Positions 1 through 64,000 are shown, counted from the stretch's first letter. The stretch is DNA of 64,000 nucleotides from an uncultured Planctomycetales bacterium (GCA_964467905.1 CAYXSY010000005.1:9800-73799); one strand, 5' to 3'. Program-made: numbers and translations. The notes: a model not told the origin generated them from the letters alone.

Positions 1-1613
1 GCAGCGATAACCCCGGATTTAAAAGAAACGGTTGTTCGTTCGGGATAGCCGATCAATATTTGGATATCTCAAGCGTAAATGATAATATAAATTCTGCGCG
101 TGGCACAATTTCTGCATGGGCCTATCCTACGGCCGAAGGCCAGAACCGTTATGTCATTCAGGGGCTTGGGGCTAATACCAATCGCTACTATATTCAATGG
201 AATAACGGCAGTTTTAATGTATGCCGCGGTAATCCCGGAGTATGCAGGAGGCTTATTGCTGATACGCCGTTAAACAGATGGTATGCCTTGGCTATGACCT
301 GGGATACTGTTGGATCGACGCAGGTTATGAAAGGATACCTGAATGGAGAATTGAAAGCAACTGCTAATTTCATAGCGACTAATGGTATAGGCGGGTCTTT
401 TAAAATAGGCACGCAAGGCACAGGCAAGGAATTCTTAGGTTTGATTGATGAGATAAGATTTTATGACCGCGCCTTAAGCGACGAAGAAGTAAGAGATCTT
501 TATGAATATGATAAATTAGCAGGATATCTACCTTTTGATAGAATGATTTCTAATGTAGTAGCAGAAAACTCCGGGTTATTCTCCGGTCAGATTTTCGGAC
601 CGATTGTATCAGATGTGGCAGTCAGGGGTAAGTCTTTCAGTTTTAACGGTAGCCAAGACTACATAGATTTTTATAAACAGCCGTTGCTTGATTTTACCAA
701 TTCCAAAGAATTATCTTTAAGTGTATGGGTAAACCAACGCTCAAGAGGCGATATAAACGATATCTATCAGGTTATTTATAATGATGCTAAAGGTTATGCC
801 GGAGAAAGCATTACTCTGGACATAGCCAAAGACGGGAAGATTTCGTGGGCGTACAACGATGGTTCAAAGCTCTACGGTGGTATATACTCGTGCGTTGTCC
901 CGTTAAATAAATGGACGTATATAGCTTCTACTTTTGGCAAGGATGGGGCCAATGTTTATCTTGATTCTCTAAAGTGCACATTAATCGCGCCTTTTACTAA
1001 AGATGTGCCTAGGAATAAAGGTAATACTCAAATAGGCAAAGTCGGTAATTTCTCTACCAGTTGTTTTGATGGGCTTATCGATGAATTAAAGATATTCAGG
1101 ACAGAGCTAGACCAGCAGCAAATAAAGGATTTGTTCTATGAAAACATAAATGCTGTCTGTGGTAATTTTGTTGACGCAGGTTGTGCTGCTCAATGTAGTT
1201 CAAGCGGCAGATCCGTTATTTTTATAGAAAATGGTAACGGTCCTTTAGCCTTGTCGGAAGATCCGCATGCAGCTAATCGTGATGTTGCCGGATGTTGCCC
1301 TTCTGCTAATATGTGTTTTGACGCAGTTGCCGGATGCGTATCTGCAGGCCAGAGTATAGAAGTTGTATCTACTGATCCCTCTACAGGGATGCAGACTTTT
1401 TATTCCAAGACTTGCCTTGATAATACCAATGTTGACGGAGCCATTGATATTGCAAACGATCTTAGCGCTAATCCTCTTGGTGAAAGCGGGAATCATCCCG
1501 GAGGCATCCCAGTATGGTGTAGCAGCGGGGCAGGTAATGATGGTAACGGGCTGTGTTATGATAAAAATAGAAACTACGGCATTAAATTCTGTGAAAAATT
1601 TGGGTGCAGATGA
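1..1613 (+). CDS. LamG/concanavalin-A-like lectin domain exported protein, 5'-partial, with Cys-rich C-terminal tail
   Basis: The reading frame starting at position 3 has no stop back to the window edge, so the TTG at 60 in the ORF track is probably internal. Two LamG-type modules end in IDEIRFYDRALSDEEVRDLY and IDELKIFRTELDQQQIKDLF. The last ~150 aa are Cys-rich (GCCPSANMC, GLCYDKN, FCEKFGC). Confidence 0.7.
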   Translation, partial: SDNPGFKRNGCSFGIADQYLDISSVNDNINSARGTISAWAYPTAEGQNRYVIQGLGANTNRYYIQWNNGSFNVCRGNPGVCRRLIADTPLNRWYALAMTWDTVGSTQVMKGYLNGELKATANFIATNGIGGSFKIGTQGTGKEFLGLIDEIRFYDRALSDEEVRDLYEYDKLAGYLPFDRMISNVVAENSGLFSGQIFGPIVSDVAVRGKSFSFNGSQDYIDFYKQPLLDFTNSKELSLSVWVNQRSRGDINDIYQVIYNDAKGYAGESITLDIAKDGKISWAYNDGSKLYGGIYSCVVPLNKWTYIASTFGKDGANVYLDSLKCTLIAPFTKDVPRNKGNTQIGKVGNFSTSCFDGLIDELKIFRTELDQQQIKDLFYENINAVCGNFVDAGCAAQCSSSGRSVIFIENGNGPLALSEDPHAANRDVAGCCPSANMCFDAVAGCVSAGQSIEVVSTDPSTGMQTFYSKTCLDNTNVDGAIDIANDLSANPLGESGNHPGGIPVWCSSGAGNDGNGLCYDKNRNYGIKFCEKFGCR

Positions 1614-2980
1614 TTAAAGTAAATACTAAAATGATAATAAAATCGTTTCATAAAGATTTAGGGTTATTTTTTGTTGCCTTATTTATTTTAGTTTTACTTT
1701 TAATGCCAGCAGGAAAATTGACAGCCGGGATAGCGGTAGAGTGTAATCCGGAAACCGAGGACCCTTGCATTTCTACTGATGGCTCGATTTTAAGGTGTGT
1801 GCCTAAGGGAGAGTGTTGTTGGGGGACATGCAGTGATGGAAGTTGCAGGGGCAATGATTTGTGCTGCCCGGAAGATAGAAGGTGTGTTGTTGATAATGGC
1901 CCAGGAGTACCTTCTTCTACATATTGCGTTTCTCCCGATGATTGTTGTGAGCAGGTTCAAAATAATTATACTCCCGGAGAAAGAAAATGTGTCAATGAGG
2001 ATCCCCCGCGATGCATAGAAAGAGGAAGTGGTGAATGTTGCGAGGGAGAAGAATTATGTGATGATGAAGCAAATACCTGTATAGACCCGGAGAAATCATG
2101 TTGTCCCGGAGAGCGTAAATGTGAAGAATCCGGACCTGGTGGTCGACCCATTTGCGTAGACGGTGATACAGGCTGTTGTCCGAATGATGAATTGTGCGCT
2201 GACGGCGTTACTTGTGTTTGCTCTGGCCCGGGTTGCCCGTATAACAGGAGGTGTTGTCCTGGTGAAAGAGTTTGCTACGGAGATGGCGCTTCCGAAGATC
2301 GTTGTGTTGCAGAATGCCAGCCATGTTCTTCTGATTGGAAGATTTGTGTTAGGAACGGAAGATGTGTTGAGATACCCCAAAATGATTGTTGCGAAGAGTG
2401 TGTCGAAGGGGAGCAAGAATGTCTTAAAGGGCAATGTAAAGATATTCTTGTAGATACTGATCCGGATAATGATCCATCTATCCCGGGGGCTATTTATAAT
2501 AAACATACAAAGAACTTTACCGATTCGGATTGGTTTGCTGCTAATAATCCGCCAAGCGGTCCGTCTTATATTATCCGCCAGCATAGAGTCAGGAGAAATT
2601 TAGATGCAGGTAGATACGAAACATACTACGAAGATACATATTGCCCTACGGGGACTTTTGTCCATGGAACAGCTAAGGCGCCCAATGGCCTGCTTATTGC
2701 TGTCTGTGGGGTCTGGAAATGTTCTGACCCTGATTGCCAGGGCCCGGAAGAAGATCCCTGCCGCGGACATCTCTATAAATCAACATCTGCTTCTGCGTAT
2801 TTCCAATTAGCCAACGGCGAAAAGAAATATTCAGCTGTTCTGCCTGACCGTTGCGATGGCCTGAATATCTGGGAAGCCAGGTGTGTTTCCGATAATAACG
2901 GCGGGATGATCGCTGTCCCCTATGTCAGAAGCTGTCCTAATGATGGTCGTGGTTGTTCTGATGGGGCGTGTAATCCGTAA
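1604..2980 (+). CDS. membrane-anchored or secreted cysteine-rich repeat protein (CC-x5-C units), function unknown
   Basis: It has one N-terminal hydrophobic helix (LGLFFVALFILVLLLMPAG). About 8 units follow, built on vicinal Cys pairs (CCPEDRRC, CCEGEELC, CCPGERKC, CCPNDELC, CCPGERVC, CCEECVEGEQEC). I count about 52 Cys in 458 aa by eye. A DTDPDNDP linker leads into a distinct C-terminal domain. The gene overlaps the upstream gene by 10 nt. The start could be 1604, 1610 or 1631. Confidence 0.6.
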   Translation: MQMIKVNTKMIIKSFHKDLGLFFVALFILVLLLMPAGKLTAGIAVECNPETEDPCISTDGSILRCVPKGECCWGTCSDGSCRGNDLCCPEDRRCVVDNGPGVPSSTYCVSPDDCCEQVQNNYTPGERKCVNEDPPRCIERGSGECCEGEELCDDEANTCIDPEKSCCPGERKCEESGPGGRPICVDGDTGCCPNDELCADGVTCVCSGPGCPYNRRCCPGERVCYGDGASEDRCVAECQPCSSDWKICVRNGRCVEIPQNDCCEECVEGEQECLKGQCKDILVDTDPDNDPSIPGAIYNKHTKNFTDSDWFAANNPPSGPSYIIRQHRVRRNLDAGRYETYYEDTYCPTGTFVHGTAKAPNGLLIAVCGVWKCSDPDCQGPEEDPCRGHLYKSTSASAYFQLANGEKKYSAVLPDRCDGLNIWEARCVSDNNGGMIAVPYVRSCPNDGRGCSDGACNP

Positions 2981-3050
2981 ATAACCGCTTTATGTGTAGT
3001 TCTATATATTAGAATAAATAGAATAAGGGATACCCGCGTTAATAATTCGC

Positions 3051-3079
3051 TTGACCGCTATACAGAACCGCAGTAATCT
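3051..3079 (+). promoter_or_regulatory. candidate sigma70-type promoter (TTGACC-N17-TAATCT) upstream of the DsbA-like gene
   Basis: ttgacc lies at 3051-3056, followed by a 17-nt spacer and taatct at 3074-3079. The site is about 57 nt upstream of the ATG at 3136. Confidence 0.35.
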
Positions 3080-3135
3080 ATTAAAACCAACCGCAAAAAT
3101 AATGTTATAAGCTGATTTAGATTAAGGAGGCGTAA

Positions 3136-3891
3136 ATGAATGACAACGCTAAGAATATTTGGATAGCTGTAGCTATGGTTTTGGCAGCTTTGATATTAGG
3201 GAGCTGTTTTATTATCGGCATAACTATGTTAACCAGTACCATTAATAACAAAGAGATAATAATTTCGGATAAGAGCTTAGACAAATTGACTGTTGCTATC
3301 CAGAGCCTTAGGCAGAATCAAGTTGTGCCTCAGCCGAAAATGCCGCAGCCGGGAGAGAAAAGGGTAGAGAATGCGGGTGTCGGCGCAACGCCGATAAGGG
3401 GCAAAAGCAGCGCCAAAGTTCTTATGATTGAGTTTAGCGATTTCCAGTGTCCGTTTTCAAAAAGATTCTACAGCGGTTCATTCCCGCAGCTGCAAAAAGA
3501 CTATATCGATACCGGCAAGGTTAAATTCGCCTACCGCGATTATCCTTTGGGATTCCATCCACATGCAAAACCGGCAGCCATAGCCAGCCGTTGCGCGGAT
3601 AAGCAGGGTAAGTTCTGGCAGATGTATGATAAGCTCATGAGTAATAACGCTGTTGACCAGGATAATATCAAGAGATATGCCCAGGAGATAGGGTTAAACT
3701 CTGCCAGCTTTGAAAAGTGTCTTGCTGATTCTTCAGTGGCTAAAGCAGTGGATAAAGATATGGAAGAGGCTAATAAGCTTGGCGTTCAGGGTACGCCGGC
3801 TTTCTTTATCAACGGCCGTTTTATAGAAGGCGCTTATCCCTACGAGGTGTTCAAGAAGATAATTGATGAAGAACTATCCGGTAAGAAATAG
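3136..3891 (+). CDS. DsbA-family thioredoxin-fold protein, membrane-anchored, with a CPFS (monothiol) active-site motif
   Basis: A strong RBS (aaggagg) precedes the ATG. There is an N-terminal TM helix. The DsbA-like block is VLMIEFSDFQCPFSKRF...GTPAFFINGRF. The second active-site codon is TCA (Ser), where CxxC family members have Cys. Confidence 0.75.
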   Translation: MNDNAKNIWIAVAMVLAALILGSCFIIGITMLTSTINNKEIIISDKSLDKLTVAIQSLRQNQVVPQPKMPQPGEKRVENAGVGATPIRGKSSAKVLMIEFSDFQCPFSKRFYSGSFPQLQKDYIDTGKVKFAYRDYPLGFHPHAKPAAIASRCADKQGKFWQMYDKLMSNNAVDQDNIKRYAQEIGLNSASFEKCLADSSVAKAVDKDMEEANKLGVQGTPAFFINGRFIEGAYPYEVFKKIIDEELSGKK

Positions 3892-3911
3892 ATATCAGCT
3901 GTCCAATTCAG

Positions 3912-3940
3912 TTGACAATTGCTCGCATATATGGTAAATT
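3912..3940 (+). promoter_or_regulatory. sigma70-type promoter TTGACA-N17-TAAATT directly abutting the bamD start
   Basis: ttgaca lies at 3912-3917, followed by a 17-nt spacer and taaatt at 3935-3940. The ATG of the signal peptide is at 3949, only 8 nt after the -10 element. Confidence 0.5.
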
Positions 3941-3948
3941 TGGTTACT

Positions 3949-4893
3949 ATGAAACGTATAGCTATCTTATTAGTTTTATTACTGTTTTGTTTCTCAAATA
4001 ACGCCTATTCTTATTGGATTTGGACGCCTAAGACCAATAAATGGGTTAATCCTAAGACTGCGGTCAAGGCCACGCCTAAGGAACAATTTGAATATGCCAT
4101 GGGGTTCTATGATGCTAAGAGCTACGATGAGGCCAAAAGAGAGTTTAAGAAACTGATAAGGAATTATCCTAAGTCACTTGAGGCAGCAGAAAGCCAGTAT
4201 TATCTTGGGCTTACAGAGGAGAACCAAGGCAACCTATACGAGGCGTTTCAGGCTTACCAGAAAGTCATTGATACCTATCCTTTTTCCAGCAGAATCCAGG
4301 AAATAATCGAGCGTCAATACAAAATAGGCGAGGAGTTTATGTCAGGCTACAAGCGTAAAGCCTTAGGCGTTGCCCTGCCTGTTGAGAATCCTTCCATAGA
4401 AATATTTACCAAGGTCGTCGAGAATTCTACTTATGGCCCTCTGGCAGCCAAGGCCCAGTATAAATTAGGTTTAGTGTTAAAGAGCTTGGGGCGTTATTAT
4501 GAAGCAGAAGATGCCTTTAATAAAGTTATCACTAATTATGCGGACAGCGAGTGGGTTGAAGCAGCTAAATTTCAAATTGCTGCTTGCCGGGCCAGCCTTT
4601 CACGTAGTTCAGACTATGACCAGGGTGCGACAAAGGAGGCTAAGGATAAATTTGAACAGTTTGTCCGGGAGCATCCAGATGCCGTCCTTTCCCGTGAAGC
4701 CGAAAAGAGTATTGATGAACTGAAGGAAAAAGAAGCCCAGAGCAGTTATAATATAGGTTTATTCTATGAGAAGCAGGGCGCTTATGCTTCAGCCAGAGTT
4801 TATTATAATGATATAGTAGATAAATATCCGAGGAGCAAATGGGCTGCTAAGGCATTAGAGCGCCTCGGTATACTGGATAAGAAAAAGAGATGA
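3949..4893 (+). CDS. bamD: outer membrane protein assembly factor BamD (TPR lipoprotein)
   Basis: The signal peptide MKRIAILLVLLLFCFSNNAYS begins at the internal ATG 3949. The ORF-track TTG at 3919 lies inside the promoter. TPR-like repeats are present (YYLGL...G.YEEA, AQYKLGLVLKSLGRYYEAEDAFNKV). The gene sits upstream of lptE-holA. Confidence 0.7.
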   Translation: MKRIAILLVLLLFCFSNNAYSYWIWTPKTNKWVNPKTAVKATPKEQFEYAMGFYDAKSYDEAKREFKKLIRNYPKSLEAAESQYYLGLTEENQGNLYEAFQAYQKVIDTYPFSSRIQEIIERQYKIGEEFMSGYKRKALGVALPVENPSIEIFTKVVENSTYGPLAAKAQYKLGLVLKSLGRYYEAEDAFNKVITNYADSEWVEAAKFQIAACRASLSRSSDYDQGATKEAKDKFEQFVREHPDAVLSREAEKSIDELKEKEAQSSYNIGLFYEKQGAYASARVYYNDIVDKYPRSKWAAKALERLGILDKKKR

Positions 4894-5435
4894 AGAAGGG
4901 TATTTTTGTATTAAGTATTTTTTGTTTGTTTCTTGGCTGCATCGCCGGATGCGGTTATACTACGCGCTCACTGATTGCCGATAAGTATAGCACTATCTAC
5001 GTAGATAATTTTATTAATAAGATAGACATAACCCGCGAGGGTGACGCAGAGATGCGCTATAAGATATATAAGCCTACCCTGGAAGTAGATATTACCCGTG
5101 CTATTATAGACAGGCTTATTTTTGACGGTAATCTGAAGCCGGTTAAGATAGGCGATGCGGATTTGACGCTTAAAGGCGAGTTGGTTGCTTTCGATAGAGA
5201 TCCTCTTAAATACACAAACAATGATGAGGTTGCCGAATATAGAATAAACGTAAGAATAAATATGGTTCTCAAGGATAACAAAGCGGATAAAGAGCTTTGG
5301 CGGGAAAATAACTTTACAGGCAGTAAGGCATATTTTACTACGGGGCCTTATGCGCAATCAGATGATTCAGCAGTGCATGAAGCGGTGGTTGATTTGGGCC
5401 GTAGGGTAGTAGAGCGCATTGTCGAAGAATGGTAG
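4890..5435 (+). CDS. lptE: LPS-assembly lipoprotein LptE-like
   Basis: A lipobox is present (LFLGCIAGCGYTTRS). Size and pattern fit LptE. It lies immediately upstream of a holA-like gene, which is the lptE-holA order known from E. coli. Confidence 0.6.
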   Translation: MKKGIFVLSIFCLFLGCIAGCGYTTRSLIADKYSTIYVDNFINKIDITREGDAEMRYKIYKPTLEVDITRAIIDRLIFDGNLKPVKIGDADLTLKGELVAFDRDPLKYTNNDEVAEYRINVRINMVLKDNKADKELWRENNFTGSKAYFTTGPYAQSDDSAVHEAVVDLGRRVVERIVEEW

Positions 5436-6109
5436 CCAGCCAGGTTGGTAGTCTACACGTTTTCCTGGGGCTTGATATAATCGGCCCTGACGGAAAATCC
5501 AGGAAGCAAATCACACTCAATAATATAAAATCCAGTGTTTTCAGAGCAGGCGCAGATATCTTTAATCTTGATGTCGTGCATTCTAAAGAGCTTACCTTAA
5601 AAGACCTGCAGAAGTTTTTTCTACAGCTGCCGGTTAATTCTCAGAATAGGATTATTGTAATTAAGGATTCGAAACATCTTAAACCAGAGTTAAAAGATTT
5701 TATCTTAGCTGAAGTTGCCAGTGGGCTTAAGAATGGTTTAATTTTGATTTTTGATGTTAACGAATCAAACCCCAAGGATGATTTCTTGGCTAAGATTATG
5801 AGTAAAGCGCGGGTATGGCGTTTCCGTCAGGAAATCCAGAACAATACTTTTACTCTTACCCGTCAGATAGAAGCAAAAAAGAGTGCCTCAGCCCTGAAGA
5901 TATTAAATCAGCTTCTTAAAGACGGAGAAAAGCCGGAAAGAATCTTAGGTGGGTTAAGGTATGCCTGGATGAACGATTTAGCCACTCCTTTAGAGAAGAA
6001 AAAAAGGCTTAAAATGCTTCTTGACTGCGACCTGGAGATTAAGACAGGCAGAGTAAAAGGTGATTTTGCTCTTGAAAGGCTGGTAGTCAGGTTATGCGCC
6101 TCTAGATAA
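5429..6109 (+). CDS. holA: DNA polymerase III delta subunit (HolA)-like, compact (226 aa)
   Basis: The C-terminal pattern ILGGLRYAWMN...LLDCDLEIKTGRVKGDFALERLVVRL resembles HolA domain III. Synteny with lptE supports the call. The protein is about 110 aa shorter than typical HolA. Confidence 0.5.
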   Translation: MVASQVGSLHVFLGLDIIGPDGKSRKQITLNNIKSSVFRAGADIFNLDVVHSKELTLKDLQKFFLQLPVNSQNRIIVIKDSKHLKPELKDFILAEVASGLKNGLILIFDVNESNPKDDFLAKIMSKARVWRFRQEIQNNTFTLTRQIEAKKSASALKILNQLLKDGEKPERILGGLRYAWMNDLATPLEKKKRLKMLLDCDLEIKTGRVKGDFALERLVVRLCASR

Positions 6110-6355
6110 CTTCAGCGTTAGGCGTGATTTCTTTCTGTCCGCCATTCTTTTATGGATAACGTTCTTTTTGGCAGCTTTATCGAGCTGGGAAAAAGCTTTT
6201 TGCAGAAGGGTCTTTGCCTCGGCGATGTTTTTTGCCAGAATTAACTCGTTAAATTTCTTGAGTGTCTTTTTTAAATCGCGCTTAACATTTAGATTTCTTA
6301 TACGTTTCTTTTTGTCCGCGCGTTTTCTTTTTAATGAAGTTCTGCGTCTTGGCAT
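6092..6355 (-). CDS. rpsT: 30S ribosomal protein S20
   Basis: An 87-aa basic protein, MPRRRTSLKRKRADKKKRIRNLNVKRDLKK...KNVIHKRMADRKKSRL. An AAGGAG RBS lies upstream on the minus strand. Confidence 0.9.
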   Translation of the reverse strand: MPRRRTSLKRKRADKKKRIRNLNVKRDLKKTLKKFNELILAKNIAEAKTLLQKAFSQLDKAAKKNVIHKRMADRKKSRLTLKLSRGA

Positions 6356-6422
6356 TTTTTTCTCCTTAAGTTATATATATTGGGTTAAATTAATAGGTCA
6401 CTTATAGCATAATTGGATAAAA

Positions 6423-8003
6423 GTGTCAATACTAAACCCAGCCTCTAAAGAATCCGAGTATCACCACCGTCATATAGCCAAATCCAGCACTTTGATTGGC
6501 ATAGCGACATTTCTGTCCCGTCTTCTGGGATTTATCCGCGATATCGTTATTGCCAGGCTTTTTGGGGTTTATGTTTATGCCCAGGCTTTTGTAGTTGCTT
6601 TTAAAATCCCCAATCTTTTGCGCGATTTTCTGGCAGAAGGAGCAGCTAACGCTGCTTTTGTTCCGGTTTTCAGCGAATACTTATCAAAACGCAGCAAAGA
6701 AGAGTTCTGGGAGTTAGCTAATGTAATCCTCAATCTTCTTTTAGTTTTATTGACCTTAATTACAATAGCCGGTGTGTTGCTGGCGCCGGTTTTAGTGCGC
6801 CTTATCGCTCCCGGTTTTTTGTCCGATCCTTACAAATTAAGCGCAACGATAAACCTGACCCGCGTTATATTCCCTTATATTATGTTAATTGCCCTGGCTG
6901 CATACGCTACGGCAATATTAAATTCGCTGCGGTATTTTTCTCTCCCTGCTTTTGCGCCATGTTTATTAAATATTTCTATCATAGCTTTTGCTTTAGCTTT
7001 CGGGGAGAATACCGCAGGACTGGCATTGGGCGTCTTAGCCGGAGGCCTTCTGCAGCTTTTGATACAGGTTCCGGTCTTGTATAAGAAAGGATTCCGCCCG
7101 TCGTTATTCAGGCGCTTCAGGCATCCTGCGGCATCCGAAGTTGGCAAACTTATGGTTCCGCGGCTTGCCTCAACCTCAATATATCAGCTTAATAACTTTG
7201 TAGACTCTATTTTTGGATCACTGGCTAGAATTGTCGGGGAGGGGGGAGTAGCCGTACTTTACTTTGCTTACCGGCTCATACAATTCCCAATAGGCATATT
7301 CAGCAATGCGCTTTCGCAGGCGATATTACCTACCTTGTCTACGCAGGCAGCCGGTGGTGACAAAGAGAGTATGAAAAATACATTTTTATGGGGCTTGCGG
7401 ATGGTTTTTTTTGTTATGATCCCGGCGCAGGTAGGTTTTATGGTTTTATCCAGGCCGATTATACAATCTTTGTTTGAAGGGGGAAAATTCGATACCTACG
7501 CTACATTACAGACTGCAGACGTACTGTTTTTTTATTCCATAGGGCTTTTTGCTTATGGCTCAACCAAAGTTACTCAGTGTGCTTTTTTTGCACTTAAAGA
7601 TACGGTAACTCCTACTAAGGTGTCGGCCCTTACTTTGGCGCTGAATATAATTTTTAATGCCATATTTATGTTCCCCTTAAAAGTAGCCGGCCTTGCCCTT
7701 GCTACTTCAGTTTCGGGGATTATTTCTTTCTTTGTTTTGCTATCTTTGCTTGAGAAGAAAGTCGGGGATATGGATATGCGGGAGGCTAGTTTTTCCTTTA
7801 TCAAGATGTTAGTGGCCAGTTTAGCTATGGGGCTGATTTGTTCTTTACTTTACAGAAGCCTTAACTTAGGAGCGGGTTATCTCAATAAGCTGCTAGTTTT
7901 GATTATTACCGTTATGACGGCAGCATTATCGTATGTTTTATTTTGTTTTTTATTAAGGGTACAAGAGATACATCAGATACGCAGCTGGATAAAGAGAAGA
8001 TAA
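6423..8003 (+). CDS. murJ: lipid II flippase MurJ (MviN)
   Basis: A 526-aa polytopic membrane protein with the typical MurJ N-terminus (TLIGIATFLSRLLGFIRDIVIARLFG...FVVAFKIPNLLRDFLAEGAANAAFVPVFSEY). It uses a GTG start. Confidence 0.9.
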   Translation: MSILNPASKESEYHHRHIAKSSTLIGIATFLSRLLGFIRDIVIARLFGVYVYAQAFVVAFKIPNLLRDFLAEGAANAAFVPVFSEYLSKRSKEEFWELANVILNLLLVLLTLITIAGVLLAPVLVRLIAPGFLSDPYKLSATINLTRVIFPYIMLIALAAYATAILNSLRYFSLPAFAPCLLNISIIAFALAFGENTAGLALGVLAGGLLQLLIQVPVLYKKGFRPSLFRRFRHPAASEVGKLMVPRLASTSIYQLNNFVDSIFGSLARIVGEGGVAVLYFAYRLIQFPIGIFSNALSQAILPTLSTQAAGGDKESMKNTFLWGLRMVFFVMIPAQVGFMVLSRPIIQSLFEGGKFDTYATLQTADVLFFYSIGLFAYGSTKVTQCAFFALKDTVTPTKVSALTLALNIIFNAIFMFPLKVAGLALATSVSGIISFFVLLSLLEKKVGDMDMREASFSFIKMLVASLAMGLICSLLYRSLNLGAGYLNKLLVLIITVMTAALSYVLFCFLLRVQEIHQIRSWIKRR

Positions 8004-9245
8004 ATGAAAAACCTGAAAGATAAAATATCGCTTCTTCCTAATTCGCCGGGAGTCTACATCTTTAAGGATGCAGGGGGTGAGATTATTTATATAGGCAAGG
8101 CAAGATCGCTTAAGAAGAGGGTATCTTCATATTTTAGCCGCCCTTTAGACGCGAAGACACAGCAATTGGTTTCAAAAATAAACGATATTGAATATAAGAT
8201 TACTCCAAGTGAATCCCAGGCGCAGATTCTTGAAGCTTTTCTGATTAAGAACAACCAGCCTAAATATAACATCAGCCTTAAGGACGATAAATCTTTCCCT
8301 TGGGTTAGAATTAGCCGTGAAGATTTTCCTGTTGTCAGTATCGCGCGCAAAAAGAAGCGCGAAGAAGAAAACGCTGTTTATATCGGTCCTTACACCGACG
8401 CTAAGATGTTAAGGCGGGCGATAAAAATCATCCGGCGCATATTCGGGTACCGTTCCTGTAAGAATATGAGCAATAAAATCTGTCTTTACGGCAGGCTTAA
8501 ACTTTGTCCCGCGCCATGCCAGAATAAGATTAGCAAGGAAGAATACGAGAGCATAATAAATAATATCAGGATGTTCCTTGAATATAAATACTCCGCATTG
8601 ATATCAAAGCTTTCGATGAGGATGCGGGAGTTGTCCGGTTTGCATAGATTCGAGGAGGCAGCTAAGGTGCGAGACCAAATTAATGCATTAAGCGTGTTTT
8701 CTAATATAACCGATGAGAGTTGTGCGTTTTCCCAGGTTGAAGACCTTAAGGTTTTATTGCGATTAAAAGTTCTACCTAAGCGTATTGAATGTTTTGATAT
8801 CTCTAATATATCCGGGCAGGAGGCCGTAGGTTCGATGGTGAGTTTTTATAACGGCTCTGCGGATAAAAATAATTACCGCAGGTTCCGCATAAAGTCCGTC
8901 AGCTCTATAGATGATTATGGCATGATACGTGAAGTGGTCAGGCGCAGGTACCTGCGTCTTAAAAACGAAGCCAAGCCTATGCCGGATTTGATTCTTATTG
9001 ATGGAGGCAAGGCCCATCTTTTAGCAGCTTATAAAGAAATTAAAGAGCTTGGCTTAGGAAGCATACCTTTAGCCAGCATTGCTAAGGAGCACGAGCATAT
9101 TTATATTATTGCCAAGGCTAATCCCATTAAATTAAAAGAAGATACTCCAGCTTTGAATCTCATACGTCACATAAGAGATGAGGCGCACAGGTTTGCGGTA
9201 AGTTACCATCATTTATTAAGACGAAAAAAAATAATCGGTAGATAA
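8004..9245 (+). CDS. uvrC: excinuclease ABC subunit C (UvrC), compact form lacking the C-terminal (HhH)2 domain
   Basis: It has a GIY-YIG N-terminus (LPNSPGVYIFKDAGGEIIYIGKARSLKKRVSSYF) and a UVR-like helix (HRFEEAAKVRDQINAL). The RNase-H-like endonuclease domain ends in IRDEAHRFAVSYHH. At 413 aa it is well short of the usual ~600 aa. Confidence 0.8.
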   Translation: MKNLKDKISLLPNSPGVYIFKDAGGEIIYIGKARSLKKRVSSYFSRPLDAKTQQLVSKINDIEYKITPSESQAQILEAFLIKNNQPKYNISLKDDKSFPWVRISREDFPVVSIARKKKREEENAVYIGPYTDAKMLRRAIKIIRRIFGYRSCKNMSNKICLYGRLKLCPAPCQNKISKEEYESIINNIRMFLEYKYSALISKLSMRMRELSGLHRFEEAAKVRDQINALSVFSNITDESCAFSQVEDLKVLLRLKVLPKRIECFDISNISGQEAVGSMVSFYNGSADKNNYRRFRIKSVSSIDDYGMIREVVRRRYLRLKNEAKPMPDLILIDGGKAHLLAAYKEIKELGLGSIPLASIAKEHEHIYIIAKANPIKLKEDTPALNLIRHIRDEAHRFAVSYHHLLRRKKIIGR

Positions 9246-9338
9246 AATAAATCCTAAATCCGAGACTCAAAAAATTAGTTTGGGTTTATGGTTTTGAGTT
9301 TATTTAGGGTTTAGAGTTTAGTGTTTAGAGTTTATAAG
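9246..9338. repeat. intergenic imperfect inverted repeat built from AAAYYCY-type units; contains two copies of TTTAGAGTTTA
   Basis: aaatcctaaatccgagactcaaaa (9249-9272) pairs imperfectly with ttttgagtttatttagggttt (9292-9312). tttagagttta occurs at 9310-9320 and 9324-9334. It shares aatcctaaatccga with the element at 43845. Confidence 0.7.
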
Positions 9339-9608
9339 ATGACAGAATTCACCAAGAGAGTTTATCAAGCAGTCTTAAGCATACCGCTGGGTGAAGTGCG
9401 TACCTATAAGTGGGTGGCTAAAAAAGCCGGCAGCCCCCGGGCTCATCGGGCAGTGGGACAGATATTAAAGAATAACCCATACCCGCTGATTATTCCATGC
9501 CACCGCGTGGTTGAATCTTGTGGTAAGGCAGGCGGCTATAACCGCGGGAGAAATAAGAAAGAAACCCTTCTAAATCTGGAGAGACAAATCAAAGATTTAA
9601 TGCTATAA
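9339..9608 (+). CDS. methylated-DNA-protein-cysteine methyltransferase catalytic/DNA-binding domain protein (Ogt/MGMT C-terminal domain only)
   Basis: The active-site motif IPCHRVV is present, with a helix-turn-helix-like YKWVAKKAGSPRAHRAVGQILKNNP. The start is uncertain. The GTG at 9321 lies inside the repeat, so I prefer the ATG at 9339. Confidence 0.8.
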   Translation: MTEFTKRVYQAVLSIPLGEVRTYKWVAKKAGSPRAHRAVGQILKNNPYPLIIPCHRVVESCGKAGGYNRGRNKKETLLNLERQIKDLML

Positions 9609-9759
9609 TAAACGAATATCCGCAGGCTCTTTAAGCCTAAGCGGCCTCTTTAAATGAAATACTCAAGCGGTTCATGTTTCGCCCGCGCCATAAACGGCGC
9701 AGTCTTTGGCCGCTAAAGTATAAACTTAATATTAATAAACTAAACCGGAGGTAGCAAAA

Positions 9760-10839
9760 GTGTCGATAACTATTAAAACATTGCTGGAAACAATGGTTAA
9801 GCAGCAGGCCTCGGATTTATTTTATCGCGCAGGCGGTATCCCGCGTTTGAGAATAGACGGTAAGGTTCTTAATGCCGGGGATGAGGTCTTAAGCGTAGAT
9901 GATGTTTTAAAAGCGGTAGATGATTTAACTACGCCTAAGCAGAAAGAAGCATTCCGCAAAGAATTAGATATAGACTTTGGCCTGTATATGCAGGAGCTTG
10001 ACAGAAGATTCCGCGTAAGCATATTCATGCAGCGTAACTGGCCTTCCATTGTTATAAGAAATATCTCCAACACAATATTTAGTTTCGAAGAATTGAACCT
10101 TCCCGCAGATATTTTAAGTAAGCTATCGCAGGAAACAAGAGGCTTGGTCCTTTTGACGGGGACTATGGGTAGCGGTAAATCCACAACCCTGGCAAGCATG
10201 ATTGAGCATATCAACACTAATTGCAATAAGCATATACTTACTGCAGAAGAGCCGATAGAATTTACCTTTAAGGATAAAAATTCGGTTATAAACCAGCGCG
10301 AATTAAAGATCGATGTTTCTTCATATTCAGTAGCCCTGAAAGCTTTTACTTTACAAAGCCCTGATGTTATATTTATCGGAAATATCCGTGATTATGAGAC
10401 AATGTCTGCGGCCCTGACTGCCGCCGAAACAGGGGTTTTAGTGCTTAGCACTTTGCATACGGTTAACGCCCCACAGACGGTTGAAAGGATAGTTAATTTC
10501 TTCCCTCCGCACCAGCATCAGCAGATACGCATACAGCTTTCTTCCCTGCTCAAAGGCGTAATATCGCTTAGGTTAGCGCCTTTTAAGGATAAGCCGGGAA
10601 GGATTCCTGCATACGAAATCATGCTTCTTACTCCTACCGTCAGCCGTCTTATAAGAGAAGGCAGCACCTGGGAGCTACCGAAGTTTATTGAGGAGGGCGG
10701 GATATTCGGCATGAGTTCTTTTAATCAGTCCTTGGTAAAGCTGGTTAAAGAAGGTAAGATCAGCGAGGAAGTCGCAGGAAATCTTGCCGACAACAAAGAG
10801 GAATTTACATTGGCATTAAGAGGTTTTAAGAAAACGTAA
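9760..10839 (+). CDS. pilT: type IV pilus retraction ATPase PilT
   Basis: The N-terminus ASDLFYRAGGIPRLRIDGKV, the Walker A motif GTMGSGKSTTLASM, and the motif GVLVLSTLHT are present. It uses a GTG start with a GGAGG upstream. Confidence 0.85.
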   Translation: MSITIKTLLETMVKQQASDLFYRAGGIPRLRIDGKVLNAGDEVLSVDDVLKAVDDLTTPKQKEAFRKELDIDFGLYMQELDRRFRVSIFMQRNWPSIVIRNISNTIFSFEELNLPADILSKLSQETRGLVLLTGTMGSGKSTTLASMIEHINTNCNKHILTAEEPIEFTFKDKNSVINQRELKIDVSSYSVALKAFTLQSPDVIFIGNIRDYETMSAALTAAETGVLVLSTLHTVNAPQTVERIVNFFPPHQHQQIRIQLSSLLKGVISLRLAPFKDKPGRIPAYEIMLLTPTVSRLIREGSTWELPKFIEEGGIFGMSSFNQSLVKLVKEGKISEEVAGNLADNKEEFTLALRGFKKT

Positions 10840-10860
10840 TTGATTCTTTAAGGAGAGAAA

Positions 10861-11962
10861 ATGTTAGAGGAAATCAGCGCAAAACTTTCGTTAATAAATG
10901 AGCGCCTGGATCAGCTCAGAGGTTATCTTTGACATAGATGTCAGTAAGGCTAAGATAGAAGAATTATCTTCTATGATGTCTGATCCGCATTTCTGGGATG
11001 ATGCAACGAATTCGGCAAAGATTGTAAAAGAACTTAAAGTCTTAAAATCCACGGTAGAACCCTGGCAGAGCGCCTTCCAGAAATATAACGAATTAAAAGA
11101 ATTATCCAGTATATTAGAAAGTAGCGACCAGGAGCTATTGTCGGGCATAGATAAGGACTTAAGCTCTCTTGTCGACAGCCTGGGGCGCCTGGAATTCAGA
11201 ACGCTGCTTGGGGATGAACTTGATAAAAATAGCGCAATCTTAAGCATAAATTCCGGAGCAGGGGGTACCGAATCCTGCGACTGGGCGAGTATGCTTTTTA
11301 GGATGTACTCACGTTTTGCAGAGAATCATAATTATAGCTTCAAGGTTATTGATATACTTCCTGGAGAAGAGGCTGGCATAAAGAACGTTACGGCTTTAGT
11401 TGAGGGTGATTATGCTTACGGATATTTAAAGGCGGAGCGCGGAGTGCATAGACTGGTCCGCATATCGCCTTTTGATTCCAATAAACGCAGGCATACTTCT
11501 TTTGCTTCCGTTGATGTCACTCCGGAAGTTGAAGACGATATAGAGCTGAAATTAGAAGAAAAGGACTTGAAGATAGATGTGTACCGCTCTAAAGGCGCAG
11601 GCGGCCAGAGCGTTAATACTACAGATTCTGCGGTCAGGATAACGCATTTACCGACAGGCATTGTTGCCCAGTGTCAGAATGAACGCTCCCAGCATCAAAA
11701 TAAACAGACTGCACTTAAGATCCTGAAGTCAAGGATTTATGAATTAGAGAGGCGCAAGAAAGAAGATTTGCTTAAATCCAGCTCTGAAGATAAGAAGAAA
11801 ATAGAATGGGGCAGTCAGATACGCTCTTATGTAATGCATCCTTACAGTATGGTTAAGGATCATCGTACCGATTGCGAGACGGGCGATGTAAACAAGATAA
11901 TGGACGGCAATTTAGATGATTTTATCGAGGCCTATTTACGCAAAAGCGCCCAAGAAAAGTAG
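10861..11962 (+). CDS. prfB: peptide chain release factor 2 with programmed +1 frameshift: join(10861..10929,10931..11962)
   Basis: Frame-0 MLEEISAKLSLINERLDQLRGYL ends at an in-frame TGA (10930-10932) in the context AGA GGT TAT CTT TGA C. Skipping T10930 continues as DIDVSKAKIEEL in the long ORF. SPF (RISPFDS) and GGQ (GAGGQSVN) motifs are present. Confidence 0.9.
10918..10933 (+). promoter_or_regulatory. RF2 autoregulatory +1 frameshift site (SD-like AGAGG, slippery CTT, TGA C)
   Basis: The sequence agaggttatctttgac matches the canonical RF2 recoding cassette (SD-like element, then CUU UGA C). Confidence 0.85.
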
Positions 11963-11974
11963 AGGAAAGATAGA

Positions 11975-14908
11975 ATGTTCGGTTTTATAAAAGACAGCAT
12001 GCTTAAACAGAAGCAAAATGCCCTGAAGAATAAATATCCTTCAGTTAATATTGTTCTGCATTCAGATATCCCCAGCCCTTGCGTTAATAAGGTTGTGGAC
12101 GCCGCCCGTACAGTAGAGTTGGTTAATGCTTTCGAGCCGCAGATAAAGAAATTAAGCGATGAGCAGCTTAAAGGCAAGACTTTAGAATTTAAAGAGAAAA
12201 TAAACAGAGAGCATGAATTATTAAAAGATCAGATTGTTCAATTAGAGGATGCAATAGCGGCTTCGGCCTTGCCTCAGGAAAAGGAGAGGCTTAAGGAGCA
12301 GCTCAAGACACTGCGTAATAAGATATTTGAAGGAATACTGCCTGAGGCTTTTGCCGTTGTCAGAGAGGCATCTTTGCGCACAATAGGCCTGCGTCATTTT
12401 GACGTGCAGATAGTAGGTGGTATTGTTTTGCATGAAGGAAGAATAGCAGAAATGGCAACGGGTGAAGGTAAGACCTTGGTTGCTACTTTGCCGGCTTACT
12501 TGAATGCATTATTAGGCAAAGGAGTGCATATAGTTACCGTTAATGATTATCTTGCCCGTCGTGATAGGGAATGGATGGGGCCAATTTTTGAATTCTTAGG
12601 TTTGAGCGTCGGGACAATCCAGCATGAAATGTCTGATGAGCAGCGTAAAGCAGAGTATTCCTGTGATATTACCTACGGCACTAATAACGAGTTTGGCTTC
12701 GATTATCTAAGGGATAATATGAAGTACCGGCTGGATGATTTAGTGCAGAGGCCGTTTTATTATGCGATAGTCGATGAGGTAGATTCTATTCTTGTAGATG
12801 AGGCGCGCACCCCTTTAATTATTTCCGGTCCGGCCGAAGAATCCACCGATAAATACTATACGGTAGATAAGATTATCCCGCGTCTGAAAGGCAGAATTAT
12901 TTTAGAAAAAGACCAGATTGCCGCTAAATATAGAGGCGAAGATATCGGCAAGGGCTTTGATTATATAGTTGACGAAAAAGCCCATACCGCTCATCTTACC
13001 GAGGAAGGTGAAACTAAGGCTTGTTCCCTGCTTAATGTAGATAACCTGCATGATATTGAAACTATGGAATGGAGGCACCATATTATTCAGGCTTTGCGCG
13101 CACATAATTTGTATAAAAAAGACGTTGATTATGTTGTCAGGGACGGCGAAGTAATCATTGTTGATGAATTTACGGGGAGAATGATGCCGGGCAGGCGCTG
13201 GTCTGACGGCCTGCATCAGGCAGTAGAGGCCAAAGAAAATCTAAAGATAGAAAGAGAAAACCAGACCTTAGCCACCATTACCTTTCAAAATTACTTCCGT
13301 ATGTATGAAAAGCTTTCCGGCATGACCGGCACAGCTTATACGGAGGCAAATGAGTTTAAGAATATATATCAGCTAGATGTAGTCGTTATGCCTACCAATA
13401 AAGAACTTGCGCGTGTTAACTATTCAGATTGCGTATATAAGACTAAAGAAGAAAAATTTGATGCAGTTGTCAAAGAGATAGAAGAGCTTTATAAGGCTGG
13501 TCGTCCGGTATTAGTTGGCACTATTTCAATAGAAAAATCCGAGTATATCTCTGCTTTGCTTGCGCGCAAAGGCATAACGCACCAGGTATTAAATGCTAAA
13601 TACCATGAGATGGAAGCACAAATTGTTGCCCAGGCAGGCAGGTTTAAAGCGGTTACCATAGCGACCAATATGGCCGGAAGAGGTACGGATATACTCTTAG
13701 GCGGCAACCCCGACTTTATAGCTAAGAGTATAGCAAAGCAAAGTTTATCTGCCGATGATCCTGCTTATCATGATGAATATGTGAAAATATATAATAAATA
13801 TAAAACCCAGACAGACCAAGAACATAATAAGGTTGTGGAATTGGGCGGCCTGCACGTTATAGGTACCGAACGTCATGAGGCACGCAGAATTGATAATCAG
13901 CTGCGCGGTCGTTCGGGCAGGCAGGGTGATCCCGGATCCTCACGGTTTTATGTTTCGTTGGAAGATGACCTGATGCGGCTTTTTGGATCAGAGAAGATAA
14001 TAAGTATTATGGAGAAACTCGGGCTTGAGAAAGGGCAAGTCATAGAACATCCCTGGGTCAGCAAATCTATAGAAGTGGCGCAGAAGAGAGTTGAGGAGCA
14101 TAATTTTGAAATAAGAAAACAACTGCTTGAATATGATAATGTTATGAATAAGCAGAGAGAGGTTATTTATTCTCAACGCCTCCAGATACTAGAAGGGGTG
14201 TCTTTAGAAGACGAAATACTGTCTAATGCCCAGGAGATACTCGATGGTTTAGTTAATATTTATTTAACCGATAACCAACAGGCAGGGGAATATGACGCTG
14301 CTACTTTCTTAAATAGCATAAAATCCAAATTTAGCCTCGAGCTTAACATTGATGAGATAGAGGGCAAGGCCGACAAAGAGGCGCTAAGGGATTATATATA
14401 TGAAAGGGTAGCTTCTTTATATCATGAGAAAAAGGCTTCAATGGGGCAGGAGTTGTTTGCCCATCTTCAGAGGATTGTATTCTTGCAGATAATAGATACT
14501 AAATGGAAAGACCATCTTTACGCTATGGATAGCCTAAGAGAAGGGATAGGCTTGCGGGCCTATGGGCAGAGAGATCCTTTGGTTGAATATAAACATGAGG
14601 CATTTTCAATGTTCGCGGAAATGAGTTCTAATATTAAAGAGGAAACTACTGAAGCGATATTTAAGCTTGCTCCGGCTAAGGAACATCAGCCGTTTAGAGG
14701 AGTTTTTAGCCAGGTTCGTCAGAACTTATCGCATCCTGAAAGCGCTACTTTTGAAAATGATCAGCCTCGGACAAACGCCACAGCGTTGTCTTTAACCGAA
14801 AATAATACTGCCAAAAACACCCCCCATGTTTCTGGTGATAAAGTCGGAAGAAATGATCCCTGCCCCTGCGGTTCCGGAAAAAAATACAAAAAATGCTGCG
14901 GAAAGTAA
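11975..14908 (+). CDS. secA: preprotein translocase ATPase SecA
   Basis: A 977-aa protein with Walker [19 protein letters not shown]-like [19 protein letters not shown], and the C-terminal zinc motif [14 protein letters not shown]. Confidence 0.95.
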
Positions 14909-16431
14909 TTAACTCAAAGACTAAAAATTCAAGGATTAAGAATAACTCCTTAAGGGATGTAGCCCTGGTTATTTTATCCGCAGTGCTTTTAGCGTTGCCC
15001 TTTAATAACGGGAATCTTTGGGTTTTTGCCTGGTTTGGTTTTGTTCCGTTATTCTTTGTTTTAGAGAATAAGTCTTCTGCCCAGGCTTTTATGTTTTCAT
15101 TTTTATCAGGAGTTATTTTCTGGTTTTTTACTATATATTGGCTGGCTAATGTAACTATTATCGGGCTTATCGTATTTATCTTGTATTTAGGATTGTATTT
15201 CGGTCTTTTCGGTGTGTTGATTAGAAGGTTTTATTTCCCCTTACTTTTTGCCCCTTCTTTGTGGGTTGTCTTAGAATATATACGCAGTTTTTTGTTAACC
15301 GGGTTTCCTTGGGCGCTTTTAGGTTACTCACAGTATAAGAATCTTCCTGCAATACAGATTGCCGATATTACAGGTGTCTGGGGTGTTTCTTTTTTGGTAA
15401 TAATTGTTAATGTTTATATTTATAGATTAATAAGAAACAGGCCGAGACTTCAGCAGGCCGTTATTGTTCCAGTTATTGTTTTAGTATCGTTTGGCTATGG
15501 TTTCTATAAAATAAATTTAGCCCATAGCCATATTTCTTTATCGCAATTAAGGATTTCTGTAGTCCAGGCGAATATCCCACAGGAATTAAAGTGGGACCCT
15601 AAAGCAAAGCATTACATAATGGAAAACTATATTCGCCTGACAGAAACAGTATCAAAAGAAAGGCCGGATTTGATAATTTGGCCGGAAGCCGCCTCTCCGT
15701 GTTATCTGGGGGAAGAAAAGTGGTGTTTTAATGAAATATCAGATTTATCTTACCGCATCCATCGTCCTTTATTGCTTGGTACGGTTACGGTAGATAGAGG
15801 CTCTTATTATAATAGTGTTTTATTCATCAACGGTTTATCACAGGAATACCAGCTTTATCATAAGATACATCTTGTTCCTTTCGGCGAGTATGTACCGTTA
15901 AGGCATATCTTCACTTTCTTAGATACAGTAGTGCCTATCGGAGATTTTTCTGCCGGGAAGGAATACATAGTATTTAATATTCCTGATCCAGCTTCAAGGG
16001 CCAAGGATAAATTCTCTGTTTTAATTTGTTTTGAAGATGTTTTCCCCGGGTTGGCCAGGAATTTTGTAAAGAACGGCGCGCAGTTTTTAGTTAATATCAC
16101 TAATGATGCCTGGTTCGGCCGTACATCAAGCCCCTATCAACATCTTTCTGCTTCGGTTTTCAGGGCAGTAGAGAACAGGGTTTCTCTGGTGCGTTCAGCG
16201 AATACGGGGGTTTCGGCATTTATATCTCCCGAAGGCCGCATCGAAGCGATATTCAGCGATGATAAGGGTAGAAGTATTTTTGTAGAGGGGGCCCTTACCC
16301 GGGAGCTGAAAGTGTTTGCTGCAGGAAAGGCATTTTATACCAGATTCGGTGATATTTTTATTTTTCTATTGTTTATTTTCCTGATTTATAGTATATTTCG
16401 TTTGTTTTATATAGCGAAAGAGAGAAAATGA
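14893..16431 (+). CDS. lnt: apolipoprotein N-acyltransferase Lnt
   Basis: An N-terminal polytopic membrane region precedes a CN-hydrolase domain with the catalytic Cys context [13 protein letters not shown] and the motif WPE(A). The exact start is uncertain. Confidence 0.85.
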
Positions 16432-16916
16432 AAAAAACATTTATATTATTCCTTATTCTTGCTTTAGTTTTTATTCCGCTGACTATATCCTGGGTTAATA
16501 AGGAGAACTTTATCATCCCGGTATGCTATAGCTATGATATTATAATACGTAATGACAGCCGTGGAGATGGCTTTTTTGCTGCCAAGCGCAGCGGCAACAG
16601 AGTGCATAATGGTATCGATTTATTAGCTGATATAGGTACACCTGTTTTGGCGGCGCGTTCAGGCCTGGTTGTCGAAGCTACTTCCAGTAAGGGTATGGGA
16701 AATTATGTTATCCTGAAACACTATGATGGTCTTACTACTATATACGGGCATCTTTCCAGTATTGATACTAGAAAAGGGATGTTGGTAAGGCAGGGCGAGA
16801 TTATTGGCAAAGTAGGCAAGACAGGAAATGCTAACCACCCGGATATGCTGCCGCATCTGCATTTTGAGATTCGCAAAAACAATATCCCGCAGGATCCTTC
16901 CGGATACTTAAGTTAA
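16428..16916 (+). CDS. M23 family metallopeptidase
   Basis: An N-terminal signal or anchor is present. The motifs HNGIDL and HLHFEI match the HxxxD and HxH zinc ligands of M23. The start overlaps the lnt stop by 4 nt. Confidence 0.85.
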   Translation: MKKTFILFLILALVFIPLTISWVNKENFIIPVCYSYDIIIRNDSRGDGFFAAKRSGNRVHNGIDLLADIGTPVLAARSGLVVEATSSKGMGNYVILKHYDGLTTIYGHLSSIDTRKGMLVRQGEIIGKVGKTGNANHPDMLPHLHFEIRKNNIPQDPSGYLS

Positions 16917-16928
16917 TAAATATAAATC

Positions 16929-17804
16929 TTATATTTCGCGCGGTTCGATGTGCACAATCACATCAGTGACTCCGGGAATGCCTTTTTTGATGTTGTCTTC
17001 GATGTCGTATGATATCTGGTGGGCTTTGTCTATGTGCATGTTAGGGTCTACCTGCACATGCAGGTCGATATGTATATCATCACTCCTGCCGCGTGTGCGG
17101 ATCTTATGGCAGGTTTTTACTCCTTTTGTGGAAAGCACGATATCCACTATTTTTTTTGTCTCTACAGGGGCTGCTGAGTCACATAACACTTTGGAGCTTT
17201 CAGCAATAATCTGATATCCGCTGTAGCCTATTAACAGCGCGATAATCATTGTAGCTATCGGGTCAAATACAGGGTAACCTAATTTTATTACAACTAGCCC
17301 TATAATAACTGACAGCGATACAAATATATCAGACTTTGTATGCATTGAGTCGGATATTAATATGTCGCTTTTTAAAGCTTCGCCGCGCCTACGTTCATAT
17401 AACAGGACGAATAAATTTATAATCAGGGTTACTATCATTACTGCGAAACTCTTGATATTTACTTCGGGGGTCACCGGAATAAATATTCTCCCGAGGCCTT
17501 CTTTAAATAAGTTAAAGGCCACGATGAATAATATGGCAGCTATAATAAGCGAGAAGAGGGTTTCGTATTTTTTGTGTCCGTAAGGATGATTGAGGTCTTC
17601 GGGGCGGTAGGCTAAACGTATGCCTATCAGCCCTATGATGTTTGATGCCCCATCTGATAAGGAATGAAAGCCGTCTGCAGTTATGCTTGCACAATTAGTG
17701 ATTATACCGAATACGATTTTTGCCAAGGCCACCAGCCAATTCAATATCAGTACAATAATTAGCACGAAAGTTATTTTTTTATAGCGGATACGCGTATCGT
17801 CCAT
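16929..17804 (-). CDS. cation diffusion facilitator (CDF) family divalent-metal efflux transporter
   Basis: It has six predicted TM segments and the motifs ITADGFHSLSDGASN and DSMHTKSD. The C-terminal cytoplasmic domain reads VHDLHVQ-like (IHIDLHVQVD). Confidence 0.85.
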   Translation of the reverse strand: MDDTRIRYKKITFVLIIVLILNWLVALAKIVFGIITNCASITADGFHSLSDGASNIIGLIGIRLAYRPEDLNHPYGHKKYETLFSLIIAAILFIVAFNLFKEGLGRIFIPVTPEVNIKSFAVMIVTLIINLFVLLYERRRGEALKSDILISDSMHTKSDIFVSLSVIIGLVVIKLGYPVFDPIATMIIALLIGYSGYQIIAESSKVLCDSAAPVETKKIVDIVLSTKGVKTCHKIRTRGRSDDIHIDLHVQVDPNMHIDKAHQISYDIEDNIKKGIPGVTDVIVHIEPREI

Positions 17805-17948
17805 AGCCTTTATTATATCTTAACTGTAGAGACAAGCAATATTTTTTAAGGTGTTCTCCAGGCTTTAGTTGCGTGAATATGAGGAGTTGATTTAGAGTTT
17901 AGCGTATGTTAAAATTATTTTCATACGAGGTTGACAATAAATATAGCC

Positions 17949-19388
17949 ATGAAAAAAATCACGCTGTTAATAATTGTTTTATTATTTTTGTTCGGTTCTG
18001 CCAGCGGCTCCGATATCCCGGAGGCAGGGCTTATAAAGCCAACAGACAGGATTCTTATTATCGCCCCCCATCCTGACGATGAGGCGCTAGGTTGTTCCGG
18101 GGTTATCCAGCGTGCAGTTAGGGCAGGGGCTAAGTTAAGAATAGTATATTTGACTAATGGCGATCATAATGAATTCGCTTTTATAGCTTATAAAAAACGT
18201 ATACCTATATTTAAAAGTGAATTCATAGGCATGGGAGAGATGCGCCGCAGGGAAGCTGTAAGGGCAATGGCCGTTTTAGGACTAAAAGAAGAAAATCTTT
18301 ATTTTCTTGGTTACCCCGATTTCGGGCTTTTTAGTATATTCAGCCAATACTGGCAGACGGATAAGCCGTTTCGCAGTATATTGACCAGGATATCCAGCGT
18401 ACCCTATAAAGATAATTTTTCATTCGGCTCTTCTTATATCGGTGAAAATATACTTCAAGATATTAAGAAAATTATATCTGATTTTAAGCCGAATAGAATC
18501 TTTGTTTCTCATCCTGCGGATGTCAATGGCGATCATAAGGCCGCGTATTTATTTCTTGAGATTGCGTTAGCTGAACTTAAAGATAGTATGGAGCGCCCGC
18601 AAATTAACCTCTACCTTATACATAAAGTAGGCTGGCCACTGCCTCGGCATTATCATCCATATCTGCAGATTTATCCACCACAGGATTTATCGGACTCTGA
18701 TTTAGAATGGAGTCAAATACGCTTAAGCAGCGAGGAGATAAATAAAAAACACCAGGCATTGCTTTGTTATAAGAGCCAAACTAGATCAAGCGCATTTTAT
18801 CTTCTTGCTTTTGCGCGTAATAATGAACTTTTTTCGGTTTATCCGCAGATAGCTATAGGTTTCTTAGGCGACAGTGTTACTCAAACAGAGGCAAGGAGTA
18901 GCTCTTTTATTGATAGCATATCCGCATACTTTAAGTCTTTATTCAGCAGGCCGGTTGAGATTGAAAAGAACAGTTTTACTCTGCGCAGGGCAGGGAATTA
19001 TCTTACTTATTCTGTAAATAAGGACTATTTTACTGTGAGCATCAGTAAGCCGCCGCATATCAAATCAAGATTTTATTCTATGGTTTATCTGTTTGGATAT
19101 AGATATGGAACTGATTTTTCTTCCATGCCTAAAATCCGCCTTGTGATGAAGCCGGATAAGATAGTTATTTTTGACAAAAAGAAGGAGTTATCTCTTTCGG
19201 GCGTGCTATTTAAAAGCGAGAAAGAGGCTTTAACTGTAAGCCTGCCCTGGGCTTTGTTGGATAGCCCGGATTTTATCTTGAGTTTCATGAAGACTTCTGG
19301 TAAAGATATATCCGATAGGAGGGCTTTCCGCAAGATAGACATAGACAGAGCGGCAGCCAAGAAAGGAAGGAATATATGCTGGAACTAA
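17949..19388 (+). CDS. exported PIG-L/LmbE family deacetylase with an uncharacterised ~250-aa C-terminal extension
   Basis: The signal peptide is MKKITLLIIVLLFLFGSASG. The PIG-L motifs APHPDDEALGCSG and HPADVNGDH are present. I do not recognise the C-terminal half. The track TTG at 17931 is an alternative start. Confidence 0.7.
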   Translation: MKKITLLIIVLLFLFGSASGSDIPEAGLIKPTDRILIIAPHPDDEALGCSGVIQRAVRAGAKLRIVYLTNGDHNEFAFIAYKKRIPIFKSEFIGMGEMRRREAVRAMAVLGLKEENLYFLGYPDFGLFSIFSQYWQTDKPFRSILTRISSVPYKDNFSFGSSYIGENILQDIKKIISDFKPNRIFVSHPADVNGDHKAAYLFLEIALAELKDSMERPQINLYLIHKVGWPLPRHYHPYLQIYPPQDLSDSDLEWSQIRLSSEEINKKHQALLCYKSQTRSSAFYLLAFARNNELFSVYPQIAIGFLGDSVTQTEARSSSFIDSISAYFKSLFSRPVEIEKNSFTLRRAGNYLTYSVNKDYFTVSISKPPHIKSRFYSMVYLFGYRYGTDFSSMPKIRLVMKPDKIVIFDKKKELSLSGVLFKSEKEALTVSLPWALLDSPDFILSFMKTSGKDISDRRAFRKIDIDRAAAKKGRNICWN

Positions 19389-19861
19389 AACTTGTTAAGA
19401 TAAATAAGCCTGCTGATGTAAATATAATACTTGGCCAGAGCCATTTTATAAAGACGGTAGAGGACATCTATGAGCTTTTGGTTAATAATGTCCCGGGGAT
19501 AAAATTCGGGATAGCCTTTGTTGAGTCATCAGGGGCCTGCAAGATAAGGTGTGAAGGCAATGACTCTGAATTAACGCATCTTGTTTCAGAGAATATGATG
19601 GCGATAGGCGCAGGGCACAGCTTTCTGGTGTTTATTAAAAATGCCTACCCCATAAACGTTCTCAACGGAATAAAGAATATACCCGAGGTATGTAATATAT
19701 ATTGTGCTTCTGCTAATCCGGCAGAGGTGATAATAGCCCGGAGTGATATGGGCTGTGGTATTTTGGGAGTTATAGACGGCTCTTATCTTAAGGGGCTGGA
19801 AAATGAGGAAGATAAGAAATGGCGGCATGATTTCCTACGCAATATCGGATACAAATTATGA
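19376..19861 (+). CDS. adenosine-specific kinase family (COG1839-like) protein
   Basis: The pattern NIILGQSHFIKTVEDIYELL...FGIAFVESSG...GAGHSFLVFIKNAYPINVLNGIKNIPEV...GILGVIDG...FLRNIGYKL matches my recollection of the Adenosine_kin family. This was not verified by a search. Confidence 0.55.
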   Translation: MLELKLVKINKPADVNIILGQSHFIKTVEDIYELLVNNVPGIKFGIAFVESSGACKIRCEGNDSELTHLVSENMMAIGAGHSFLVFIKNAYPINVLNGIKNIPEVCNIYCASANPAEVIIARSDMGCGILGVIDGSYLKGLENEEDKKWRHDFLRNIGYKL

Positions 19862-19905
19862 TTCGTTTATTTTAAGATATGGTATATCCGATGTAAGAAG
19901 CAGCC

Positions 19906-19933
19906 TTGTATTTAGCGTTATTTCTGTTATAAT
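19906..19933 (+). promoter_or_regulatory. candidate promoter TTGTAT-N16-TATAAT upstream of the acyltransferase gene
   Basis: ttgtat lies at 19906-19911 and tataat at 19928-19933. The ATG at 19949 leaves only a very short leader with no SD. Confidence 0.4.
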
Positions 19934-19948
19934 CTAAAATCAAACCAT

Positions 19949-20863
19949 ATGTTTTCCAAGAAGATAAAACAAAATATTCTTTATTCACTGGGGTTGGTTT
20001 TTTTAAACATTTGCTCTTTTGTAGTAGGAATTATCCCCAGGCGTTATCTGTATAGTTTTGCCAGACAGATATCTTATTTGGCTTATAGATTTAACCGTAA
20101 ACAAAGAGAAATAGCGCTTGAGAGCTTAAGCCTGGCTTTTGGCAAGGAGAAAACAAAAGAAGAGATAGAGAAGATAGCCAGAGATTGTTTTGTTTTTATG
20201 GCCAAGGCGAGTATTGAATTAATGTTTTTGATGGATAGGCCTAAGTTATTGAAGCAGCGTGTTAGTTTTTCGGGTAAAGAGAAGCTTGATTCGGCGTTAA
20301 AAAAAGGTAACGGTGTTATACTGGTAAGTGCGCATTTCGGTAATTTTCCTTTGATGATGGCGCGCCTGAGCCAGGAAGGTTATAAGACGGCCGGTATAAT
20401 GCGGCCGATGCGTGACCCAAAAATAGAAGAGCTTTTTTTAAACAAACGTAACCGTTTAGGAATTATTACTGTGTATGCCCAGCCGCGCAAGGCTTGCGTG
20501 GATAATTCCATACGCGTACTGCGCGATAATGGTTTGTTGTTTGTTCCGATAGACCAGCATTTTGGCACCGGCGGAGTGATGGTAGATTTTTTCGGCAGGA
20601 AAGCTGCTACTGCTACCGGTCCGGTTGTGCTGGCGCAACGGACTAAGAGCGCGATTGTCCCATGTTTTATCGTAAGGCAACCTGATGATTCGCACTTGAT
20701 AATATTTGAAGAGCCTTTGATTTTAGAGGAGGCGGACACCTCCGAGGCTACTATTGTAAAGAATATCCAGAAGTTAACCGGCATTATTGAAACTTACATC
20801 CGCAGATACCCCGCGGAATGGGGTTGGGTTCACCGTCGCTGGAAAAGCGAGATGAAAAAATAG
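19949..20863 (+). CDS. LpxL/HtrB-type lysophospholipid (lipid A late) acyltransferase
   Basis: It has an N-terminal anchor and an H-x4-D/N-like motif (SAHFGNFP). The C-terminal YPAEWGWVHRRWK is typical of lauroyl or myristoyl acyltransferases. Confidence 0.7.
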   Translation: MFSKKIKQNILYSLGLVFLNICSFVVGIIPRRYLYSFARQISYLAYRFNRKQREIALESLSLAFGKEKTKEEIEKIARDCFVFMAKASIELMFLMDRPKLLKQRVSFSGKEKLDSALKKGNGVILVSAHFGNFPLMMARLSQEGYKTAGIMRPMRDPKIEELFLNKRNRLGIITVYAQPRKACVDNSIRVLRDNGLLFVPIDQHFGTGGVMVDFFGRKAATATGPVVLAQRTKSAIVPCFIVRQPDDSHLIIFEEPLILEEADTSEATIVKNIQKLTGIIETYIRRYPAEWGWVHRRWKSEMKK

Positions 20864-20884
20864 CAGGCTAAAAGGAGCCCTATA

Positions 20885-21049
20885 ATGTTTAAGGTTTTAT
20901 TCAAGTTAATATTAGGCCTGGTATTTCTTTCTGCCGGCATCTTGGCGCTTTTAAAATGGAGAGATGCCTTCTGGACTCTTTTTACTGCAAGCTTAGGTTT
21001 GATTTTGATTTTAATAGGAGTGCTTATTTTATCAGTTAGTAAAGATTAA
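20885..21049 (+). CDS. small hydrophobic protein (54 aa, two predicted TM helices), below the ORF-track cutoff
   Basis: ATG at 20885, TAA at 21047-21049. The sequence is MFKVLFKLILGLVFLSAGILALLKWRDAFWTLFTASLGLILILIGVLILSVSKD. It fills an otherwise empty 210-nt gap. Confidence 0.4.
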   Translation: MFKVLFKLILGLVFLSAGILALLKWRDAFWTLFTASLGLILILIGVLILSVSKD

Positions 21050-21075
21050 CCGGGACAAAAATTTAGGAGGCTCGT

Positions 21076-21648
21076 ATGTCAGAATTGGTTTTAAAAAGAG
21101 AAGTCGTAGCAGATAAAACAACCTGCCGTGTAATAGCCGTATTGTTTTTTATAATTATGACTGCTTTGGGCTCTTTTGTGCGCATACCGCTTTTCTTCAC
21201 CCCTGTTCCGCTTACCCTGCAGACTTTCTTTGTGCTTCTTGCAGGAGCTTTCTTAGGCAGGAACTTAGGAGTTTTATCGCAATTAGGCTATATACTTATC
21301 GGGGTCATCGGTCTTCCTGTTTTCAGCGGAGCCCAGGCGGGGTTACTTTATCTGTTCGGCCCCACAGGCGGGTATTTATTCGGATTTCTGGTAGCAGCTA
21401 TTTTTATAGGCCAGTTTATTCATTTATTCGCCAAGAGTATCTTTTCAGTATTCTGTTTGTTATTTGCAGCCGATTTGATTATTTTATTCTGCGGAGCAGT
21501 ATATCTGGCATTCCTTACTAAATTAAGTTTTGCCCAGGCAGTATCCTTAGGGGTTGCTCCTTTTATTGCCGGAGATTTATTAAAGGCTTCAGCTGCAGCA
21601 GGAATATTTTGGAAATTTAAGAACAGAGCAAAAGAAATACTAGATTAA
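21076..21648 (+). CDS. bioY: biotin transporter BioY
   Basis: BioY-like segments are present (PLTLQTFFVLLAGAFLG, GPTGGYLFGFLVAA, PFIAGDLLKA). An RBS (taggagg) precedes the start. Confidence 0.85.
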   Translation: MSELVLKREVVADKTTCRVIAVLFFIIMTALGSFVRIPLFFTPVPLTLQTFFVLLAGAFLGRNLGVLSQLGYILIGVIGLPVFSGAQAGLLYLFGPTGGYLFGFLVAAIFIGQFIHLFAKSIFSVFCLLFAADLIILFCGAVYLAFLTKLSFAQAVSLGVAPFIAGDLLKASAAAGIFWKFKNRAKEILD

Positions 21649-21698
21649 TTTTTTTTAATCCTTCTTTCTCAAGCATCTTATAACAAAAGGAGCTTAAA

Positions 21699-22148
21699 AT
21701 GAAGGTAAAAGATATCATGACAAGTCAGGTAAAAAGTTTTTCTCCTGACTCCAGCGCCAAGGAAGCTTTGGATGTATTAAGAGAGACAGAAATAAGCGGC
21801 CTCCCGGTTATAGATGAACAGGGTAAGCTTGTCGGCATGCTTACAGAGAAAGAAATCTTAGCTTATCTTTTGCCCAGTTATATCGATAAGGTCGGTAGTT
21901 TTGTATATGAAGATAATCCGAAAGCAGTAAAAAAGAAGGCTGCGCTTTTGAGTGGGGTGAAGGTGAGCCAGGTTATGCGCAAGGAAGTGCTTACCATTAA
22001 TGAGGATGCGGCTTTATGCGAGGTAGCTCGTACTATGCTTACTCAAAAAGCCCGGCGCCTTCCTGTTGTAGATAAAAACGGCAGAGTTGTGGGGATTATT
22101 GCCCGCTGCGATATCTTAAAGGCGATAACAAGCGAAATCCAGGATTAA
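21699..22148 (+). CDS. CBS domain pair protein
   Basis: Two CBS motifs are present (GLPVIDEQGKLVGMLTEKEIL and RLPVVDKNGRVVGIIARCDILKAI). Confidence 0.85.
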   Translation: MKVKDIMTSQVKSFSPDSSAKEALDVLRETEISGLPVIDEQGKLVGMLTEKEILAYLLPSYIDKVGSFVYEDNPKAVKKKAALLSGVKVSQVMRKEVLTINEDAALCEVARTMLTQKARRLPVVDKNGRVVGIIARCDILKAITSEIQD

Positions 22149-22202
22149 TTCTTTTTATTATCCATGGTTTATCCCGTTTGATTATGAGTATTAAGGGGGT
22201 GT

Positions 22203-23594
22203 TTGGATAATTTGTTTAAGAAGCTGCTGGTACTTATTGCTGTATCATCCGGTATCGGATTGCTATCTACAAAGATAGGGCTTAATTCTCAACAGGCAAT
22301 CTCCATATCCATATTTTTTGTTTCTATATTAGGAACTTTGCTTTTCTGGAGTTTCAGGCTCACCTTTGTTTTTCTCGGCACCTCAATCCTCCTCCTTACA
22401 AAAACTATAGACTTAGAAAGTGTAATCAAATTTTCTTCCATGGAAGTCATACTTTTCCTTGTGGGTATGATGGTTTTAGTCGGCCTACTCAAGGACGCGG
22501 GTTTTTTTGCCTGGATTGTCAGTCTTATACTAAGAGCTAAAAATCTAAACGCCACCAAATTCCTTTTATTTATTTCTTTTATTTCCGCTTTGCTCTCATG
22601 CGCGATAGATGAGGTTACCTCTATTATATTTATTGTAGCTGCTATATTTGAAATCTGCGATTATTTTGAAGTTGACCCTGTGCCGTTTTTAATCATATCT
22701 ATTCTGGCAACTAATATCGGCTCAAGCGGAACAGTTCTTGGTAACCCGATAGGTATACTTATCGCGACTAAATCAGGGCTGACTTTCGAGGATTTCATTA
22801 CTAAGGCTTTCCCGGTGATGTTAGTTTGTCTTTTGGCAACTATATTAATCGTAAGATTCTGGTATAGGAAGCAGTTGTCTGAACTCGATCATAAAATGAA
22901 AGAATTAGGCGCCAATGATATGTTGATCAAGCTTATTTCCGTGCCGCCGGAACGCGAGTTAAGGATCGGCTTGATTATTTTCGGCTGTACACTTTTCTCA
23001 ATAGCGCTACATCATCGTCTTGAGCTTTTGTTGGGACTGAAAGAAAATACCGTGTTATTGATAATCCCGCTTTTGGCCAGCGGAGGAGTTATGGCCTGGA
23101 AGTGGAAAAAGGCCAGGGAATTTATTGAAAAAGACGTAGAATGGTGGACGCTTTTATTCTTTCTTCTTCTTTTTGCGCAGGCAGGGACCCTTAAATATAC
23201 TGGCGCTACTGATGTCTTGGCAGAGCATCTTGCGCGCATAGCAAGCCACAACCTATCTACGCTTATAGGTATGATTCTTTGGATTGCTACCATAGGTTCC
23301 AGTCTTCTTGATAACGTGGTGTTGGTTGCAGCCTTGATACCGATTGTACAAAGTTTTCAGTCTCTGAATATCAGCCTGCAGCCTTTATGGTGGGCCCTGC
23401 TTTTCGGAGGGTGTTTCGGAGGCAATATTACTTTAGTGGGCTCAACCGCTAATATCGTTGCTTTGGGTATTTTGGAAAAAGAGCGTAATATACACGTAAA
23501 TTTCTTTGCTTGGTTTAAGATAGGGATAGTAGTAGGCCTTATTACCACATTGGTTGTGTGGGCAGTGCTTGTTTTTGTCCCGTATTATCATTAG
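22203..23594 (+). CDS. ArsB/NhaD (SLC13-like) family anion/ion permease
   Basis: A polytopic 463-aa protein with the family-like segments ATNIGSSGTVLGNPIGILIA and GGNITLVGSTANIVALG. It is a paralogue of 32731..33999. It uses a TTG start. Confidence 0.7.
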   Translation: MDNLFKKLLVLIAVSSGIGLLSTKIGLNSQQAISISIFFVSILGTLLFWSFRLTFVFLGTSILLLTKTIDLESVIKFSSMEVILFLVGMMVLVGLLKDAGFFAWIVSLILRAKNLNATKFLLFISFISALLSCAIDEVTSIIFIVAAIFEICDYFEVDPVPFLIISILATNIGSSGTVLGNPIGILIATKSGLTFEDFITKAFPVMLVCLLATILIVRFWYRKQLSELDHKMKELGANDMLIKLISVPPERELRIGLIIFGCTLFSIALHHRLELLLGLKENTVLLIIPLLASGGVMAWKWKKAREFIEKDVEWWTLLFFLLLFAQAGTLKYTGATDVLAEHLARIASHNLSTLIGMILWIATIGSSLLDNVVLVAALIPIVQSFQSLNISLQPLWWALLFGGCFGGNITLVGSTANIVALGILEKERNIHVNFFAWFKIGIVVGLITTLVVWAVLVFVPYYH

Positions 23595-23611
23595 GGCTGT
23601 AAAGACTCGTA

Positions 23612-23640
23612 TTGACATTTATCTTGATAAGTGTTAGATT
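23612..23640 (+). promoter_or_regulatory. sigma70-type promoter TTGACA-N17-TAGATT
   Basis: ttgaca lies at 23612-23617 and tagatt at 23635-23640. A strong RBS (aggagg) and the ATG at 23669 follow. Confidence 0.55.
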
Positions 23641-23668
23641 ATAGCGATTCTTTATTAGGAGGTGTTCT

Positions 23669-24115
23669 ATGAGGAAGATAGGTATTATTGCGTTATTGGT
23701 AGGGTTGATCATGTTTTTTTGCAACGCTTTTGCCTTTTCTCAGGAAACTAGTGCGCCTGCTCAGGAGTACCCTCAGCTTGAATGGCTTTGGGGCGAAGTT
23801 GTTTCAGTTGACCTTGGGAGCAATAAAGTTACCATTAAATATCCTGATTATGAAACAGAGCAGGATAAAGAAATTACTCTTTCGGTAGACGAAAAAACTC
23901 AATATAATAACGTATCTTCCCTGGCTGATATTAAACCGCAGGATACATTGAGTATAGATTACCGGGTTACTGTTACAGGAGATAGTGTTGCCGAAAATAT
24001 CAGCTTAGATAAGCCTGATGAAAATTCCCAGGATGATACAGATAGCATCTCGCCGGATGACATGCAACAGCAGGAGCAACAGGAAGCGGTTTCGCCTGAA
24101 GAATCCAGCCAGTAG
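23669..24115 (+). CDS. secreted hypothetical protein with an acidic, Q/E/D-rich C-terminus
   Basis: It has a signal peptide (MRKIGIIALLVGLIMFFCNAFAFSQE), its own promoter, an RBS and a terminator. I recognise no family. Confidence 0.5.
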   Translation: MRKIGIIALLVGLIMFFCNAFAFSQETSAPAQEYPQLEWLWGEVVSVDLGSNKVTIKYPDYETEQDKEITLSVDEKTQYNNVSSLADIKPQDTLSIDYRVTVTGDSVAENISLDKPDENSQDDTDSISPDDMQQQEQQEAVSPEESSQ

Positions 24116-24141
24116 GCATCAGAGGTAGACTATAATTATTT

Positions 24142-24172
24142 AGGCAGGGTTAAAAGCCCTGCCTTATTTTTA
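24142..24172 (+). terminator. intrinsic terminator
   Basis: The stem aggcaggg (24142-24149) pairs with ccctgcct (24157-24164) around the loop ttaaaag, followed by tatttttatt. Confidence 0.7.
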
Positions 24173-24174
24173 TT

Positions 24175-24831
24175 ATGAAGAAGAGAAAGCTCATTATATT
24201 TGATTTAGATGGGACTTTGGTGGATGCTTATCCGGCAATCATCGGAAGCTTTAATTACGTCATGCGGCAGTTGGGTTTGAGAAAACATAGTGACGCCGTC
24301 ATCAGAAAGGCTGTAGGCTGGGGCGATAAAAATCTTCTGCAACCGTTTGTTCCCGCGGGCATGCTTGACCGCGCCCTGATGTTATACCGTAACCATCATT
24401 CTAAGGCCATATTCAGCGGCTCCAGGCTTTTTACTGCCACCTTAACTTTATTGAAGTTGCTTAAAAAGAGAGGCTGTGCGTTGGCCATAGCCAGTAACCG
24501 TCCGACAAAGTTTACTGTATCTTTGCTTAAGCACCTTAGGCTGGAGAAATATTTTGATTATGTACTTTGCGCGGATAAATTAAGGCAAGGTAAGCCGCAT
24601 CCGGAAATTATATTTAAGATTATGAAAAAGCTTAAGATAGGCGCCAGCGATACTATTTATGTGGGGGATATGACAATAGACGCTCAGGCGGGCAGATGTG
24701 CAGGGGTACGCACATTTATTGTTACTACCGGCTCAAGCTCAAGGAAACAGATAGAAATGCAGAAACCCGATATGATTTTTAAGAATTTGCAGGGCCTAAT
24801 CTCTGTTTTAAAGAAGGGTGTTTTGTCTTGA
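24175..24831 (+). CDS. HAD-superfamily hydrolase (phosphoglycolate phosphatase-like)
   Basis: Motif I is IIFDLDGTLVD, motif II is AIASNR, and motif III/IV is K...YVGDMTIDAQAG. Confidence 0.8.
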   Translation: MKKRKLIIFDLDGTLVDAYPAIIGSFNYVMRQLGLRKHSDAVIRKAVGWGDKNLLQPFVPAGMLDRALMLYRNHHSKAIFSGSRLFTATLTLLKLLKKRGCALAIASNRPTKFTVSLLKHLRLEKYFDYVLCADKLRQGKPHPEIIFKIMKKLKIGASDTIYVGDMTIDAQAGRCAGVRTFIVTTGSSSRKQIEMQKPDMIFKNLQGLISVLKKGVLS

Positions 24832-24856
24832 CAGTAGCTTTGTTTGGTAATATATT
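24828..24856 (+). promoter_or_regulatory. sigma70-type promoter TTGACA-N17-TATATT (overlaps the HAD stop codon)
   Basis: ttgaca lies at 24828-24833 and tatatt at 24851-24856, upstream of the lipoprotein pair. Confidence 0.55.
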
Positions 24857-24910
24857 AATTTAATCTGCCGGCTTCCAAATCCGCAGTTTACCGTCTAAAT
24901 GGAGGATAAG

Positions 24911-25489
24911 ATGAGAAAAATCACGTTTATCATGGCAACATTGGTGGCTGCTGTAGTAGCTTTTGGCTGCGCTGCCGAGCAAAAGGCGCCGGCTAAACCA
25001 AAAGTTATTCTACTTATATCCGAACAAAATATAGAAGGTCCCCAGCGTGCCTGGTGGGCAAGTGAAATAGACTTATCTACCACGGAAGCTAAATTGGCAA
25101 CCAAGCTTATAGATGGCGGTTATGAGGTTCTTGAACCTTCGAATTTGAATAGAATTATCAATCAGGATAAAGCGTTTCGCTTGGTGAATTTCTCGGATGA
25201 TAAGGCAGTGAAGCTGGGAAACTTATCTAAAGCCAATTACGTGATTTTAGGCAAGGCTATTGCTTCCAGCGGAGGCAATGTCCCGCAGTCTAATATGCGC
25301 TCATGTTTTGCAAATATATCTGCTAAGGTAATTAATGTAAAAGACGGTAAGGTATTGGCTTATCTGGATGCTTCAGGAAGTTCTGCACATATGGATGTTA
25401 TAACCGGAGGCAGGGAGGCGCTTTCTGCTGCCGGAGATGATCTTGCATTGAAAGTTCTGGATGTTTTAAATAAGCAGGGAGGGAAATGA
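24911..25489 (+). CDS. lipoprotein of unknown function, partner of the CsgG-like gene
   Basis: A GGAGG at 24901-24905 serves the ATG at 24911. A lipobox is present (VVAFGC). The alpha/beta pattern is loosely reminiscent of the CsgG/LpoB/FlgT-N fold. I recognise no confident family. Confidence 0.45.
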   Translation: MRKITFIMATLVAAVVAFGCAAEQKAPAKPKVILLISEQNIEGPQRAWWASEIDLSTTEAKLATKLIDGGYEVLEPSNLNRIINQDKAFRLVNFSDDKAVKLGNLSKANYVILGKAIASSGGNVPQSNMRSCFANISAKVINVKDGKVLAYLDASGSSAHMDVITGGREALSAAGDDLALKVLDVLNKQGGK

Positions 25490-25490
25490 T

Positions 25491-26231
25491 ATGAAGAAGT
25501 TTCTTTTAGGGTTTTGTATTTTGATGTTATTTATCGGCCTTACCGGTTGTGAGACGATGTCTCAGCCTACGGCCCAGGTGGATAATAATGCTGGTGTGGC
25601 GCCTCTGCCGCCTTATTCCGGGCCAAAGGCGCGTGTGGCAGTTGCTGATTTTGATGTTAAGGCTGCTAAGGCTCACGGAGAAATAGGCACGGGTTTAAGA
25701 GAGATGTTGGTTACAGCCCTTATTAATAGTAATCGTTTTTCGGTTCTTGAGCGTCAGGCATTAAGCGCGGTTATGCAGGAGCAGGAGTTATCTGCCTCCG
25801 GTGCAGCCCAGACCGGCGCAGGTGGCCCGCAGAGAGGTAAGATTAAAACAGCCGATTTAATTATTACCGCAGCTGTCACTGAATTTGAGCCTCAGGCTTC
25901 AGGCGGAGCAGGTGGTATCGGCGGAGGAGGCAGTGTCGGCAGCGGAGTCTTAGGCGGGCTTCTCGGGGCGACGATGAACAAATCCCATATGGCGCTTGAT
26001 ATCAGGATTATAGATTCTTCTACTTCAGAAGTTTTAGCTGCTACCCGCGTGCAGGGGCAGGCTTCGGATGTAAGTGGCGCTATCATGGCGGGATTCTTGG
26101 GAAGTTGGGGTTTAGGCGCAGGATTATCCGGATATGCTAATACTCCGATGGAGAAAGCAATACGAGTTTGTATAATTGAGGCTGTTAGATATATAGCGCA
26201 GACTGTGCCGCCGACTTATTATAAATATTAA
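25491..26231 (+). CDS. CsgG-family lipoprotein (curli-type secretion channel homologue) with a Gly-rich insertion
   Basis: A lipobox is present (IGLTGC). The CsgG-like core reads ARVAVADFDVKA...GTGLREMLVTALINSNRFSVLERQALSAVMQEQEL. An insertion reads GGAGGIGGGGSVGSGVLGGLLG. Confidence 0.65.
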   Translation: MKKFLLGFCILMLFIGLTGCETMSQPTAQVDNNAGVAPLPPYSGPKARVAVADFDVKAAKAHGEIGTGLREMLVTALINSNRFSVLERQALSAVMQEQELSASGAAQTGAGGPQRGKIKTADLIITAAVTEFEPQASGGAGGIGGGGSVGSGVLGGLLGATMNKSHMALDIRIIDSSTSEVLAATRVQGQASDVSGAIMAGFLGSWGLGAGLSGYANTPMEKAIRVCIIEAVRYIAQTVPPTYYKY

Positions 26232-26261
26232 ATATATATTAACTAATATAAGGAAAAAATA

Positions 26262-26342
26262 ATGGGTAAACGTAAAAGAAGAGGGAAGCTTAACTGGCGT
26301 TCCAAAAAAGCTAATAAAGGCAGAAAGCCTTGTTTAGGCTAA
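26262..26342 (+). CDS. 26-aa highly basic peptide (possible Thx-like small ribosomal protein), not in the ORF track
   Basis: The sequence is MGKRKRRGKLNWRSKKANKGRKPCLG. It sits in a 120-nt gap and is preceded by aaggaaaaaataATG. Length, basicity and the RRGK core resemble my recollection of bacterial Thx. Confidence 0.35.
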   Translation: MGKRKRRGKLNWRSKKANKGRKPCLG

Positions 26343-26400
26343 TGATATAGTTTTGCCGGCAGATAAAATTATCCGGCTCCGGAGATTTGGGTGCGTTGTT

Positions 26401-27141
26401 ATGAAATTTGCCTTAATTTTGCTTAGTACTTTTATCGTCAGCCTCATTTCGCTTATCGGCATATTTACTCTGGCGATAAAAGAAGATTTACTACAAAAAA
26501 TCCTTTTTTCTCTTGTTGGTTTCTCCGCCGGAGCTTTAATAGGCGGTGCCTTCCTGCATATTTTGCCTGAAGCCTTAAAAGAAACAAAAAGCGAAGCAGT
26601 ATTTTATTACCTAATTCTCGGTATTATTTTGTTTTTTCTCCTTGAGAGGTATTTCCATTGGCGGCATTGCCATGAAGGTAAATGCGATATACATGCTTTC
26701 ACTTATTTAAATCTGATAGGCGACGGATTCCACAACTTTATCGATGGGATGTTAATCGCGGTAAGTTTTGTTTCTTCGATAGGTTTGGGCATAGTGACTA
26801 CAACGGCGGTAATCCTTCATGAAATTCCTCAGGAGCTTGGTGATTTCGGAGTTCTTGTCTACGGCGGGTTCACTAAGAAGAAGGCGCTGTTTTATAACTT
26901 TCTTTCGGCTATATTAGCGGTAGTAGGGGCTGTAGCCGGGTATTTTATTTCTGATTTAGTTGCCGGGTTTTCGAATTTTATCCTGCCGCTTTCCGCCGGA
27001 GGATTTATTTATATTGCTGCTTCTGACCTTATCCCTGAGATACATAAGGAAAGCGATTTAAAACGTGCTACTGCAGCTTTCATAGCATTCTTATTAGGTA
27101 TTGCTTTTATGGCTGCTGCGCGCGTTTTCTTGGAAGTATAA
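26401..27141 (+). CDS. zupT: ZIP family zinc/divalent-metal transporter (ZupT-like)
   Basis: The ZIP signature HEIPQELGDFGVL is present, along with HNFIDG and a His/Cys-rich loop HWRHCHEGKCDIH. The start is taken at MKFALILL; the track's TTG at 26353 is less likely. Confidence 0.8.
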   Translation: MKFALILLSTFIVSLISLIGIFTLAIKEDLLQKILFSLVGFSAGALIGGAFLHILPEALKETKSEAVFYYLILGIILFFLLERYFHWRHCHEGKCDIHAFTYLNLIGDGFHNFIDGMLIAVSFVSSIGLGIVTTTAVILHEIPQELGDFGVLVYGGFTKKKALFYNFLSAILAVVGAVAGYFISDLVAGFSNFILPLSAGGFIYIAASDLIPEIHKESDLKRATAAFIAFLLGIAFMAAARVFLEV

Positions 27142-27202
27142 TTTTCATCGATCCCATCTTCTATAGTAACAAGTACGCCATTTATTAAAAACAAGGAATA
27201 AA

Positions 27203-27436
27203 ATGAAAAAGTTATCTTTGGTGCAGATGAAGGAAGGCCAAAAAGGCAAGATTATTGAGATAACCGGAGGAGTTAATTTGCGTAACCGGCTTATGAGTAT
27301 GGGCATGTATGAGGATAGGGAAGTTATTAAGTTGAGCCATTTTGCTTTGAAGGGGCCTGTGGCAGTGAAAGTAGGCAGGAGCGTATTCGCTATAGGTCAC
27401 AGTATGGCAGCAAAGATTATTCTGGAGTTAGAATGA
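27203..27436 (+). CDS. feoA: ferrous iron transport protein A
   Basis: A 77-aa SH3-like FeoA pattern (LVQMKEGQKGKIIEI...LRNRLMSMGMYEDREVIKL) lies upstream of feoB and overlaps it. Confidence 0.85.
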   Translation: MKKLSLVQMKEGQKGKIIEITGGVNLRNRLMSMGMYEDREVIKLSHFALKGPVAVKVGRSVFAIGHSMAAKIILELE

Positions 27437-29166
27437 TAAAACGTATTTTGCTTGTAGGTAACCCTAATGTTGGGAAATCGGCGGTTTTTTCGCGCTTAAC
27501 CGGCGTTCAGGTGATTACTTCAAATTATCCCGGTACAACCGTTGAGATAGCCAAGGGATTCTTAAAAATAAGAGAAGAGAAGATAGAGGTTATAGATTTA
27601 CCTGGGACATATTCTCTTGAGCCTAGCTCTCCTGCCGAGGAAGTGGCGGTACGCCTTTTAAAAGAATCCGGCAAGGATGATTCGGTAGTAATTAATGTCA
27701 TTGATGCTACTAATTTAGAAAGGAATCTTTTTTTAAGCCTGCAGCTTATTGAACAAGGATACCCTTTGATCTTATGCCTTAATATGTGTGATGATACCGT
27801 TCATCGCGGCATAGATATAAATATTCAAAAGTTGGAATCATTATTAGGTGTTCCGGTTATTCCTACTTGTGCGGTAACCGGAGTCGGTATAAAAATGCTG
27901 ATAGAGAAGATTAATTCTCCTAAAACTCAAGAAATTGTTGTTGATGCCGGACACCGTAAGCGTTGGGAGAAGATTGGAGAAATAGTTGAGCAGTCTCAAC
28001 ACCTTACTCACCGCCACCATAATTTACGCGAGATATTAGAAGATGCTTCAGTGCGCCCCTTAAGCGGGCTGTTTATGTCAGTAGTAATCATTTTTGCTTC
28101 TTTTAAGTTTGTGCGCTTCTTGGGCGAGTATCTTATAAACACTATATTCGATCCATTCTTTGCAAATCTTTACCAGCCGTTAGTCGAGAAATTGAGTAAT
28201 TTCTTAGGTAGGAGCGGTTTTTTGCACCATCTGCTTATCGGAGACTTTGTTCTGGGGAGTATAGATTTTAAACAGTCAATGGGGCTTTTGACTACTGCCC
28301 CGTATATCGAGTTTGCTATGGTTTTGCCGTATCTGTTTTCTTTTTATCTGGTTTTAAGCCTGCTTGAAGATGTAGGTTACCTACCGCGCTTAGCGATGCT
28401 TTTGGATAATATATTTCATCGTATAGGTTTGCATGGTTTTGCTGTTATCCCGGTTCTCTTGGGGTTCGGTTGCAATGTCCCGGGAATATTGGCTACGCGT
28501 AGCTTAGAATCAAAGAGAGAACGTTTTATCGCCTCGACTTTAATATCAATAGGTGTTCCGTGCGTGCCTCTTCAGGCAATGATATTCGGGCTCTTAGGCC
28601 AATTGGGAGGATTTTATGTAAGCGGAGTATATCTTACTCTTTTTTCAATAGTCATAATACTCGGTGTTATACTCAACAGAACGGTTAAAGGTTATAGCCC
28701 GGAGTTTCTGCTTGAAATCCCACCCTATAGAATACCGCCGCTTGATGCGCTCCTGAAGAAGATTTATATGCGTATAAAAGGTTTTATTGTTGAGGCTGTC
28801 CCCGTTGTTTTATTGGGTGTTTTTATAATAAATATAATGATATATTTTAAAGTTTTTGATCTGGTCACTACTTTGACCAGCCCGATTATTACCGGTTTAT
28901 TCGGGCTCCCGAAAGAGGCAGTAGTTGCTTTGGCCATAGGTTTTTTAAGAAAAGATATAGCAGTAGGTATGCTTGTGCCCTTAGGGATGACTGCCAAGCA
29001 GCTCTTTATTTCTACAACACTTCTGGCAATTTCTTTCCCCTGCATAGCCACTTTTGTTATCCTTTCCAAAGAGCTGGGCCTAAAAGACCTGCTTAAGGCA
29101 ATAGCAATAATGACTTTTATAAGCTTGATAGTCGGCGTTTTGCTTAATTTTTGTATAGTAAGATAA
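27433..29166 (+). CDS. feoB: ferrous iron transporter B
   Basis: An N-terminal G-domain (VGNPNVGKSAVFSRLTG, DLPGTYSL, NMCD) is followed by a polytopic membrane domain. Confidence 0.9.
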   Translation: MIKRILLVGNPNVGKSAVFSRLTGVQVITSNYPGTTVEIAKGFLKIREEKIEVIDLPGTYSLEPSSPAEEVAVRLLKESGKDDSVVINVIDATNLERNLFLSLQLIEQGYPLILCLNMCDDTVHRGIDINIQKLESLLGVPVIPTCAVTGVGIKMLIEKINSPKTQEIVVDAGHRKRWEKIGEIVEQSQHLTHRHHNLREILEDASVRPLSGLFMSVVIIFASFKFVRFLGEYLINTIFDPFFANLYQPLVEKLSNFLGRSGFLHHLLIGDFVLGSIDFKQSMGLLTTAPYIEFAMVLPYLFSFYLVLSLLEDVGYLPRLAMLLDNIFHRIGLHGFAVIPVLLGFGCNVPGILATRSLESKRERFIASTLISIGVPCVPLQAMIFGLLGQLGGFYVSGVYLTLFSIVIILGVILNRTVKGYSPEFLLEIPPYRIPPLDALLKKIYMRIKGFIVEAVPVVLLGVFIINIMIYFKVFDLVTTLTSPIITGLFGLPKEAVVALAIGFLRKDIAVGMLVPLGMTAKQLFISTTLLAISFPCIATFVILSKELGLKDLLKAIAIMTFISLIVGVLLNFCIVR

Positions 29167-29223
29167 TGCTATATGCAGATTATAGTCTATGGTAGCGGAA
29201 CTAGGACATTGAGGTTTTAGTAT

Positions 29224-30216
29224 ATGAAAGCGATAGCTTTGGTTTCCGGAGGGTTGGATAGCGTGTTAGCGGCTTATGTAATGCATAGCCAGAACATAGA
29301 AGTAATCCCAGTTTATTTTCGTATCCCATTTTGCCATGTCTCCAAAAGTGATCCCAATGTCAGCGTTAACAATGTCCGGTCGCTAATCTCCCAGATTGGC
29401 CTAAAGTTAGATGTAGTTGATATATCTTCTGATTTTTTGAGGTTAATAAATTCTCCCACTCATGGCTTTGGCTCTAATATGAATCCTTGTATCGATTGCA
29501 AGATTCTCATGCTCAAGAAAGCAAAGTCTATTATGTCTGATTTCGGCGCCTTTTTTGTAATCACAGGTGAAGTTCTGGGGCAGCGTCCGATGTCGCAAAA
29601 TAAAAGTTCCCTGCGCCTGATTGAAGAAGAGTCTGGTTTGGAAGGATTGCTTGTTCGTCCGCTTTCGGGGAAACTCATGCCTGCTACTATTCCTGAAGAG
29701 AAGGGATGGATAAGAAGGGAAGCGCTACTTAGCATGTCCGGGCGTTCCCGTAAGCCGCAGATTGAATTGGCAAAAAAGATAGGGCTAAACGGATATCCTA
29801 ATCCTGCAGGGGGATGCCTTTTGACTGATCCTGAATTTTCAAAGCGCCTCAAAGAGCTCATTAGAAATGATGATATGAATTTAGAAAATGTCCAACTGCT
29901 TAAATTTGGCAGGCATTTCAGGTTAAGACATGGGACAAAAATAATCGTAGGGCGCGATGAAAGGGAGAGTAATTTGCTTATCTCTTTAGCCAGGCCGGGG
30001 GATTATTTATTTATGCCTCCGGAAGATGTGGCCGGGCCGACTTGTATAGGCAGGGGCTTATTTGATGAGGGTTTGTTAAATACTGCTTTAGGCATTGCTT
30101 CTTATTATTGTGACGATAAGAAAGAAGTCGTATGCAGGAGGTTTGATGAGAATCAAACAAGAGTTTTGCAGGTAGCGCCATTGGATAAGAATGAAATTAT
30201 CCGCTTAAGGATATAA
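29224..30216 (+). CDS. PP-loop ATP pyrophosphatase, ThiI/TtuA-like putative Fe-S-dependent sulfurtransferase (no THUMP domain)
   Basis: The PP-loop is ALVSGGLDSVLAA. The block ITGEVLGQRPMSQ resembles ThiI. Three conserved-looking Cys residues are present (NPCIDCK ... GGCLLTDP). There is a ~120-aa C-terminal extension I do not recognise. Confidence 0.5.
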   Translation: MKAIALVSGGLDSVLAAYVMHSQNIEVIPVYFRIPFCHVSKSDPNVSVNNVRSLISQIGLKLDVVDISSDFLRLINSPTHGFGSNMNPCIDCKILMLKKAKSIMSDFGAFFVITGEVLGQRPMSQNKSSLRLIEEESGLEGLLVRPLSGKLMPATIPEEKGWIRREALLSMSGRSRKPQIELAKKIGLNGYPNPAGGCLLTDPEFSKRLKELIRNDDMNLENVQLLKFGRHFRLRHGTKIIVGRDERESNLLISLARPGDYLFMPPEDVAGPTCIGRGLFDEGLLNTALGIASYYCDDKKEVVCRRFDENQTRVLQVAPLDKNEIIRLRI

Positions 30217-30267
30217 GAATATCTTTTGCAGTTGCACGGTGTTTTTAAGCACGGCAAGGAGAATTGC

Positions 30268-31275
30268 ATGAAAGAGGCCTTGTTGTATAAGAAATTAGAC
30301 GATAAGAAGGTCCAGTGTTATCTTTGCGTCCATAATTGCATTATTAAAGATAATGAGTTTGGTTTTTGCGCGGTAAGGCAGAATAGGGGTGGAGTTCTTT
30401 ATACTTATACTTACGGAAAGTTAGTTGCTGCGCAAATTGACCCTATCGAGAAAAAACCGCTGTATCATTTTCTCCCCGGCTCAAAGAGTTTCTCCATAGC
30501 TACCTTGGGCTGTAATTTCCGTTGTGGATTTTGTCAGAACTGGCAGATATCGCAGGCTGACTTCAAGCAAGTCAATGCCTCTATGGGTGAAGACTACAGC
30601 CCTGCACAGATAGTTGATGCTGCCGTAAAAAGTAAATGCAAGAGCATCTCTTATACTTATACCGAGCCGACCATATTTTTTGAGCTGGCCTTAGATACTG
30701 CAAAAATTGCAAAAAATAAAGGTTTGAACAATGTCTTTGTTACAAATGGTTTTATGAGCAGCGAATGCCTCCAGATGATAGCGCCTTATCTGGATGCGGC
30801 AAATGTAGACCTGAAGTTTTTTAATGATGAGTCTTATAAGAAAATTTGTTCAGGCAGGCTTTCTGCGGTGTTAGACTCAATACGCCTTATGCATAAGTTA
30901 GGTATTTGGGTCGAGTTGACCACTTTAGTAATTCCGGGAGAAAACGATTCTCAACAGGAGCTCGATGGCATAGCCGGTTTTATATCAGAAGTCGATAAAA
31001 ATATACCCTGGCATATATCCCGTTTTCATCCTGACTATAAATTCAGGCAAAAAACATCTACGCCCGAATATATTATCAAAATAGCCCAAGATCTTGGCCG
31101 CAAACGTAAATTAAATTATGTCTATGCCGGCAACGTTACCGGTTGGGGGGCTGATACGTATTGCCCGAAATGTAGTAAGCTTTTAATCGGCAGGGATGGT
31201 TTTTCTGTAGCCAGCAACAATATAAAAGACGGTAAATGCGGATTCTGTTCTTATTCTATAGCGGGAAGGTTTTAG
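30268..31275 (+). CDS. AmmeMemoRadiSam-system-type radical SAM enzyme (AmrS; PFL-activase-like)
   Basis: The radical SAM motif CNFRCGFCQNW is present, with an N-terminal Cys cluster CYLCVHNCIIKDNEFGFC and a C-terminal CPKC...CGFC ribbon. An AAGGAG RBS precedes the ATG at 30268. Confidence 0.75.
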   Translation: MKEALLYKKLDDKKVQCYLCVHNCIIKDNEFGFCAVRQNRGGVLYTYTYGKLVAAQIDPIEKKPLYHFLPGSKSFSIATLGCNFRCGFCQNWQISQADFKQVNASMGEDYSPAQIVDAAVKSKCKSISYTYTEPTIFFELALDTAKIAKNKGLNNVFVTNGFMSSECLQMIAPYLDAANVDLKFFNDESYKKICSGRLSAVLDSIRLMHKLGIWVELTTLVIPGENDSQQELDGIAGFISEVDKNIPWHISRFHPDYKFRQKTSTPEYIIKIAQDLGRKRKLNYVYAGNVTGWGADTYCPKCSKLLIGRDGFSVASNNIKDGKCGFCSYSIAGRF

Positions 31276-31297
31276 TTTTAGGGTAGTTCGTTTGGCA

Positions 31298-31326
31298 TTG
31301 ACATTTTAACCGTGCGGCTTTATATT
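31298..31326 (+). promoter_or_regulatory. sigma70-type promoter TTGACA-N17-TATATT
   Basis: ttgaca lies at 31298-31303 and tatatt at 31321-31326. The ORF-track TTG start (31325) lies inside the -10 element. Confidence 0.6.
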
Positions 31327-31363
31327 GTTTTTACAAGACACCGTAAGAATATATATTAATTAT

Positions 31364-31972
31364 ATGAATTGTCTTAAAGCATTGCTTATCGTTGATTTAC
31401 AGAATGATTTTTGCCCGAAAGGTGCATTGGGGGTGTCTGGGGGCGATACGATCGTGCCGGTTGTCAATAAGTACATAGAAGAATTCTCCAAGCTTTCTTT
31501 GCCGGTATTCGCTACAAGGGACTGGCACCCCAAAGAAACAAAACATTTTAAAGAATTCGGCGGGAAGTGGCCGGCGCACTGTATACAAAATACCCCGGGT
31601 TCAGAGTTTCATCCAGATTTAAAGCTACCCAAGGACGCAATTTTATTGTATAAAGGCATGGATTCTGGTCAAGATGATTATTCCTCTTTTTCTGCTCGCA
31701 ATGATAAAGGTACGACACTGGGAGTTTTATTGAGAGAGCTGAAGATAGAGGAACTTTATATAGCCGGGCTTGCTACTGATTATTGTGTAAAATATACCGG
31801 TTTGGATGCTTTAGGAGCAGGATTAAAAGTTAGAATATTGGTTGATGCAGTTAGGGGGGTCAATTTAAAAACAGACGATTCCAGGGAAGCTCTTAGGCTT
31901 CTTGCCGATTCAGGAGCGCAGCTGGTTGATTTTAAGAAAACACAGGAGGAATTATGCAGCTTGACGACATAA
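31364..31972 (+). CDS. pncA: nicotinamidase/pyrazinamidase (isochorismatase family)
   Basis: The motif [18 protein letters not shown], a metal site (TRDWHP...H) and the catalytic Cys context [11 protein letters not shown] are present. Confidence 0.85.
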
Positions 31973-32727
31973 AGATTTCTAAAGCGATAATTGAGTCTTA
32001 CAATAAAAAATTAATAGACGCCCTGGATGTTGATGTGGCTATAGTCGGGGCCGGCCCTGCAGGCATGGTTTGTGCTTATTATCTTGCCAAAAATAAAGTC
32101 AAGGTAGTTATATTTGAAAGAAAACTATCTGTCGGAGGCGGAATGTGGGGCGGGGGCATCATGTTTAATGAGATTGTGGTTCAGGATAAGGCCAAGACTA
32201 TACTTGATGAATTTTCGGTAAGGACCAGGTTGTATGAGCCCGGATATTATTTAGCTGATTCAATTGAGTCGGTATCTACTATTTGTTCTAAGGCAGTAAA
32301 GGCGGGAGCTAAAGTTTTTAATCTCTTAAGTGCTGAAGACGTCATGATTAGAAAGAACCGGATAAGCGGGTTAGTTTTAAACTGGACGGCAGTTGAGATG
32401 GCGCGCTTGCACGTCGATCCTATTACTATGCAGGCAAAGTTTGTAGTGGATGCTACCGGTCATGATTCGGAGGTTGTAAAAATCGCCGAAAGAAAATCCG
32501 GTTTAAAGTTAAAGACAAAAACCGGAAGATTAGTGGGGGAGCAGTCAATGTGGGCGCAGGTAGGTGAGGAAACAATAGTGCGTAATTCCAAGGAAGTCGC
32601 TCCCGGGCTTTATACCTGCGGGATGTGCTCTAATGCCGTATTCGGCGGGCCGCGTATGGGCCCGGTTTTCGGCGGGATGCTTCTTTCAGGCAAAAAGATA
32701 GCTGCTGATTTATTAAAAAGGCTCTAA
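31954..32727 (+). CDS. thi4: thiazole synthase Thi4 family (sulfide-dependent type, no active-site Cys)
   Basis: The FAD/NAD fold is [18 protein letters not shown]. The motifs [19 protein letters not shown] and [15 protein letters not shown] are present. A strong RBS (aggagg) precedes the start, and the gene overlaps pncA by 19 nt. Confidence 0.85.
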
Positions 32728-32730
32728 ATT

Positions 32731-33999
32731 ATGGAACCAAAAATTACGTCTCTTTTAATATTTATCTTTGCCTATATATTGTTTGTTTTCTTGCCGCACA
32801 GAAGGACCATTGTAGCGGTAGTCGGGTCAATACTGCTTTTGGCATCAGGCACGCTTTCTTTTAGCGATGCGCTATATGCTATTAACTGGAATGTAATGGG
32901 TATTTTTGTAGGGACTCTGGTAGTTGCCAATATATTTATGGAAAGCCGGGTTCCTGCCTATGTTGCTGAAATTATCGTTAATAAGGCTAAGAATACTTCT
33001 TGGGCCATACTTTTTATCTGCATTTTAACCGGATTCATATCCGCCTTTGTAGAGAATGTGGCTACGGTTCTAATCGTTGCTCCGATCGCTCTGTCCTTAG
33101 CCAGAAAATTAAAGATAAACCCGATGAATATGATGATTGCAATTGCTATCTCAAGCAACCTGCAGGGGGCGGCTACTTTGATAGGCGATCCGCCGAGCAT
33201 GCTTTTGGGCGGTTTTGCTAAAATGAACTTTATGGATTTCTTTTTTTATAAAGGCAAAATGAGCATATTTTTTGCTGTTGAAATAGGGGCCGTAGCTTCA
33301 TTTTTTATTCTTTACTATATATTTCGTAAACATAAAGAGAAAGTAAGCGTTGTCTCTGTTGAGAAGATAAAATCATGGGTGCCGACATTAATTTTAGTTA
33401 CACTTATTATAGCTTTAGCTTTGACTTCATTTCTTGACACGGGGTTTTCCTATATGGCAGGCCTCTTGTGTATGATTTTTGCCGTTGTTTCAATGTTGTG
33501 GGAAAAGTTCATTAATAAGACGCCGATATTCGATGGCATAAAGGCTTTGGACTGGGATACTACTTTTTTCCTGATGGGGGTTTTTATATTAGTCGGCAGC
33601 ATTACGCATGCCGGCTGGATTGATGATTTTGCGGTATTTCTTTCATCGCTCATAGGCACTAATATATTCTTAGGTTATACGCTGCTTGTATTTTTAGCAG
33701 TTTTACTTTCGGCGTTCGTAGATAATGTGCCTTTTTTGGCAGCGATGCTTCCGGTTGCCATATCTATGTCGGATAAACTGCAGATCAGCCCTTCATTATT
33801 TCTGTTTGGTTTGCTTATTGGTGCAAGTTTAGGCGGTAATATTACGCCTATTGGCGCATCCGCAAATATTGTTGCCTGCGGGTTGCTAAAAAAAGAGGGG
33901 ATTACGGTAAGATTCAGGGATTTTATGAAAATCGGGATTCCTTTTACTTTGGCTGCTGTCTTAAGCGCATATTTATTTGTTTGGTTAGTCTGGAAATAG
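32731..33999 (+). CDS. ArsB/NhaD (SLC13-like) family permease, second paralogue
   Basis: A polytopic 422-aa protein with the family-like segments SSNLQGAATLIGDPPSMLL and GGNITPIGASANIVACG. Confidence 0.7.
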   Translation: MEPKITSLLIFIFAYILFVFLPHRRTIVAVVGSILLLASGTLSFSDALYAINWNVMGIFVGTLVVANIFMESRVPAYVAEIIVNKAKNTSWAILFICILTGFISAFVENVATVLIVAPIALSLARKLKINPMNMMIAIAISSNLQGAATLIGDPPSMLLGGFAKMNFMDFFFYKGKMSIFFAVEIGAVASFFILYYIFRKHKEKVSVVSVEKIKSWVPTLILVTLIIALALTSFLDTGFSYMAGLLCMIFAVVSMLWEKFINKTPIFDGIKALDWDTTFFLMGVFILVGSITHAGWIDDFAVFLSSLIGTNIFLGYTLLVFLAVLLSAFVDNVPFLAAMLPVAISMSDKLQISPSLFLFGLLIGASLGGNITPIGASANIVACGLLKKEGITVRFRDFMKIGIPFTLAAVLSAYLFVWLVWK

Positions 34000-34009
34000 A
34001 ATTTATTCT

Positions 34010-35167
34010 ATGGCTAAAGATCCTATTTGCGGCATGGCGGTTTCAGAAAAATCGGCCATTAGGGTTACCAGTGATGGCCGGGATTATTTCTTTTGTTCCG
34101 CGCATTGCAAAGATAAATTCCTCAAGGAAAATTCCTTAAGCGAGCAGGCAGTTTGTTATCCCGCAAAAAAAGAGCCCATCTTTAGAAACAAATCCTTTAT
34201 AATTGCCTCTATAATTATAATTATTATTTTTTTATCCTATTTTTTACCAGTTTTGTTGCCTCTAAGAAGTTCTTTATTGAATTATATCAAGGCGATTTGG
34301 TGGGCGGTATTATTCGGGCTAATTTTAGGCGGAGTAATTGATTACTATGTACCAAGAGAATATATTTCCAAGACTCTTGCTAAAAGGAATCCGAAAACTA
34401 TATTGAATGCCGTATTCTTAGGTTTTTTGATGAGTGCCTGCAGTCACGGAATACTTGCTCTTTCTATCCAGCTTCATAAGAAGGGTGCTTCAGGGCCTGC
34501 GGTAGTGAGTTTTCTCTTAGCCAGCCCATGGGCGAATATGGCAGTAACGATGATGTTATTGAGTCTGTTTGGCCTTAGGGGATTATTAATTATTCTTATG
34601 GCTATAATTATCGCGATAAATACCGGGTTTATTTTCATGCTTCTTGAGAAGAAGGGTTTGATTGAGAGAAATAAGCATATCGTAGATGTGCCTGATAGTT
34701 TTTCTATACGTCAAGATATGAAAAAACGTCTCAGGGAATATAAATTTAACCTGAAATCCGATTTTTTGGGTGTGTATAGAGGAATAGTTTCGCTTTCTAA
34801 TATGGTTTTGTGGTGGATTATGCTCGGGGTTTTGTTTGCCAGTATCGCCGGTTCTTACATACCGGTGCATTTCTTCCACCAATATATGGGTCCGACCATC
34901 TTCGGCCTTTTAATTACTTTAGCGCTGGCAACAGTTATCGAAGTTTGTTCTGAAGGCTCATCACCTCTATCATTTGAGATCTATCGGCAAACAGGGGCAT
35001 TAGGCAACAGTTTTGTTTTTTTGATGGCGGGCGTAGTTACTGACTATACGGAAATAGGCCTGCTTTGGACAAACGTAGGCAGGCGTACTGCTTTATGGCT
35101 GCCCGTTATAACTGTGCCACAGGTTGTGTTATTCGGCTACTTGATGAACCTGATTATAAGTCATTAA
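34010..35167 (+). CDS. predicted permease (ArsP/DUF318-like) with an N-terminal YHS/TRASH metal-binding domain
   Basis: The N-terminus DPICGMAVSEKSAIRVTSDGRDYFFCSAHCKDKF is a YHS/TRASH-type domain. The remainder is a polytopic permease with the motif VIEVCSEGSSPL. Confidence 0.65.
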   Translation: MAKDPICGMAVSEKSAIRVTSDGRDYFFCSAHCKDKFLKENSLSEQAVCYPAKKEPIFRNKSFIIASIIIIIIFLSYFLPVLLPLRSSLLNYIKAIWWAVLFGLILGGVIDYYVPREYISKTLAKRNPKTILNAVFLGFLMSACSHGILALSIQLHKKGASGPAVVSFLLASPWANMAVTMMLLSLFGLRGLLIILMAIIIAINTGFIFMLLEKKGLIERNKHIVDVPDSFSIRQDMKKRLREYKFNLKSDFLGVYRGIVSLSNMVLWWIMLGVLFASIAGSYIPVHFFHQYMGPTIFGLLITLALATVIEVCSEGSSPLSFEIYRQTGALGNSFVFLMAGVVTDYTEIGLLWTNVGRRTALWLPVITVPQVVLFGYLMNLIISH

Positions 35168-35172
35168 GGTTT

Positions 35173-35300
35173 ATCCCGCCTTTTCGAAATAACGAAAACA
35201 AAAATCTGTTTAAATGCTTATCACCCAGAAAAGGCGGGATTAATTCGCAGACGTCCGCCTTAGGCGGACTATAATTTACGTCAACTAACGTTGACATAAA
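35173..35300 (+). other. three consecutive hairpins following the permease gene (possible terminator or processing region)
   Basis: A 13-bp stem pairs atcccgccttttc (35173-35185) with gaaaaggcgggat (35228-35240). A second hairpin pairs gtccgcc with ggcggac (35253-35269). A third pairs gtcaac with gttgac around taac. None has a clear T-tract. Confidence 0.4.
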
Positions 35301-35324
35301 TTATCTGCTCATTAAATTTTTTTC

Positions 35325-35352
35325 TTGACAAATGATACTATTATGGTATCAT
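35325..35352 (+). promoter_or_regulatory. candidate promoter TTGACA-N16-TATCAT with an embedded palindrome (atgatac-N7-gtatcat)
   Basis: ttgaca lies at 35325-35330 and tatcat at 35347-35352. The spacer and -10 region form an inverted repeat, a possible operator. A second TTGACA-N16-TAAATT lies at 35291-35318. Confidence 0.45.
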
Positions 35353-35412
35353 TCTAAATAGGAACACAACTTAGCGCTTAGTAAGTTATGCGCTCATTGA
35401 AGGGGGGTGAAT

Positions 35413-35496
35413 ATGGATATAACCATCAGATATATGCTGCGTCCCGTAGCCCATTGCAAAGAAGGCTGCAGTAGCCAGTCCTGGGCACGACATTAA
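35413..35496 (+). CDS. 27-aa small ORF in the hcp-operon leader (MDITIRYMLRPVAHCKEGCSSQSWARH)
   Basis: A very strong SD (aagggggg, G6 at 35402-35407) lies 5 nt before the ATG. A hairpin (aaacccc/ggggttt) begins within the stop codon. The ORF is below the track cutoff. Confidence 0.35.
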   Translation: MDITIRYMLRPVAHCKEGCSSQSWARH

Positions 35497-35574
35497 ACCC
35501 CGCTATAAAAGGGGTTTACTTCGGCATGAAAGGTATTTATAACGGGGTAAACTGCCCACAATTATTTATAAATT

Positions 35575-35610
35575 TATCGGTAGCGGATAAGAGATTGTCC
35601 GCTACCGATA
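35575..35610. promoter_or_regulatory. perfect 13-bp inverted repeat just upstream of the Rrf2 gene's SD (candidate operator or RNA hairpin)
   Basis: tatcggtagcgga (35575-35587) pairs with tccgctaccgata (35598-35610) across a 10-nt loop. The SD aggagg lies at 35614-35619. Confidence 0.5.
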
Positions 35611-35622
35611 ACAGGAGGAGAA

Positions 35623-36033
35623 GTGAAATTAATAACTAGAGATACAGATTATGCTTTACGGGCTATATGCTATATAGCTAAACAGGGTAAAAGAAGGGTG
35701 CCGACCTCTGAATTGGTGCAGAAGCTAAAAATGCCGCGGTCTTTTCTACGTAAGGCCCTTCAAATGCTAGATAAAAAAGGTTTACTTCGTTCTTATAAAG
35801 GTACGGGTGGAGGTTTTGTTATATCTAAGAATACCCGTAATATAAGGTTACTTGATTTAATGGAAGCATTCCAGGGGCCATTGAGCTTAAATGAGTGCTC
35901 TTTTAAAAAGAAGAAATGTCCCGAACAGATAAATTGTCCTTTAAGAAAAAAAATAAACGCATTGGAAGCTTATATTATTTCCCAGCTACGCGATGTAAGT
36001 ATAGCTTCCTTATTAGTTCAAGCAGGAGGTTAG
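35623..36033 (+). CDS. Rrf2 family transcriptional regulator (NsrR/IscR-like, three-Cys cluster site)
   Basis: It has a winged-helix N-terminus (KLITRDTDYALRAICYIAK) and three C-terminal Cys residues (NECSFKKKKCPEQINC). It uses a GTG start behind an AGGAGG and is the first gene of the hcp cluster. Confidence 0.85.
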   Translation: MKLITRDTDYALRAICYIAKQGKRRVPTSELVQKLKMPRSFLRKALQMLDKKGLLRSYKGTGGGFVISKNTRNIRLLDLMEAFQGPLSLNECSFKKKKCPEQINCPLRKKINALEAYIISQLRDVSIASLLVQAGG

Positions 36034-36034
36034 A

Positions 36035-36868
36035 TTGGAGAAAAGAAGTATCATAAGTATAGACCATAATAAATGTAATGGCTGCGGTTTATGTATCCCA
36101 AACTGTCCGGAAGGCGCTATCCAGATTATAGATAAAAAGGCGCATCTGGTTAGTGACTTATTTTGTGACGGCCTAGGCGCTTGTATCGGGCATTGCCCGC
36201 AAGGTGCAATTACTATTGAAGAGAGGCCTGCCCAGGAGTATAGCGAGAAGAAAGTCATGGAGAATATTGTAAAGCACGGTAAAAACGTTATCTTAGCCCA
36301 CCTCAAGCATCTTAAAGACCATAAACAGAACGAATACTTAAAACAGGCTTTGGGATATTTAAAAGAGAATAATATAGACATTAATATAGAAAACAATTCA
36401 GATGCTAATGTGCACGTTCATGGCGGTTGCCCGGGATCTAAAATAATGGACTTAAGGAACCATAAAAAAGCCGAAGTTGCGAGGGGTGTTATGGATCAGG
36501 CTTCGCAATTAGGGCAGTGGCCTGTACAGCTTAAGCTTGTGCCTGTTTTGGCTCCTTATTTTGAGAATGCCGACCTTTTAATCGCAGCCGATTGCGTTCC
36601 TTTCGCGTATGCAGATTTTCACCAGCGGTTGCTTAAAGGAAAGATTTTGCTTGTTGGTTGCCCCAAATTAGATGATCTGGATTCTTATAAGGATAAAATT
36701 ACGCAGATTATAAAGAACAATAAGATACGCTCCGTTGTTTACGCGCATATGGAAGTACCTTGTTGTTTTGGTTTATTACCGATAATCAAAGAGGCTATTG
36801 CATCAACAGATAAAAACATTATCTTTTCTGAAGTTAATATTAGTATTACGGGAGAAAAGATTATATGA
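36035..36868 (+). CDS. 4Fe-4S dicluster domain protein with an uncharacterised C-terminal domain
   Basis: Two ferredoxin motifs are present (CNGCGLCIPNCP and CDGLGACIGHCP). It uses a TTG start 5 nt after an AGGAGG. The C-terminal half contains CVPF...GCPKLDD...VPCCFG. Confidence 0.7.
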   Translation: MEKRSIISIDHNKCNGCGLCIPNCPEGAIQIIDKKAHLVSDLFCDGLGACIGHCPQGAITIEERPAQEYSEKKVMENIVKHGKNVILAHLKHLKDHKQNEYLKQALGYLKENNIDINIENNSDANVHVHGGCPGSKIMDLRNHKKAEVARGVMDQASQLGQWPVQLKLVPVLAPYFENADLLIAADCVPFAYADFHQRLLKGKILLVGCPKLDDLDSYKDKITQIIKNNKIRSVVYAHMEVPCCFGLLPIIKEAIASTDKNIIFSEVNISITGEKII

Positions 36869-37101
36869 GCCAAAAATGCCCCGGACAGGATTCAAGGAAT
36901 ATAAAGGCAGAGAGTATTATTTGTAGTGTATGCGGCTATGAAATAGAAATATTCTCTGATGAGCTAAAGATAAAGTGTCCGAGATGTAAGAGCTTGGCGT
37001 GTCGAGAACTGCTGCCTTCTTGTGTGGCCTGGTGCAAGGCGGCCAAGGATTGTGTGGGTATGGAGAAATGGAAACAATTAAGGAGTTCTGCTACGCTCTA
37101 A
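36865..37101 (+). CDS. small Cys-rich zinc-ribbon protein
   Basis: A 78-aa protein with CSVCG...CPRC plus four further Cys residues. It overlaps the upstream stop by 4 nt. Confidence 0.55.
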   Translation: MSQKCPGQDSRNIKAESIICSVCGYEIEIFSDELKIKCPRCKSLACRELLPSCVAWCKAAKDCVGMEKWKQLRSSATL

Positions 37102-37222
37102 GACATACAAATAATATGGTAGAGCTACGCAGAAACTATTGAATTCCTTCGAAGCCCTACCGTTTGATAGCAAAGTTTAAGGGCGTAGGAGAAATGGAAA
37201 CAGTTAAAAGGAGGATAAAAAT

Positions 37223-38515
37223 ATGTTTTGTTATCAGTGTGAACAAACAGCAGGCGGAAGCGGTTGCACAAAATTAGGTGTTTGCGGCAAGAATGAGGAT
37301 GTCCAAAGCTTGCAGGATTTATTATTATTTGGATTAAAAGGTATTGCTGCTTATGCGTATCATGCCCGCGAACTCGGTGCGCGCGATGAGGAAGTGGATA
37401 GTTTTATGCATGAAGCGCTTTTCAAAACGGTAACTAATGTGAGTTTTGATTTGAGCCAGCATCTTGATTTAGTCTTGAAGTGTGGCAGAGTTAATCTAAA
37501 AACTATGGAGCTTTTGGATAAGGCTCATACCGAGCGTTTCGGCAACCCTATTCCTACTCAGGTTTATATGGGTACCAAGAAGGGGCCGGGTATCCTTGTT
37601 ACAGGGCATGATTTGTTAGATTTATACGAGTTGCTTAAGCAGACTGAAGGCACGGGGATAAATATTTATACCCATTCAGAGATGTTGCCCGCACACGGAT
37701 ATCCTAAGCTCAAATCTTTTAAGCACCTGGTTGGAAATTACGGCGGTGCCTGGCAGGAGCAGAAGAAAGAATTCAATGAATTCAGCGGAGCGATACTAGC
37801 GACTACTAACTGCGTTTTAATCCCACCGGCAAATACTTATTTAGATAGGTTATTTACTATAGGTATTACCGGCGTTCCGGGAGCCGCTCATATTAAAAAC
37901 CGTGATTTTAAAGCCATTATTGAAAAAGCAAAATCATTGCCTTCTCTACAGGAGGTACCGGGTAAAACAATAATGACTGGTTTCCACCATGCGGCGATTC
38001 TTTCTTTGGCTGATAAAATCGTAGGGTTGGTAAAATCAGGTAAAATAAGGCATTTCTTTCTTATCGGCGGTTGTGATGGCGCAAAGCCGGGAAGAAACTA
38101 TTATACGGAGTTTGCAGAGCTTGTGCCTAAGGATTGTATAATTCTTACCCTTGCATGTGGTAAATACCGTTTTAATAAGCTTGATTTCGGAGAAATTGAA
38201 GGAATTCCGCGCTTATTGGATATTGGTCAGTGCAACAATGCCTATTCGGCAATACAGGTGGCCTTAGCGCTATCCAAGGTATTTAATTGTAGCGTCAATG
38301 ATCTGCCATTAACTTTGGTTTTATCATGGTTTGAGCAGAAGGCGGTGGCAATACTTTTGACATTGCTTGCTCTGGATATAAAAAACATACGTATTGGGCC
38401 TACTCCACCGGCATTCATCAGCCCGGGAGTATTTAAGGTTATCCAGGAGAGATACGGGTTAAAGTTAATCACTACGCCGAAGGATGACTTGGCAGATATT
38501 CTAAAGACAAAGTAA
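37223..38515 (+). CDS. hcp: hybrid cluster protein (hydroxylamine reductase), short form
   Basis: The N-terminus MFCYQCEQTAGGSGCTKLGVCGK is the Hcp cubane-binding motif. Downstream blocks are GHDL, NYGGAWQ, LATTNC, GGCDG, ACGKYRF and GQCNNAYSA. At 430 aa it is shorter than the ~550-aa classical forms. Confidence 0.9.
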   Translation: MFCYQCEQTAGGSGCTKLGVCGKNEDVQSLQDLLLFGLKGIAAYAYHARELGARDEEVDSFMHEALFKTVTNVSFDLSQHLDLVLKCGRVNLKTMELLDKAHTERFGNPIPTQVYMGTKKGPGILVTGHDLLDLYELLKQTEGTGINIYTHSEMLPAHGYPKLKSFKHLVGNYGGAWQEQKKEFNEFSGAILATTNCVLIPPANTYLDRLFTIGITGVPGAAHIKNRDFKAIIEKAKSLPSLQEVPGKTIMTGFHHAAILSLADKIVGLVKSGKIRHFFLIGGCDGAKPGRNYYTEFAELVPKDCIILTLACGKYRFNKLDFGEIEGIPRLLDIGQCNNAYSAIQVALALSKVFNCSVNDLPLTLVLSWFEQKAVAILLTLLALDIKNIRIGPTPPAFISPGVFKVIQERYGLKLITTPKDDLADILKTK

Positions 38516-38558
38516 GGAGTATGTAGTAAAATATAATAGAGAGAGGGAGCCAAATATA

Positions 38559-39428
38559 ATGCTGGATGGCAAGATAAAGAGCAGGATTTTAGAGGCTCAA
38601 AAGAATGAGATTACAGAGCATTTTATTTATGCTAGACTTTCTAGCTTGCTTAAAGATAGAGAGAAAGCAGCTATTCTTAAACAGATATCCGAAGAAGAAT
38701 TAAAGCATTATGAGCTTTGGAAGACGTTTAGCGCAGAAGACGTTGCGCCGGATAAGGGTAAGGTTTTCTTTTACGTTTGGCTAGCAAGATTATTCGGCCT
38801 GACTTTTGGTTTAAAGTTGATGGAGTCAGGTGAGGACTCGGCGCAGGATGTATACGAGAAGCTTAAAGTTATAAGCCCACAGGTAGATAAGATTATTGCT
38901 GATGAAAATGCGCATGAGAATCAACTCATCGGCTTAATAGATGAGGAGCGGTTAAAGTATGTAAGCTCTGTAGTCTTAGGGCTGAATGATGCCTTAGTTG
39001 AGCTAACGGGTGCTCTTGTAGGATTTACCCTTGCTTTGCAGAATGCGCGCCTGGTGAGTATAGTCGGTTTAATCACTGGTATTGCTGCATCATTATCCAT
39101 GGCTGCTTCAGAATATTTATCTACCCGCCAGGAAGATACAGGTAAGGATCCAGTTAAGGCCTGCATATATACCGGTATTGCCTATGTTGGCACAGTTATT
39201 GTTCTGGTAAGCCCATATTTTATTTTTAAGAATATTTATTTGGCTTTAAGCCTTGTGTTGCTCGCTGCAGTTTCAATAATTTATATTTTTACTTATTATA
39301 TTTCTGTGGCCAAAGAGCTGAACTTTAAGAAGAGGTTTTTGGAGATGGCCGGGATTAGCTTAGGGATTGCTGCCATTAATTTTTGCATAGGTTTAGCTGT
39401 AAGAAAAGTTTTTGGTATCGATGTATAA
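38559..39428 (+). CDS. ferritin-like (rubrerythrin-type) domain fused to a VIT1/CCC1 iron transporter domain
   Basis: The N-terminal four-helix-bundle motifs are EITEHFIY, EEELKHYELW and ADENAHENQL. The C-terminal VIT1 pattern reads VVLGLNDALVELTGALVG...SMAASEYLS and is followed by TM helices. Confidence 0.8.
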   Translation: MLDGKIKSRILEAQKNEITEHFIYARLSSLLKDREKAAILKQISEEELKHYELWKTFSAEDVAPDKGKVFFYVWLARLFGLTFGLKLMESGEDSAQDVYEKLKVISPQVDKIIADENAHENQLIGLIDEERLKYVSSVVLGLNDALVELTGALVGFTLALQNARLVSIVGLITGIAASLSMAASEYLSTRQEDTGKDPVKACIYTGIAYVGTVIVLVSPYFIFKNIYLALSLVLLAAVSIIYIFTYYISVAKELNFKKRFLEMAGISLGIAAINFCIGLAVRKVFGIDV

Positions 39429-39445
39429 AAGAAAGGGGGGGGCAT

Positions 39446-39508
39446 ATGAGTTGCGGAAGATGTGGGGCAAAGAAACCTAAGAAAAAAGGCAAGAAGAAAA
39501 AGAAGTAG
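39446..39508 (+). CDS. 20-aa small ORF MSCGRCGAKKPKKKGKKKKK preceded by a G8 Shine-Dalgarno
   Basis: A G8 run at 39435-39442 lies 3 nt upstream of the ATG at 39446, and a TAG lies at 39506-39508. The peptide has a CxxC followed by a poly-Lys tail. It is out of frame with the track's GTG 39462 korA start. Confidence 0.35.
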   Translation: MSCGRCGAKKPKKKGKKKKK

Positions 39509-39572
39509 ATTTATAATCTGGCGGCAGGGTGCTATGCGCTCTGCCGCTTTAATATTTCAGAAAATTAAAGAA

Positions 39573-41240
39573 ATGGATAATTTTTCTGTTTTAATCGCGG
39601 GTAAGGCCGGATTCGGGATAGACAGGTCAGGTAGCATAATTGGTAGGTTGCTTGCCGGAGCCGGACGCCATATCTATATATATAGGGATTATCCTTCTAT
39701 TATAAGGGGCGGTCACACATTTTCAATCATAAGGGCTTCTTTAGAAAAGAGATTAGCTTGTTTAAATAAGATAGATTTTCTTTTAGCGCTGGATCAGGAA
39801 GCCTTTGATTTGCATAAAGAGAGAATAAAGGATACAACCGTTATTATTTATGATAGCGATATCGTAGAGATAAGCGGGTTTGATGGAAACAAGAAAATAG
39901 CCATCCCTATATCTTCTGTTGTCAAAGAAGAGAATGCTCCTGAGATAATGCGTAATAGTTCTATTGTGGCGGCATTCTGTCACGTAATCGGGTTGCCTTG
40001 GGAAAACCTGGAAAAAGTTTTACATAAAGAATTCTCTTCGGCTTTAGAAATAAACCTTAAGGTCGCACGCCGTGGGTGGGATGCTTCTCAGGAGCTACAA
40101 AAAATAGGTATTTTAAATCCCAATACTTCTCCTCTTATAACGGGGAATGAAGCTATCGCTTTGGGATTAGCTAACGGTGGGTTGCAGGAATACATTGCTT
40201 ATCCTATGACGCCGTCTTCTCCGGTATTGCATTTTTTGGCACAACATGCGCAAAAATTATCTATAAACGTTACGCATCCGGAGAGCGAAATTGCAGTCGT
40301 ACTTATGGGATTAGGTTTTGCTTATTCAGGCAAAAGGGCAGCAGTAGGAACTTCCGGAGGGGGGTTTTGTTTAATGACTGAAGGCTTAAGCTTCGCGGGG
40401 ATGGCGGAGCTGCCTTTAGTTTTTGTCTTGGGGCAAAGGCCCGGACCAAGCACAGGCCTGCCTACATATTCTGCCCAAACAGAATTGTTTTTTGCTCTAT
40501 ATGCCGGCCAGGGTGAATTTGCGCGCCTTGTAGTTGCCCCCGGAGATCTGGAAGAATCATATTTCTGGTCTACGGTTGCCATGAATATGAGTTGGAAATA
40601 TCAGATTCCCAGCATTATTCTAACTGATAAGAATTTAGGAGAAGGAGTTTTAAACTTTGATATTAATTCCGTAGATACTATAAACCGGGAAGAGTTGTCA
40701 GTATACAAAGGCACAAGGCCTTATAAAAGATACGCCTTTAGTGATACAGGAATTTCTCCTTTGGCATTTGCACCGTATCCGGGCATAACCATTAAAGTAA
40801 ATAGCTACGAGCATGATGAATATGGTATTACTACCGAAGACCCCGGGATTACGATGTTAATGCAGGAAAAGCGTCTGCGCAAAGAGAATCATCTAAGAGA
40901 AGAGCTTAAGAATTATCAACAGGTTAATATTTACGGCAATCAAGAAAGTCCCATTGCGTTGCTTTGCTGGGGGTCTAATAAAGGCGTTTGCCTTGAAGTA
41001 GCCGAGCGTCTCAAGCTTAAGGTCATTCAGCCGGTAGTACTTTGGCCTTTTCCTCAGGAAGAGTTTACTAAGGATGTGTTGGGGGCAAAGAGAATAATCT
41101 GTGTAGAGAATAACGCCACTGCCCAGTTGGCCCAGTTGGTTAATATGCACGGCATTAAAGTAGACGAGAAGATTTTAAAATATGACGGAAGGGCATTTTT
41201 TGTAGATGAGTTAGAGGAGAGGATAAAAAAGATTATATGA
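39573..41240 (+). CDS. korA: 2-oxoacid:ferredoxin oxidoreductase alpha subunit with a fused N-terminal gamma domain
   Basis: The gamma-like block is LIAGKAGFGIDRSGSIIG...YPSIIRGGHT. The alpha block is GNEAIALGLANGGLQEYIAYPMTPSS. The start is uncertain (39534 or 39573). I consider the track start at 39462 unlikely. Confidence 0.8.
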   Translation: MDNFSVLIAGKAGFGIDRSGSIIGRLLAGAGRHIYIYRDYPSIIRGGHTFSIIRASLEKRLACLNKIDFLLALDQEAFDLHKERIKDTTVIIYDSDIVEISGFDGNKKIAIPISSVVKEENAPEIMRNSSIVAAFCHVIGLPWENLEKVLHKEFSSALEINLKVARRGWDASQELQKIGILNPNTSPLITGNEAIALGLANGGLQEYIAYPMTPSSPVLHFLAQHAQKLSINVTHPESEIAVVLMGLGFAYSGKRAAVGTSGGGFCLMTEGLSFAGMAELPLVFVLGQRPGPSTGLPTYSAQTELFFALYAGQGEFARLVVAPGDLEESYFWSTVAMNMSWKYQIPSIILTDKNLGEGVLNFDINSVDTINREELSVYKGTRPYKRYAFSDTGISPLAFAPYPGITIKVNSYEHDEYGITTEDPGITMLMQEKRLRKENHLREELKNYQQVNIYGNQESPIALLCWGSNKGVCLEVAERLKLKVIQPVVLWPFPQEEFTKDVLGAKRIICVENNATAQLAQLVNMHGIKVDEKILKYDGRAFFVDELEERIKKII

Positions 41241-42091
41241 GCGATATATTGAAGCTTGAAACATCCGCTAAGAATACATGGTGCCCGGGCTGCGGGAATT
41301 TTGCCATACTAAATGCAATAAAGGCGGTGTTGCAGGATTTGCATAAAGAGGGTACGCAAATAGAGAATGTAGTGTTAGTTTCTGGCATTGGCTGCCATGC
41401 GAAAATCGTTGATTACATAAATGTTAACAGTTTTTATTCTATACACGGCAGGGTTGTGCCGGTAGCTGAGGCAATAAAAATGGCTTCTCCTGAAGTTAAG
41501 GTTATTGGTTTTGCAGGAGACGGCGATGCTTACGGGGAAGGTATGGAACATCTTATATTCGCTGCTAAGCGCAATATAGATATTACCATGATCATACATG
41601 ATAACCGGGTATATGGACTGACTACCGGCCAATATACCCCTACATCGCCGTTGGGTTTCCGTGGCCGCTCAACTCCTTTAGGCACAAAAGAAGCTCCCTT
41701 AAATCCTTTGGAGGTAATGTTTTCAGCGGGCGCTACTTTTATCGGCCGCGGCACATCACACGGCATCGATTTATTAAAGACTTTATTCAGACAGGCAATT
41801 TTACATAAAGGTTTTTCTCTGGTAGATGTATTGCAGGTATGCGTTACTTATTATAATATGTATGAATATTACGATAAGCGGGTTTATGAGCTAAAAGGGC
41901 ATGACCCTGAAGATTACAATCAGGCCTTGCTAAAGATAAGGGAATGGGATTATAATATTGACAGTAGAATAGCTCTAGGTTTGTTGTATAATAAAGACGC
42001 CCCCGCCTTTGAAAGACAAGCCTTTCAGGAGCGTATATTAGCTTCCGAATGCAACACAAAAATAAAAGAGCTGCTGCAGGGTTTAGTTTAA
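41237..42091 (+). CDS. korB: 2-oxoacid:ferredoxin oxidoreductase beta (TPP-binding) subunit
   Basis: The motifs WCPGCGNFAIL, GIGCH, GDGDAYGEG and DNRVYGLTTGQ are present. The start overlaps the korA stop. Confidence 0.9.
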   Translation: MSDILKLETSAKNTWCPGCGNFAILNAIKAVLQDLHKEGTQIENVVLVSGIGCHAKIVDYINVNSFYSIHGRVVPVAEAIKMASPEVKVIGFAGDGDAYGEGMEHLIFAAKRNIDITMIIHDNRVYGLTTGQYTPTSPLGFRGRSTPLGTKEAPLNPLEVMFSAGATFIGRGTSHGIDLLKTLFRQAILHKGFSLVDVLQVCVTYYNMYEYYDKRVYELKGHDPEDYNQALLKIREWDYNIDSRIALGLLYNKDAPAFERQAFQERILASECNTKIKELLQGLV

Positions 42092-42122
42092 ACCAGGATT
42101 TCATCAATAGAAGGAGATAGCT

Positions 42123-42281
42123 ATGGAAAAATACAGATGTACGGTTTGTGGTTATGTTTATGATCCGGCAGTAGGCGACCCGGATCACGGGGTAAATGCC
42201 GGGACTAAATTCGTAGATTTGCCTGCGGATTGGGTTTGTCCGGAATGCGGCGTGGGTAAAGACATGTTCGAGAAGGTTTAA
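42123..42281 (+). CDS. rub: rubredoxin (52 aa; below the ORF-track cutoff)
   Basis: The sequence [52 protein letters not shown] carries both CxxCG knuckles. An RBS (aaggag) is present. The stop overlaps the next ATG (TAATG). Confidence 0.95.
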
Positions 42282-43147
42282 TGATTATGAGCAGACAAGT
42301 TAAATTTAAAGGCTCTCCTCTTACTTTGGTTGGCAGATATTTAAGCCGGGGAATAGTGGCTCCGGATTTTAAGGTTATATCGGCTGAATTAAAAGAAGTT
42401 TGTTTATCAGAGTTTAAGGATAAAATCAAGATTGTAAACTTTTTCCCTTCCCTTGATACGCCGGTATGCGATTTGCAGGTAAAGGAATTTAATAAGAAAG
42501 CAGCCGGTATTTCTGCGGATATAGTTGTAATCGGAATAAGCAAAGATTTACCTTTTGCCCAGGCAAGATTCTGCCATGAAAACGAAATTAAGAATGAGTT
42601 AGTATTTTCAGATTATAGATATTCTTCCTTTGGCATCAACTACGGAGTTTTAATTAAAGAACTTAATCTTCTCGCACGCGGAGTAGTTATTATCGACAGT
42701 AATAACATTTTAAGATACATCCAAATAGTAGATGAAGTAACGAATGCGGTTAATTATGAGCAAGCACTTAAAGAGCTGGAGGCTGTAATTAGTGCCACAG
42801 CGTCTTTAAGGCCACAAGAAGAGCTGTCTTCTCACTGCAAGCCTTGCGAAGGGCAAGTTGCTTCTTTGCCTCAAGATAAGATCAATAGATTAATCGCCGC
42901 CTACCGCGGTTGGGAACTTATTGACGGTAAAAAAATAGTGAAGGAATTTAAGTTTAAAGATTTTATCGAGGCAAAATATTTTATCGATCTTATTTCGGTT
43001 ATCGCTGAAGAGCAAGGGCATCACCCTACCATAACCGTAATTTATAATAAAGTCAGGCTAACGCTTAGCACTCACGCAGCAGGAGGCCTGACTGATAACG
43101 ATTTTATTATGGCTAAATTAATTGATGGATTAGGATATGCCGGTTAA
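42281..43147 (+). CDS. fusion protein: thiol peroxidase (Tpx, atypical 2-Cys) + pterin-4a-carbinolamine dehydratase (PCD/DCoH)-like domain
   Basis: The Tpx part is FFPSLDTPVCDLQ (peroxidatic Cys) and ARFCHENEI (resolving Cys). After an ~25-aa linker comes HCKPCEG...YRGWELIDGKKIVKEFKFKDFIEAKYFIDLISVIAEEQGHHPTITVIYNKVRLTLSTHAAGGLTDNDFIMA, a typical PCD. Confidence 0.8.
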   Translation: MIMSRQVKFKGSPLTLVGRYLSRGIVAPDFKVISAELKEVCLSEFKDKIKIVNFFPSLDTPVCDLQVKEFNKKAAGISADIVVIGISKDLPFAQARFCHENEIKNELVFSDYRYSSFGINYGVLIKELNLLARGVVIIDSNNILRYIQIVDEVTNAVNYEQALKELEAVISATASLRPQEELSSHCKPCEGQVASLPQDKINRLIAAYRGWELIDGKKIVKEFKFKDFIEAKYFIDLISVIAEEQGHHPTITVIYNKVRLTLSTHAAGGLTDNDFIMAKLIDGLGYAG

Positions 43148-43841
43148 TCTAGAACTAAGAGTAAAAGAGATAATCCAGCGTACTTATAACGTAAAGAGTT
43201 TCCGTTTAGAGCCAGCCGCTAATATAGATTATAAGGCGGGCCAATTCTTAAGCGTTACATTGAGGAAGGATTCTAATCTAAAGCGTTATTTATCAATATC
43301 CAGTTCGCCTACCGAGAAATGCTACATTGAATTCACCAAAAAGCTTACTAACAGCGATTTTTCTAAGTCTTTGAATGAATTAAAAGCCGGGGATACGGTT
43401 GAAGTTCAGTATCCTATGGGTAATTTTACGCTAAAAGATGGTTTTAACAAAATAGCCTTTATTTCCGGAGGTATCGGCATTACTCCTATTCGTAGCATAG
43501 CCAAGTATGTAGTAGATAATAATATGGGCGTTGATATGATTTTAGTTTATGCCAACCGCTCAATTAAGGATATAGTTTTTAAAGATGATTTCGATTATAT
43601 GCAGAAAGCCTATTCTAAATTAAAGGTTTCGCATGTGTTGTGCGAAGCGGAGCCGGGGTTTAAATGCACCGTAGGATTGATTAACGCAGCGATAATCAAG
43701 AATGAAGTAAGCGATTACCAGCAGCGTAAATTCTATCTCTGTGGCCCTCCAGCGATGGTAGACTCGATGAAAAAAATATTGACTGGGGAGTTAGCGTTAG
43801 CGGAAACAAATATTATCACAGAGAATTTTCAGGGGTATTAA
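43137..43841 (+). CDS. ferredoxin-NADP reductase-type FAD/NAD(P)-binding oxidoreductase (no Fe-S domain)
   Basis: The FAD motif is RYLSISSSP and the NAD(P) motif is FISGGIGITP, with a C-terminal YLCGPPAMV. It overlaps the Tpx-PCD gene by 11 nt. Confidence 0.75.
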   Translation: MPVNLELRVKEIIQRTYNVKSFRLEPAANIDYKAGQFLSVTLRKDSNLKRYLSISSSPTEKCYIEFTKKLTNSDFSKSLNELKAGDTVEVQYPMGNFTLKDGFNKIAFISGGIGITPIRSIAKYVVDNNMGVDMILVYANRSIKDIVFKDDFDYMQKAYSKLKVSHVLCEAEPGFKCTVGLINAAIIKNEVSDYQQRKFYLCGPPAMVDSMKKILTGELALAETNIITENFQGY

Positions 43842-43842
43842 T

Positions 43843-43982
43843 GTTAAATCCTAAATCCGAAATTCTAAACTCTAAACAAATCCAAAATTCCAAATTACAA
43901 ATTCCAAACTATAATGTTTGGAACATTGGAATTTAGGATTTAGAATTTGTTTAGGATTTCGATATTAGGATTTAGAGTTTAA
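43843..43982. repeat. ~135-nt imperfect palindrome made of degenerate AAAYYCY heptamer-like units (largest member of the TTTAGAGTTTA element family)
   Basis: The left arm (43846-43909) reads aaatcct aaatccg aaattct aaactct aaacaaatcc aaaattcc aaattac aaattcc aaac. The centre is tataat. The right arm (43916-43980) is its imperfect reverse complement. The element fills the whole gap between two genes. Confidence 0.8.
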
Positions 43983-43993
43983 GGGAGGTAAAT

Positions 43994-45190
43994 ATGTCTG
44001 TTGTTAAAGTATTACCCGGCATTTACTCAGTAGGCGTAGTGGATTGGAACGTACGTAATTTCCACGGGCATACCTATTCTACAAGCAGGGGGACCACCTA
44101 TAACGCTTACCTGATAGTAGACGAGAAAATAGCTTTGGTCGATACCGTCTTAGGCGCGTTTTCTCATGAGCTCATTGATAATATACGTAAGATTGTCCCG
44201 GTCGAGAAAATAGATTATGTTATTGCCAATCACGTAGAAACCGATCATTCTGGCGCGCTGCCTGCAATTATGAAGTTATGCCCTAAAGCTAAGGTAGTCG
44301 GTACTCAAAAATGCAAAGACGGCCTGTATAAACACTATTATGGTAATTGGGATTTTCAGGTAGTAAAGACAGGTGATCAAATAAAACTGGGCAGGCGTAC
44401 TTTGAATTTTATAGAAGCCCCGATGATACATTGGCCGGATAGCATGTTTACTTATTGCCCCCAAGAGCAGCTTTTGATGCCTAATGATGCTTTCGGGCAG
44501 CATTATGCCACAACCGAGCGTTTTGACGATGAGACTGACCATTGTGCGCTTATGGATGAAGCGGCAAAATATTATGCTAACATTTTATGGCCGCTGGGTT
44601 CGGTTATTTTGAGAAAGATAGAAGAAGTACAGAAGATGAATTTAGCGATTAAAATGATAGCGCCCAGTCACGGGATTATCTGGAGGAAAGACCCGGCCAA
44701 GCCTATAAATTCTTATTTATCCTGGGCTAAGAATACCACTTCACCAAAAGTGGTCATAGTCTATGAGACTATGTGGGGCTCAACAGAGAAGATGGCAAGG
44801 GCGATGCTGGATGGTATAACTGATAGCGGAGTTCAGGCAAAACTTTTTGATATCGCGGTATCTGACCGCACCGAGGTTATAAAAGAAATGCTGGATGCTA
44901 AGGGTTTTATATTCGGATCCTCTACTCATGACAATGATATGTTGCCTAATATTGCGTCTTTTCTTGAGCTTGTAAAGGGTTTGCACACCAAAAACAGGCT
45001 TTCTTGTGTTTTTGGTTCTTTTGGATGGGCAGGCGGTGCTGTGGGAGAGATTGAGGGGCTGCTTAAGGAAAGTGGCATAGAGGTAGCGCAGGCAGGATTG
45101 GGCATAAAGTATGTCCCCGATGTTAATGAACTTAAAAGTTGCTATGATTTCGGCAAGAGTTTTGCCGAAAGGATAAAAGGAGGTAAATGA
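43994..45190 (+). CDS. fprA: flavodiiron protein (FprA / rubredoxin:oxygen oxidoreductase type A)
   Basis: A metallo-beta-lactamase-like domain carries NHVETDHSGA. The C-terminal flavodoxin domain reads VVIVYETMWGSTEKMA. Confidence 0.9.
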   Translation: MSVVKVLPGIYSVGVVDWNVRNFHGHTYSTSRGTTYNAYLIVDEKIALVDTVLGAFSHELIDNIRKIVPVEKIDYVIANHVETDHSGALPAIMKLCPKAKVVGTQKCKDGLYKHYYGNWDFQVVKTGDQIKLGRRTLNFIEAPMIHWPDSMFTYCPQEQLLMPNDAFGQHYATTERFDDETDHCALMDEAAKYYANILWPLGSVILRKIEEVQKMNLAIKMIAPSHGIIWRKDPAKPINSYLSWAKNTTSPKVVIVYETMWGSTEKMARAMLDGITDSGVQAKLFDIAVSDRTEVIKEMLDAKGFIFGSSTHDNDMLPNIASFLELVKGLHTKNRLSCVFGSFGWAGGAVGEIEGLLKESGIEVAQAGLGIKYVPDVNELKSCYDFGKSFAERIKGGK

Positions 45191-45585
45191 TGGCAGAACT
45201 TAAAGATTTATTGCAAAGCGCAGACTGGAAAACCGAGAAGCATGTGCCTGTAATTGATGCCCCGGATGAGGCTAAGAAAGGCGAGTGGATCAAGGTCGCC
45301 TTGAGCGTAGGCAAAGAAATACCACATCCTAATACAACCGCACACCACATACGTTGGGTTGCATTACATTTTCTTGCTGATGGCGAGAAATTTCCATATG
45401 AGATAGCCAGAGTTGAATTTAGCTCACACGGTGAATCAACCCAGGGGCCTGATACTAGTACTGTTTTTACGCATCCTTTAGCCGCTGTAAATTTCAAAAC
45501 CGATAAACCGGGAACGATTTTTGCTGCCTCATATTGCAATATCCATGGGTTTTGGCAAAACAGTAAAAAAATATCTATAAAGTAA
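45187..45585 (+). CDS. sor: superoxide reductase, 1Fe neelaredoxin type
   Basis: The motifs EKHVPVI, HPNTTAHHIRW and the Cys/His ligand motif YCNIHGFW are present. There is no N-terminal desulforedoxin domain. Confidence 0.9.
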   Translation: MMAELKDLLQSADWKTEKHVPVIDAPDEAKKGEWIKVALSVGKEIPHPNTTAHHIRWVALHFLADGEKFPYEIARVEFSSHGESTQGPDTSTVFTHPLAAVNFKTDKPGTIFAASYCNIHGFWQNSKKISIK

Positions 45586-46043
45586 TGAACCTACCTAAAC
45601 AGGCAATAGATTTCTTTCGTAACCAGGGCTGTGTAATTGTTTCTACCTTGGATAAGAACGGTTACCCGCACAGCGCTTGTAAGGGGATTGTAAAGATTGA
45701 ACCCGAAGGGCGGGTTTATCTACTGGATATTTACAAAGCTGTAACCCACGCTAACTTAATCCGTAATGCATCTTTTAGCATTACCGCTGTTGATGAGCAT
45801 AAATTTAGCGGATACTGTTTAAAGGGCAAGGCTAGAATCATTAAAGCCGAAGAGTTAAGCCCGGATATTATCAAAGCTTGGGAGGACAGGGTTACTTCTA
45901 GGATAACCCAGAGGATGGTAAAGAATATATTGGATAAAAAGGGGCATCCTAAACACCCAGAAGCCCTTTTCCCTAAACCTAAATATATGATTGTTATGGA
46001 CGTGGAAGAGGCGGTGGATTTGACGCCACCTCATCTTAAGTAA
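45585..46043 (+). CDS. pyridoxamine 5'-phosphate oxidase-like FMN-binding split-barrel protein
   Basis: A 152-aa protein with the pattern FFRNQGCVIVSTLDKNGYPHSACKG...SFSITAVD, typical of the PNPOx-like family. It sits within the O2-stress cluster. Confidence 0.6.
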   Translation: MNLPKQAIDFFRNQGCVIVSTLDKNGYPHSACKGIVKIEPEGRVYLLDIYKAVTHANLIRNASFSITAVDEHKFSGYCLKGKARIIKAEELSPDIIKAWEDRVTSRITQRMVKNILDKKGHPKHPEALFPKPKYMIVMDVEEAVDLTPPHLK

Positions 46044-46051
46044 ATGAAGCC

Positions 46052-46078
46052 CGAACTTATTGAGCGAACATAAGTTCG
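46052..46078 (+). terminator. hairpin after the PNPOx-like gene (weak terminator candidate)
   Basis: cgaacttat (46052-46060) pairs with ataagttcg (46070-46078) across a 9-nt loop. No strong T-tract follows. Confidence 0.3.
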
Positions 46079-46151
46079 TTGGCTGAATTTACCTCGCTAT
46101 TTTGGGTTGATAATTTTTCTAAAATGACGGGTTTTATCAAAGGAGGTTTTT

Positions 46152-46628
46152 ATGGGTAATATATTTGCCGCAAGCGAGGTCGTGGAGTTAGGGGTGCAGA
46201 TTGAAAAGAACGGCCGTGATTTCTATAATACCTTGGTTACTCAGGCCTATGACCAGAGATCGAAAGACCTTTTTCAATATTTAGCTAAGGAAGAGGAAAA
46301 GCATATTGTAGTTTTTCAGAAAATTCTTGGTACACTTGATAAATACGAGCCTCCGCAGGTTTATGCAGATGATTATATGGCCTATATGAAGTCTTTGGCA
46401 GGAGAACATATTTTTACTCAAGCTAACAAGGGGGTAGAAATAGCCAAGAAAGTAAAAAGCGAGAGAGAGGCAGTGGATTTAGGCATAAAATTTGAGCAGG
46501 ATTCCATAGTTTTTTATGAGGGGATGAAGAAGGTGGTCCCGGAATTTGACCAAAAGGCAGTTAATGAGCTGATCGCGCAGGAAGAATTACATTTGAAAAA
46601 GCTACTTGAAATAAAGAGCGCTTTATAG
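46152..46628 (+). CDS. rubrerythrin-family ferritin-like diiron protein (no rubredoxin domain)
   Basis: Two E...ExxH pairs are present (EKNG...EEEKH and FEQDS...QEELH). An RBS (aaaggagg) precedes the start. Confidence 0.75.
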   Translation: MGNIFAASEVVELGVQIEKNGRDFYNTLVTQAYDQRSKDLFQYLAKEEEKHIVVFQKILGTLDKYEPPQVYADDYMAYMKSLAGEHIFTQANKGVEIAKKVKSEREAVDLGIKFEQDSIVFYEGMKKVVPEFDQKAVNELIAQEELHLKKLLEIKSAL

Positions 46629-46637
46629 GGAGGAACC

Positions 46638-46874
46638 ATGGCTAAAAGTGTTAAGGTTTATAGTACGCCGACTTGTCCGTATTGCATAAGAGTGAAACAA
46701 TTCCTCAATGATAATAATATAGCATTCGAAAATTATGATGTTTCAGCTGATCAGGCTAAAGCCGAAGAGATGATTCAAAAGACCGGCCAGATGGGCGTGC
46801 CGGTGATTGATATTGAGGGAGAGCTGATTGTAGGTTTTGATAAGGAAAAGATAAAGCAATCTTTAGGAATATAA
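46638..46874 (+). CDS. glutaredoxin-like protein (NrdH/YruB type)
   Basis: A 78-aa thioredoxin fold with CPYC and GVPVI motifs. It lies directly upstream of a thioredoxin-reductase-like gene. Confidence 0.85.
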   Translation: MAKSVKVYSTPTCPYCIRVKQFLNDNNIAFENYDVSADQAKAEEMIQKTGQMGVPVIDIEGELIVGFDKEKIKQSLGI

Positions 46875-46875
46875 A

Positions 46876-46952
46876 TTACATAATTAGTAATCGGTAATCA
46901 GTAAATAGTAATCCGTAATTCAAAACAAAAATTACCGATTACGAATTACGAA
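46876..46952. repeat. heptamer-built imperfect inverted repeat (AATNNGT units, then complementary ACNNATT units)
   Basis: The left arm reads aattagt aatcggt aatcagt aaatagt aatccgt aattc. The centre is aaaacaaaa. The right arm reads attaccg attacg aattacg aaaacg. The architecture matches the 43843 element but the unit sequence differs. Confidence 0.7.
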
Positions 46953-46957
46953 AACGT

Positions 46958-47863
46958 ATGTATGACCTTATTATAATTGGTGCTGGGCCGGCAGGGATTA
47001 CGGCAGCTGTGTATGCTGCGCGCAAGAAATTGAATATTCTTGTTATCAGCCGTGACATCGGCGGACAGGCTGCCTGGAGCGGTGATATTGAGAATTATAC
47101 CGGATATCAATTTATTACCGGTCTGGAGCTGGCAGCTAAGTTTGAAGAGCATATGCGTAAATACGGTATTGCCCTGAAGGAAAATGAAGCAGTTATAGAT
47201 TTAAGTAATAAACCCGAAGTACAAACAGTCAAAACGGATAAAGGTATTTATGAATCACGAGCGGTTATTGTCGCTTCAGGCAAGCGTTCGCGAGAGCTGG
47301 GGGTACCGGGTGAAAAAGAGTTTAAAAATAAAGGGCTTACTTATTGCGCTACTTGTGACGGGCCGTTGTTTTCGGGAAAGGATGTTGCGGTTATCGGCGG
47401 AGGAAATTCTGCTCTTGATGCCGCTTTGCAGCTTGTGCGTATAGCCAATAAGGTTTATATTATAAACATAGCCGCGCATTTGTCTGGCGATGAAATTATG
47501 CTTGAGAAACTCAATAGTAGTTCCAATGTTAAAATCTATAATGAATCTCAGGTGAGTGCAATCTTAGGTGATAAAATGGTTACAGGCCTTAAATTTAGGC
47601 ATGGTCAGAAAGAAGAGTTGCTTTCTGTAGCAGGGATTTTTGTCGAGGTAGGTCTTATGCCTAATTCTGAATTCGCGCGCATTATTGATAGAAACGAACG
47701 CCAGGAGATAAAGGTAAATTCCTACAATGAGACGAATATCCCGGGTATATTTGCCTCCGGAGATGTTACTGATGTACCGGAAAAACAAATAATCATCGCC
47801 GCCGGAGAAGGCTCAAAAGCCGCATTAAGCGCTTTCCGCTATCTATCTTCCCACAAATTTTAA
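46958..47863 (+). CDS. trxB: thioredoxin-disulfide reductase family flavoprotein
   Basis: The motifs IIIGAGPAGITAAVYAAR, the redox-active CATCDG, VIGGGNSALDAA and GIFASGDV are present. Confidence 0.9.
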   Translation: MYDLIIIGAGPAGITAAVYAARKKLNILVISRDIGGQAAWSGDIENYTGYQFITGLELAAKFEEHMRKYGIALKENEAVIDLSNKPEVQTVKTDKGIYESRAVIVASGKRSRELGVPGEKEFKNKGLTYCATCDGPLFSGKDVAVIGGGNSALDAALQLVRIANKVYIINIAAHLSGDEIMLEKLNSSSNVKIYNESQVSAILGDKMVTGLKFRHGQKEELLSVAGIFVEVGLMPNSEFARIIDRNERQEIKVNSYNETNIPGIFASGDVTDVPEKQIIIAAGEGSKAALSAFRYLSSHKF

Positions 47864-47884
47864 TAGCTCTCCAGTAATTTTTGG

Positions 47885-47912
47885 TTACAATCCGCGTAAC
47901 TTTATGTATAAT
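47885..47912 (+). promoter_or_regulatory. candidate promoter TTACAA-N16-TATAAT upstream of trpB2
   Basis: ttacaa lies at 47885-47890 and tataat at 47907-47912. An RBS (taggagg) precedes the ATG at 47983. Confidence 0.45.
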
Positions 47913-47982
47913 AGAGGAAATGTCAAATCTTTGTTAAAGATATCCCGTTCATATTGTTCTAAAGATTAGGAGGTAAGTAATT

Positions 47983-49341
47983 ATGTTAAAAGATGCTAAG
48001 ATTATGCTCGCCGAGAGAGACATTCCTAAGGAATGGTATAATGTTGTTGCTGATTTGCCTTTTAAGCTTTACCCTCCGATTAACCCGGCTACAGGCAAAC
48101 CTTTAAAGAAAGAAGATTTGATGCCGATTTTTCCCTCTAGTCTTATTGAACAGGAAATAAGCTCCCAGCGGTGGATTGGAATACCGAATCCGGTAAGGGA
48201 TATATACCGTCTCTGGCGTCCTACCCCTTTAAAGAGGGCAGAGAGGCTCGAGAAGCTTTTAAAAACCAAATGCAGGATTTATTACAAGGATGAGAGCGTT
48301 TCTCCTACAGGGTCTCATAAGACCAATACTGCCGTAGCCCAGGCCTATTATAATAAGAAAGAAGGTGTTAGGCGTCTGACTACAGAAACGGGGGCCGGAC
48401 AGTGGGGTATGGCTCTGAGTTTTGCTTGCAATGTTTTTTCGATGAAATGCCGTGTCTATATGGTTAAGGTGAGCTTTCATCAGAAACCTTTACGTAAAAT
48501 CCTGATGCGGATTTGGGGGTCTGAAGTTATAGCTTCTCCATCCGATATTACTGCTGCCGGCAGGGATATCTTAAAGAACGATCCGCATTGCCAGGGTAGC
48601 TTAGGCATCGCTATTTCTGAAGCAGTTGAAGATGCTGCGAAAAACAAAGATACGAAATATTCTTTGGGCAGCGTTTTAAACCATGTTCTTCTACATCAGA
48701 CCGTAATAGGACTGGAGACTAAAAAACAGCTTAAGCTTGCCGGAGAGAAACCGCATTATTTAATTGGTTGCGTCGGAGGAGGAAGCAATTTTGGCGGTTT
48801 TGCCTTCCCCTTTATCAAAGATAAGCTTAAAGATGATAAATTAAAAATTATTGGAGTCGAGCCGACTGCATGCCCGAGTTTAACCCGGGGTATATTTGAT
48901 TATGATTTCGGCGATACACAGTCACTTACGCCTCTGTTAAAGATGTTTACTCTAGGGCATAGATTTATGCCTGCAGGGATTCATGCCGGAGGCCTGCGTT
49001 ATCACGGCTGTTCCCCTTTGGTAAGCGCCTTGTGTAAGGAGGGGTTAGTAGATGCTAAGGCTTATCATCAGATAGAGGTGTTTAAGGCAGCGGTAATGTT
49101 TGCGAAGACTGAAGGGATAATCCCTGCCCCTGAAACATCCCATGCTATTAAGGCGGCGATTGATATTGCTACGAAAGAAAAGAAAGCAAAGTGTATTGTT
49201 TTGAATTTCAGCGGACACGGTTTTCTGGATTTATCCGCTTATGATAAATATTTGTCAGGAGAGCTTAAGAACTACGCACATCCAGCCCATGAGATAAAGA
49301 AAGCATTGAAAGACTTACCAAAAGTAGACTTTAAACTCTGA
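47983..49341 (+). CDS. trpB: tryptophan synthase beta chain type 2 (TrpB2), stand-alone
   Basis: A 452-aa protein with the PLP-Lys motif [11 protein letters not shown], the block [12 protein letters not shown] and the block GLRYHG. No other trp genes lie in the window. Confidence 0.85.
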
Positions 49342-49353
49342 TTTATCCACAGA

Positions 49354-49379
49354 GTAGGGGAGGTTTAAACCTCCCCTAC
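49354..49379. terminator. perfect 26-nt palindrome, bidirectional terminator between convergent genes
   Basis: gtaggggaggttt pairs with aaacctcccctac (49354-49379). It lies between the trpB2 stop (49341) and the GDT1-family stop (49391). Confidence 0.7.
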
Positions 49380-49390
49380 ATTGTTAATAA

Positions 49391-49663
49391 CTAAAGTATT
49401 TTGAACAGCATCAAAGCGCCGATAACAATAAAGAGTACGGCTCCAGCATAACGTATGGCCTCCGGATTAATATATTTAGCCAGAATCGCCCCCAGAAAAA
49501 CAGATAGCAAGGTTACAATTGCGTAACCGGCTATTGAACCCAGGAAGACAGTTATGGGTTTACCGGATTTTGCAGCCATGCCTATCCCAACCAGCTGGGT
49601 TTTATCAGCCAGTTCCGCTAGAAATACAGCGCTTAAGGTAGCAAAAAAAACTTTTAAGTCCAT
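49391..49663 (-). CDS. GDT1/TMEM165 (UPF0016) family cation transporter, single-repeat half-size protein
   Basis: The signature ELADKTQL is present, with three hydrophobic helices. A GGAGG 5 nt upstream supports the ATG at 49663 over the track start at 49705. Confidence 0.7.
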   Translation of the reverse strand: MDLKVFFATLSAVFLAELADKTQLVGIGMAAKSGKPITVFLGSIAGYAIVTLLSVFLGAILAKYINPEAIRYAGAVLFIVIGALMLFKIL

Positions 49664-49686
49664 TTTATCCTCCATGGTTAAGATAT

Positions 49687-50109
49687 ATGAAGAAATATAA
49701 CACAAAATTCACGCAATTAAAGAATATTTTTCGCATACTGCACGGGAAGCGCGGCTGTATTTGGGATAAAGAGCAGACGCATAAGTCTCTAATTCCATAT
49801 TTGAAAGAAGAAGCAGACGAGCTAATTGAGGCAATAAACAATAATGACTTTCCGCACATGAAAGAGGAGCTCGGTGATTTACTTATCCAGGTGATGTTTC
49901 ATTCACAGATTGCCTCTAAAGAAGGACACTTCGACGTCGAAGATGTTATTGATTATTTGATAAAGAAGCTCAAGCGGAGGCATCCGCATGTATTCGGCAA
50001 GACTAAGGTGCGTTCAGCCAAAGAAATAATTGTTAATTGGGGCAAAATCAAACGTAAAGAAAGAAAAGGATTTTATGAGAGAAGAACGAAGAAGAATAAA
50101 AATAGGTAA
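49687..50109 (+). CDS. mazG: MazG family nucleoside triphosphate pyrophosphohydrolase
   Basis: The motifs GCIWDKEQTHKSLIPYLKEEADELIEAI, EELGDLLIQV and RRHPHVFG are present. Confidence 0.85.
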   Translation: MKKYNTKFTQLKNIFRILHGKRGCIWDKEQTHKSLIPYLKEEADELIEAINNNDFPHMKEELGDLLIQVMFHSQIASKEGHFDVEDVIDYLIKKLKRRHPHVFGKTKVRSAKEIIVNWGKIKRKERKGFYERRTKKNKNR

Positions 50110-50371
50110 AGGCCAATATATAGATGTTTATTTAATCTGCCTGCAGAGAAAGAACCTTATCCTATTGAAAGGCAGAAAAGGCTATATAATGTGTGGCTAT
50201 ATTAATTTAGCGGTTGCTGAAAAGTTTAAAGATGCGGCGATTAAAATAATCGGCGTCGCTAGTATTAAAGAAGCTTTGAAGACGAAAGTGCATTCTTGTA
50301 CGTCATTTGCCAGGCGCCTTGGGGTATATAAAGAGCAGCCCGTGGGAGAGGCCTTAGAAATAATCGCCTAG
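50075..50371 (+). CDS. YunC/DUF1805 family protein
   Basis: The pattern NLILLKGRKGYIMCGYINLAVAEKF...AAIKIIGVASIKEAL fits my recollection of DUF1805. The start is taken at MREERR. It overlaps the mazG 3' end. Confidence 0.55.
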   Translation: MREERRRIKIGKGQYIDVYLICLQRKNLILLKGRKGYIMCGYINLAVAEKFKDAAIKIIGVASIKEALKTKVHSCTSFARRLGVYKEQPVGEALEIIA

Positions 50372-50387
50372 CTATTTATAAAAACAA

Positions 50388-50416
50388 TTGACGCTTTTGA
50401 TATAGAGGTTTAAAAT
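50388..50416 (+). promoter_or_regulatory. sigma70-type promoter TTGACG-N17-TAAAAT driving the TPP riboswitch
   Basis: ttgacg lies at 50388-50393 and taaaat at 50411-50416. The riboswitch begins about 12 nt downstream. Confidence 0.6.
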
Positions 50417-50427
50417 ATCTACATAAA

Positions 50428-50522
50428 ATACGGGGAGGTCGTATATACGGCCTGAGAGTTTCGTTTGTTCCAAACGAATTACCCGAAGAACCTGATCTGG
50501 ATAATGCCAGCGGAGGGAGAGG
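50428..50522 (+). promoter_or_regulatory. TPP (THI-box) riboswitch aptamer
   Basis: It contains the conserved CUGAGA (50452-50457) and ACCUGAUCUGGAUAAUGCCAGCG (50490-50512), with a P3 hairpin tttcgtttg/caaacgaa. It lies upstream of a thi4 gene. Confidence 0.9.
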
Positions 50523-50534
50523 AGGTTGAATTAT

Positions 50535-50567
50535 AAGCTCTTATGCGCTAGGCATAAGAGCTTTTTG
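50535..50567 (+). terminator. intrinsic terminator forming the riboswitch expression platform
   Basis: A 12-bp stem pairs aagctcttatgc (50535-50546) with gcataagagctt (50552-50563), followed by ttttg. Confidence 0.8.
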
Positions 50568-50666
50568 CTGTAGTAGGCAGCACACCAGCGCATCATTTAG
50601 CGCCGGGTGTATATTGCTCTTATGGTTGTTATCCTCTTTGGGCAACATAACAACAGGAGGATAAAT

Positions 50667-51467
50667 ATGTTTAGTAGTATAAAAGAAGCGCAAATCAGCC
50701 GGGCGATTGTCGGTGAGTTTAGTAAATGGTTTGAGGATTATATCATTTGCGATGTGATTATTGTTGGCGGCGGGCCAAGCGGATTGATGGCAGCTAGAGA
50801 TTTGGCCAGCAGTGGATTAAAAACGCTGGTTATCGAAAGCAACAATTATATCGGAGGCGGTTTTTGGGTAGGGGGTTATTTTATGAATACCCTGACTTTT
50901 CGCTCTCCGGCAGAAGAGATCCTGGACGAGCTGAGTATCCCATATAGAGAATTAGAGAAAGGTCTTCTGGTTGCTGATGGGCCGAGTGCTTGCTCTAAGC
51001 TTATTTTTGAAGCTTGCCAAGCAGGGGTTAAAATATTAAATCTTACCAAATTTGACGATGTCATCTTGCGGAACAAGCGTGTGGAAGGAGCAGTTATCAA
51101 TTGGGCCGCAGTTTCTGCTTTGCCACGGCAAATTACCTGTGTTGACCCTATTGCTATTGAATCCAAGATAGTAATTGATGCTACTGGACATGACGCTTGG
51201 GTAGCCAGGAGCCTGGAGAAGAGGGGTTTGTTAAAGATACAACATTTTGGACCTATGGATGTTAATTCTTCAGAGGATGCAGTGGTAGAAATGACAGGAG
51301 AGATTTTCCCGGGATTGTTGGTTTGCGGAATGAGTGCAGCTACAGCTTATGGTTTGCCACGCATGGGCCCGACCTTCTCTGGCATGCTTTATTCAGGAAG
51401 AAAGGCAGCTAAAGTAGCAATGGGTATTCTTGAAAAGAAGTCCGAATTAATCGGCAGCCTATCTTAG
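50667..51467 (+). CDS. thi4: thiazole synthase Thi4 family, second divergent paralogue (riboswitch-controlled)
   Basis: The motifs DVIIVGGGPSGLMAARDL, GGGFWVGG, VIDATGHDAWV and LPRMGPTFSGMLYSG are present. A strong RBS (caggagg) serves the ATG at 50667. The track GTG at 50607 lies in the leader. Confidence 0.85.
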   Translation: MFSSIKEAQISRAIVGEFSKWFEDYIICDVIIVGGGPSGLMAARDLASSGLKTLVIESNNYIGGGFWVGGYFMNTLTFRSPAEEILDELSIPYRELEKGLLVADGPSACSKLIFEACQAGVKILNLTKFDDVILRNKRVEGAVINWAAVSALPRQITCVDPIAIESKIVIDATGHDAWVARSLEKRGLLKIQHFGPMDVNSSEDAVVEMTGEIFPGLLVCGMSAATAYGLPRMGPTFSGMLYSGRKAAKVAMGILEKKSELIGSLS

Positions 51468-51482
51468 GTAATCTGATTTTAG

Positions 51483-51524
51483 AACCTGTGTCTTGAGATA
51501 ACAGGTCTTGAGGCACAGGTTTTA
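51483..51524 (+). terminator. terminator candidate after thi4-2
   Basis: aacctgtg (51483-51490) pairs with cacaggtt (51514-51521), followed by tttaa. The loop contains a direct repeat of gtcttgag and an alternative inner stem. Confidence 0.45.
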
Positions 51525-51578
51525 ATAGACAAACTTGGTTAAAAAGTGATAAAATATAGTCTTTAAGGAGAAACAAAG

Positions 51579-52772
51579 ATGACATTTGGCAGAAAACATA
51601 AAGTTTATCTTGATCATAATGCTACTACGCCGCTCCATCCGGAAGTAAAGAAGGCTATTCTTGAAGCTGCGGAGGTGTTCGGTAACCCCTCTAGCCTCCA
51701 TGAGTTTGGCAGGACCGCGCATAAACTGCTGGAGGATTCACGCGAAATAATCGCTAATTTTATCGGAGCGCACTCTGATGAAGTTATTTTTGTAGGTAGC
51801 GGATCAGAGGCAAATAATACGATAGTAAATCTGCTTTCCTGCCCCGGGGCATCCAGCTGCACACATCCTATTTTTGGTAAAGTAAGAAATCAGATTATTA
51901 CTACTAAGATAGAGCATCCTTGTGTCTTAGAGTCTGTTGCCTGTGCACAAGGCAGGGGCATTAATGTTACCTATATAGGCGTTGATAAATACGGAAAAAT
52001 AGATTTTGAAGAATTAAAAAGCAACTTATCCGAGAACACAGCTTTTATTTCGGTAATGATGGCAAATAATGAAATCGGTACCATCCAGGATATTAAGAAA
52101 ATTACCCAGCTTGCCCACGAGCACGGCATATTAATGCATACCGACGCAGTGCAGGCAGTAGGCAAGATTCCGGTTGATGTAAATGATCTCGGAGTTGATT
52201 ATCTTTCTTTCTCGGCACATAAGATTTACGGGCCCAAAGGAGTAGGTGCTCTTTATGTACGTAAGGGTAGCTCTTTTTGTCCTTTTATCCGCGGTGGACA
52301 TCAGGAAAAGGGTAGGCGCGCAGGGACTGAAAATACCTTAGGTGTCGCCGGCTTTGCCAAGGCTATCCAGATGCGAAAAGTTGAAATGGATGATGAAGCA
52401 AGAAGATTACTAGTCTTAAAAAATAAACTTAAGGATGGCATTACTAAAAATATCACTGATATTGAATTTAACGGTCATCCTATTGATTGTCTTGTCACTA
52501 CCTTAAATGTCTCTTTTAACGGTGCAGAAGGAGAATCGATCTTGCTTTATTTGGATCTAGAAGGTATTGCTGTGTCTACCGGCTCTGCCTGTGCTTCTGG
52601 TTCACTTGATCCCTCACACGTACTTATTGCTACAGGGATTTCTGCAGGGCAGGCGCATGGCTCAGTTAGGATGAGCTTAGGTAGAGACACGAATGAAAAA
52701 GATATCGACTATGTAATTAAAACCTTAACCAAGGTTATAGAGAAAGTAAGAAAGATATCTAGCGTTAGCTAA
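51579..52772 (+). CDS. nifS: cysteine desulfurase NifS/IscS
   Basis: The motif YLDHNATTP, the PLP-Lys motif SAHKIYGPKG and the catalytic loop STGSACASGS are present. Confidence 0.9.
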   Translation: MTFGRKHKVYLDHNATTPLHPEVKKAILEAAEVFGNPSSLHEFGRTAHKLLEDSREIIANFIGAHSDEVIFVGSGSEANNTIVNLLSCPGASSCTHPIFGKVRNQIITTKIEHPCVLESVACAQGRGINVTYIGVDKYGKIDFEELKSNLSENTAFISVMMANNEIGTIQDIKKITQLAHEHGILMHTDAVQAVGKIPVDVNDLGVDYLSFSAHKIYGPKGVGALYVRKGSSFCPFIRGGHQEKGRRAGTENTLGVAGFAKAIQMRKVEMDDEARRLLVLKNKLKDGITKNITDIEFNGHPIDCLVTTLNVSFNGAEGESILLYLDLEGIAVSTGSACASGSLDPSHVLIATGISAGQAHGSVRMSLGRDTNEKDIDYVIKTLTKVIEKVRKISSVS

Positions 52773-52781
52773 AAGGCATAT

Positions 52782-53393
52782 ATGGATAAACCTGTTGATT
52801 GGCTGTATACCGAGAAAGTAAAAGATCATTTCATGCATCCGCGCAATCTCCTGATGGATGAGTCGAGCTTTGCCGCTGATGGCCGGGGTGTAATCGGAAA
52901 TATTAAATGCGGTGATGAGATGGTAGTATTAATTAAGGTAGATAAAGAAAAAGGGGTTATTACCGATTGCAAGTGGAAAACCTACGGCTGCGCCAGCGCA
53001 ATCGCCTCGACTTCGGTTCTATCGGAAATGGCAATAGGTAAAACCTTGGATCAGGCCTATCAGATTTCTTCACATGATATTGCCCGCGAACTGGGAAGCT
53101 TGCCTGAACATAAGATCCATTGTTCGGTGTTAGGGGATAAGGCGCTTAGGGCAGCCATTGAAGATTATTACCAGCGTAATGGGATGACTGATAAGATTAA
53201 AAGTCAAAAAGAGCACATTATCTGCCAGTGTTTAGGGATTACCGATGCTGATATAGAGAATGCAGTATTGGAAGGAGTAAGGGATTATCTCCAGCTACAA
53301 GAACATACCAAAATTGGCACTGTCTGCGGCAAATGCAAAGATAAATCAATCCAAGTCATGGAGCAGTATATCCAGAAGTATTTCAATAAATAA
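52782..53393 (+). CDS. nifU: NifU-like Fe-S scaffold (IscU-type N-domain + BFD-like [2Fe-2S] domain; lacks the C-terminal Nfu domain)
   Basis: The scaffold Cys residues are in GNIKCGDEM, TYGCASAIAS and HCSVLG. The BFD-like motif is ICQCLGITD...GTVCGKCK. Confidence 0.85.
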   Translation: MDKPVDWLYTEKVKDHFMHPRNLLMDESSFAADGRGVIGNIKCGDEMVVLIKVDKEKGVITDCKWKTYGCASAIASTSVLSEMAIGKTLDQAYQISSHDIARELGSLPEHKIHCSVLGDKALRAAIEDYYQRNGMTDKIKSQKEHIICQCLGITDADIENAVLEGVRDYLQLQEHTKIGTVCGKCKDKSIQVMEQYIQKYFNK

Positions 53394-53427
53394 CTTTCTA
53401 GTGGCAAACCTCTTTTTTAAAAAAACC

Positions 53428-53457
53428 TTGACATAGGGTAGGGGGGTATGGTATATT
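53428..53457 (+). promoter_or_regulatory. promoter TTGACA-N18-TATATT with an embedded G-tract CsoR-type operator candidate
   Basis: ttgaca lies at 53428-53433 and tatatt at 53452-53457. The spacer ATAGGGTAGGGGGGTATGGTA resembles, from memory, the GC-rich pseudo-palindromic CsoR boxes (TACCC-N-GGGGGTA). Confidence 0.5.
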
Positions 53458-53480
53458 GCATGGTGGAGGTTAAAAGAACT

Positions 53481-53756
53481 ATGCATCAGCATGCTACTCA
53501 TGAGGAACAATTAGAGTTTTTAAAGAAGATAGAAGGTCAGGTGCGCGGTATCGAAAGGATGATTACAGAAAAAAGATATTGCGTGGATATTATTACTCAA
53601 CTTTATTCTGTTATTGGTGCCCTGCGTAAGGTAAAAGACGGCATATTCAAGAAGCATATCGAAAGTTGTGTAGTCGGGGCGCTACAAGGAAGATCAGAAG
53701 CAGAGAAACAGAAAAAGATTTCCGAGGTTATGGAGCTTATTTCTAAGCTAAGGTGA
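53481..53756 (+). CDS. csoR: CsoR/RcnR family metal-sensing repressor (C-H-C ligand set, copper type)
   Basis: The block GQVRGIERMITEKRYCVDIITQLYSVIGALRKV...KKHIESC carries Cys, His and Cys at the expected ligand positions. The start is moved to 53481, because the track ATG at 53448 lies inside the promoter. Confidence 0.8.
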   Translation: MHQHATHEEQLEFLKKIEGQVRGIERMITEKRYCVDIITQLYSVIGALRKVKDGIFKKHIESCVVGALQGRSEAEKQKKISEVMELISKLR

Positions 53757-53773
53757 TCTATATAGAGGACAGG

Positions 53774-55045
53774 ATGGCAGCCTTATTCAAAAGTACTCTG
53801 AAGGTAGTGATTATATTAGGTGCGGTATTTTTGTTAAATAGATATGCTGCTGCGCAAAGTTCTTCTCAAGGCCTAACCAGTCTTATTGAAGAAGGTCTAA
53901 AGAATAATCCTCAGATTCAGGCTGCTTACAATAATTGGCAGGCTGCCAGATACAGAATAGCGCAGGTATCGAGTTTGCCGGATCCGATGGTAAACTATTC
54001 CTATTTCGGTGAAAATATAGAAACAAGGGTCGGACCGGAAAAAGATAAGTATGGAGTTTCTCAAAAAATTCCCTTTCCCGGTAAACTTGATCTTAAGGCA
54101 AAATCACAGATAAAGAATGCCCAAATGTTTAAGGAAGGCTATGAAGCGGCAAAGAGGGAGCTGATAAAGAATATTAAATTTACCTATTATGATATTTTCT
54201 GGATCGATAAAGCCATAGAAATAACCGAAAGCGAAAAGGCTATACTTGAGAATCTGGAACAAGCTGCAAGCAAGAGATATGAGACTAACCTTAGCCCTCA
54301 GCAGGATGTTATCAAAGCCCAGGTTGAGATTACCAAAATGATTAACAAGATTTTTGTTCTTGAAGAAAATAGGAATAATCTGGTGGCAAAGTTAAATAGT
54401 CTTCTGAATCGTCCCGAAGGTACACCTTTAGATAAGCTTGCATCATTTAAGCTAACCACTTTTGATTATGACAAACAGGGATTGGAGGAAATGGCTAAGC
54501 AATCACGCCAGGAATTATTGGCTGCGGGGCTTGCCGTCCAACGCGCAGAATACGAAAGGTCCCTGGCAAAATTAGATTATTTTCCCGATTTAACTCTCGG
54601 CTTCGATTATTTTAATATAGAAAGCGGCCATACTAATGCCCATAATGACGGCCAAGATGCCTGGTCCGGAACCATTGCTTTTAATGTCCCGCTTTGGTTC
54701 GGAAAATTGTCTGCTCAGTTAAAAGAGAAAAAGGCAATGCTTGAGGCGAGTAAAAATGATTACCAGAATATCGAAAATAGCGTTTCTTATGAGTTAGATG
54801 ATGTTTATTTCAAGATCAAAACCTATAAAGAAATAGTTTTACTCTATGAAACTGCGCTTATCCCTCAGACCGAACAGGCCTTTGATGCCGCTAAAACCGC
54901 CTATGAAACACAAAAGGTGGATTTCTTAAGTTGGTTAGATTCTGAGCGCGTGCTGTTACAGACCAGGCTTGCTTATTACAAATCGATAGTTGATTATGAA
55001 AAGTCTATTGCTTATCTGGAAAGAATAGTCGGCAGGGATTTATAA
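53774..55045 (+). CDS. TolC-family outer membrane efflux protein (CusC-like)
   Basis: It has a signal peptide (AALFKSTLKVVIILGAVFLLNRYAAAQ) and two OEP repeats. It is the first gene of an RND tripartite operon. Confidence 0.8.
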   Translation: MAALFKSTLKVVIILGAVFLLNRYAAAQSSSQGLTSLIEEGLKNNPQIQAAYNNWQAARYRIAQVSSLPDPMVNYSYFGENIETRVGPEKDKYGVSQKIPFPGKLDLKAKSQIKNAQMFKEGYEAAKRELIKNIKFTYYDIFWIDKAIEITESEKAILENLEQAASKRYETNLSPQQDVIKAQVEITKMINKIFVLEENRNNLVAKLNSLLNRPEGTPLDKLASFKLTTFDYDKQGLEEMAKQSRQELLAAGLAVQRAEYERSLAKLDYFPDLTLGFDYFNIESGHTNAHNDGQDAWSGTIAFNVPLWFGKLSAQLKEKKAMLEASKNDYQNIENSVSYELDDVYFKIKTYKEIVLLYETALIPQTEQAFDAAKTAYETQKVDFLSWLDSERVLLQTRLAYYKSIVDYEKSIAYLERIVGRDL

Positions 55046-55062
55046 TAGAAGAGGAGCCGTAA

Positions 55063-56253
55063 ATGAAGAAAAAGATAGCCTTTCTGATCCTAGTCCCGAT
55101 TTTTATTATTGCCGTAGCTGTTATTTTCTGGAAAACGGCTCAAAAACCAGAAGCTGCCATTTGGGGATCTTCGGATGGGGCAGACAAGAGCAGGCAGGCA
55201 GAGAATGATGGGACTAAGGCAAGAAAAATAATTTTTTATCGTAATCCAATGAATCCATCTATTACCTCTAAGGTCCCGGCAAAAGACCAGATGGGCATGG
55301 ATTACATTCCCGTTTATGAAGAGGAAGAGACAGTCGTAGCATCAGATCGGGTAATTAGCAAAGTAAAAATAAAGAAAGCAGAGGCACAGCTTGCAGACGT
55401 AGAGACGCAGCCTGTTGCCAAGGGCAGGCTCTATAAAGAAATCCGCACTGTGGGCAAGGTTGCTTATGACCCTGCTCTTACTATCGCCGAGGAGGAGTTT
55501 GTTTCAAGCTTAAAGGCTTACGATAAGATTAAGCAAGGAGATATTGCTGAAATAAAAGAAAGGGCAACCAATCTTGTTGATGCGGCAAAGAAAAAGCTTA
55601 TGTTGCTAGGTCTAAGCGAAGAGCAGATTGTTGAATTAGAAGATACCAGGCAGCTGCATTCAAATTTGGTCTTGCCTCAAAGTAAGATGTGGGTTTATGG
55701 AGAGTTATATGAATACGAGCTGGGTTGGGTAAAAAGAGGAGAGAAGGTAAAGATAACTACTTTGAGTCTCCCGGGTGAGGAATTCGAAGGGATAATTGCT
55801 TCTTTGAACCCTGTGCTTGATCCTAAGACACGCTCTGTTACCTTCCGCGTAGAAGTAGAAAACCCCGGATTAAAATTAAAGCCCGAAATGTATGTCGACG
55901 TGGATATCATGAGTGCTTACTTGGGTCCAGAGGGTCAAGAGGAGAACTTATTTATTCCCAAAAATGCAGTTTTGGATACAGGGAAAAGAAAGATTGTTTG
56001 GGTTGATAAAGGCGATGGAGAATACGAAGGTATAGAGGTGGCCGTTGGCCCAGAAGCCATATTTGAAAAAGATAATATGAAGATGAATGTTTATCCTGTG
56101 TTAAATGGGCTCAAAGAAGGTGTTTTAGTAGTTAGCAAAGCCAATTTTCTCATTGATTCTCAGAGTCAGATTTCCGGGGTGGCAGCTTCGGCTTATGGTG
56201 GAGCACTCGGTGCCGGAGATAAAGAAGTAAAAGGTGCTGGATCCGAAGATTAA
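55063..56253 (+). CDS. cusB: RND efflux periplasmic adaptor, CusB-like
   Basis: The N-terminal motif YRNPMNPSITSKVPAKDQMGMDYIPVY parallels the PM-x-P...M-x-M-D-L-x-P segment I recall from CusB. The lipoyl and beta-barrel MFP domains follow. Confidence 0.75.
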   Translation: MKKKIAFLILVPIFIIAVAVIFWKTAQKPEAAIWGSSDGADKSRQAENDGTKARKIIFYRNPMNPSITSKVPAKDQMGMDYIPVYEEEETVVASDRVISKVKIKKAEAQLADVETQPVAKGRLYKEIRTVGKVAYDPALTIAEEEFVSSLKAYDKIKQGDIAEIKERATNLVDAAKKKLMLLGLSEEQIVELEDTRQLHSNLVLPQSKMWVYGELYEYELGWVKRGEKVKITTLSLPGEEFEGIIASLNPVLDPKTRSVTFRVEVENPGLKLKPEMYVDVDIMSAYLGPEGQEENLFIPKNAVLDTGKRKIVWVDKGDGEYEGIEVAVGPEAIFEKDNMKMNVYPVLNGLKEGVLVVSKANFLIDSQSQISGVAASAYGGALGAGDKEVKGAGSED

Positions 56254-56274
56254 TATTCCCCAGAGGATAATAAT

Positions 56275-59200
56275 ATGATCAATAAGGTAATTGAGATATG
56301 TCTTAAGAACAGGTTTCTTGTGATTGCGACATTTGTCTTGGTTATCTTTTGGGGTTTCAATGCAATGGAAGAAACGCCAGTTGATGCCATCCCTGATATC
56401 GGAGAGCTGCAGGTTATAGTTTATGCTGATTGGCCAGGCAGGAGTCCTAGGGATGTAGAAGATCAGGTTATTTACCCATTAACTACTGGCCTCATGGGTA
56501 CGCCTAAAGTAAAAGTAGTGCGTTCTATTTCAAGCTTCGGTTTTGGCTTGGTTAATATGATCTTTAAAGAAGGGACAGATTTCTACTGGGCAAGAACCAG
56601 GGTTCTAGAAAGGCTTAATTTTGCCACTAAAGATATTCCGAAAGATACGGTTGTAACCTTAGGCCCGGATGCTACTGCTTTAGGTCAGATATTCTGGTAT
56701 ACGCTAGAGGGGAAAGGCTACAGTTTAGATGAACTGCGTTCAATCCAGGATTGGTATGTTCGTTATCAGCTTACCTCAGTTGAAGGGGTTGCAGAAGTTG
56801 CTTCGGTAGGGGGGTATGTCAAACAATACCAGATTGATATCGATCCCAACAAGCTTCTTGCCTATGATGTAAAACTAAACGAAGTAATCAATGCTGTCAG
56901 GCGTTCCAATATAGATGTGGGGGCTAAGGTATTTGAGGAGGCAGGACAAGAATTTATTGTCAGGGGCTTAGGATTTATAAAAAATATACCGGATATAGAG
57001 AATATTGTAGTAGGCAGTAAAAATGGCGTGCCTATTTATATTAAGAATATTGCTAATGTATCTTTAGGTCCGGAGTTCAGAAGAGGAGCCCTTGATAAAA
57101 ACGGCAAGGAAGTGACTGGTGGCGTGGTATTGATGCGTTATGGGCAGAATCCTCTTAGGGTTATCGAAAATGTAAAAAATAAAATAAAAGAGTTATCTGT
57201 TGGGCTCCCGCCCGGAGTAAAGATTGTTCCGTTTTATGACCGTACTGGGCTCATTGAGCGCGCCATAGGCACCTTAAAAACTGCTTTAACCCAGGAAATA
57301 ATTATTACGGTTTTTATTATTATTATTTTTCTCTTACATCTCTGGGGGAGTGTCGTAATTTCTATAGTTTTACCTATCGGCATCCTGATCGCCTTTATAT
57401 TAATGCGTTTAGTTGGGGTGGATGCCAATATTATGTCTCTGGGGGGCATTGCCATAGCTATCGGTGTAATGGTTGATTCAGGGTGTGTATTAGTTGAGAA
57501 TATCTATCGTAAGATTGCCGAAAGAAGAGAGGAAAAAAGAGTAAATAAGCTTCCTGCCGAAGAACGACTTAGTGTCTGTACTAGCGCAGCTCAGGAGGTA
57601 GGCAAGCCTGTTCTCTTTGCATTGTTGACGACTATAATTGGCTTTGTTCCCGTTTTTGTCTTAACCGGACAGGCGGGGAAACTTTTTAGGCCACTTGCCT
57701 TTACTAAGACATTTGCTATGGTGGGAGCAGCAATAATTGCGCTTACCTTAATGCCTACGCTTTGCTATCTTCTCTTAAAGGGAAGGCTGCGGCCGCTTGA
57801 CCAGAACAAAACAGCCAAGCTGCTCCATAAGATTTATAAGCCGATTATAGGTTGGTCGCTAATTCATAAGTCCAAGATAATCATTATTTCCATAGCTATA
57901 GTAATTTTAGGGCTTGTTTGTGGTTCATTAATGAAACAGGAATTTATGCCGCCTTTAAATGAAGGCGATCTTTTGTTCATGCCTGTGCTTTTGCCAGGGG
58001 CATCTTTAACTGAAGTCACAGAGATTGTTAAAAAACAAGATATCGTTATCAAGAATGATTTTCCTGATGAAATAGAATGGGCGGTAGGTAAGGTTGGGCG
58101 CGCAGAAACAGCAACCGATCCTGCCCCTGTGGTGATGATTGAAACAATAGTGCATCTTAAGGACAAGAAATACTGGCGCAAGGGGTTAACTCGCGAGAAG
58201 CTCATTCAAGAAATTCAGGAAAAGACGCGCATGCCGGGCGTTAGTCCGATTATGACCCAGCCGATTAGAAACAGAATCGATATGCTTGCTACGGGTATAC
58301 AGACGCCGGTGGGAATTAAAGTTTTTGGCCCTAATTTGAATAAGATTGTTGAAATTGCCTCAGAGATCGAAAAGATTGTTAGCAATGTTAAGGGGGCGGT
58401 AAGTCCATATGCAGAGAGAATTTCTAACCGGCCATATTTCGAGATAGAAATTGACCGGCAGCAAGCTGCAAGATACGGTTTGAAAGTTGAAGATATCCAG
58501 GATATCGTGATGACAGCAATAGGAGGTATGAACCTTACCACTACTGTTGAAGGTAGAGAACGTTATCCGGTAAGGGTAAGGTATTTAAGAGAGCTCAGGG
58601 ATAGTCCGGAGGCCTTGGAGAGGATTTTTGTCCCCACCCCTAAAGGAGAGCATATTCCTTTGGTGCAGTTAGCTAAGTTAAGAAAAGTCCCGGGTCCAGC
58701 GGTGATTAATTCCGAAAACACGCTTACCTACGCGCGTATTTTTGTCAATGTTAACCAGGAGAAAGTCGGCCTGATAGATTTTGTAAAAAATGCCCAAAAG
58801 GCGGTGCAGGATAAAATTAAGAGCAAAGAACTAGTGCTTCCTGCGGGTTACTTTATCAGCTGGTCTGGGCAGTTTGAATCAGAAATGGAATCAAGAAAGA
58901 GGCTCCTGCCTTCTTTATTGATAGCCCTTACGGTTATTCTTATTTTATTATATATGGCATTTAAGAAAGTGAGCACTCTTTTTATACTTTCGACTGGTCT
59001 GCCCGTTTCCTTGATGGGTGGCATTATCCTGCTTTATCTGCTTAATTTCAGGTTCTCAACTGCGGTATGGGTGGGATTTATCGCTTTGTTCGGAGTAGCT
59101 ACCGATAATGCAGTAGTATTGGTTGCTTTTTTAGATGATTTGTTCGCAAAAAAAGTTCCGCAGTCAGTGGAAGAGATACGTCAGACAGTTATCGCAGGTT

Positions 59201-59436
59201 GCCTTTTAAGGATCAGGCCGATTATGATGACAACCATGACCACGATCATTGCTCTTATCCCAGTTATGCTTTCTACCGGTACAGGCTCAGAAATCATGAA
59301 GCCCATGGCTTCTCCTACAGTCGGAGGCTTGGTTACTGCTACGTTATCAAACTTGCTTCTTGTGCCTTCATTGTATTGTTGGGTTAAAGAAAGGGCATTT
59401 GGCAAAGCGTTGGTAAAAGAAAAAAGGGGGATATAA
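56275..59436 (+). CDS. cusA: heavy-metal efflux RND transporter, CusA/CzcA family
   Basis: A 1053-aa, 12-TM RND protein. The TM4 motif GGIAIAIGVMVDSGCVLVENI resembles the CusA-type AIG-x-MVD. Confidence 0.85.
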   Translation: MINKVIEICLKNRFLVIATFVLVIFWGFNAMEETPVDAIPDIGELQVIVYADWPGRSPRDVEDQVIYPLTTGLMGTPKVKVVRSISSFGFGLVNMIFKEGTDFYWARTRVLERLNFATKDIPKDTVVTLGPDATALGQIFWYTLEGKGYSLDELRSIQDWYVRYQLTSVEGVAEVASVGGYVKQYQIDIDPNKLLAYDVKLNEVINAVRRSNIDVGAKVFEEAGQEFIVRGLGFIKNIPDIENIVVGSKNGVPIYIKNIANVSLGPEFRRGALDKNGKEVTGGVVLMRYGQNPLRVIENVKNKIKELSVGLPPGVKIVPFYDRTGLIERAIGTLKTALTQEIIITVFIIIIFLLHLWGSVVISIVLPIGILIAFILMRLVGVDANIMSLGGIAIAIGVMVDSGCVLVENIYRKIAERREEKRVNKLPAEERLSVCTSAAQEVGKPVLFALLTTIIGFVPVFVLTGQAGKLFRPLAFTKTFAMVGAAIIALTLMPTLCYLLLKGRLRPLDQNKTAKLLHKIYKPIIGWSLIHKSKIIIISIAIVILGLVCGSLMKQEFMPPLNEGDLLFMPVLLPGASLTEVTEIVKKQDIVIKNDFPDEIEWAVGKVGRAETATDPAPVVMIETIVHLKDKKYWRKGLTREKLIQEIQEKTRMPGVSPIMTQPIRNRIDMLATGIQTPVGIKVFGPNLNKIVEIASEIEKIVSNVKGAVSPYAERISNRPYFEIEIDRQQAARYGLKVEDIQDIVMTAIGGMNLTTTVEGRERYPVRVRYLRELRDSPEALERIFVPTPKGEHIPLVQLAKLRKVPGPAVINSENTLTYARIFVNVNQEKVGLIDFVKNAQKAVQDKIKSKELVLPAGYFISWSGQFESEMESRKRLLPSLLIALTVILILLYMAFKKVSTLFILSTGLPVSLMGGIILLYLLNFRFSTAVWVGFIALFGVATDNAVVLVAFLDDLFAKKVPQSVEEIRQTVIAGCLLRIRPIMMTTMTTIIALIPVMLSTGTGSEIMKPMASPTVGGLVTATLSNLLLVPSLYCWVKERAFGKALVKEKRGI

Positions 59437-59798
59437 TGGGAAAGTCATATTTAGTATTAGTAGGATTAATTGTAGTTTTTAGTTTAGTTATCTTAGATAA
59501 TAGCTACAGCGCGCAGAGTAATAATGAGAGTGATGACAAAAATGTTTCTCAAGAGAAAGCGGTAAATGTGGGGAATAAAATTTGTCCGGTTTCCGGAGAT
59601 AAGATAAATGAAAAAACAAAGGCCACCTATGAATACAAGGGTAGGGTTTATAATTTCTGTTGTCCAGCTTGTATTGAAGAATTCAAAAAATATCCCGAGA
59701 AATACATCAAGAAGATAGAGGATGAACTGCAGCAAAATACCGAAGAGAAAATCAAGCCAGCCCCTCATATGCAGATGAATAGAGAAGAAGAACAATAG
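59436..59798 (+). CDS. exported YHS/TRASH-domain metal-binding protein (occupies the CusF position)
   Basis: It has a signal peptide (MGKSYLVLVGLIVVFSLVILDNSYSAQ). The YHS motif is CPVSGDKINEKTKATYEYKGRVYNFCCPACIEEFKKYPEKY. The start overlaps the cusA stop. Confidence 0.75.
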   Translation: MGKSYLVLVGLIVVFSLVILDNSYSAQSNNESDDKNVSQEKAVNVGNKICPVSGDKINEKTKATYEYKGRVYNFCCPACIEEFKKYPEKYIKKIEDELQQNTEEKIKPAPHMQMNREEEQ

Positions 59799-59841
59799 CA
59801 TTAAGAATTATTACTCACCCTGAAATAAATAAAGATTTTTC

Positions 59842-59869
59842 TTGACAGATTGTTATTTTCTTGTATACT
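59842..59869 (+). promoter_or_regulatory. promoter TTGACA-N16-TATACT followed by the palindrome ctcta-N9-tagag
   Basis: ttgaca lies at 59842-59847 and tatact at 59864-59869. The inverted repeat ctctactatatcaatagag (59868-59886) overlaps the end of the -10 element and the likely transcription start. It may be an Rrf2 operator. Confidence 0.5.
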
Positions 59870-59902
59870 CTACTATATCAATAGAGATTATAGAGAAAGA
59901 CT

Positions 59903-60343
59903 ATGCATATCACCTATAAGGGCGATTATGCCCTAAAGACAATATTAGATTTATCCGTGCATTATGGAAGGGGGCCGGTGACTATCCATGAGCTTGCTCG
60001 CCGCGCAGATATTCCTACAAAATTCTTAGAGCAGATACTGCTTGATTTAAAGCGCGGAGGCTTTGTGCAAAGTAAGCGCGGTAAAGTTGGCGGATATCTT
60101 TTGGCCAAGAAGCCATCACAGATAAGATTAGGAGAGGTGATTCGTTTTATCGACGGGCCGATAGAGCCAGTCAGCTGTGTAAATAAGAATTACCGTGGCT
60201 GTGTAGATGTCCCCGGCTGTGTCTTAAGAAAGGTATGGATTAAGGTCGCTGAGGCCACTTCTAGTATCGTAGATAATATAAGTTTTGAAGATTTAGCCAA
60301 GAAGGCAAGAGGCCCTAAGGAGGTCTTGGTTTATCAAATATGA
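59903..60343 (+). CDS. Rrf2 family transcriptional regulator (CymR/IscR-like)
   Basis: The N-terminus [31 protein letters not shown] is present, with three Cys residues in [18 protein letters not shown]. It heads the cysK cluster. Confidence 0.85.
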
Positions 60344-61260
60344 AAATAGCTAAAGACATTACAGAATTAATCGGTAATACTCCCCTAGTGCGTTTAAATA
60401 AACTTACACAAGGTTGTCTTGCTACCGTGGTAGCAAAACTAGAATTTTATAATCCTTGTTCTTCTATCAAGGATAGGATTGGTTTGGCTATGATAGAGGC
60501 CGCAGAAAAAACAGGTCGGATAAATAAGGATACGATATTTATCGAGCCGACTTCGGGGAACACAGGTATTGCTTTGAGTTTTGTTTGTGCGGTTAAGGGT
60601 TATAAATTGATTTTGACTATGCCGGAAACTATGAGTGTTGAGCGCAGGAAGTTATTAAGTGCATTTGGTGCCGAAATTGTACTTACCCCTGGATCGGAAG
60701 GGATGAGTGGGGCGGTGCGTAAGGCCGAAGAATTAGCCAAAAGCAATAAGCGCTTTGTGATGTTGCAACAATTTAAAAACCCGGCTAATCCTGAGATACA
60801 TCGCCGTACTACTGCCAACGAAATATGGGTTGATACAGACGGTAAAGTTGATATTTTGGTTGCTGGCGTAGGTACAGGCGGAACGATTACAGGAATAGCC
60901 GAGGCGCTTAAGAAAAAGAAACCGGGTTTTCAAGCAATAGCAGTTGAACCAAAAGATTCTCCTGTTTTATCCGGAGGCAAAGCGGGTCCTCATAAGATAC
61001 AGGGTATAGGCGCTGGGTTTGTGCCGGATATCTTAAATACAAAAATAATCGATGAGATTATTCAGGTTGCCAATGAAGATGCAATTGCTACGGCAAGGGC
61101 TCTGGCGAAAGAAGAAGGCATATTGGCGGGTATTTCATCGGGCGCCGCGGTTTTTACGGCTTTGAAGGTAGCCCAGAGAAAGGAAAATAGGGATAAGCTT
61201 ATTGTGGTAATATTGCCCGATACAGGGGAGCGTTATCTAAGCACGGAGTTATTCACTTAA
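60340..61260 (+). CDS. cysK: cysteine synthase A (O-acetylserine sulfhydrylase)
   Basis: The motif [10 protein letters not shown], the PLP-Lys motif NPCSSIKDR, and the blocks [19 protein letters not shown] and ISSGAA are present. Confidence 0.9.
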
Positions 61261-61278
61261 ATCAAGGAGGGTTTTAAA

Positions 61279-61500
61279 ATGAGAGAAAAAGTCGAAGCAG
61301 CATTAAATAAAATTCGTCCTATGCTACAGGCAGATGGTGGTAATATTGAGCTTGTCGATATTAGTAGCGATGGAGTAGTCAAGCTAAAACTTACAGGAGC
61401 CTGCGGATGTTGTCCTATGTCACAAATGACGCTTAAAATGGGAGTTGAGCGTATATTGAAACAGGAAGTGCCGGAAGTAAAAGAAGTTGTAGCTGTTTAA
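61279..61500 (+). CDS. NifU C-terminal (Nfu-type) domain protein
   Basis: A 73-aa protein with the pattern IRPMLQADGGNIELVDISSDGVVKLKLTGACGCCPMSQMTLK. Confidence 0.85.
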   Translation: MREKVEAALNKIRPMLQADGGNIELVDISSDGVVKLKLTGACGCCPMSQMTLKMGVERILKQEVPEVKEVVAV

Positions 61501-61530
61501 CAATAGGTTTGCTTGAAGAAAGGTTTAGAA

Positions 61531-62733
61531 ATGAGAACAATCAAAGAGATAAATCAAAAGATAAAAAAGGGCGAAGCAGTAGTTGTTACTGCCGAAGAGA
61601 TTATTGATTTAGTAGATAAGAAGGGGATTAAGAAAGCGGCAGAAGAAGTTGACGTAGTTACAACCGGGACCTTTGGCCCGATGTGTTCATCAGGTGCCTA
61701 CTTTAATATAGGTCATTCCAAGCCGCGCATAAAATTAGGAGGCGGTGTTTGTAAGTTAAATGATATCCCTGTCTACACCGGGTTTGCCGCTGTGGATATT
61801 TATCTGGGTGCTACAGCTATGCCGGATGATGATCCGCGTAATAAAGTCTTTCCCGGAGAGTTCAAATACGGCGGTGCGCATGTAATTCAGGATTTGGTTG
61901 CCGGACGTGATGTTCGCCTTGAGGCAACGGCTTATGGTACGGATTGTTATCCACGCAAAAAATTAGATACCTATATTAATATAAAGGATCTTAATGAGGC
62001 GGTGCTTTTTAATATCCGTAACTGCTATCAGAATTATAACGTAGCGGTAAATCTTTCAGACAAGATTATCTATACTTATATGGGCACATTAAAGCCGAAT
62101 TTAGGCAATGCTAATTATTGTTCGGCGGGGCAACTTTCCCCGCTTTTAAAGGACCCATGCTATAAGACTATCGGTATCGGCACTAAGATATTCTTAGGAG
62201 GCGGTATTGGTTATGTGGCTTGGCAGGGAACCCAGCACAATCCTTCTGTAAAAAGAAAGGATAACGGTATACCTCAGGCACCGGCTGGTACTTTAGCTGT
62301 AATCGGAGATTTAAAACAGATGAAAGCCGAATGGCTGCGTGGGGTGAGTATGACTGGATACGGGGTAACTTTAACCGTAGGGATAGGAGTGCCTATTCCT
62401 ATTTTAAATGAGGAAATCTTAAAGTTTGCCGCGGCCAAGGATAAAGAGATTTTTACCCAGATTGTTGATTATAGTAGTGATTATCCGAATATGATTTCCC
62501 GCAGCCTCGGAGAAGTTAGCTACGCAGATTTAAAATCAGGCAAGATTAAAGTTGAAGGTAAGGATGTGCCAACAGGAAATCTCTCAAGTTATTCTAAGGC
62601 GCGCGAGATTGCCGAAGAGTTAAAGTATTGGATTAAAAAAGGTGATTTTTCGCTGACCGAAGCCGTTGCGCCTTTGCCGGGTCCAGAATCAGGATATTCT
62701 TTTAAGGCACTTAAAGAAAGGCCGATAGTTTAA
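61531..62733 (+). CDS. COG1900/DUF39 homocysteine biosynthesis protein (sulfide-dependent, methanogen type)
   Basis: The N-terminus is MRTIKEINQKIKKGEAVVVTAEEI...VDVVTTGTFGPMCSSGA. The protein is about 400 aa and is followed by a NIL-ferredoxin gene, the pairing known from methanogens. Confidence 0.7.
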   Translation: MRTIKEINQKIKKGEAVVVTAEEIIDLVDKKGIKKAAEEVDVVTTGTFGPMCSSGAYFNIGHSKPRIKLGGGVCKLNDIPVYTGFAAVDIYLGATAMPDDDPRNKVFPGEFKYGGAHVIQDLVAGRDVRLEATAYGTDCYPRKKLDTYINIKDLNEAVLFNIRNCYQNYNVAVNLSDKIIYTYMGTLKPNLGNANYCSAGQLSPLLKDPCYKTIGIGTKIFLGGGIGYVAWQGTQHNPSVKRKDNGIPQAPAGTLAVIGDLKQMKAEWLRGVSMTGYGVTLTVGIGVPIPILNEEILKFAAAKDKEIFTQIVDYSSDYPNMISRSLGEVSYADLKSGKIKVEGKDVPTGNLSSYSKAREIAEELKYWIKKGDFSLTEAVAPLPGPESGYSFKALKERPIV

Positions 62734-62756
62734 GTTAAGAACAAAGGGGAGATAAA

Positions 62757-63164
62757 ATGATTTCTAAAAAAATAGTCCTGCATTTCCCGCATCGCTTAGT
62801 CGATCAGCCGATCGTATATAAGCTGGTCAAGGATTTTGATTTAAAATTCAATATCCTCAAGGCTTATGTAACGCCTCAGGAAGAAGGGCTGATGGTGCTA
62901 GAGCTAAGCGGCAAGAAGGAAGAATTCGAGAAAGGCATGCAATATTTAGAGTCTTGCGGGGTGAGGATTCAACCTTTAAGCCAGGATGTAATACGTAATG
63001 AGGCTAAGTGTACCGATTGCGGAGTTTGTGTGCCGATTTGTCCGACTGGGGCGTTAGTAGTTGATCCCTTAACGCGCAAGGTACATTTCTACGATAATAA
63101 ATGTATTGCCTGCGAGCTTTGTGTAAAAGTTTGCCCTACCCAGGCCATGGAAGTGCATTTTTAG
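62757..63164 (+). CDS. NIL domain + 2x[4Fe-4S] ferredoxin protein (partner of COG1900)
   Basis: The N-terminal NIL-like block is LHFPHRLVDQPIVYKLVKDFDLKFNILKAYV. The ferredoxin motifs are CTDCGVCVPICP and CIACELCVKVCP. Confidence 0.75.
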   Translation: MISKKIVLHFPHRLVDQPIVYKLVKDFDLKFNILKAYVTPQEEGLMVLELSGKKEEFEKGMQYLESCGVRIQPLSQDVIRNEAKCTDCGVCVPICPTGALVVDPLTRKVHFYDNKCIACELCVKVCPTQAMEVHF

Positions 63165-63179
63165 ATAGATGATATCCGG

Positions 63180-63965
63180 ATGAGCAAATTAGATAAACTG
63201 AAGAAGATATTAAAGGGCATGGGTTCCGTGCTTATCGCTTATTCGGGAGGGGTAGACAGCACTTTTTTATTAAAAGTAGCTTTTGATGTTTTAGGCAATA
63301 GAGCACTGGCAGTTACCGCAAAATCACCTACCTATCCGCAAGAAGAATTAGATTCAGCCATAAAAATAGCAGCCGCTATCGGCAGCAGGCATATTTTGGT
63401 TAGAACGAATGAATTCTCCGATAACAAATTCCTTGTTAATTCATCGCAAAGGTGTTATTTTTGTAAGAAAGGGCTTTTTGCTATCTTAAAAAAGATAGCA
63501 ATGGAAAAAGGCTTTCGCTACATTGTCGAAGGAAGCACATTGTCGGATACAAAAGATTTCCGCCCCGGTAATAGGGCAAAAAAGGAATTTAAAATCCGCT
63601 CTCCTTTGGTGGAAGCCGGTTTTACCAAGCCGGATGTGCGCAGGGCAAGCAAAGCCATAGGATTAGATACCTGGAATAAGCCGCCCCTGGCTTGTTTAGC
63701 ATCTAGAATCCCCTACGGCAGGAAAATAACAGTATCTTTACTGAAAAAAATAGAAAAAGGTGAGTCATCCTTAAGAAGTATTGGTTTTTCTCAAATACGT
63801 TTGCGTAGCTACGATGATATATGCCGTATAGAAGTGGATAAAAAAGAGCTTACAAAAGTTATACATAAGCGCAAAGCAATAGTTTCTGAATTGAAAAAAA
63901 TAGGCTATAAATATATAACCGTTGATTTAGAGGGGTATCGCACAGGGAGCATGAATTTAGCTTAA
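63180..63965 (+). CDS. larE: LarE-family PP-loop ATP-dependent sulfurtransferase, three-Cys (Fe-S cluster) subtype
   Basis: The PP-loop is AYSGGVDSTFLL. The motifs RCYFCKK and PLACLASRIPYG supply CxxC plus a third Cys. Confidence 0.7.
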   Translation: MSKLDKLKKILKGMGSVLIAYSGGVDSTFLLKVAFDVLGNRALAVTAKSPTYPQEELDSAIKIAAAIGSRHILVRTNEFSDNKFLVNSSQRCYFCKKGLFAILKKIAMEKGFRYIVEGSTLSDTKDFRPGNRAKKEFKIRSPLVEAGFTKPDVRRASKAIGLDTWNKPPLACLASRIPYGRKITVSLLKKIEKGESSLRSIGFSQIRLRSYDDICRIEVDKKELTKVIHKRKAIVSELKKIGYKYITVDLEGYRTGSMNLA

Positions 63966-63967
63966 CT

Positions 63968-64000
63968 ATGCAGGATAAAATTATTTCTTTTCTTAAAGGC
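63968..64000 (+). CDS. 3'-truncated ORF of unknown identity (MQDKIISFLKG...)
   Basis: An ATG lies 2 nt after the larE-like stop, and the frame runs open to the window edge. The fragment is too short to identify. If the LarE call is right, a LarB-like gene would be expected here, but that is speculation. Confidence 0.3.
   Translation, partial: MQDKIISFLKG

Follow-up and report, generated by a model that had tools for sequence, protein, structure and literature searches.

A conserved Rrf2-headed operon with a likely role in sulfide assimilation that includes a gene for a probably conventional [4Fe-4S]-type LarE

In the cymR-yrvO(iscS)-mnmA genes of Bacillus subtilis and in the IscR-controlled isc operons, a regulator of the Rrf2 family heads a cluster in which cysteine metabolism is joined with a cysteine desulfurase and the thiolation enzyme MnmA; CymR itself is without cluster ligands. 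The COG1900 (DUF39) protein, here referred to as HcyBio, is presumably the sulfur-incorporating enzyme of the route from aspartate semialdehyde to homocysteine, and a NIL-ferredoxin is what we take to be its reductive partner. Genetic work has established this route in Desulfovibrio, and for Dehalococcoides it has been inferred (PMC5764234, PMC4045070), so that the homocysteine genes described below, which an initial annotation of the locus called archaeal-style, belong to a bacterial pathway that was already published. COG2122 is also required for the pathway in Desulfovibrio, where the three genes concerned (DvMF_1464, DvMF_0262 and the COG2122 gene) are dispersed, going by their locus tags (PMC5764234). 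The PP-loop sulfur insertase LarE is likewise already described in a [4Fe-4S]-dependent form, for which a cysteine desulfurase serves as the sulfur source in vitro (PMC9283937). The initial annotation had drawn attention to an Fe-S-type LarE homologue at the end of the cluster; proteins with a CxxC motif and a distant third cysteine are the majority type and have been characterized biochemically (PMC9283937; PDB 8CNZ).

We find members of these systems together in one operon near the end of a 64-kb stretch of DNA (hereafter the window). Six ORFs, all on the plus strand and each with a profile match, lie at the positions previously assigned to them, and the gene identities proposed at that time were right (Table 1). 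The operon is real and conserved, would yield cysteine and homocysteine from sulfide, and is for the most part an ordinary finding. The intergenic gaps, in the order Rrf2, CysK, Nfu, HcyBio, NIL-ferredoxin and LarE, are -4 (the cysK start overlaps the stop of the regulator gene by 4 nt), 18, 30, 23 and 15 nt. The true start of HcyBio is almost certainly the ATG at 61531, replacing the listed TTG at 61513, because its orthologues all begin M[RK][TS]IKEIN. Two nucleotides past the larE stop a further gene begins, and the operon thus continues beyond the end of the window. An identical contig (L001) extends this ORF to 139 amino acids with an HTH and a biotin-ligase region containing the motif GRGRLGRSW, the extended ORF matches the BirA models NF008846 and TIGR00121/TIGR00122, and full-length BirA is encoded at the same position in L002-L008. 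The gene that follows larE is therefore birA, and neither larB nor larC stands there, in agreement with the initial annotation, which saw neither gene.

Table 1. Positions of the operon features and of the nifS and nifU genes in the window
Feature	Position	Strand	Basis
NifS	51579-52772	+	translation; 46-50% identical to NifS after larE in relatives
NifU	52782-53393	+	translation
Sigma-70-type promoter	59842-59869	+	TTGACA 59842-59847, 16-nt spacer, TATACT 59864-59869
Operator-like palindrome CTCTA-N9-TAGAG	59868-59886; second TAGAG 59891-59895		read from sequence
Rrf2-family winged-helix regulator	59903-60343	+	PF02082, 127 bits
CysK, O-acetylserine sulfhydrylase (cysteine synthase A)	60340-61260	+	TIGR01139, 484.5 bits (cutoff 350.95)
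Single-domain Nfu Fe-S carrier, 73 aa	61279-61500	+	PF01106, 103 bits; GACGCCP motif
HcyBio (COG1900/DUF39)	61531-62733	+	PF01837, 522 bits, full profile (1-349/349)
NIL domain + 2x[4Fe-4S] ferredoxin	62757-63164	+	PF09383 and Fer4 families
LarE, PP-loop sulfur insertase of [4Fe-4S] type	63180-63965	+	TIGR00268, 326.8 bits (cutoff 150), full length
birA, 5' end (bifunctional biotin ligase/repressor)	63968-64000	+	11 codons, MQDKIISFLKG

Upstream of the regulator gene is a promoter with 11 of 12 consensus matches, the best site and the sole near-consensus one between 59400 and 64000; the initial annotation had set the start of the locus at the first base of its -35 box. No terminator-like sites were found on the plus strand over the same interval, and an Rfam search of the operon region gave no match. 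These observations suggest that one promoter serves the whole operon, with larE and birA included in the transcript at its 3' end; the single operon of the initial annotation holds up, and there is no sign of a break in transcription ahead of larE. The palindrome pointed out in that annotation begins inside the -10 box and runs over the probable transcription start. Its footprint, TATACTCTACTA-N5-TAATAGAGATTATAGAG, is kept at four orthologous loci whose Rrf2 proteins are just 64-94% identical, and both promoter and palindrome are retained 5' of these Rrf2 orthologues (in L002, L005, L007 and L071) while the surrounding DNA diverges. We presume that the palindrome is the binding site of the Rrf2 protein, which would probably repress the single promoter through it.

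The regulator scores well against the superfamily model TIGR00738 (120, cutoff 73) but falls below the equivalog cutoffs for CymR (99.6, cutoff 195), IscR (93.2, cutoff 207.6), NsrR (52, cutoff 182) and RirA (53.5, cutoff 193). Unlike CymR, it carries a triad of cysteines (C92, C100 and C106; C-x7-C-x5-C) after the winged helix, and the conservation of all three in five orthologues suggests that it may bind, and sense, an Fe-S cluster. The backbone of the related Omnitrophota loci, Rrf2-CysK-...-NifS-(NifU)-...-MnmA, resembles the B. subtilis cymR cluster, to which, as to the isc clusters, the operon described here adds HcyBio and the NIL-ferredoxin, LarE and BirA.

As in Methanosarcina (MA1821/MA1822) and Desulfovibrio (DvMF_1464/DvMF_0262), a full-length PF01837 protein is followed by a protein with a NIL domain and a 2x[4Fe-4S] ferredoxin (PMC5764234), and we infer that the host, like these organisms, is a sulfide-using anaerobe. 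Four cysteines of HcyBio (C52, C74, C139 and C197, counting from the revised ATG start) are invariant in eight orthologues, and the NIL-ferredoxin gene follows that of HcyBio at 43 of 49 evaluable metagenome loci. The pair differs from its counterparts in being joined in one operon with CysK, Nfu and the Rrf2 regulator. It also differs from the Desulfovibrio system with respect to COG2122, for which no homologue was found within the 64-kb window, although a COG2122/UPF0280-like gene lies right after the NIL-ferredoxin gene in the more distant loci L159 and L161 (NF003323, 313-318 bits).

The LarE of the window is only 32% identical to that of Methanococcus maripaludis (MmLarE) and 36% identical to LpLarE, yet it shares with the [4Fe-4S] proteins of Thermotoga maritima (PMC9283937) and M. 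maripaludis (PDB 8CNZ) the PP-loop SGGxDS and the CxxC motif with a distant cysteine. The loop reads SGGVDS (residues 22-27), its S, G, G, D and S being invariant in the clade and in LarEs linked to larB or larC, with only the fourth position varying. The Fe-S-type cysteines noticed in the initial annotation are C92-x2-C95 and C172, which align with those of 8CNZ; at the CxxC positions LpLarE, which represents the type whose sulfur donor is one sacrificial cysteine, has W97 and A100 (alignment to 5UDQ and 8CNZ). C172 lies one residue past Lp Cys176, as has been described for the third cysteine of the T. maritima protein (PMC9283937). The residues that bind the phosphate of P2CMN in LpLarE (Ser180, Arg212 and Arg214; PMC9283937) have equivalents in S175, R207 and R209, present in 12/12 clade LarEs and 24/24 linked ones and kept also relative to the two [4Fe-4S] proteins. 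Placing LarE in a phylogeny, as the initial annotation proposed, puts its clade among the linked LarEs (unbootstrapped neighbour-joining tree); the median identity to these is 47% (46% within the linked set), and 53 of the 57 columns conserved in them are kept.

Two residues set the clade apart from the characterized [4Fe-4S] proteins. Cys215 is present in 12/12 clade members where 23/24 linked LarEs have alanine, and no cysteine occupies this column in 77 other LarE sequences; position 211 is usually tyrosine, replacing histidine. Both sit on the strand adjoining the phosphate-binding arginines and could mark a functional shift. They are among the grounds for a different account of the protein, in which the clade LarE has been recruited away from nickel-pincer nucleotide (NPN) synthesis, either to provide or pass on sulfur, in an ATP-dependent manner, to the COG1900 enzyme, in the role that COG2122 has elsewhere, or to form a thiocarboxylate on another substrate. 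larE lies directly 3' of the NIL-ferredoxin gene at 24/27 loci with an HcyBio at least 79% identical to that of the window (3/22 below 79%), this is the slot taken by the COG2122-like gene in L159 and L161, the window holds no COG2122 of its own, and no clade member has larB or larC nearby; moreover, a non-NPN pincer cofactor, NPAD, was reached via LarE-anchored searches, according to work cited in PMC13524815. We nevertheless regard recruitment as quite improbable. The annotation had likewise raised a non-NPN substrate, but nothing in the sequence points there: the Ser and the two Arg that bind the phosphate of a mononucleotide substrate are still in place, hardly any of the conserved LarE positions has changed, and identity to the linked LarEs is typical of the family. 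Nor does the homocysteine route, as it has been published, require ATP-dependent activation of a carboxylate to turn aspartate semialdehyde and sulfide into its product (PMC5764234). At loci without LarE, furthermore, the slot after the NIL-ferredoxin is variously filled, by CysE, APS reductase, ThiF or NifS as well as the COG2122-like gene. Finally, each partner occurs without the other in the same lineage, L009, L020 and L023 having Nfu-LarE-NifS-BirA with a LarE of the same clade and no HcyBio, and L106, L111, L116 and L138 having HcyBio without LarE. The association between LarE and the genes for homocysteine synthesis, to which the annotation attached meaning, is thus lineage-specific and separable in both directions.

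The initial annotation also remarked on the missing larB and larC. Neither gene was found in the window (HMM and tblastn) or at about 90 window-type loci with flanks of up to 10 kb, which speaks against a conventional LarE and, like its place in a cysteine, homocysteine and Fe-S operon, sets it apart from the characterized [4Fe-4S] proteins. The absence of adjacent larB and larC is normal for LarE, because both are absent within 10 kb at 56/80 diverse LarE loci, the remaining 24 being linked. LarB is common in Omnitrophota, and one Omnitrophota locus (L088) has larE and larB adjacent. No MAG with both a window-type LarE and LarB was found by NCBI accession blocks, a weak comparison whose LarBs were limited to those with 61% identity or more to a single LarB from Omnitrophota.

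The neighbourhood is conserved, settling a point that the annotation had raised: many contigs of Omnitrophota show the order Rrf2-CysK-Nfu-HcyBio-NIL-ferredoxin-LarE-(NifS)-BirA, and relatives with 54-81% identity in LarE retain it. It is conceivable that this adjacency is functionally meaningless, larE and birA belonging to a long inherited block of gene order that is read through from the upstream promoter. L003-L008 agree in the order of the genes that come next, for BirA, a TonB-dependent receptor, MnmA, NadA and a pseudouridine synthase, so that synteny reaches far past any plausible pathway, and we know of no link between BirA and sulfur amino acids. We consider this unlikely, however, since the outer flanks differ among the relatives, and gaps of 2-15 nt with no terminators suggest real co-expression. 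In addition, LarE adjoins NifS, NifU, MnmA, CysK or Rrf2 in Saganbacteria, WOR-1, Proteobacteria MAGs, Binatia, WOR-3 and Bacteroidota, the arrangement being LarE-Rrf2-NifS-NifU-MnmA-NadA in Saganbacteria L011 and WOR-1 L021, and CysK-LarE, or LarE beside MnmA and NifS, in other phyla. Such links, found at 17/80 LarE genome loci with no overlap with the 24 larB/larC-linked ones, occur in unrelated phyla and so argue for selection rather than shared ancestry.

With Nfu, the same genes make up the recurrent partners of LarE across phyla. Nfu is directly 5' of HcyBio in the operon and directly 5' of LarE in relatives that have no HcyBio. nifS and nifU sit directly after larE in most relatives (NifS: TIGR03402, 568-589 bits, cutoff 531), a cysteine desulfurase gene next door that matches the in vitro sulfur donor of [4Fe-4S] LarE (PMC9283937). 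In the window, nifS and the scaffold gene nifU are found some 6.5 kb before the start of the operon, with a CusCBA-type efflux pump and a YHS gene in between (53753-59798); together with two Thi4 genes they bear out the sulfide and Fe-S theme that the initial annotation saw in the window.

Taken together, we think it likely that the locus is an Rrf2-controlled sulfide-assimilation operon of an uncultured Omnitrophota bacterium in which an ordinary [4Fe-4S] LarE shares the sulfur and Fe-S supply; larB and larC would be expected elsewhere in the genome. CysK would make cysteine, HcyBio and the NIL-ferredoxin would convert aspartate semialdehyde and sulfide to homocysteine, Nfu would carry Fe-S clusters, and the Rrf2 protein would probably sense Fe-S or sulfur status. 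LarE, most likely conventional and [4Fe-4S]-dependent, would act on P2CMN by adenylating its carboxylates and putting in their place sulfur carried on the open iron of the cluster, leading to the nickel-pincer nucleotide cofactor, and its supply line would run from cysteine through the NifS cysteine desulfurase to Nfu or NifU. On our best reading, larE may be located here because its product draws on the same supply line as its neighbours; a joint function with the homocysteine enzymes would not be the reason.

The region 59842-64000 contains six co-directional genes, identified by ORF listing and profile searches, whose intergenic spacing ranges from -4 to 30 nt. They encode an Rrf2 regulator, CysK, a 73-residue Nfu-domain protein, a full-length COG1900/DUF39 protein (HcyBio), a NIL domain fused with a 2x[4Fe-4S] ferredoxin (NIL-Fd) and LarE, and the profile matches uphold each identity claimed for this operon in the initial annotation. 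We moved the start of HcyBio from a TTG at 61513 to the ATG at 61531 because the aligned orthologues all open with M[RK][TS]IKEIN. The Rrf2-controlled sulfide-assimilation operon is real and conserved.

Features of the operon and of other loci in the window (window numbering)
Feature	Position	Profile or note
Two large ORFs	60-2980	second ORF, 1604-2980
PP-loop protein	29224-30216	330 aa
AmmeMemoRadiSam-type radical SAM enzyme	30226-31275	TIGR04337, 341 bits
Thi4-like thiazole synthase	31954-32727	
Second Rrf2-family regulator	35623-36033	
Ferredoxin-domain protein	36035-36868	
Hybrid-cluster-protein-like ORF	37223-38515	
Apparent thiol peroxidase/dehydratase-like fusion	42281-43147	
Thi4-like thiazole synthase	50607-51467	
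NifS/NifU pair	51579-53393	
Promoter	59842 (start of -35 box)	
Palindrome	59868-59886	
Rrf2	59903-60343	PF02082
CysK	60340-61260	TIGR01139, 484 bits (cutoff 351)
Nfu	61279-61500	PF01106
HcyBio	61531 (start)	PF01837, 522 bits
NIL-Fd	62757-63164	profile search
LarE	63180-63965	TIGR00268, 327 bits (cutoff 150)

The sole near-consensus promoter of the region, TTGACA-N16-TATACT, matches the consensus at 11 of 12 positions, and the palindrome CTCTA-N9-TAGAG overlaps its -10 box. Both elements are kept 5' of Rrf2 orthologues that are just 64-94% identical and amid surrounding DNA that has diverged, a phylogenetic footprint that makes the palindrome a credible candidate operator for the Rrf2 operon. 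We found no plus-strand terminator-like sites in the operon region and, in Rfam, no riboswitch or leader match in the operon at E ≤ 0.1. A transcript break between NIL-Fd and larE had been named as evidence against the initial interpretation; at the NIL-Fd/larE junction there is no terminator, and the single weak promoter-like match (9/12, at 63069) occurs at the background rate. The Rrf2 protein has three cysteines (C92, C100 and C106) that are conserved across five orthologues and falls under the curated cutoffs of the CymR, IscR, NsrR and RirA models; judging by its sequence, we class it as a putative Rrf2 regulator of the Fe-S type, assigned to no named subfamily. We note that a second Rrf2-family gene in the window is followed by genes for a ferredoxin-domain protein and a hybrid-cluster-protein-like ORF (annotated by eye, plus weak ferredoxin matches), and that these genes may form a nitrosative or oxidative stress unit.

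The nearest named relatives of the window LarE are from Candidatus Omnitrophota MAGs. The gene order (Rrf2)-CysK-Nfu-HcyBio-NIL-Fd-LarE-(NifS)-BirA recurs across contigs with LarE 54-81% identical to that of the window and with different outer flanks; some of these relatives are without Rrf2, and two (L003 and L004) are also without CysK. In most relatives a NifS cysteine desulfurase is encoded directly 3' of larE (TIGR03402, 568-589 bits vs a cutoff of 531), followed in one of them by IscU, and the block then runs through BirA, a TonB-dependent receptor, MnmA, NadA and a pseudouridine synthase. Neither the window nor its closest relative (L002) has nifS in this position. The NifS/NifU pair of the window lies ~6.5 kb upstream of the operon, and the intervening DNA (to 59798) encodes an outer-membrane factor, a CusB-like adaptor, a 1053-aa RND pump and a YHS-domain protein; the displacement looks like either a rearrangement or the insertion of a metal-efflux module into a sulfur/Fe-S block. 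In several relatives among L003-L008, an NAD synthetase gene (nadE) is found just 5' of the block and a quinolinate synthase gene (nadA) just 3' (in L005, at 2969-4648 and 13954-14874). The substrate of LarB is NaAD, and the flanking genes may thus reflect a faint nicotinate-nucleotide link, or coincidence. L005 also carries a single gene (969-1826) with the same Pfam pair as an apparent fusion in the window, whose N-terminal part resembles a thiol peroxidase (Tpx/AhpC-like) and whose C-terminal part resembles a pterin-4a-carbinolamine dehydratase.

Had larB or larC, whose products act with LarE in synthesis of the cofactor nickel-pincer nucleotide (NPN), lain directly downstream of larE, ordinary NPN biosynthesis would have been indicated. 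The next gene begins 2 nt past the larE stop, and an identical 2.7-kb contig (L001) lengthens its 11-codon fragment to 139 residues that contain an HTH and a GRGRLGRSW motif and match BirA models. The next gene is therefore birA, which rules out larB or larC in this position and brings into the operon a gene that has nothing to do with sulfur amino acids. Neither larB nor larC was detected in the 64-kb window by tblastn (best E = 0.08) or by HMMs made from 20 LarB and 14 LarC neighbours, and neither was found near any of the window-type LarE loci. Using NCBI accession blocks and counting pairs within a MAG-sized distance, we found no MAG shared between 11 accessions for window-type LarE and 18 for Omnitrophota LarB, a comparison of low power because the LarB list comprises matches at least 61% identical to one query. 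LarB is frequent in Omnitrophota (at least 15 NCBI-named matches, 61-100% identity), and at one Omnitrophota locus (L088) larE adjoins larB.

In a LarE-centred scan of species-representative genomes (80 loci from many phyla, LarE 42-57% identical), HcyBio/NIL-Fd genes adjoining larE were confined to Omnitrophota-type loci. Three members of the window LarE clade (L009, L020 and L023) have the order Nfu-LarE-NifS-BirA and are without HcyBio within 10 kb, and a sister clade (Saganbacteria L011 and WOR-1 L021) has LarE-Rrf2-NifS-NifU-MnmA-NadA. Proteobacteria MAGs, Binatia, WOR-3, Bacteroidota, Bacillota and other Omnitrophota also carry larE beside CysK, MnmA and/or NifS genes. Such sulfur or Fe-S genes are linked to larE at 17 of the 80 loci and larB and/or larC at 24 (LarB NF033503, 286 bits; LarC TIGR00299), with zero overlap between the two sets and neither link at 39 loci. 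Among the evaluable loci of a HcyBio-centred metagenome scan (80 further loci), larE comes after NIL-Fd in 24 of the 27 whose HcyBio shares at least 79% identity with that of the window, vs 3 of the 22 below 79%; close HcyBio loci without larE also occur (L106, L111, L116 and L138). In larE-less loci the slot 3' of NIL-Fd is occupied by genes for serine acetyltransferase CysE (L141, L142, L147 and L153), APS/PAPS reductase (L146), ThiF (L154) or NifS. At two more distant HcyBio clusters the slot directly after NIL-Fd holds an NF003323/PRK04334 protein (L159:3772-4530 and L161:3943-4680; 313-318 bits), which probably belongs to the UPF0280/COG2122 family, the DUF39 pathway's third factor; COG2122 gave no match in the window. 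HcyBio/NIL-Fd and LarE are thus two separable modules attached to one shared backbone (Rrf2, CysK, Nfu, NifS, NifU, BirA, MnmA and NadA); CysK-(Nfu)-HcyBio-NIL-Fd forms the stable unit.

The initial annotation had suggested that this LarE may act on a substrate other than that of the NPN pathway, and here the evidence runs the other way. The window LarE matches the PDB sequences of L. plantarum LarE (5UDQ, 167 bits) and M. maripaludis LarE (8CNZ, 81 bits). C92-x2-C95 aligns to the CxxC of 8CNZ, where L. plantarum LarE has W97 and A100, and C172 aligns to the third 8CNZ cysteine, one residue past L. plantarum Cys176; the third cysteine of T. maritima LarE has the same offset (PMC9283937). The three-Cys motif is found in most LarE homologues (PMC9283937), so that Fe-S LarE is the common, characterised form. 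Ser180, Arg212 and Arg214 of the L. plantarum enzyme are the proposed binders of the phosphate of P2CMN (PMC9283937), and their window counterparts (S175, R207 and R209) are invariant in the window clade and in LarEs linked to larB or larC. Moreover, the window clade retains 53 of the 57 columns whose conservation among the 24 larB/larC-linked LarEs reaches 90% or more, the median identity of the window LarE to those proteins is 47% (46% among themselves), and an unbootstrapped neighbour-joining tree nests the window clade among them, with the two experimentally studied LarEs falling outside all of these. Together with the occurrence of LarB in Omnitrophota, these features favour a genuine P2CMN sulfur insertase.

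It is also conceivable, if quite improbable, that the window-clade LarE is not an NPN enzyme and is instead an Fe-S sulfur insertase or relay dependent on ATP, one that stands in functionally for COG2122 and acts in the COG1900 homocysteine pathway or in some other reaction forming a thiocarboxylate. A fourth cysteine, C215, is present in all 12 window-clade sequences (L002-L010, L020, L023 and L071) and in 0 of 77 others; it aligns to L. plantarum Ala220, and alanine is found in 23 of the 24 larB/larC-linked LarEs. Most window-clade LarEs also carry a tyrosine, Tyr211, where histidine is usual (L. plantarum His216), and both residues sit on the strand adjacent to the phosphate-binding arginines. 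These clade-private residues, the COG2122-like gene in the slot of larE in L159 and L161, and the failure to find larB or larC in the window or near window-type loci would all fit such a role; C215 may ligate a cluster, relay a persulfide or be neutral.

If the window LarE is the P2CMN insertase that we favour, its placement would reflect the need of LarE for an Fe-S cluster and for cysteine-desulfurase sulfur. A cysteine desulfurase, E. coli IscS, has been shown to serve as sulfur donor to T. maritima LarE only in vitro (PMC9283937). Since larB, larC and larE occur without larA in about 15% of surveyed genomes (PMC11796402) and the discovery of NPN-dependent enzyme families is ongoing (PMC13524815), it would come as no surprise if Omnitrophota had an NPN pathway.

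Two Thi4-like proteins of the window both have, by sequence, the motif DATGHD at what we take to be the position of the sacrificial cysteine of yeast THI4, consistent with the sulfide-dependent, non-suicidal type proposed initially. The N-terminal part of the PP-loop protein resembles ThiI and MnmA only weakly, with every score far under cutoff, and its gene is directly followed by that of the radical SAM enzyme. Two large ORFs near the window start look secreted, the second being extremely Cys-rich with repeated CCP/CxxC-like spacing.

What stands of the initial interpretation is a conserved Rrf2 sulfide-assimilation operon without adjacent larB or larC, whereas the features called striking are known or due to LarE lying beside its sulfur and Fe-S supply; the COG1900/NIL-ferredoxin pair, presented as a methanogen route, occurs beyond methanogens too. 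We found no literature joining COG1900 to LarE or treating Lar genes in Omnitrophota. Were LarE to serve the homocysteine pathway, the still poorly understood COG1900 pathway would gain a sulfur-delivery component that has been missing, and the LarE fold a second function. If LarE is an ordinary NPN enzyme, the value of the finding would be modest: an Omnitrophota COG1900 route whose genes are grouped with those for CysK and Nfu and governed by an Fe-S-type Rrf2 regulator, with an operator that is clear and conserved; a caution against reading function from adjacency where lineages have long conserved gene blocks; and comparative-genomic support for a NifS-type cysteine desulfurase supplying [4Fe-4S] LarE with sulfur in vivo.
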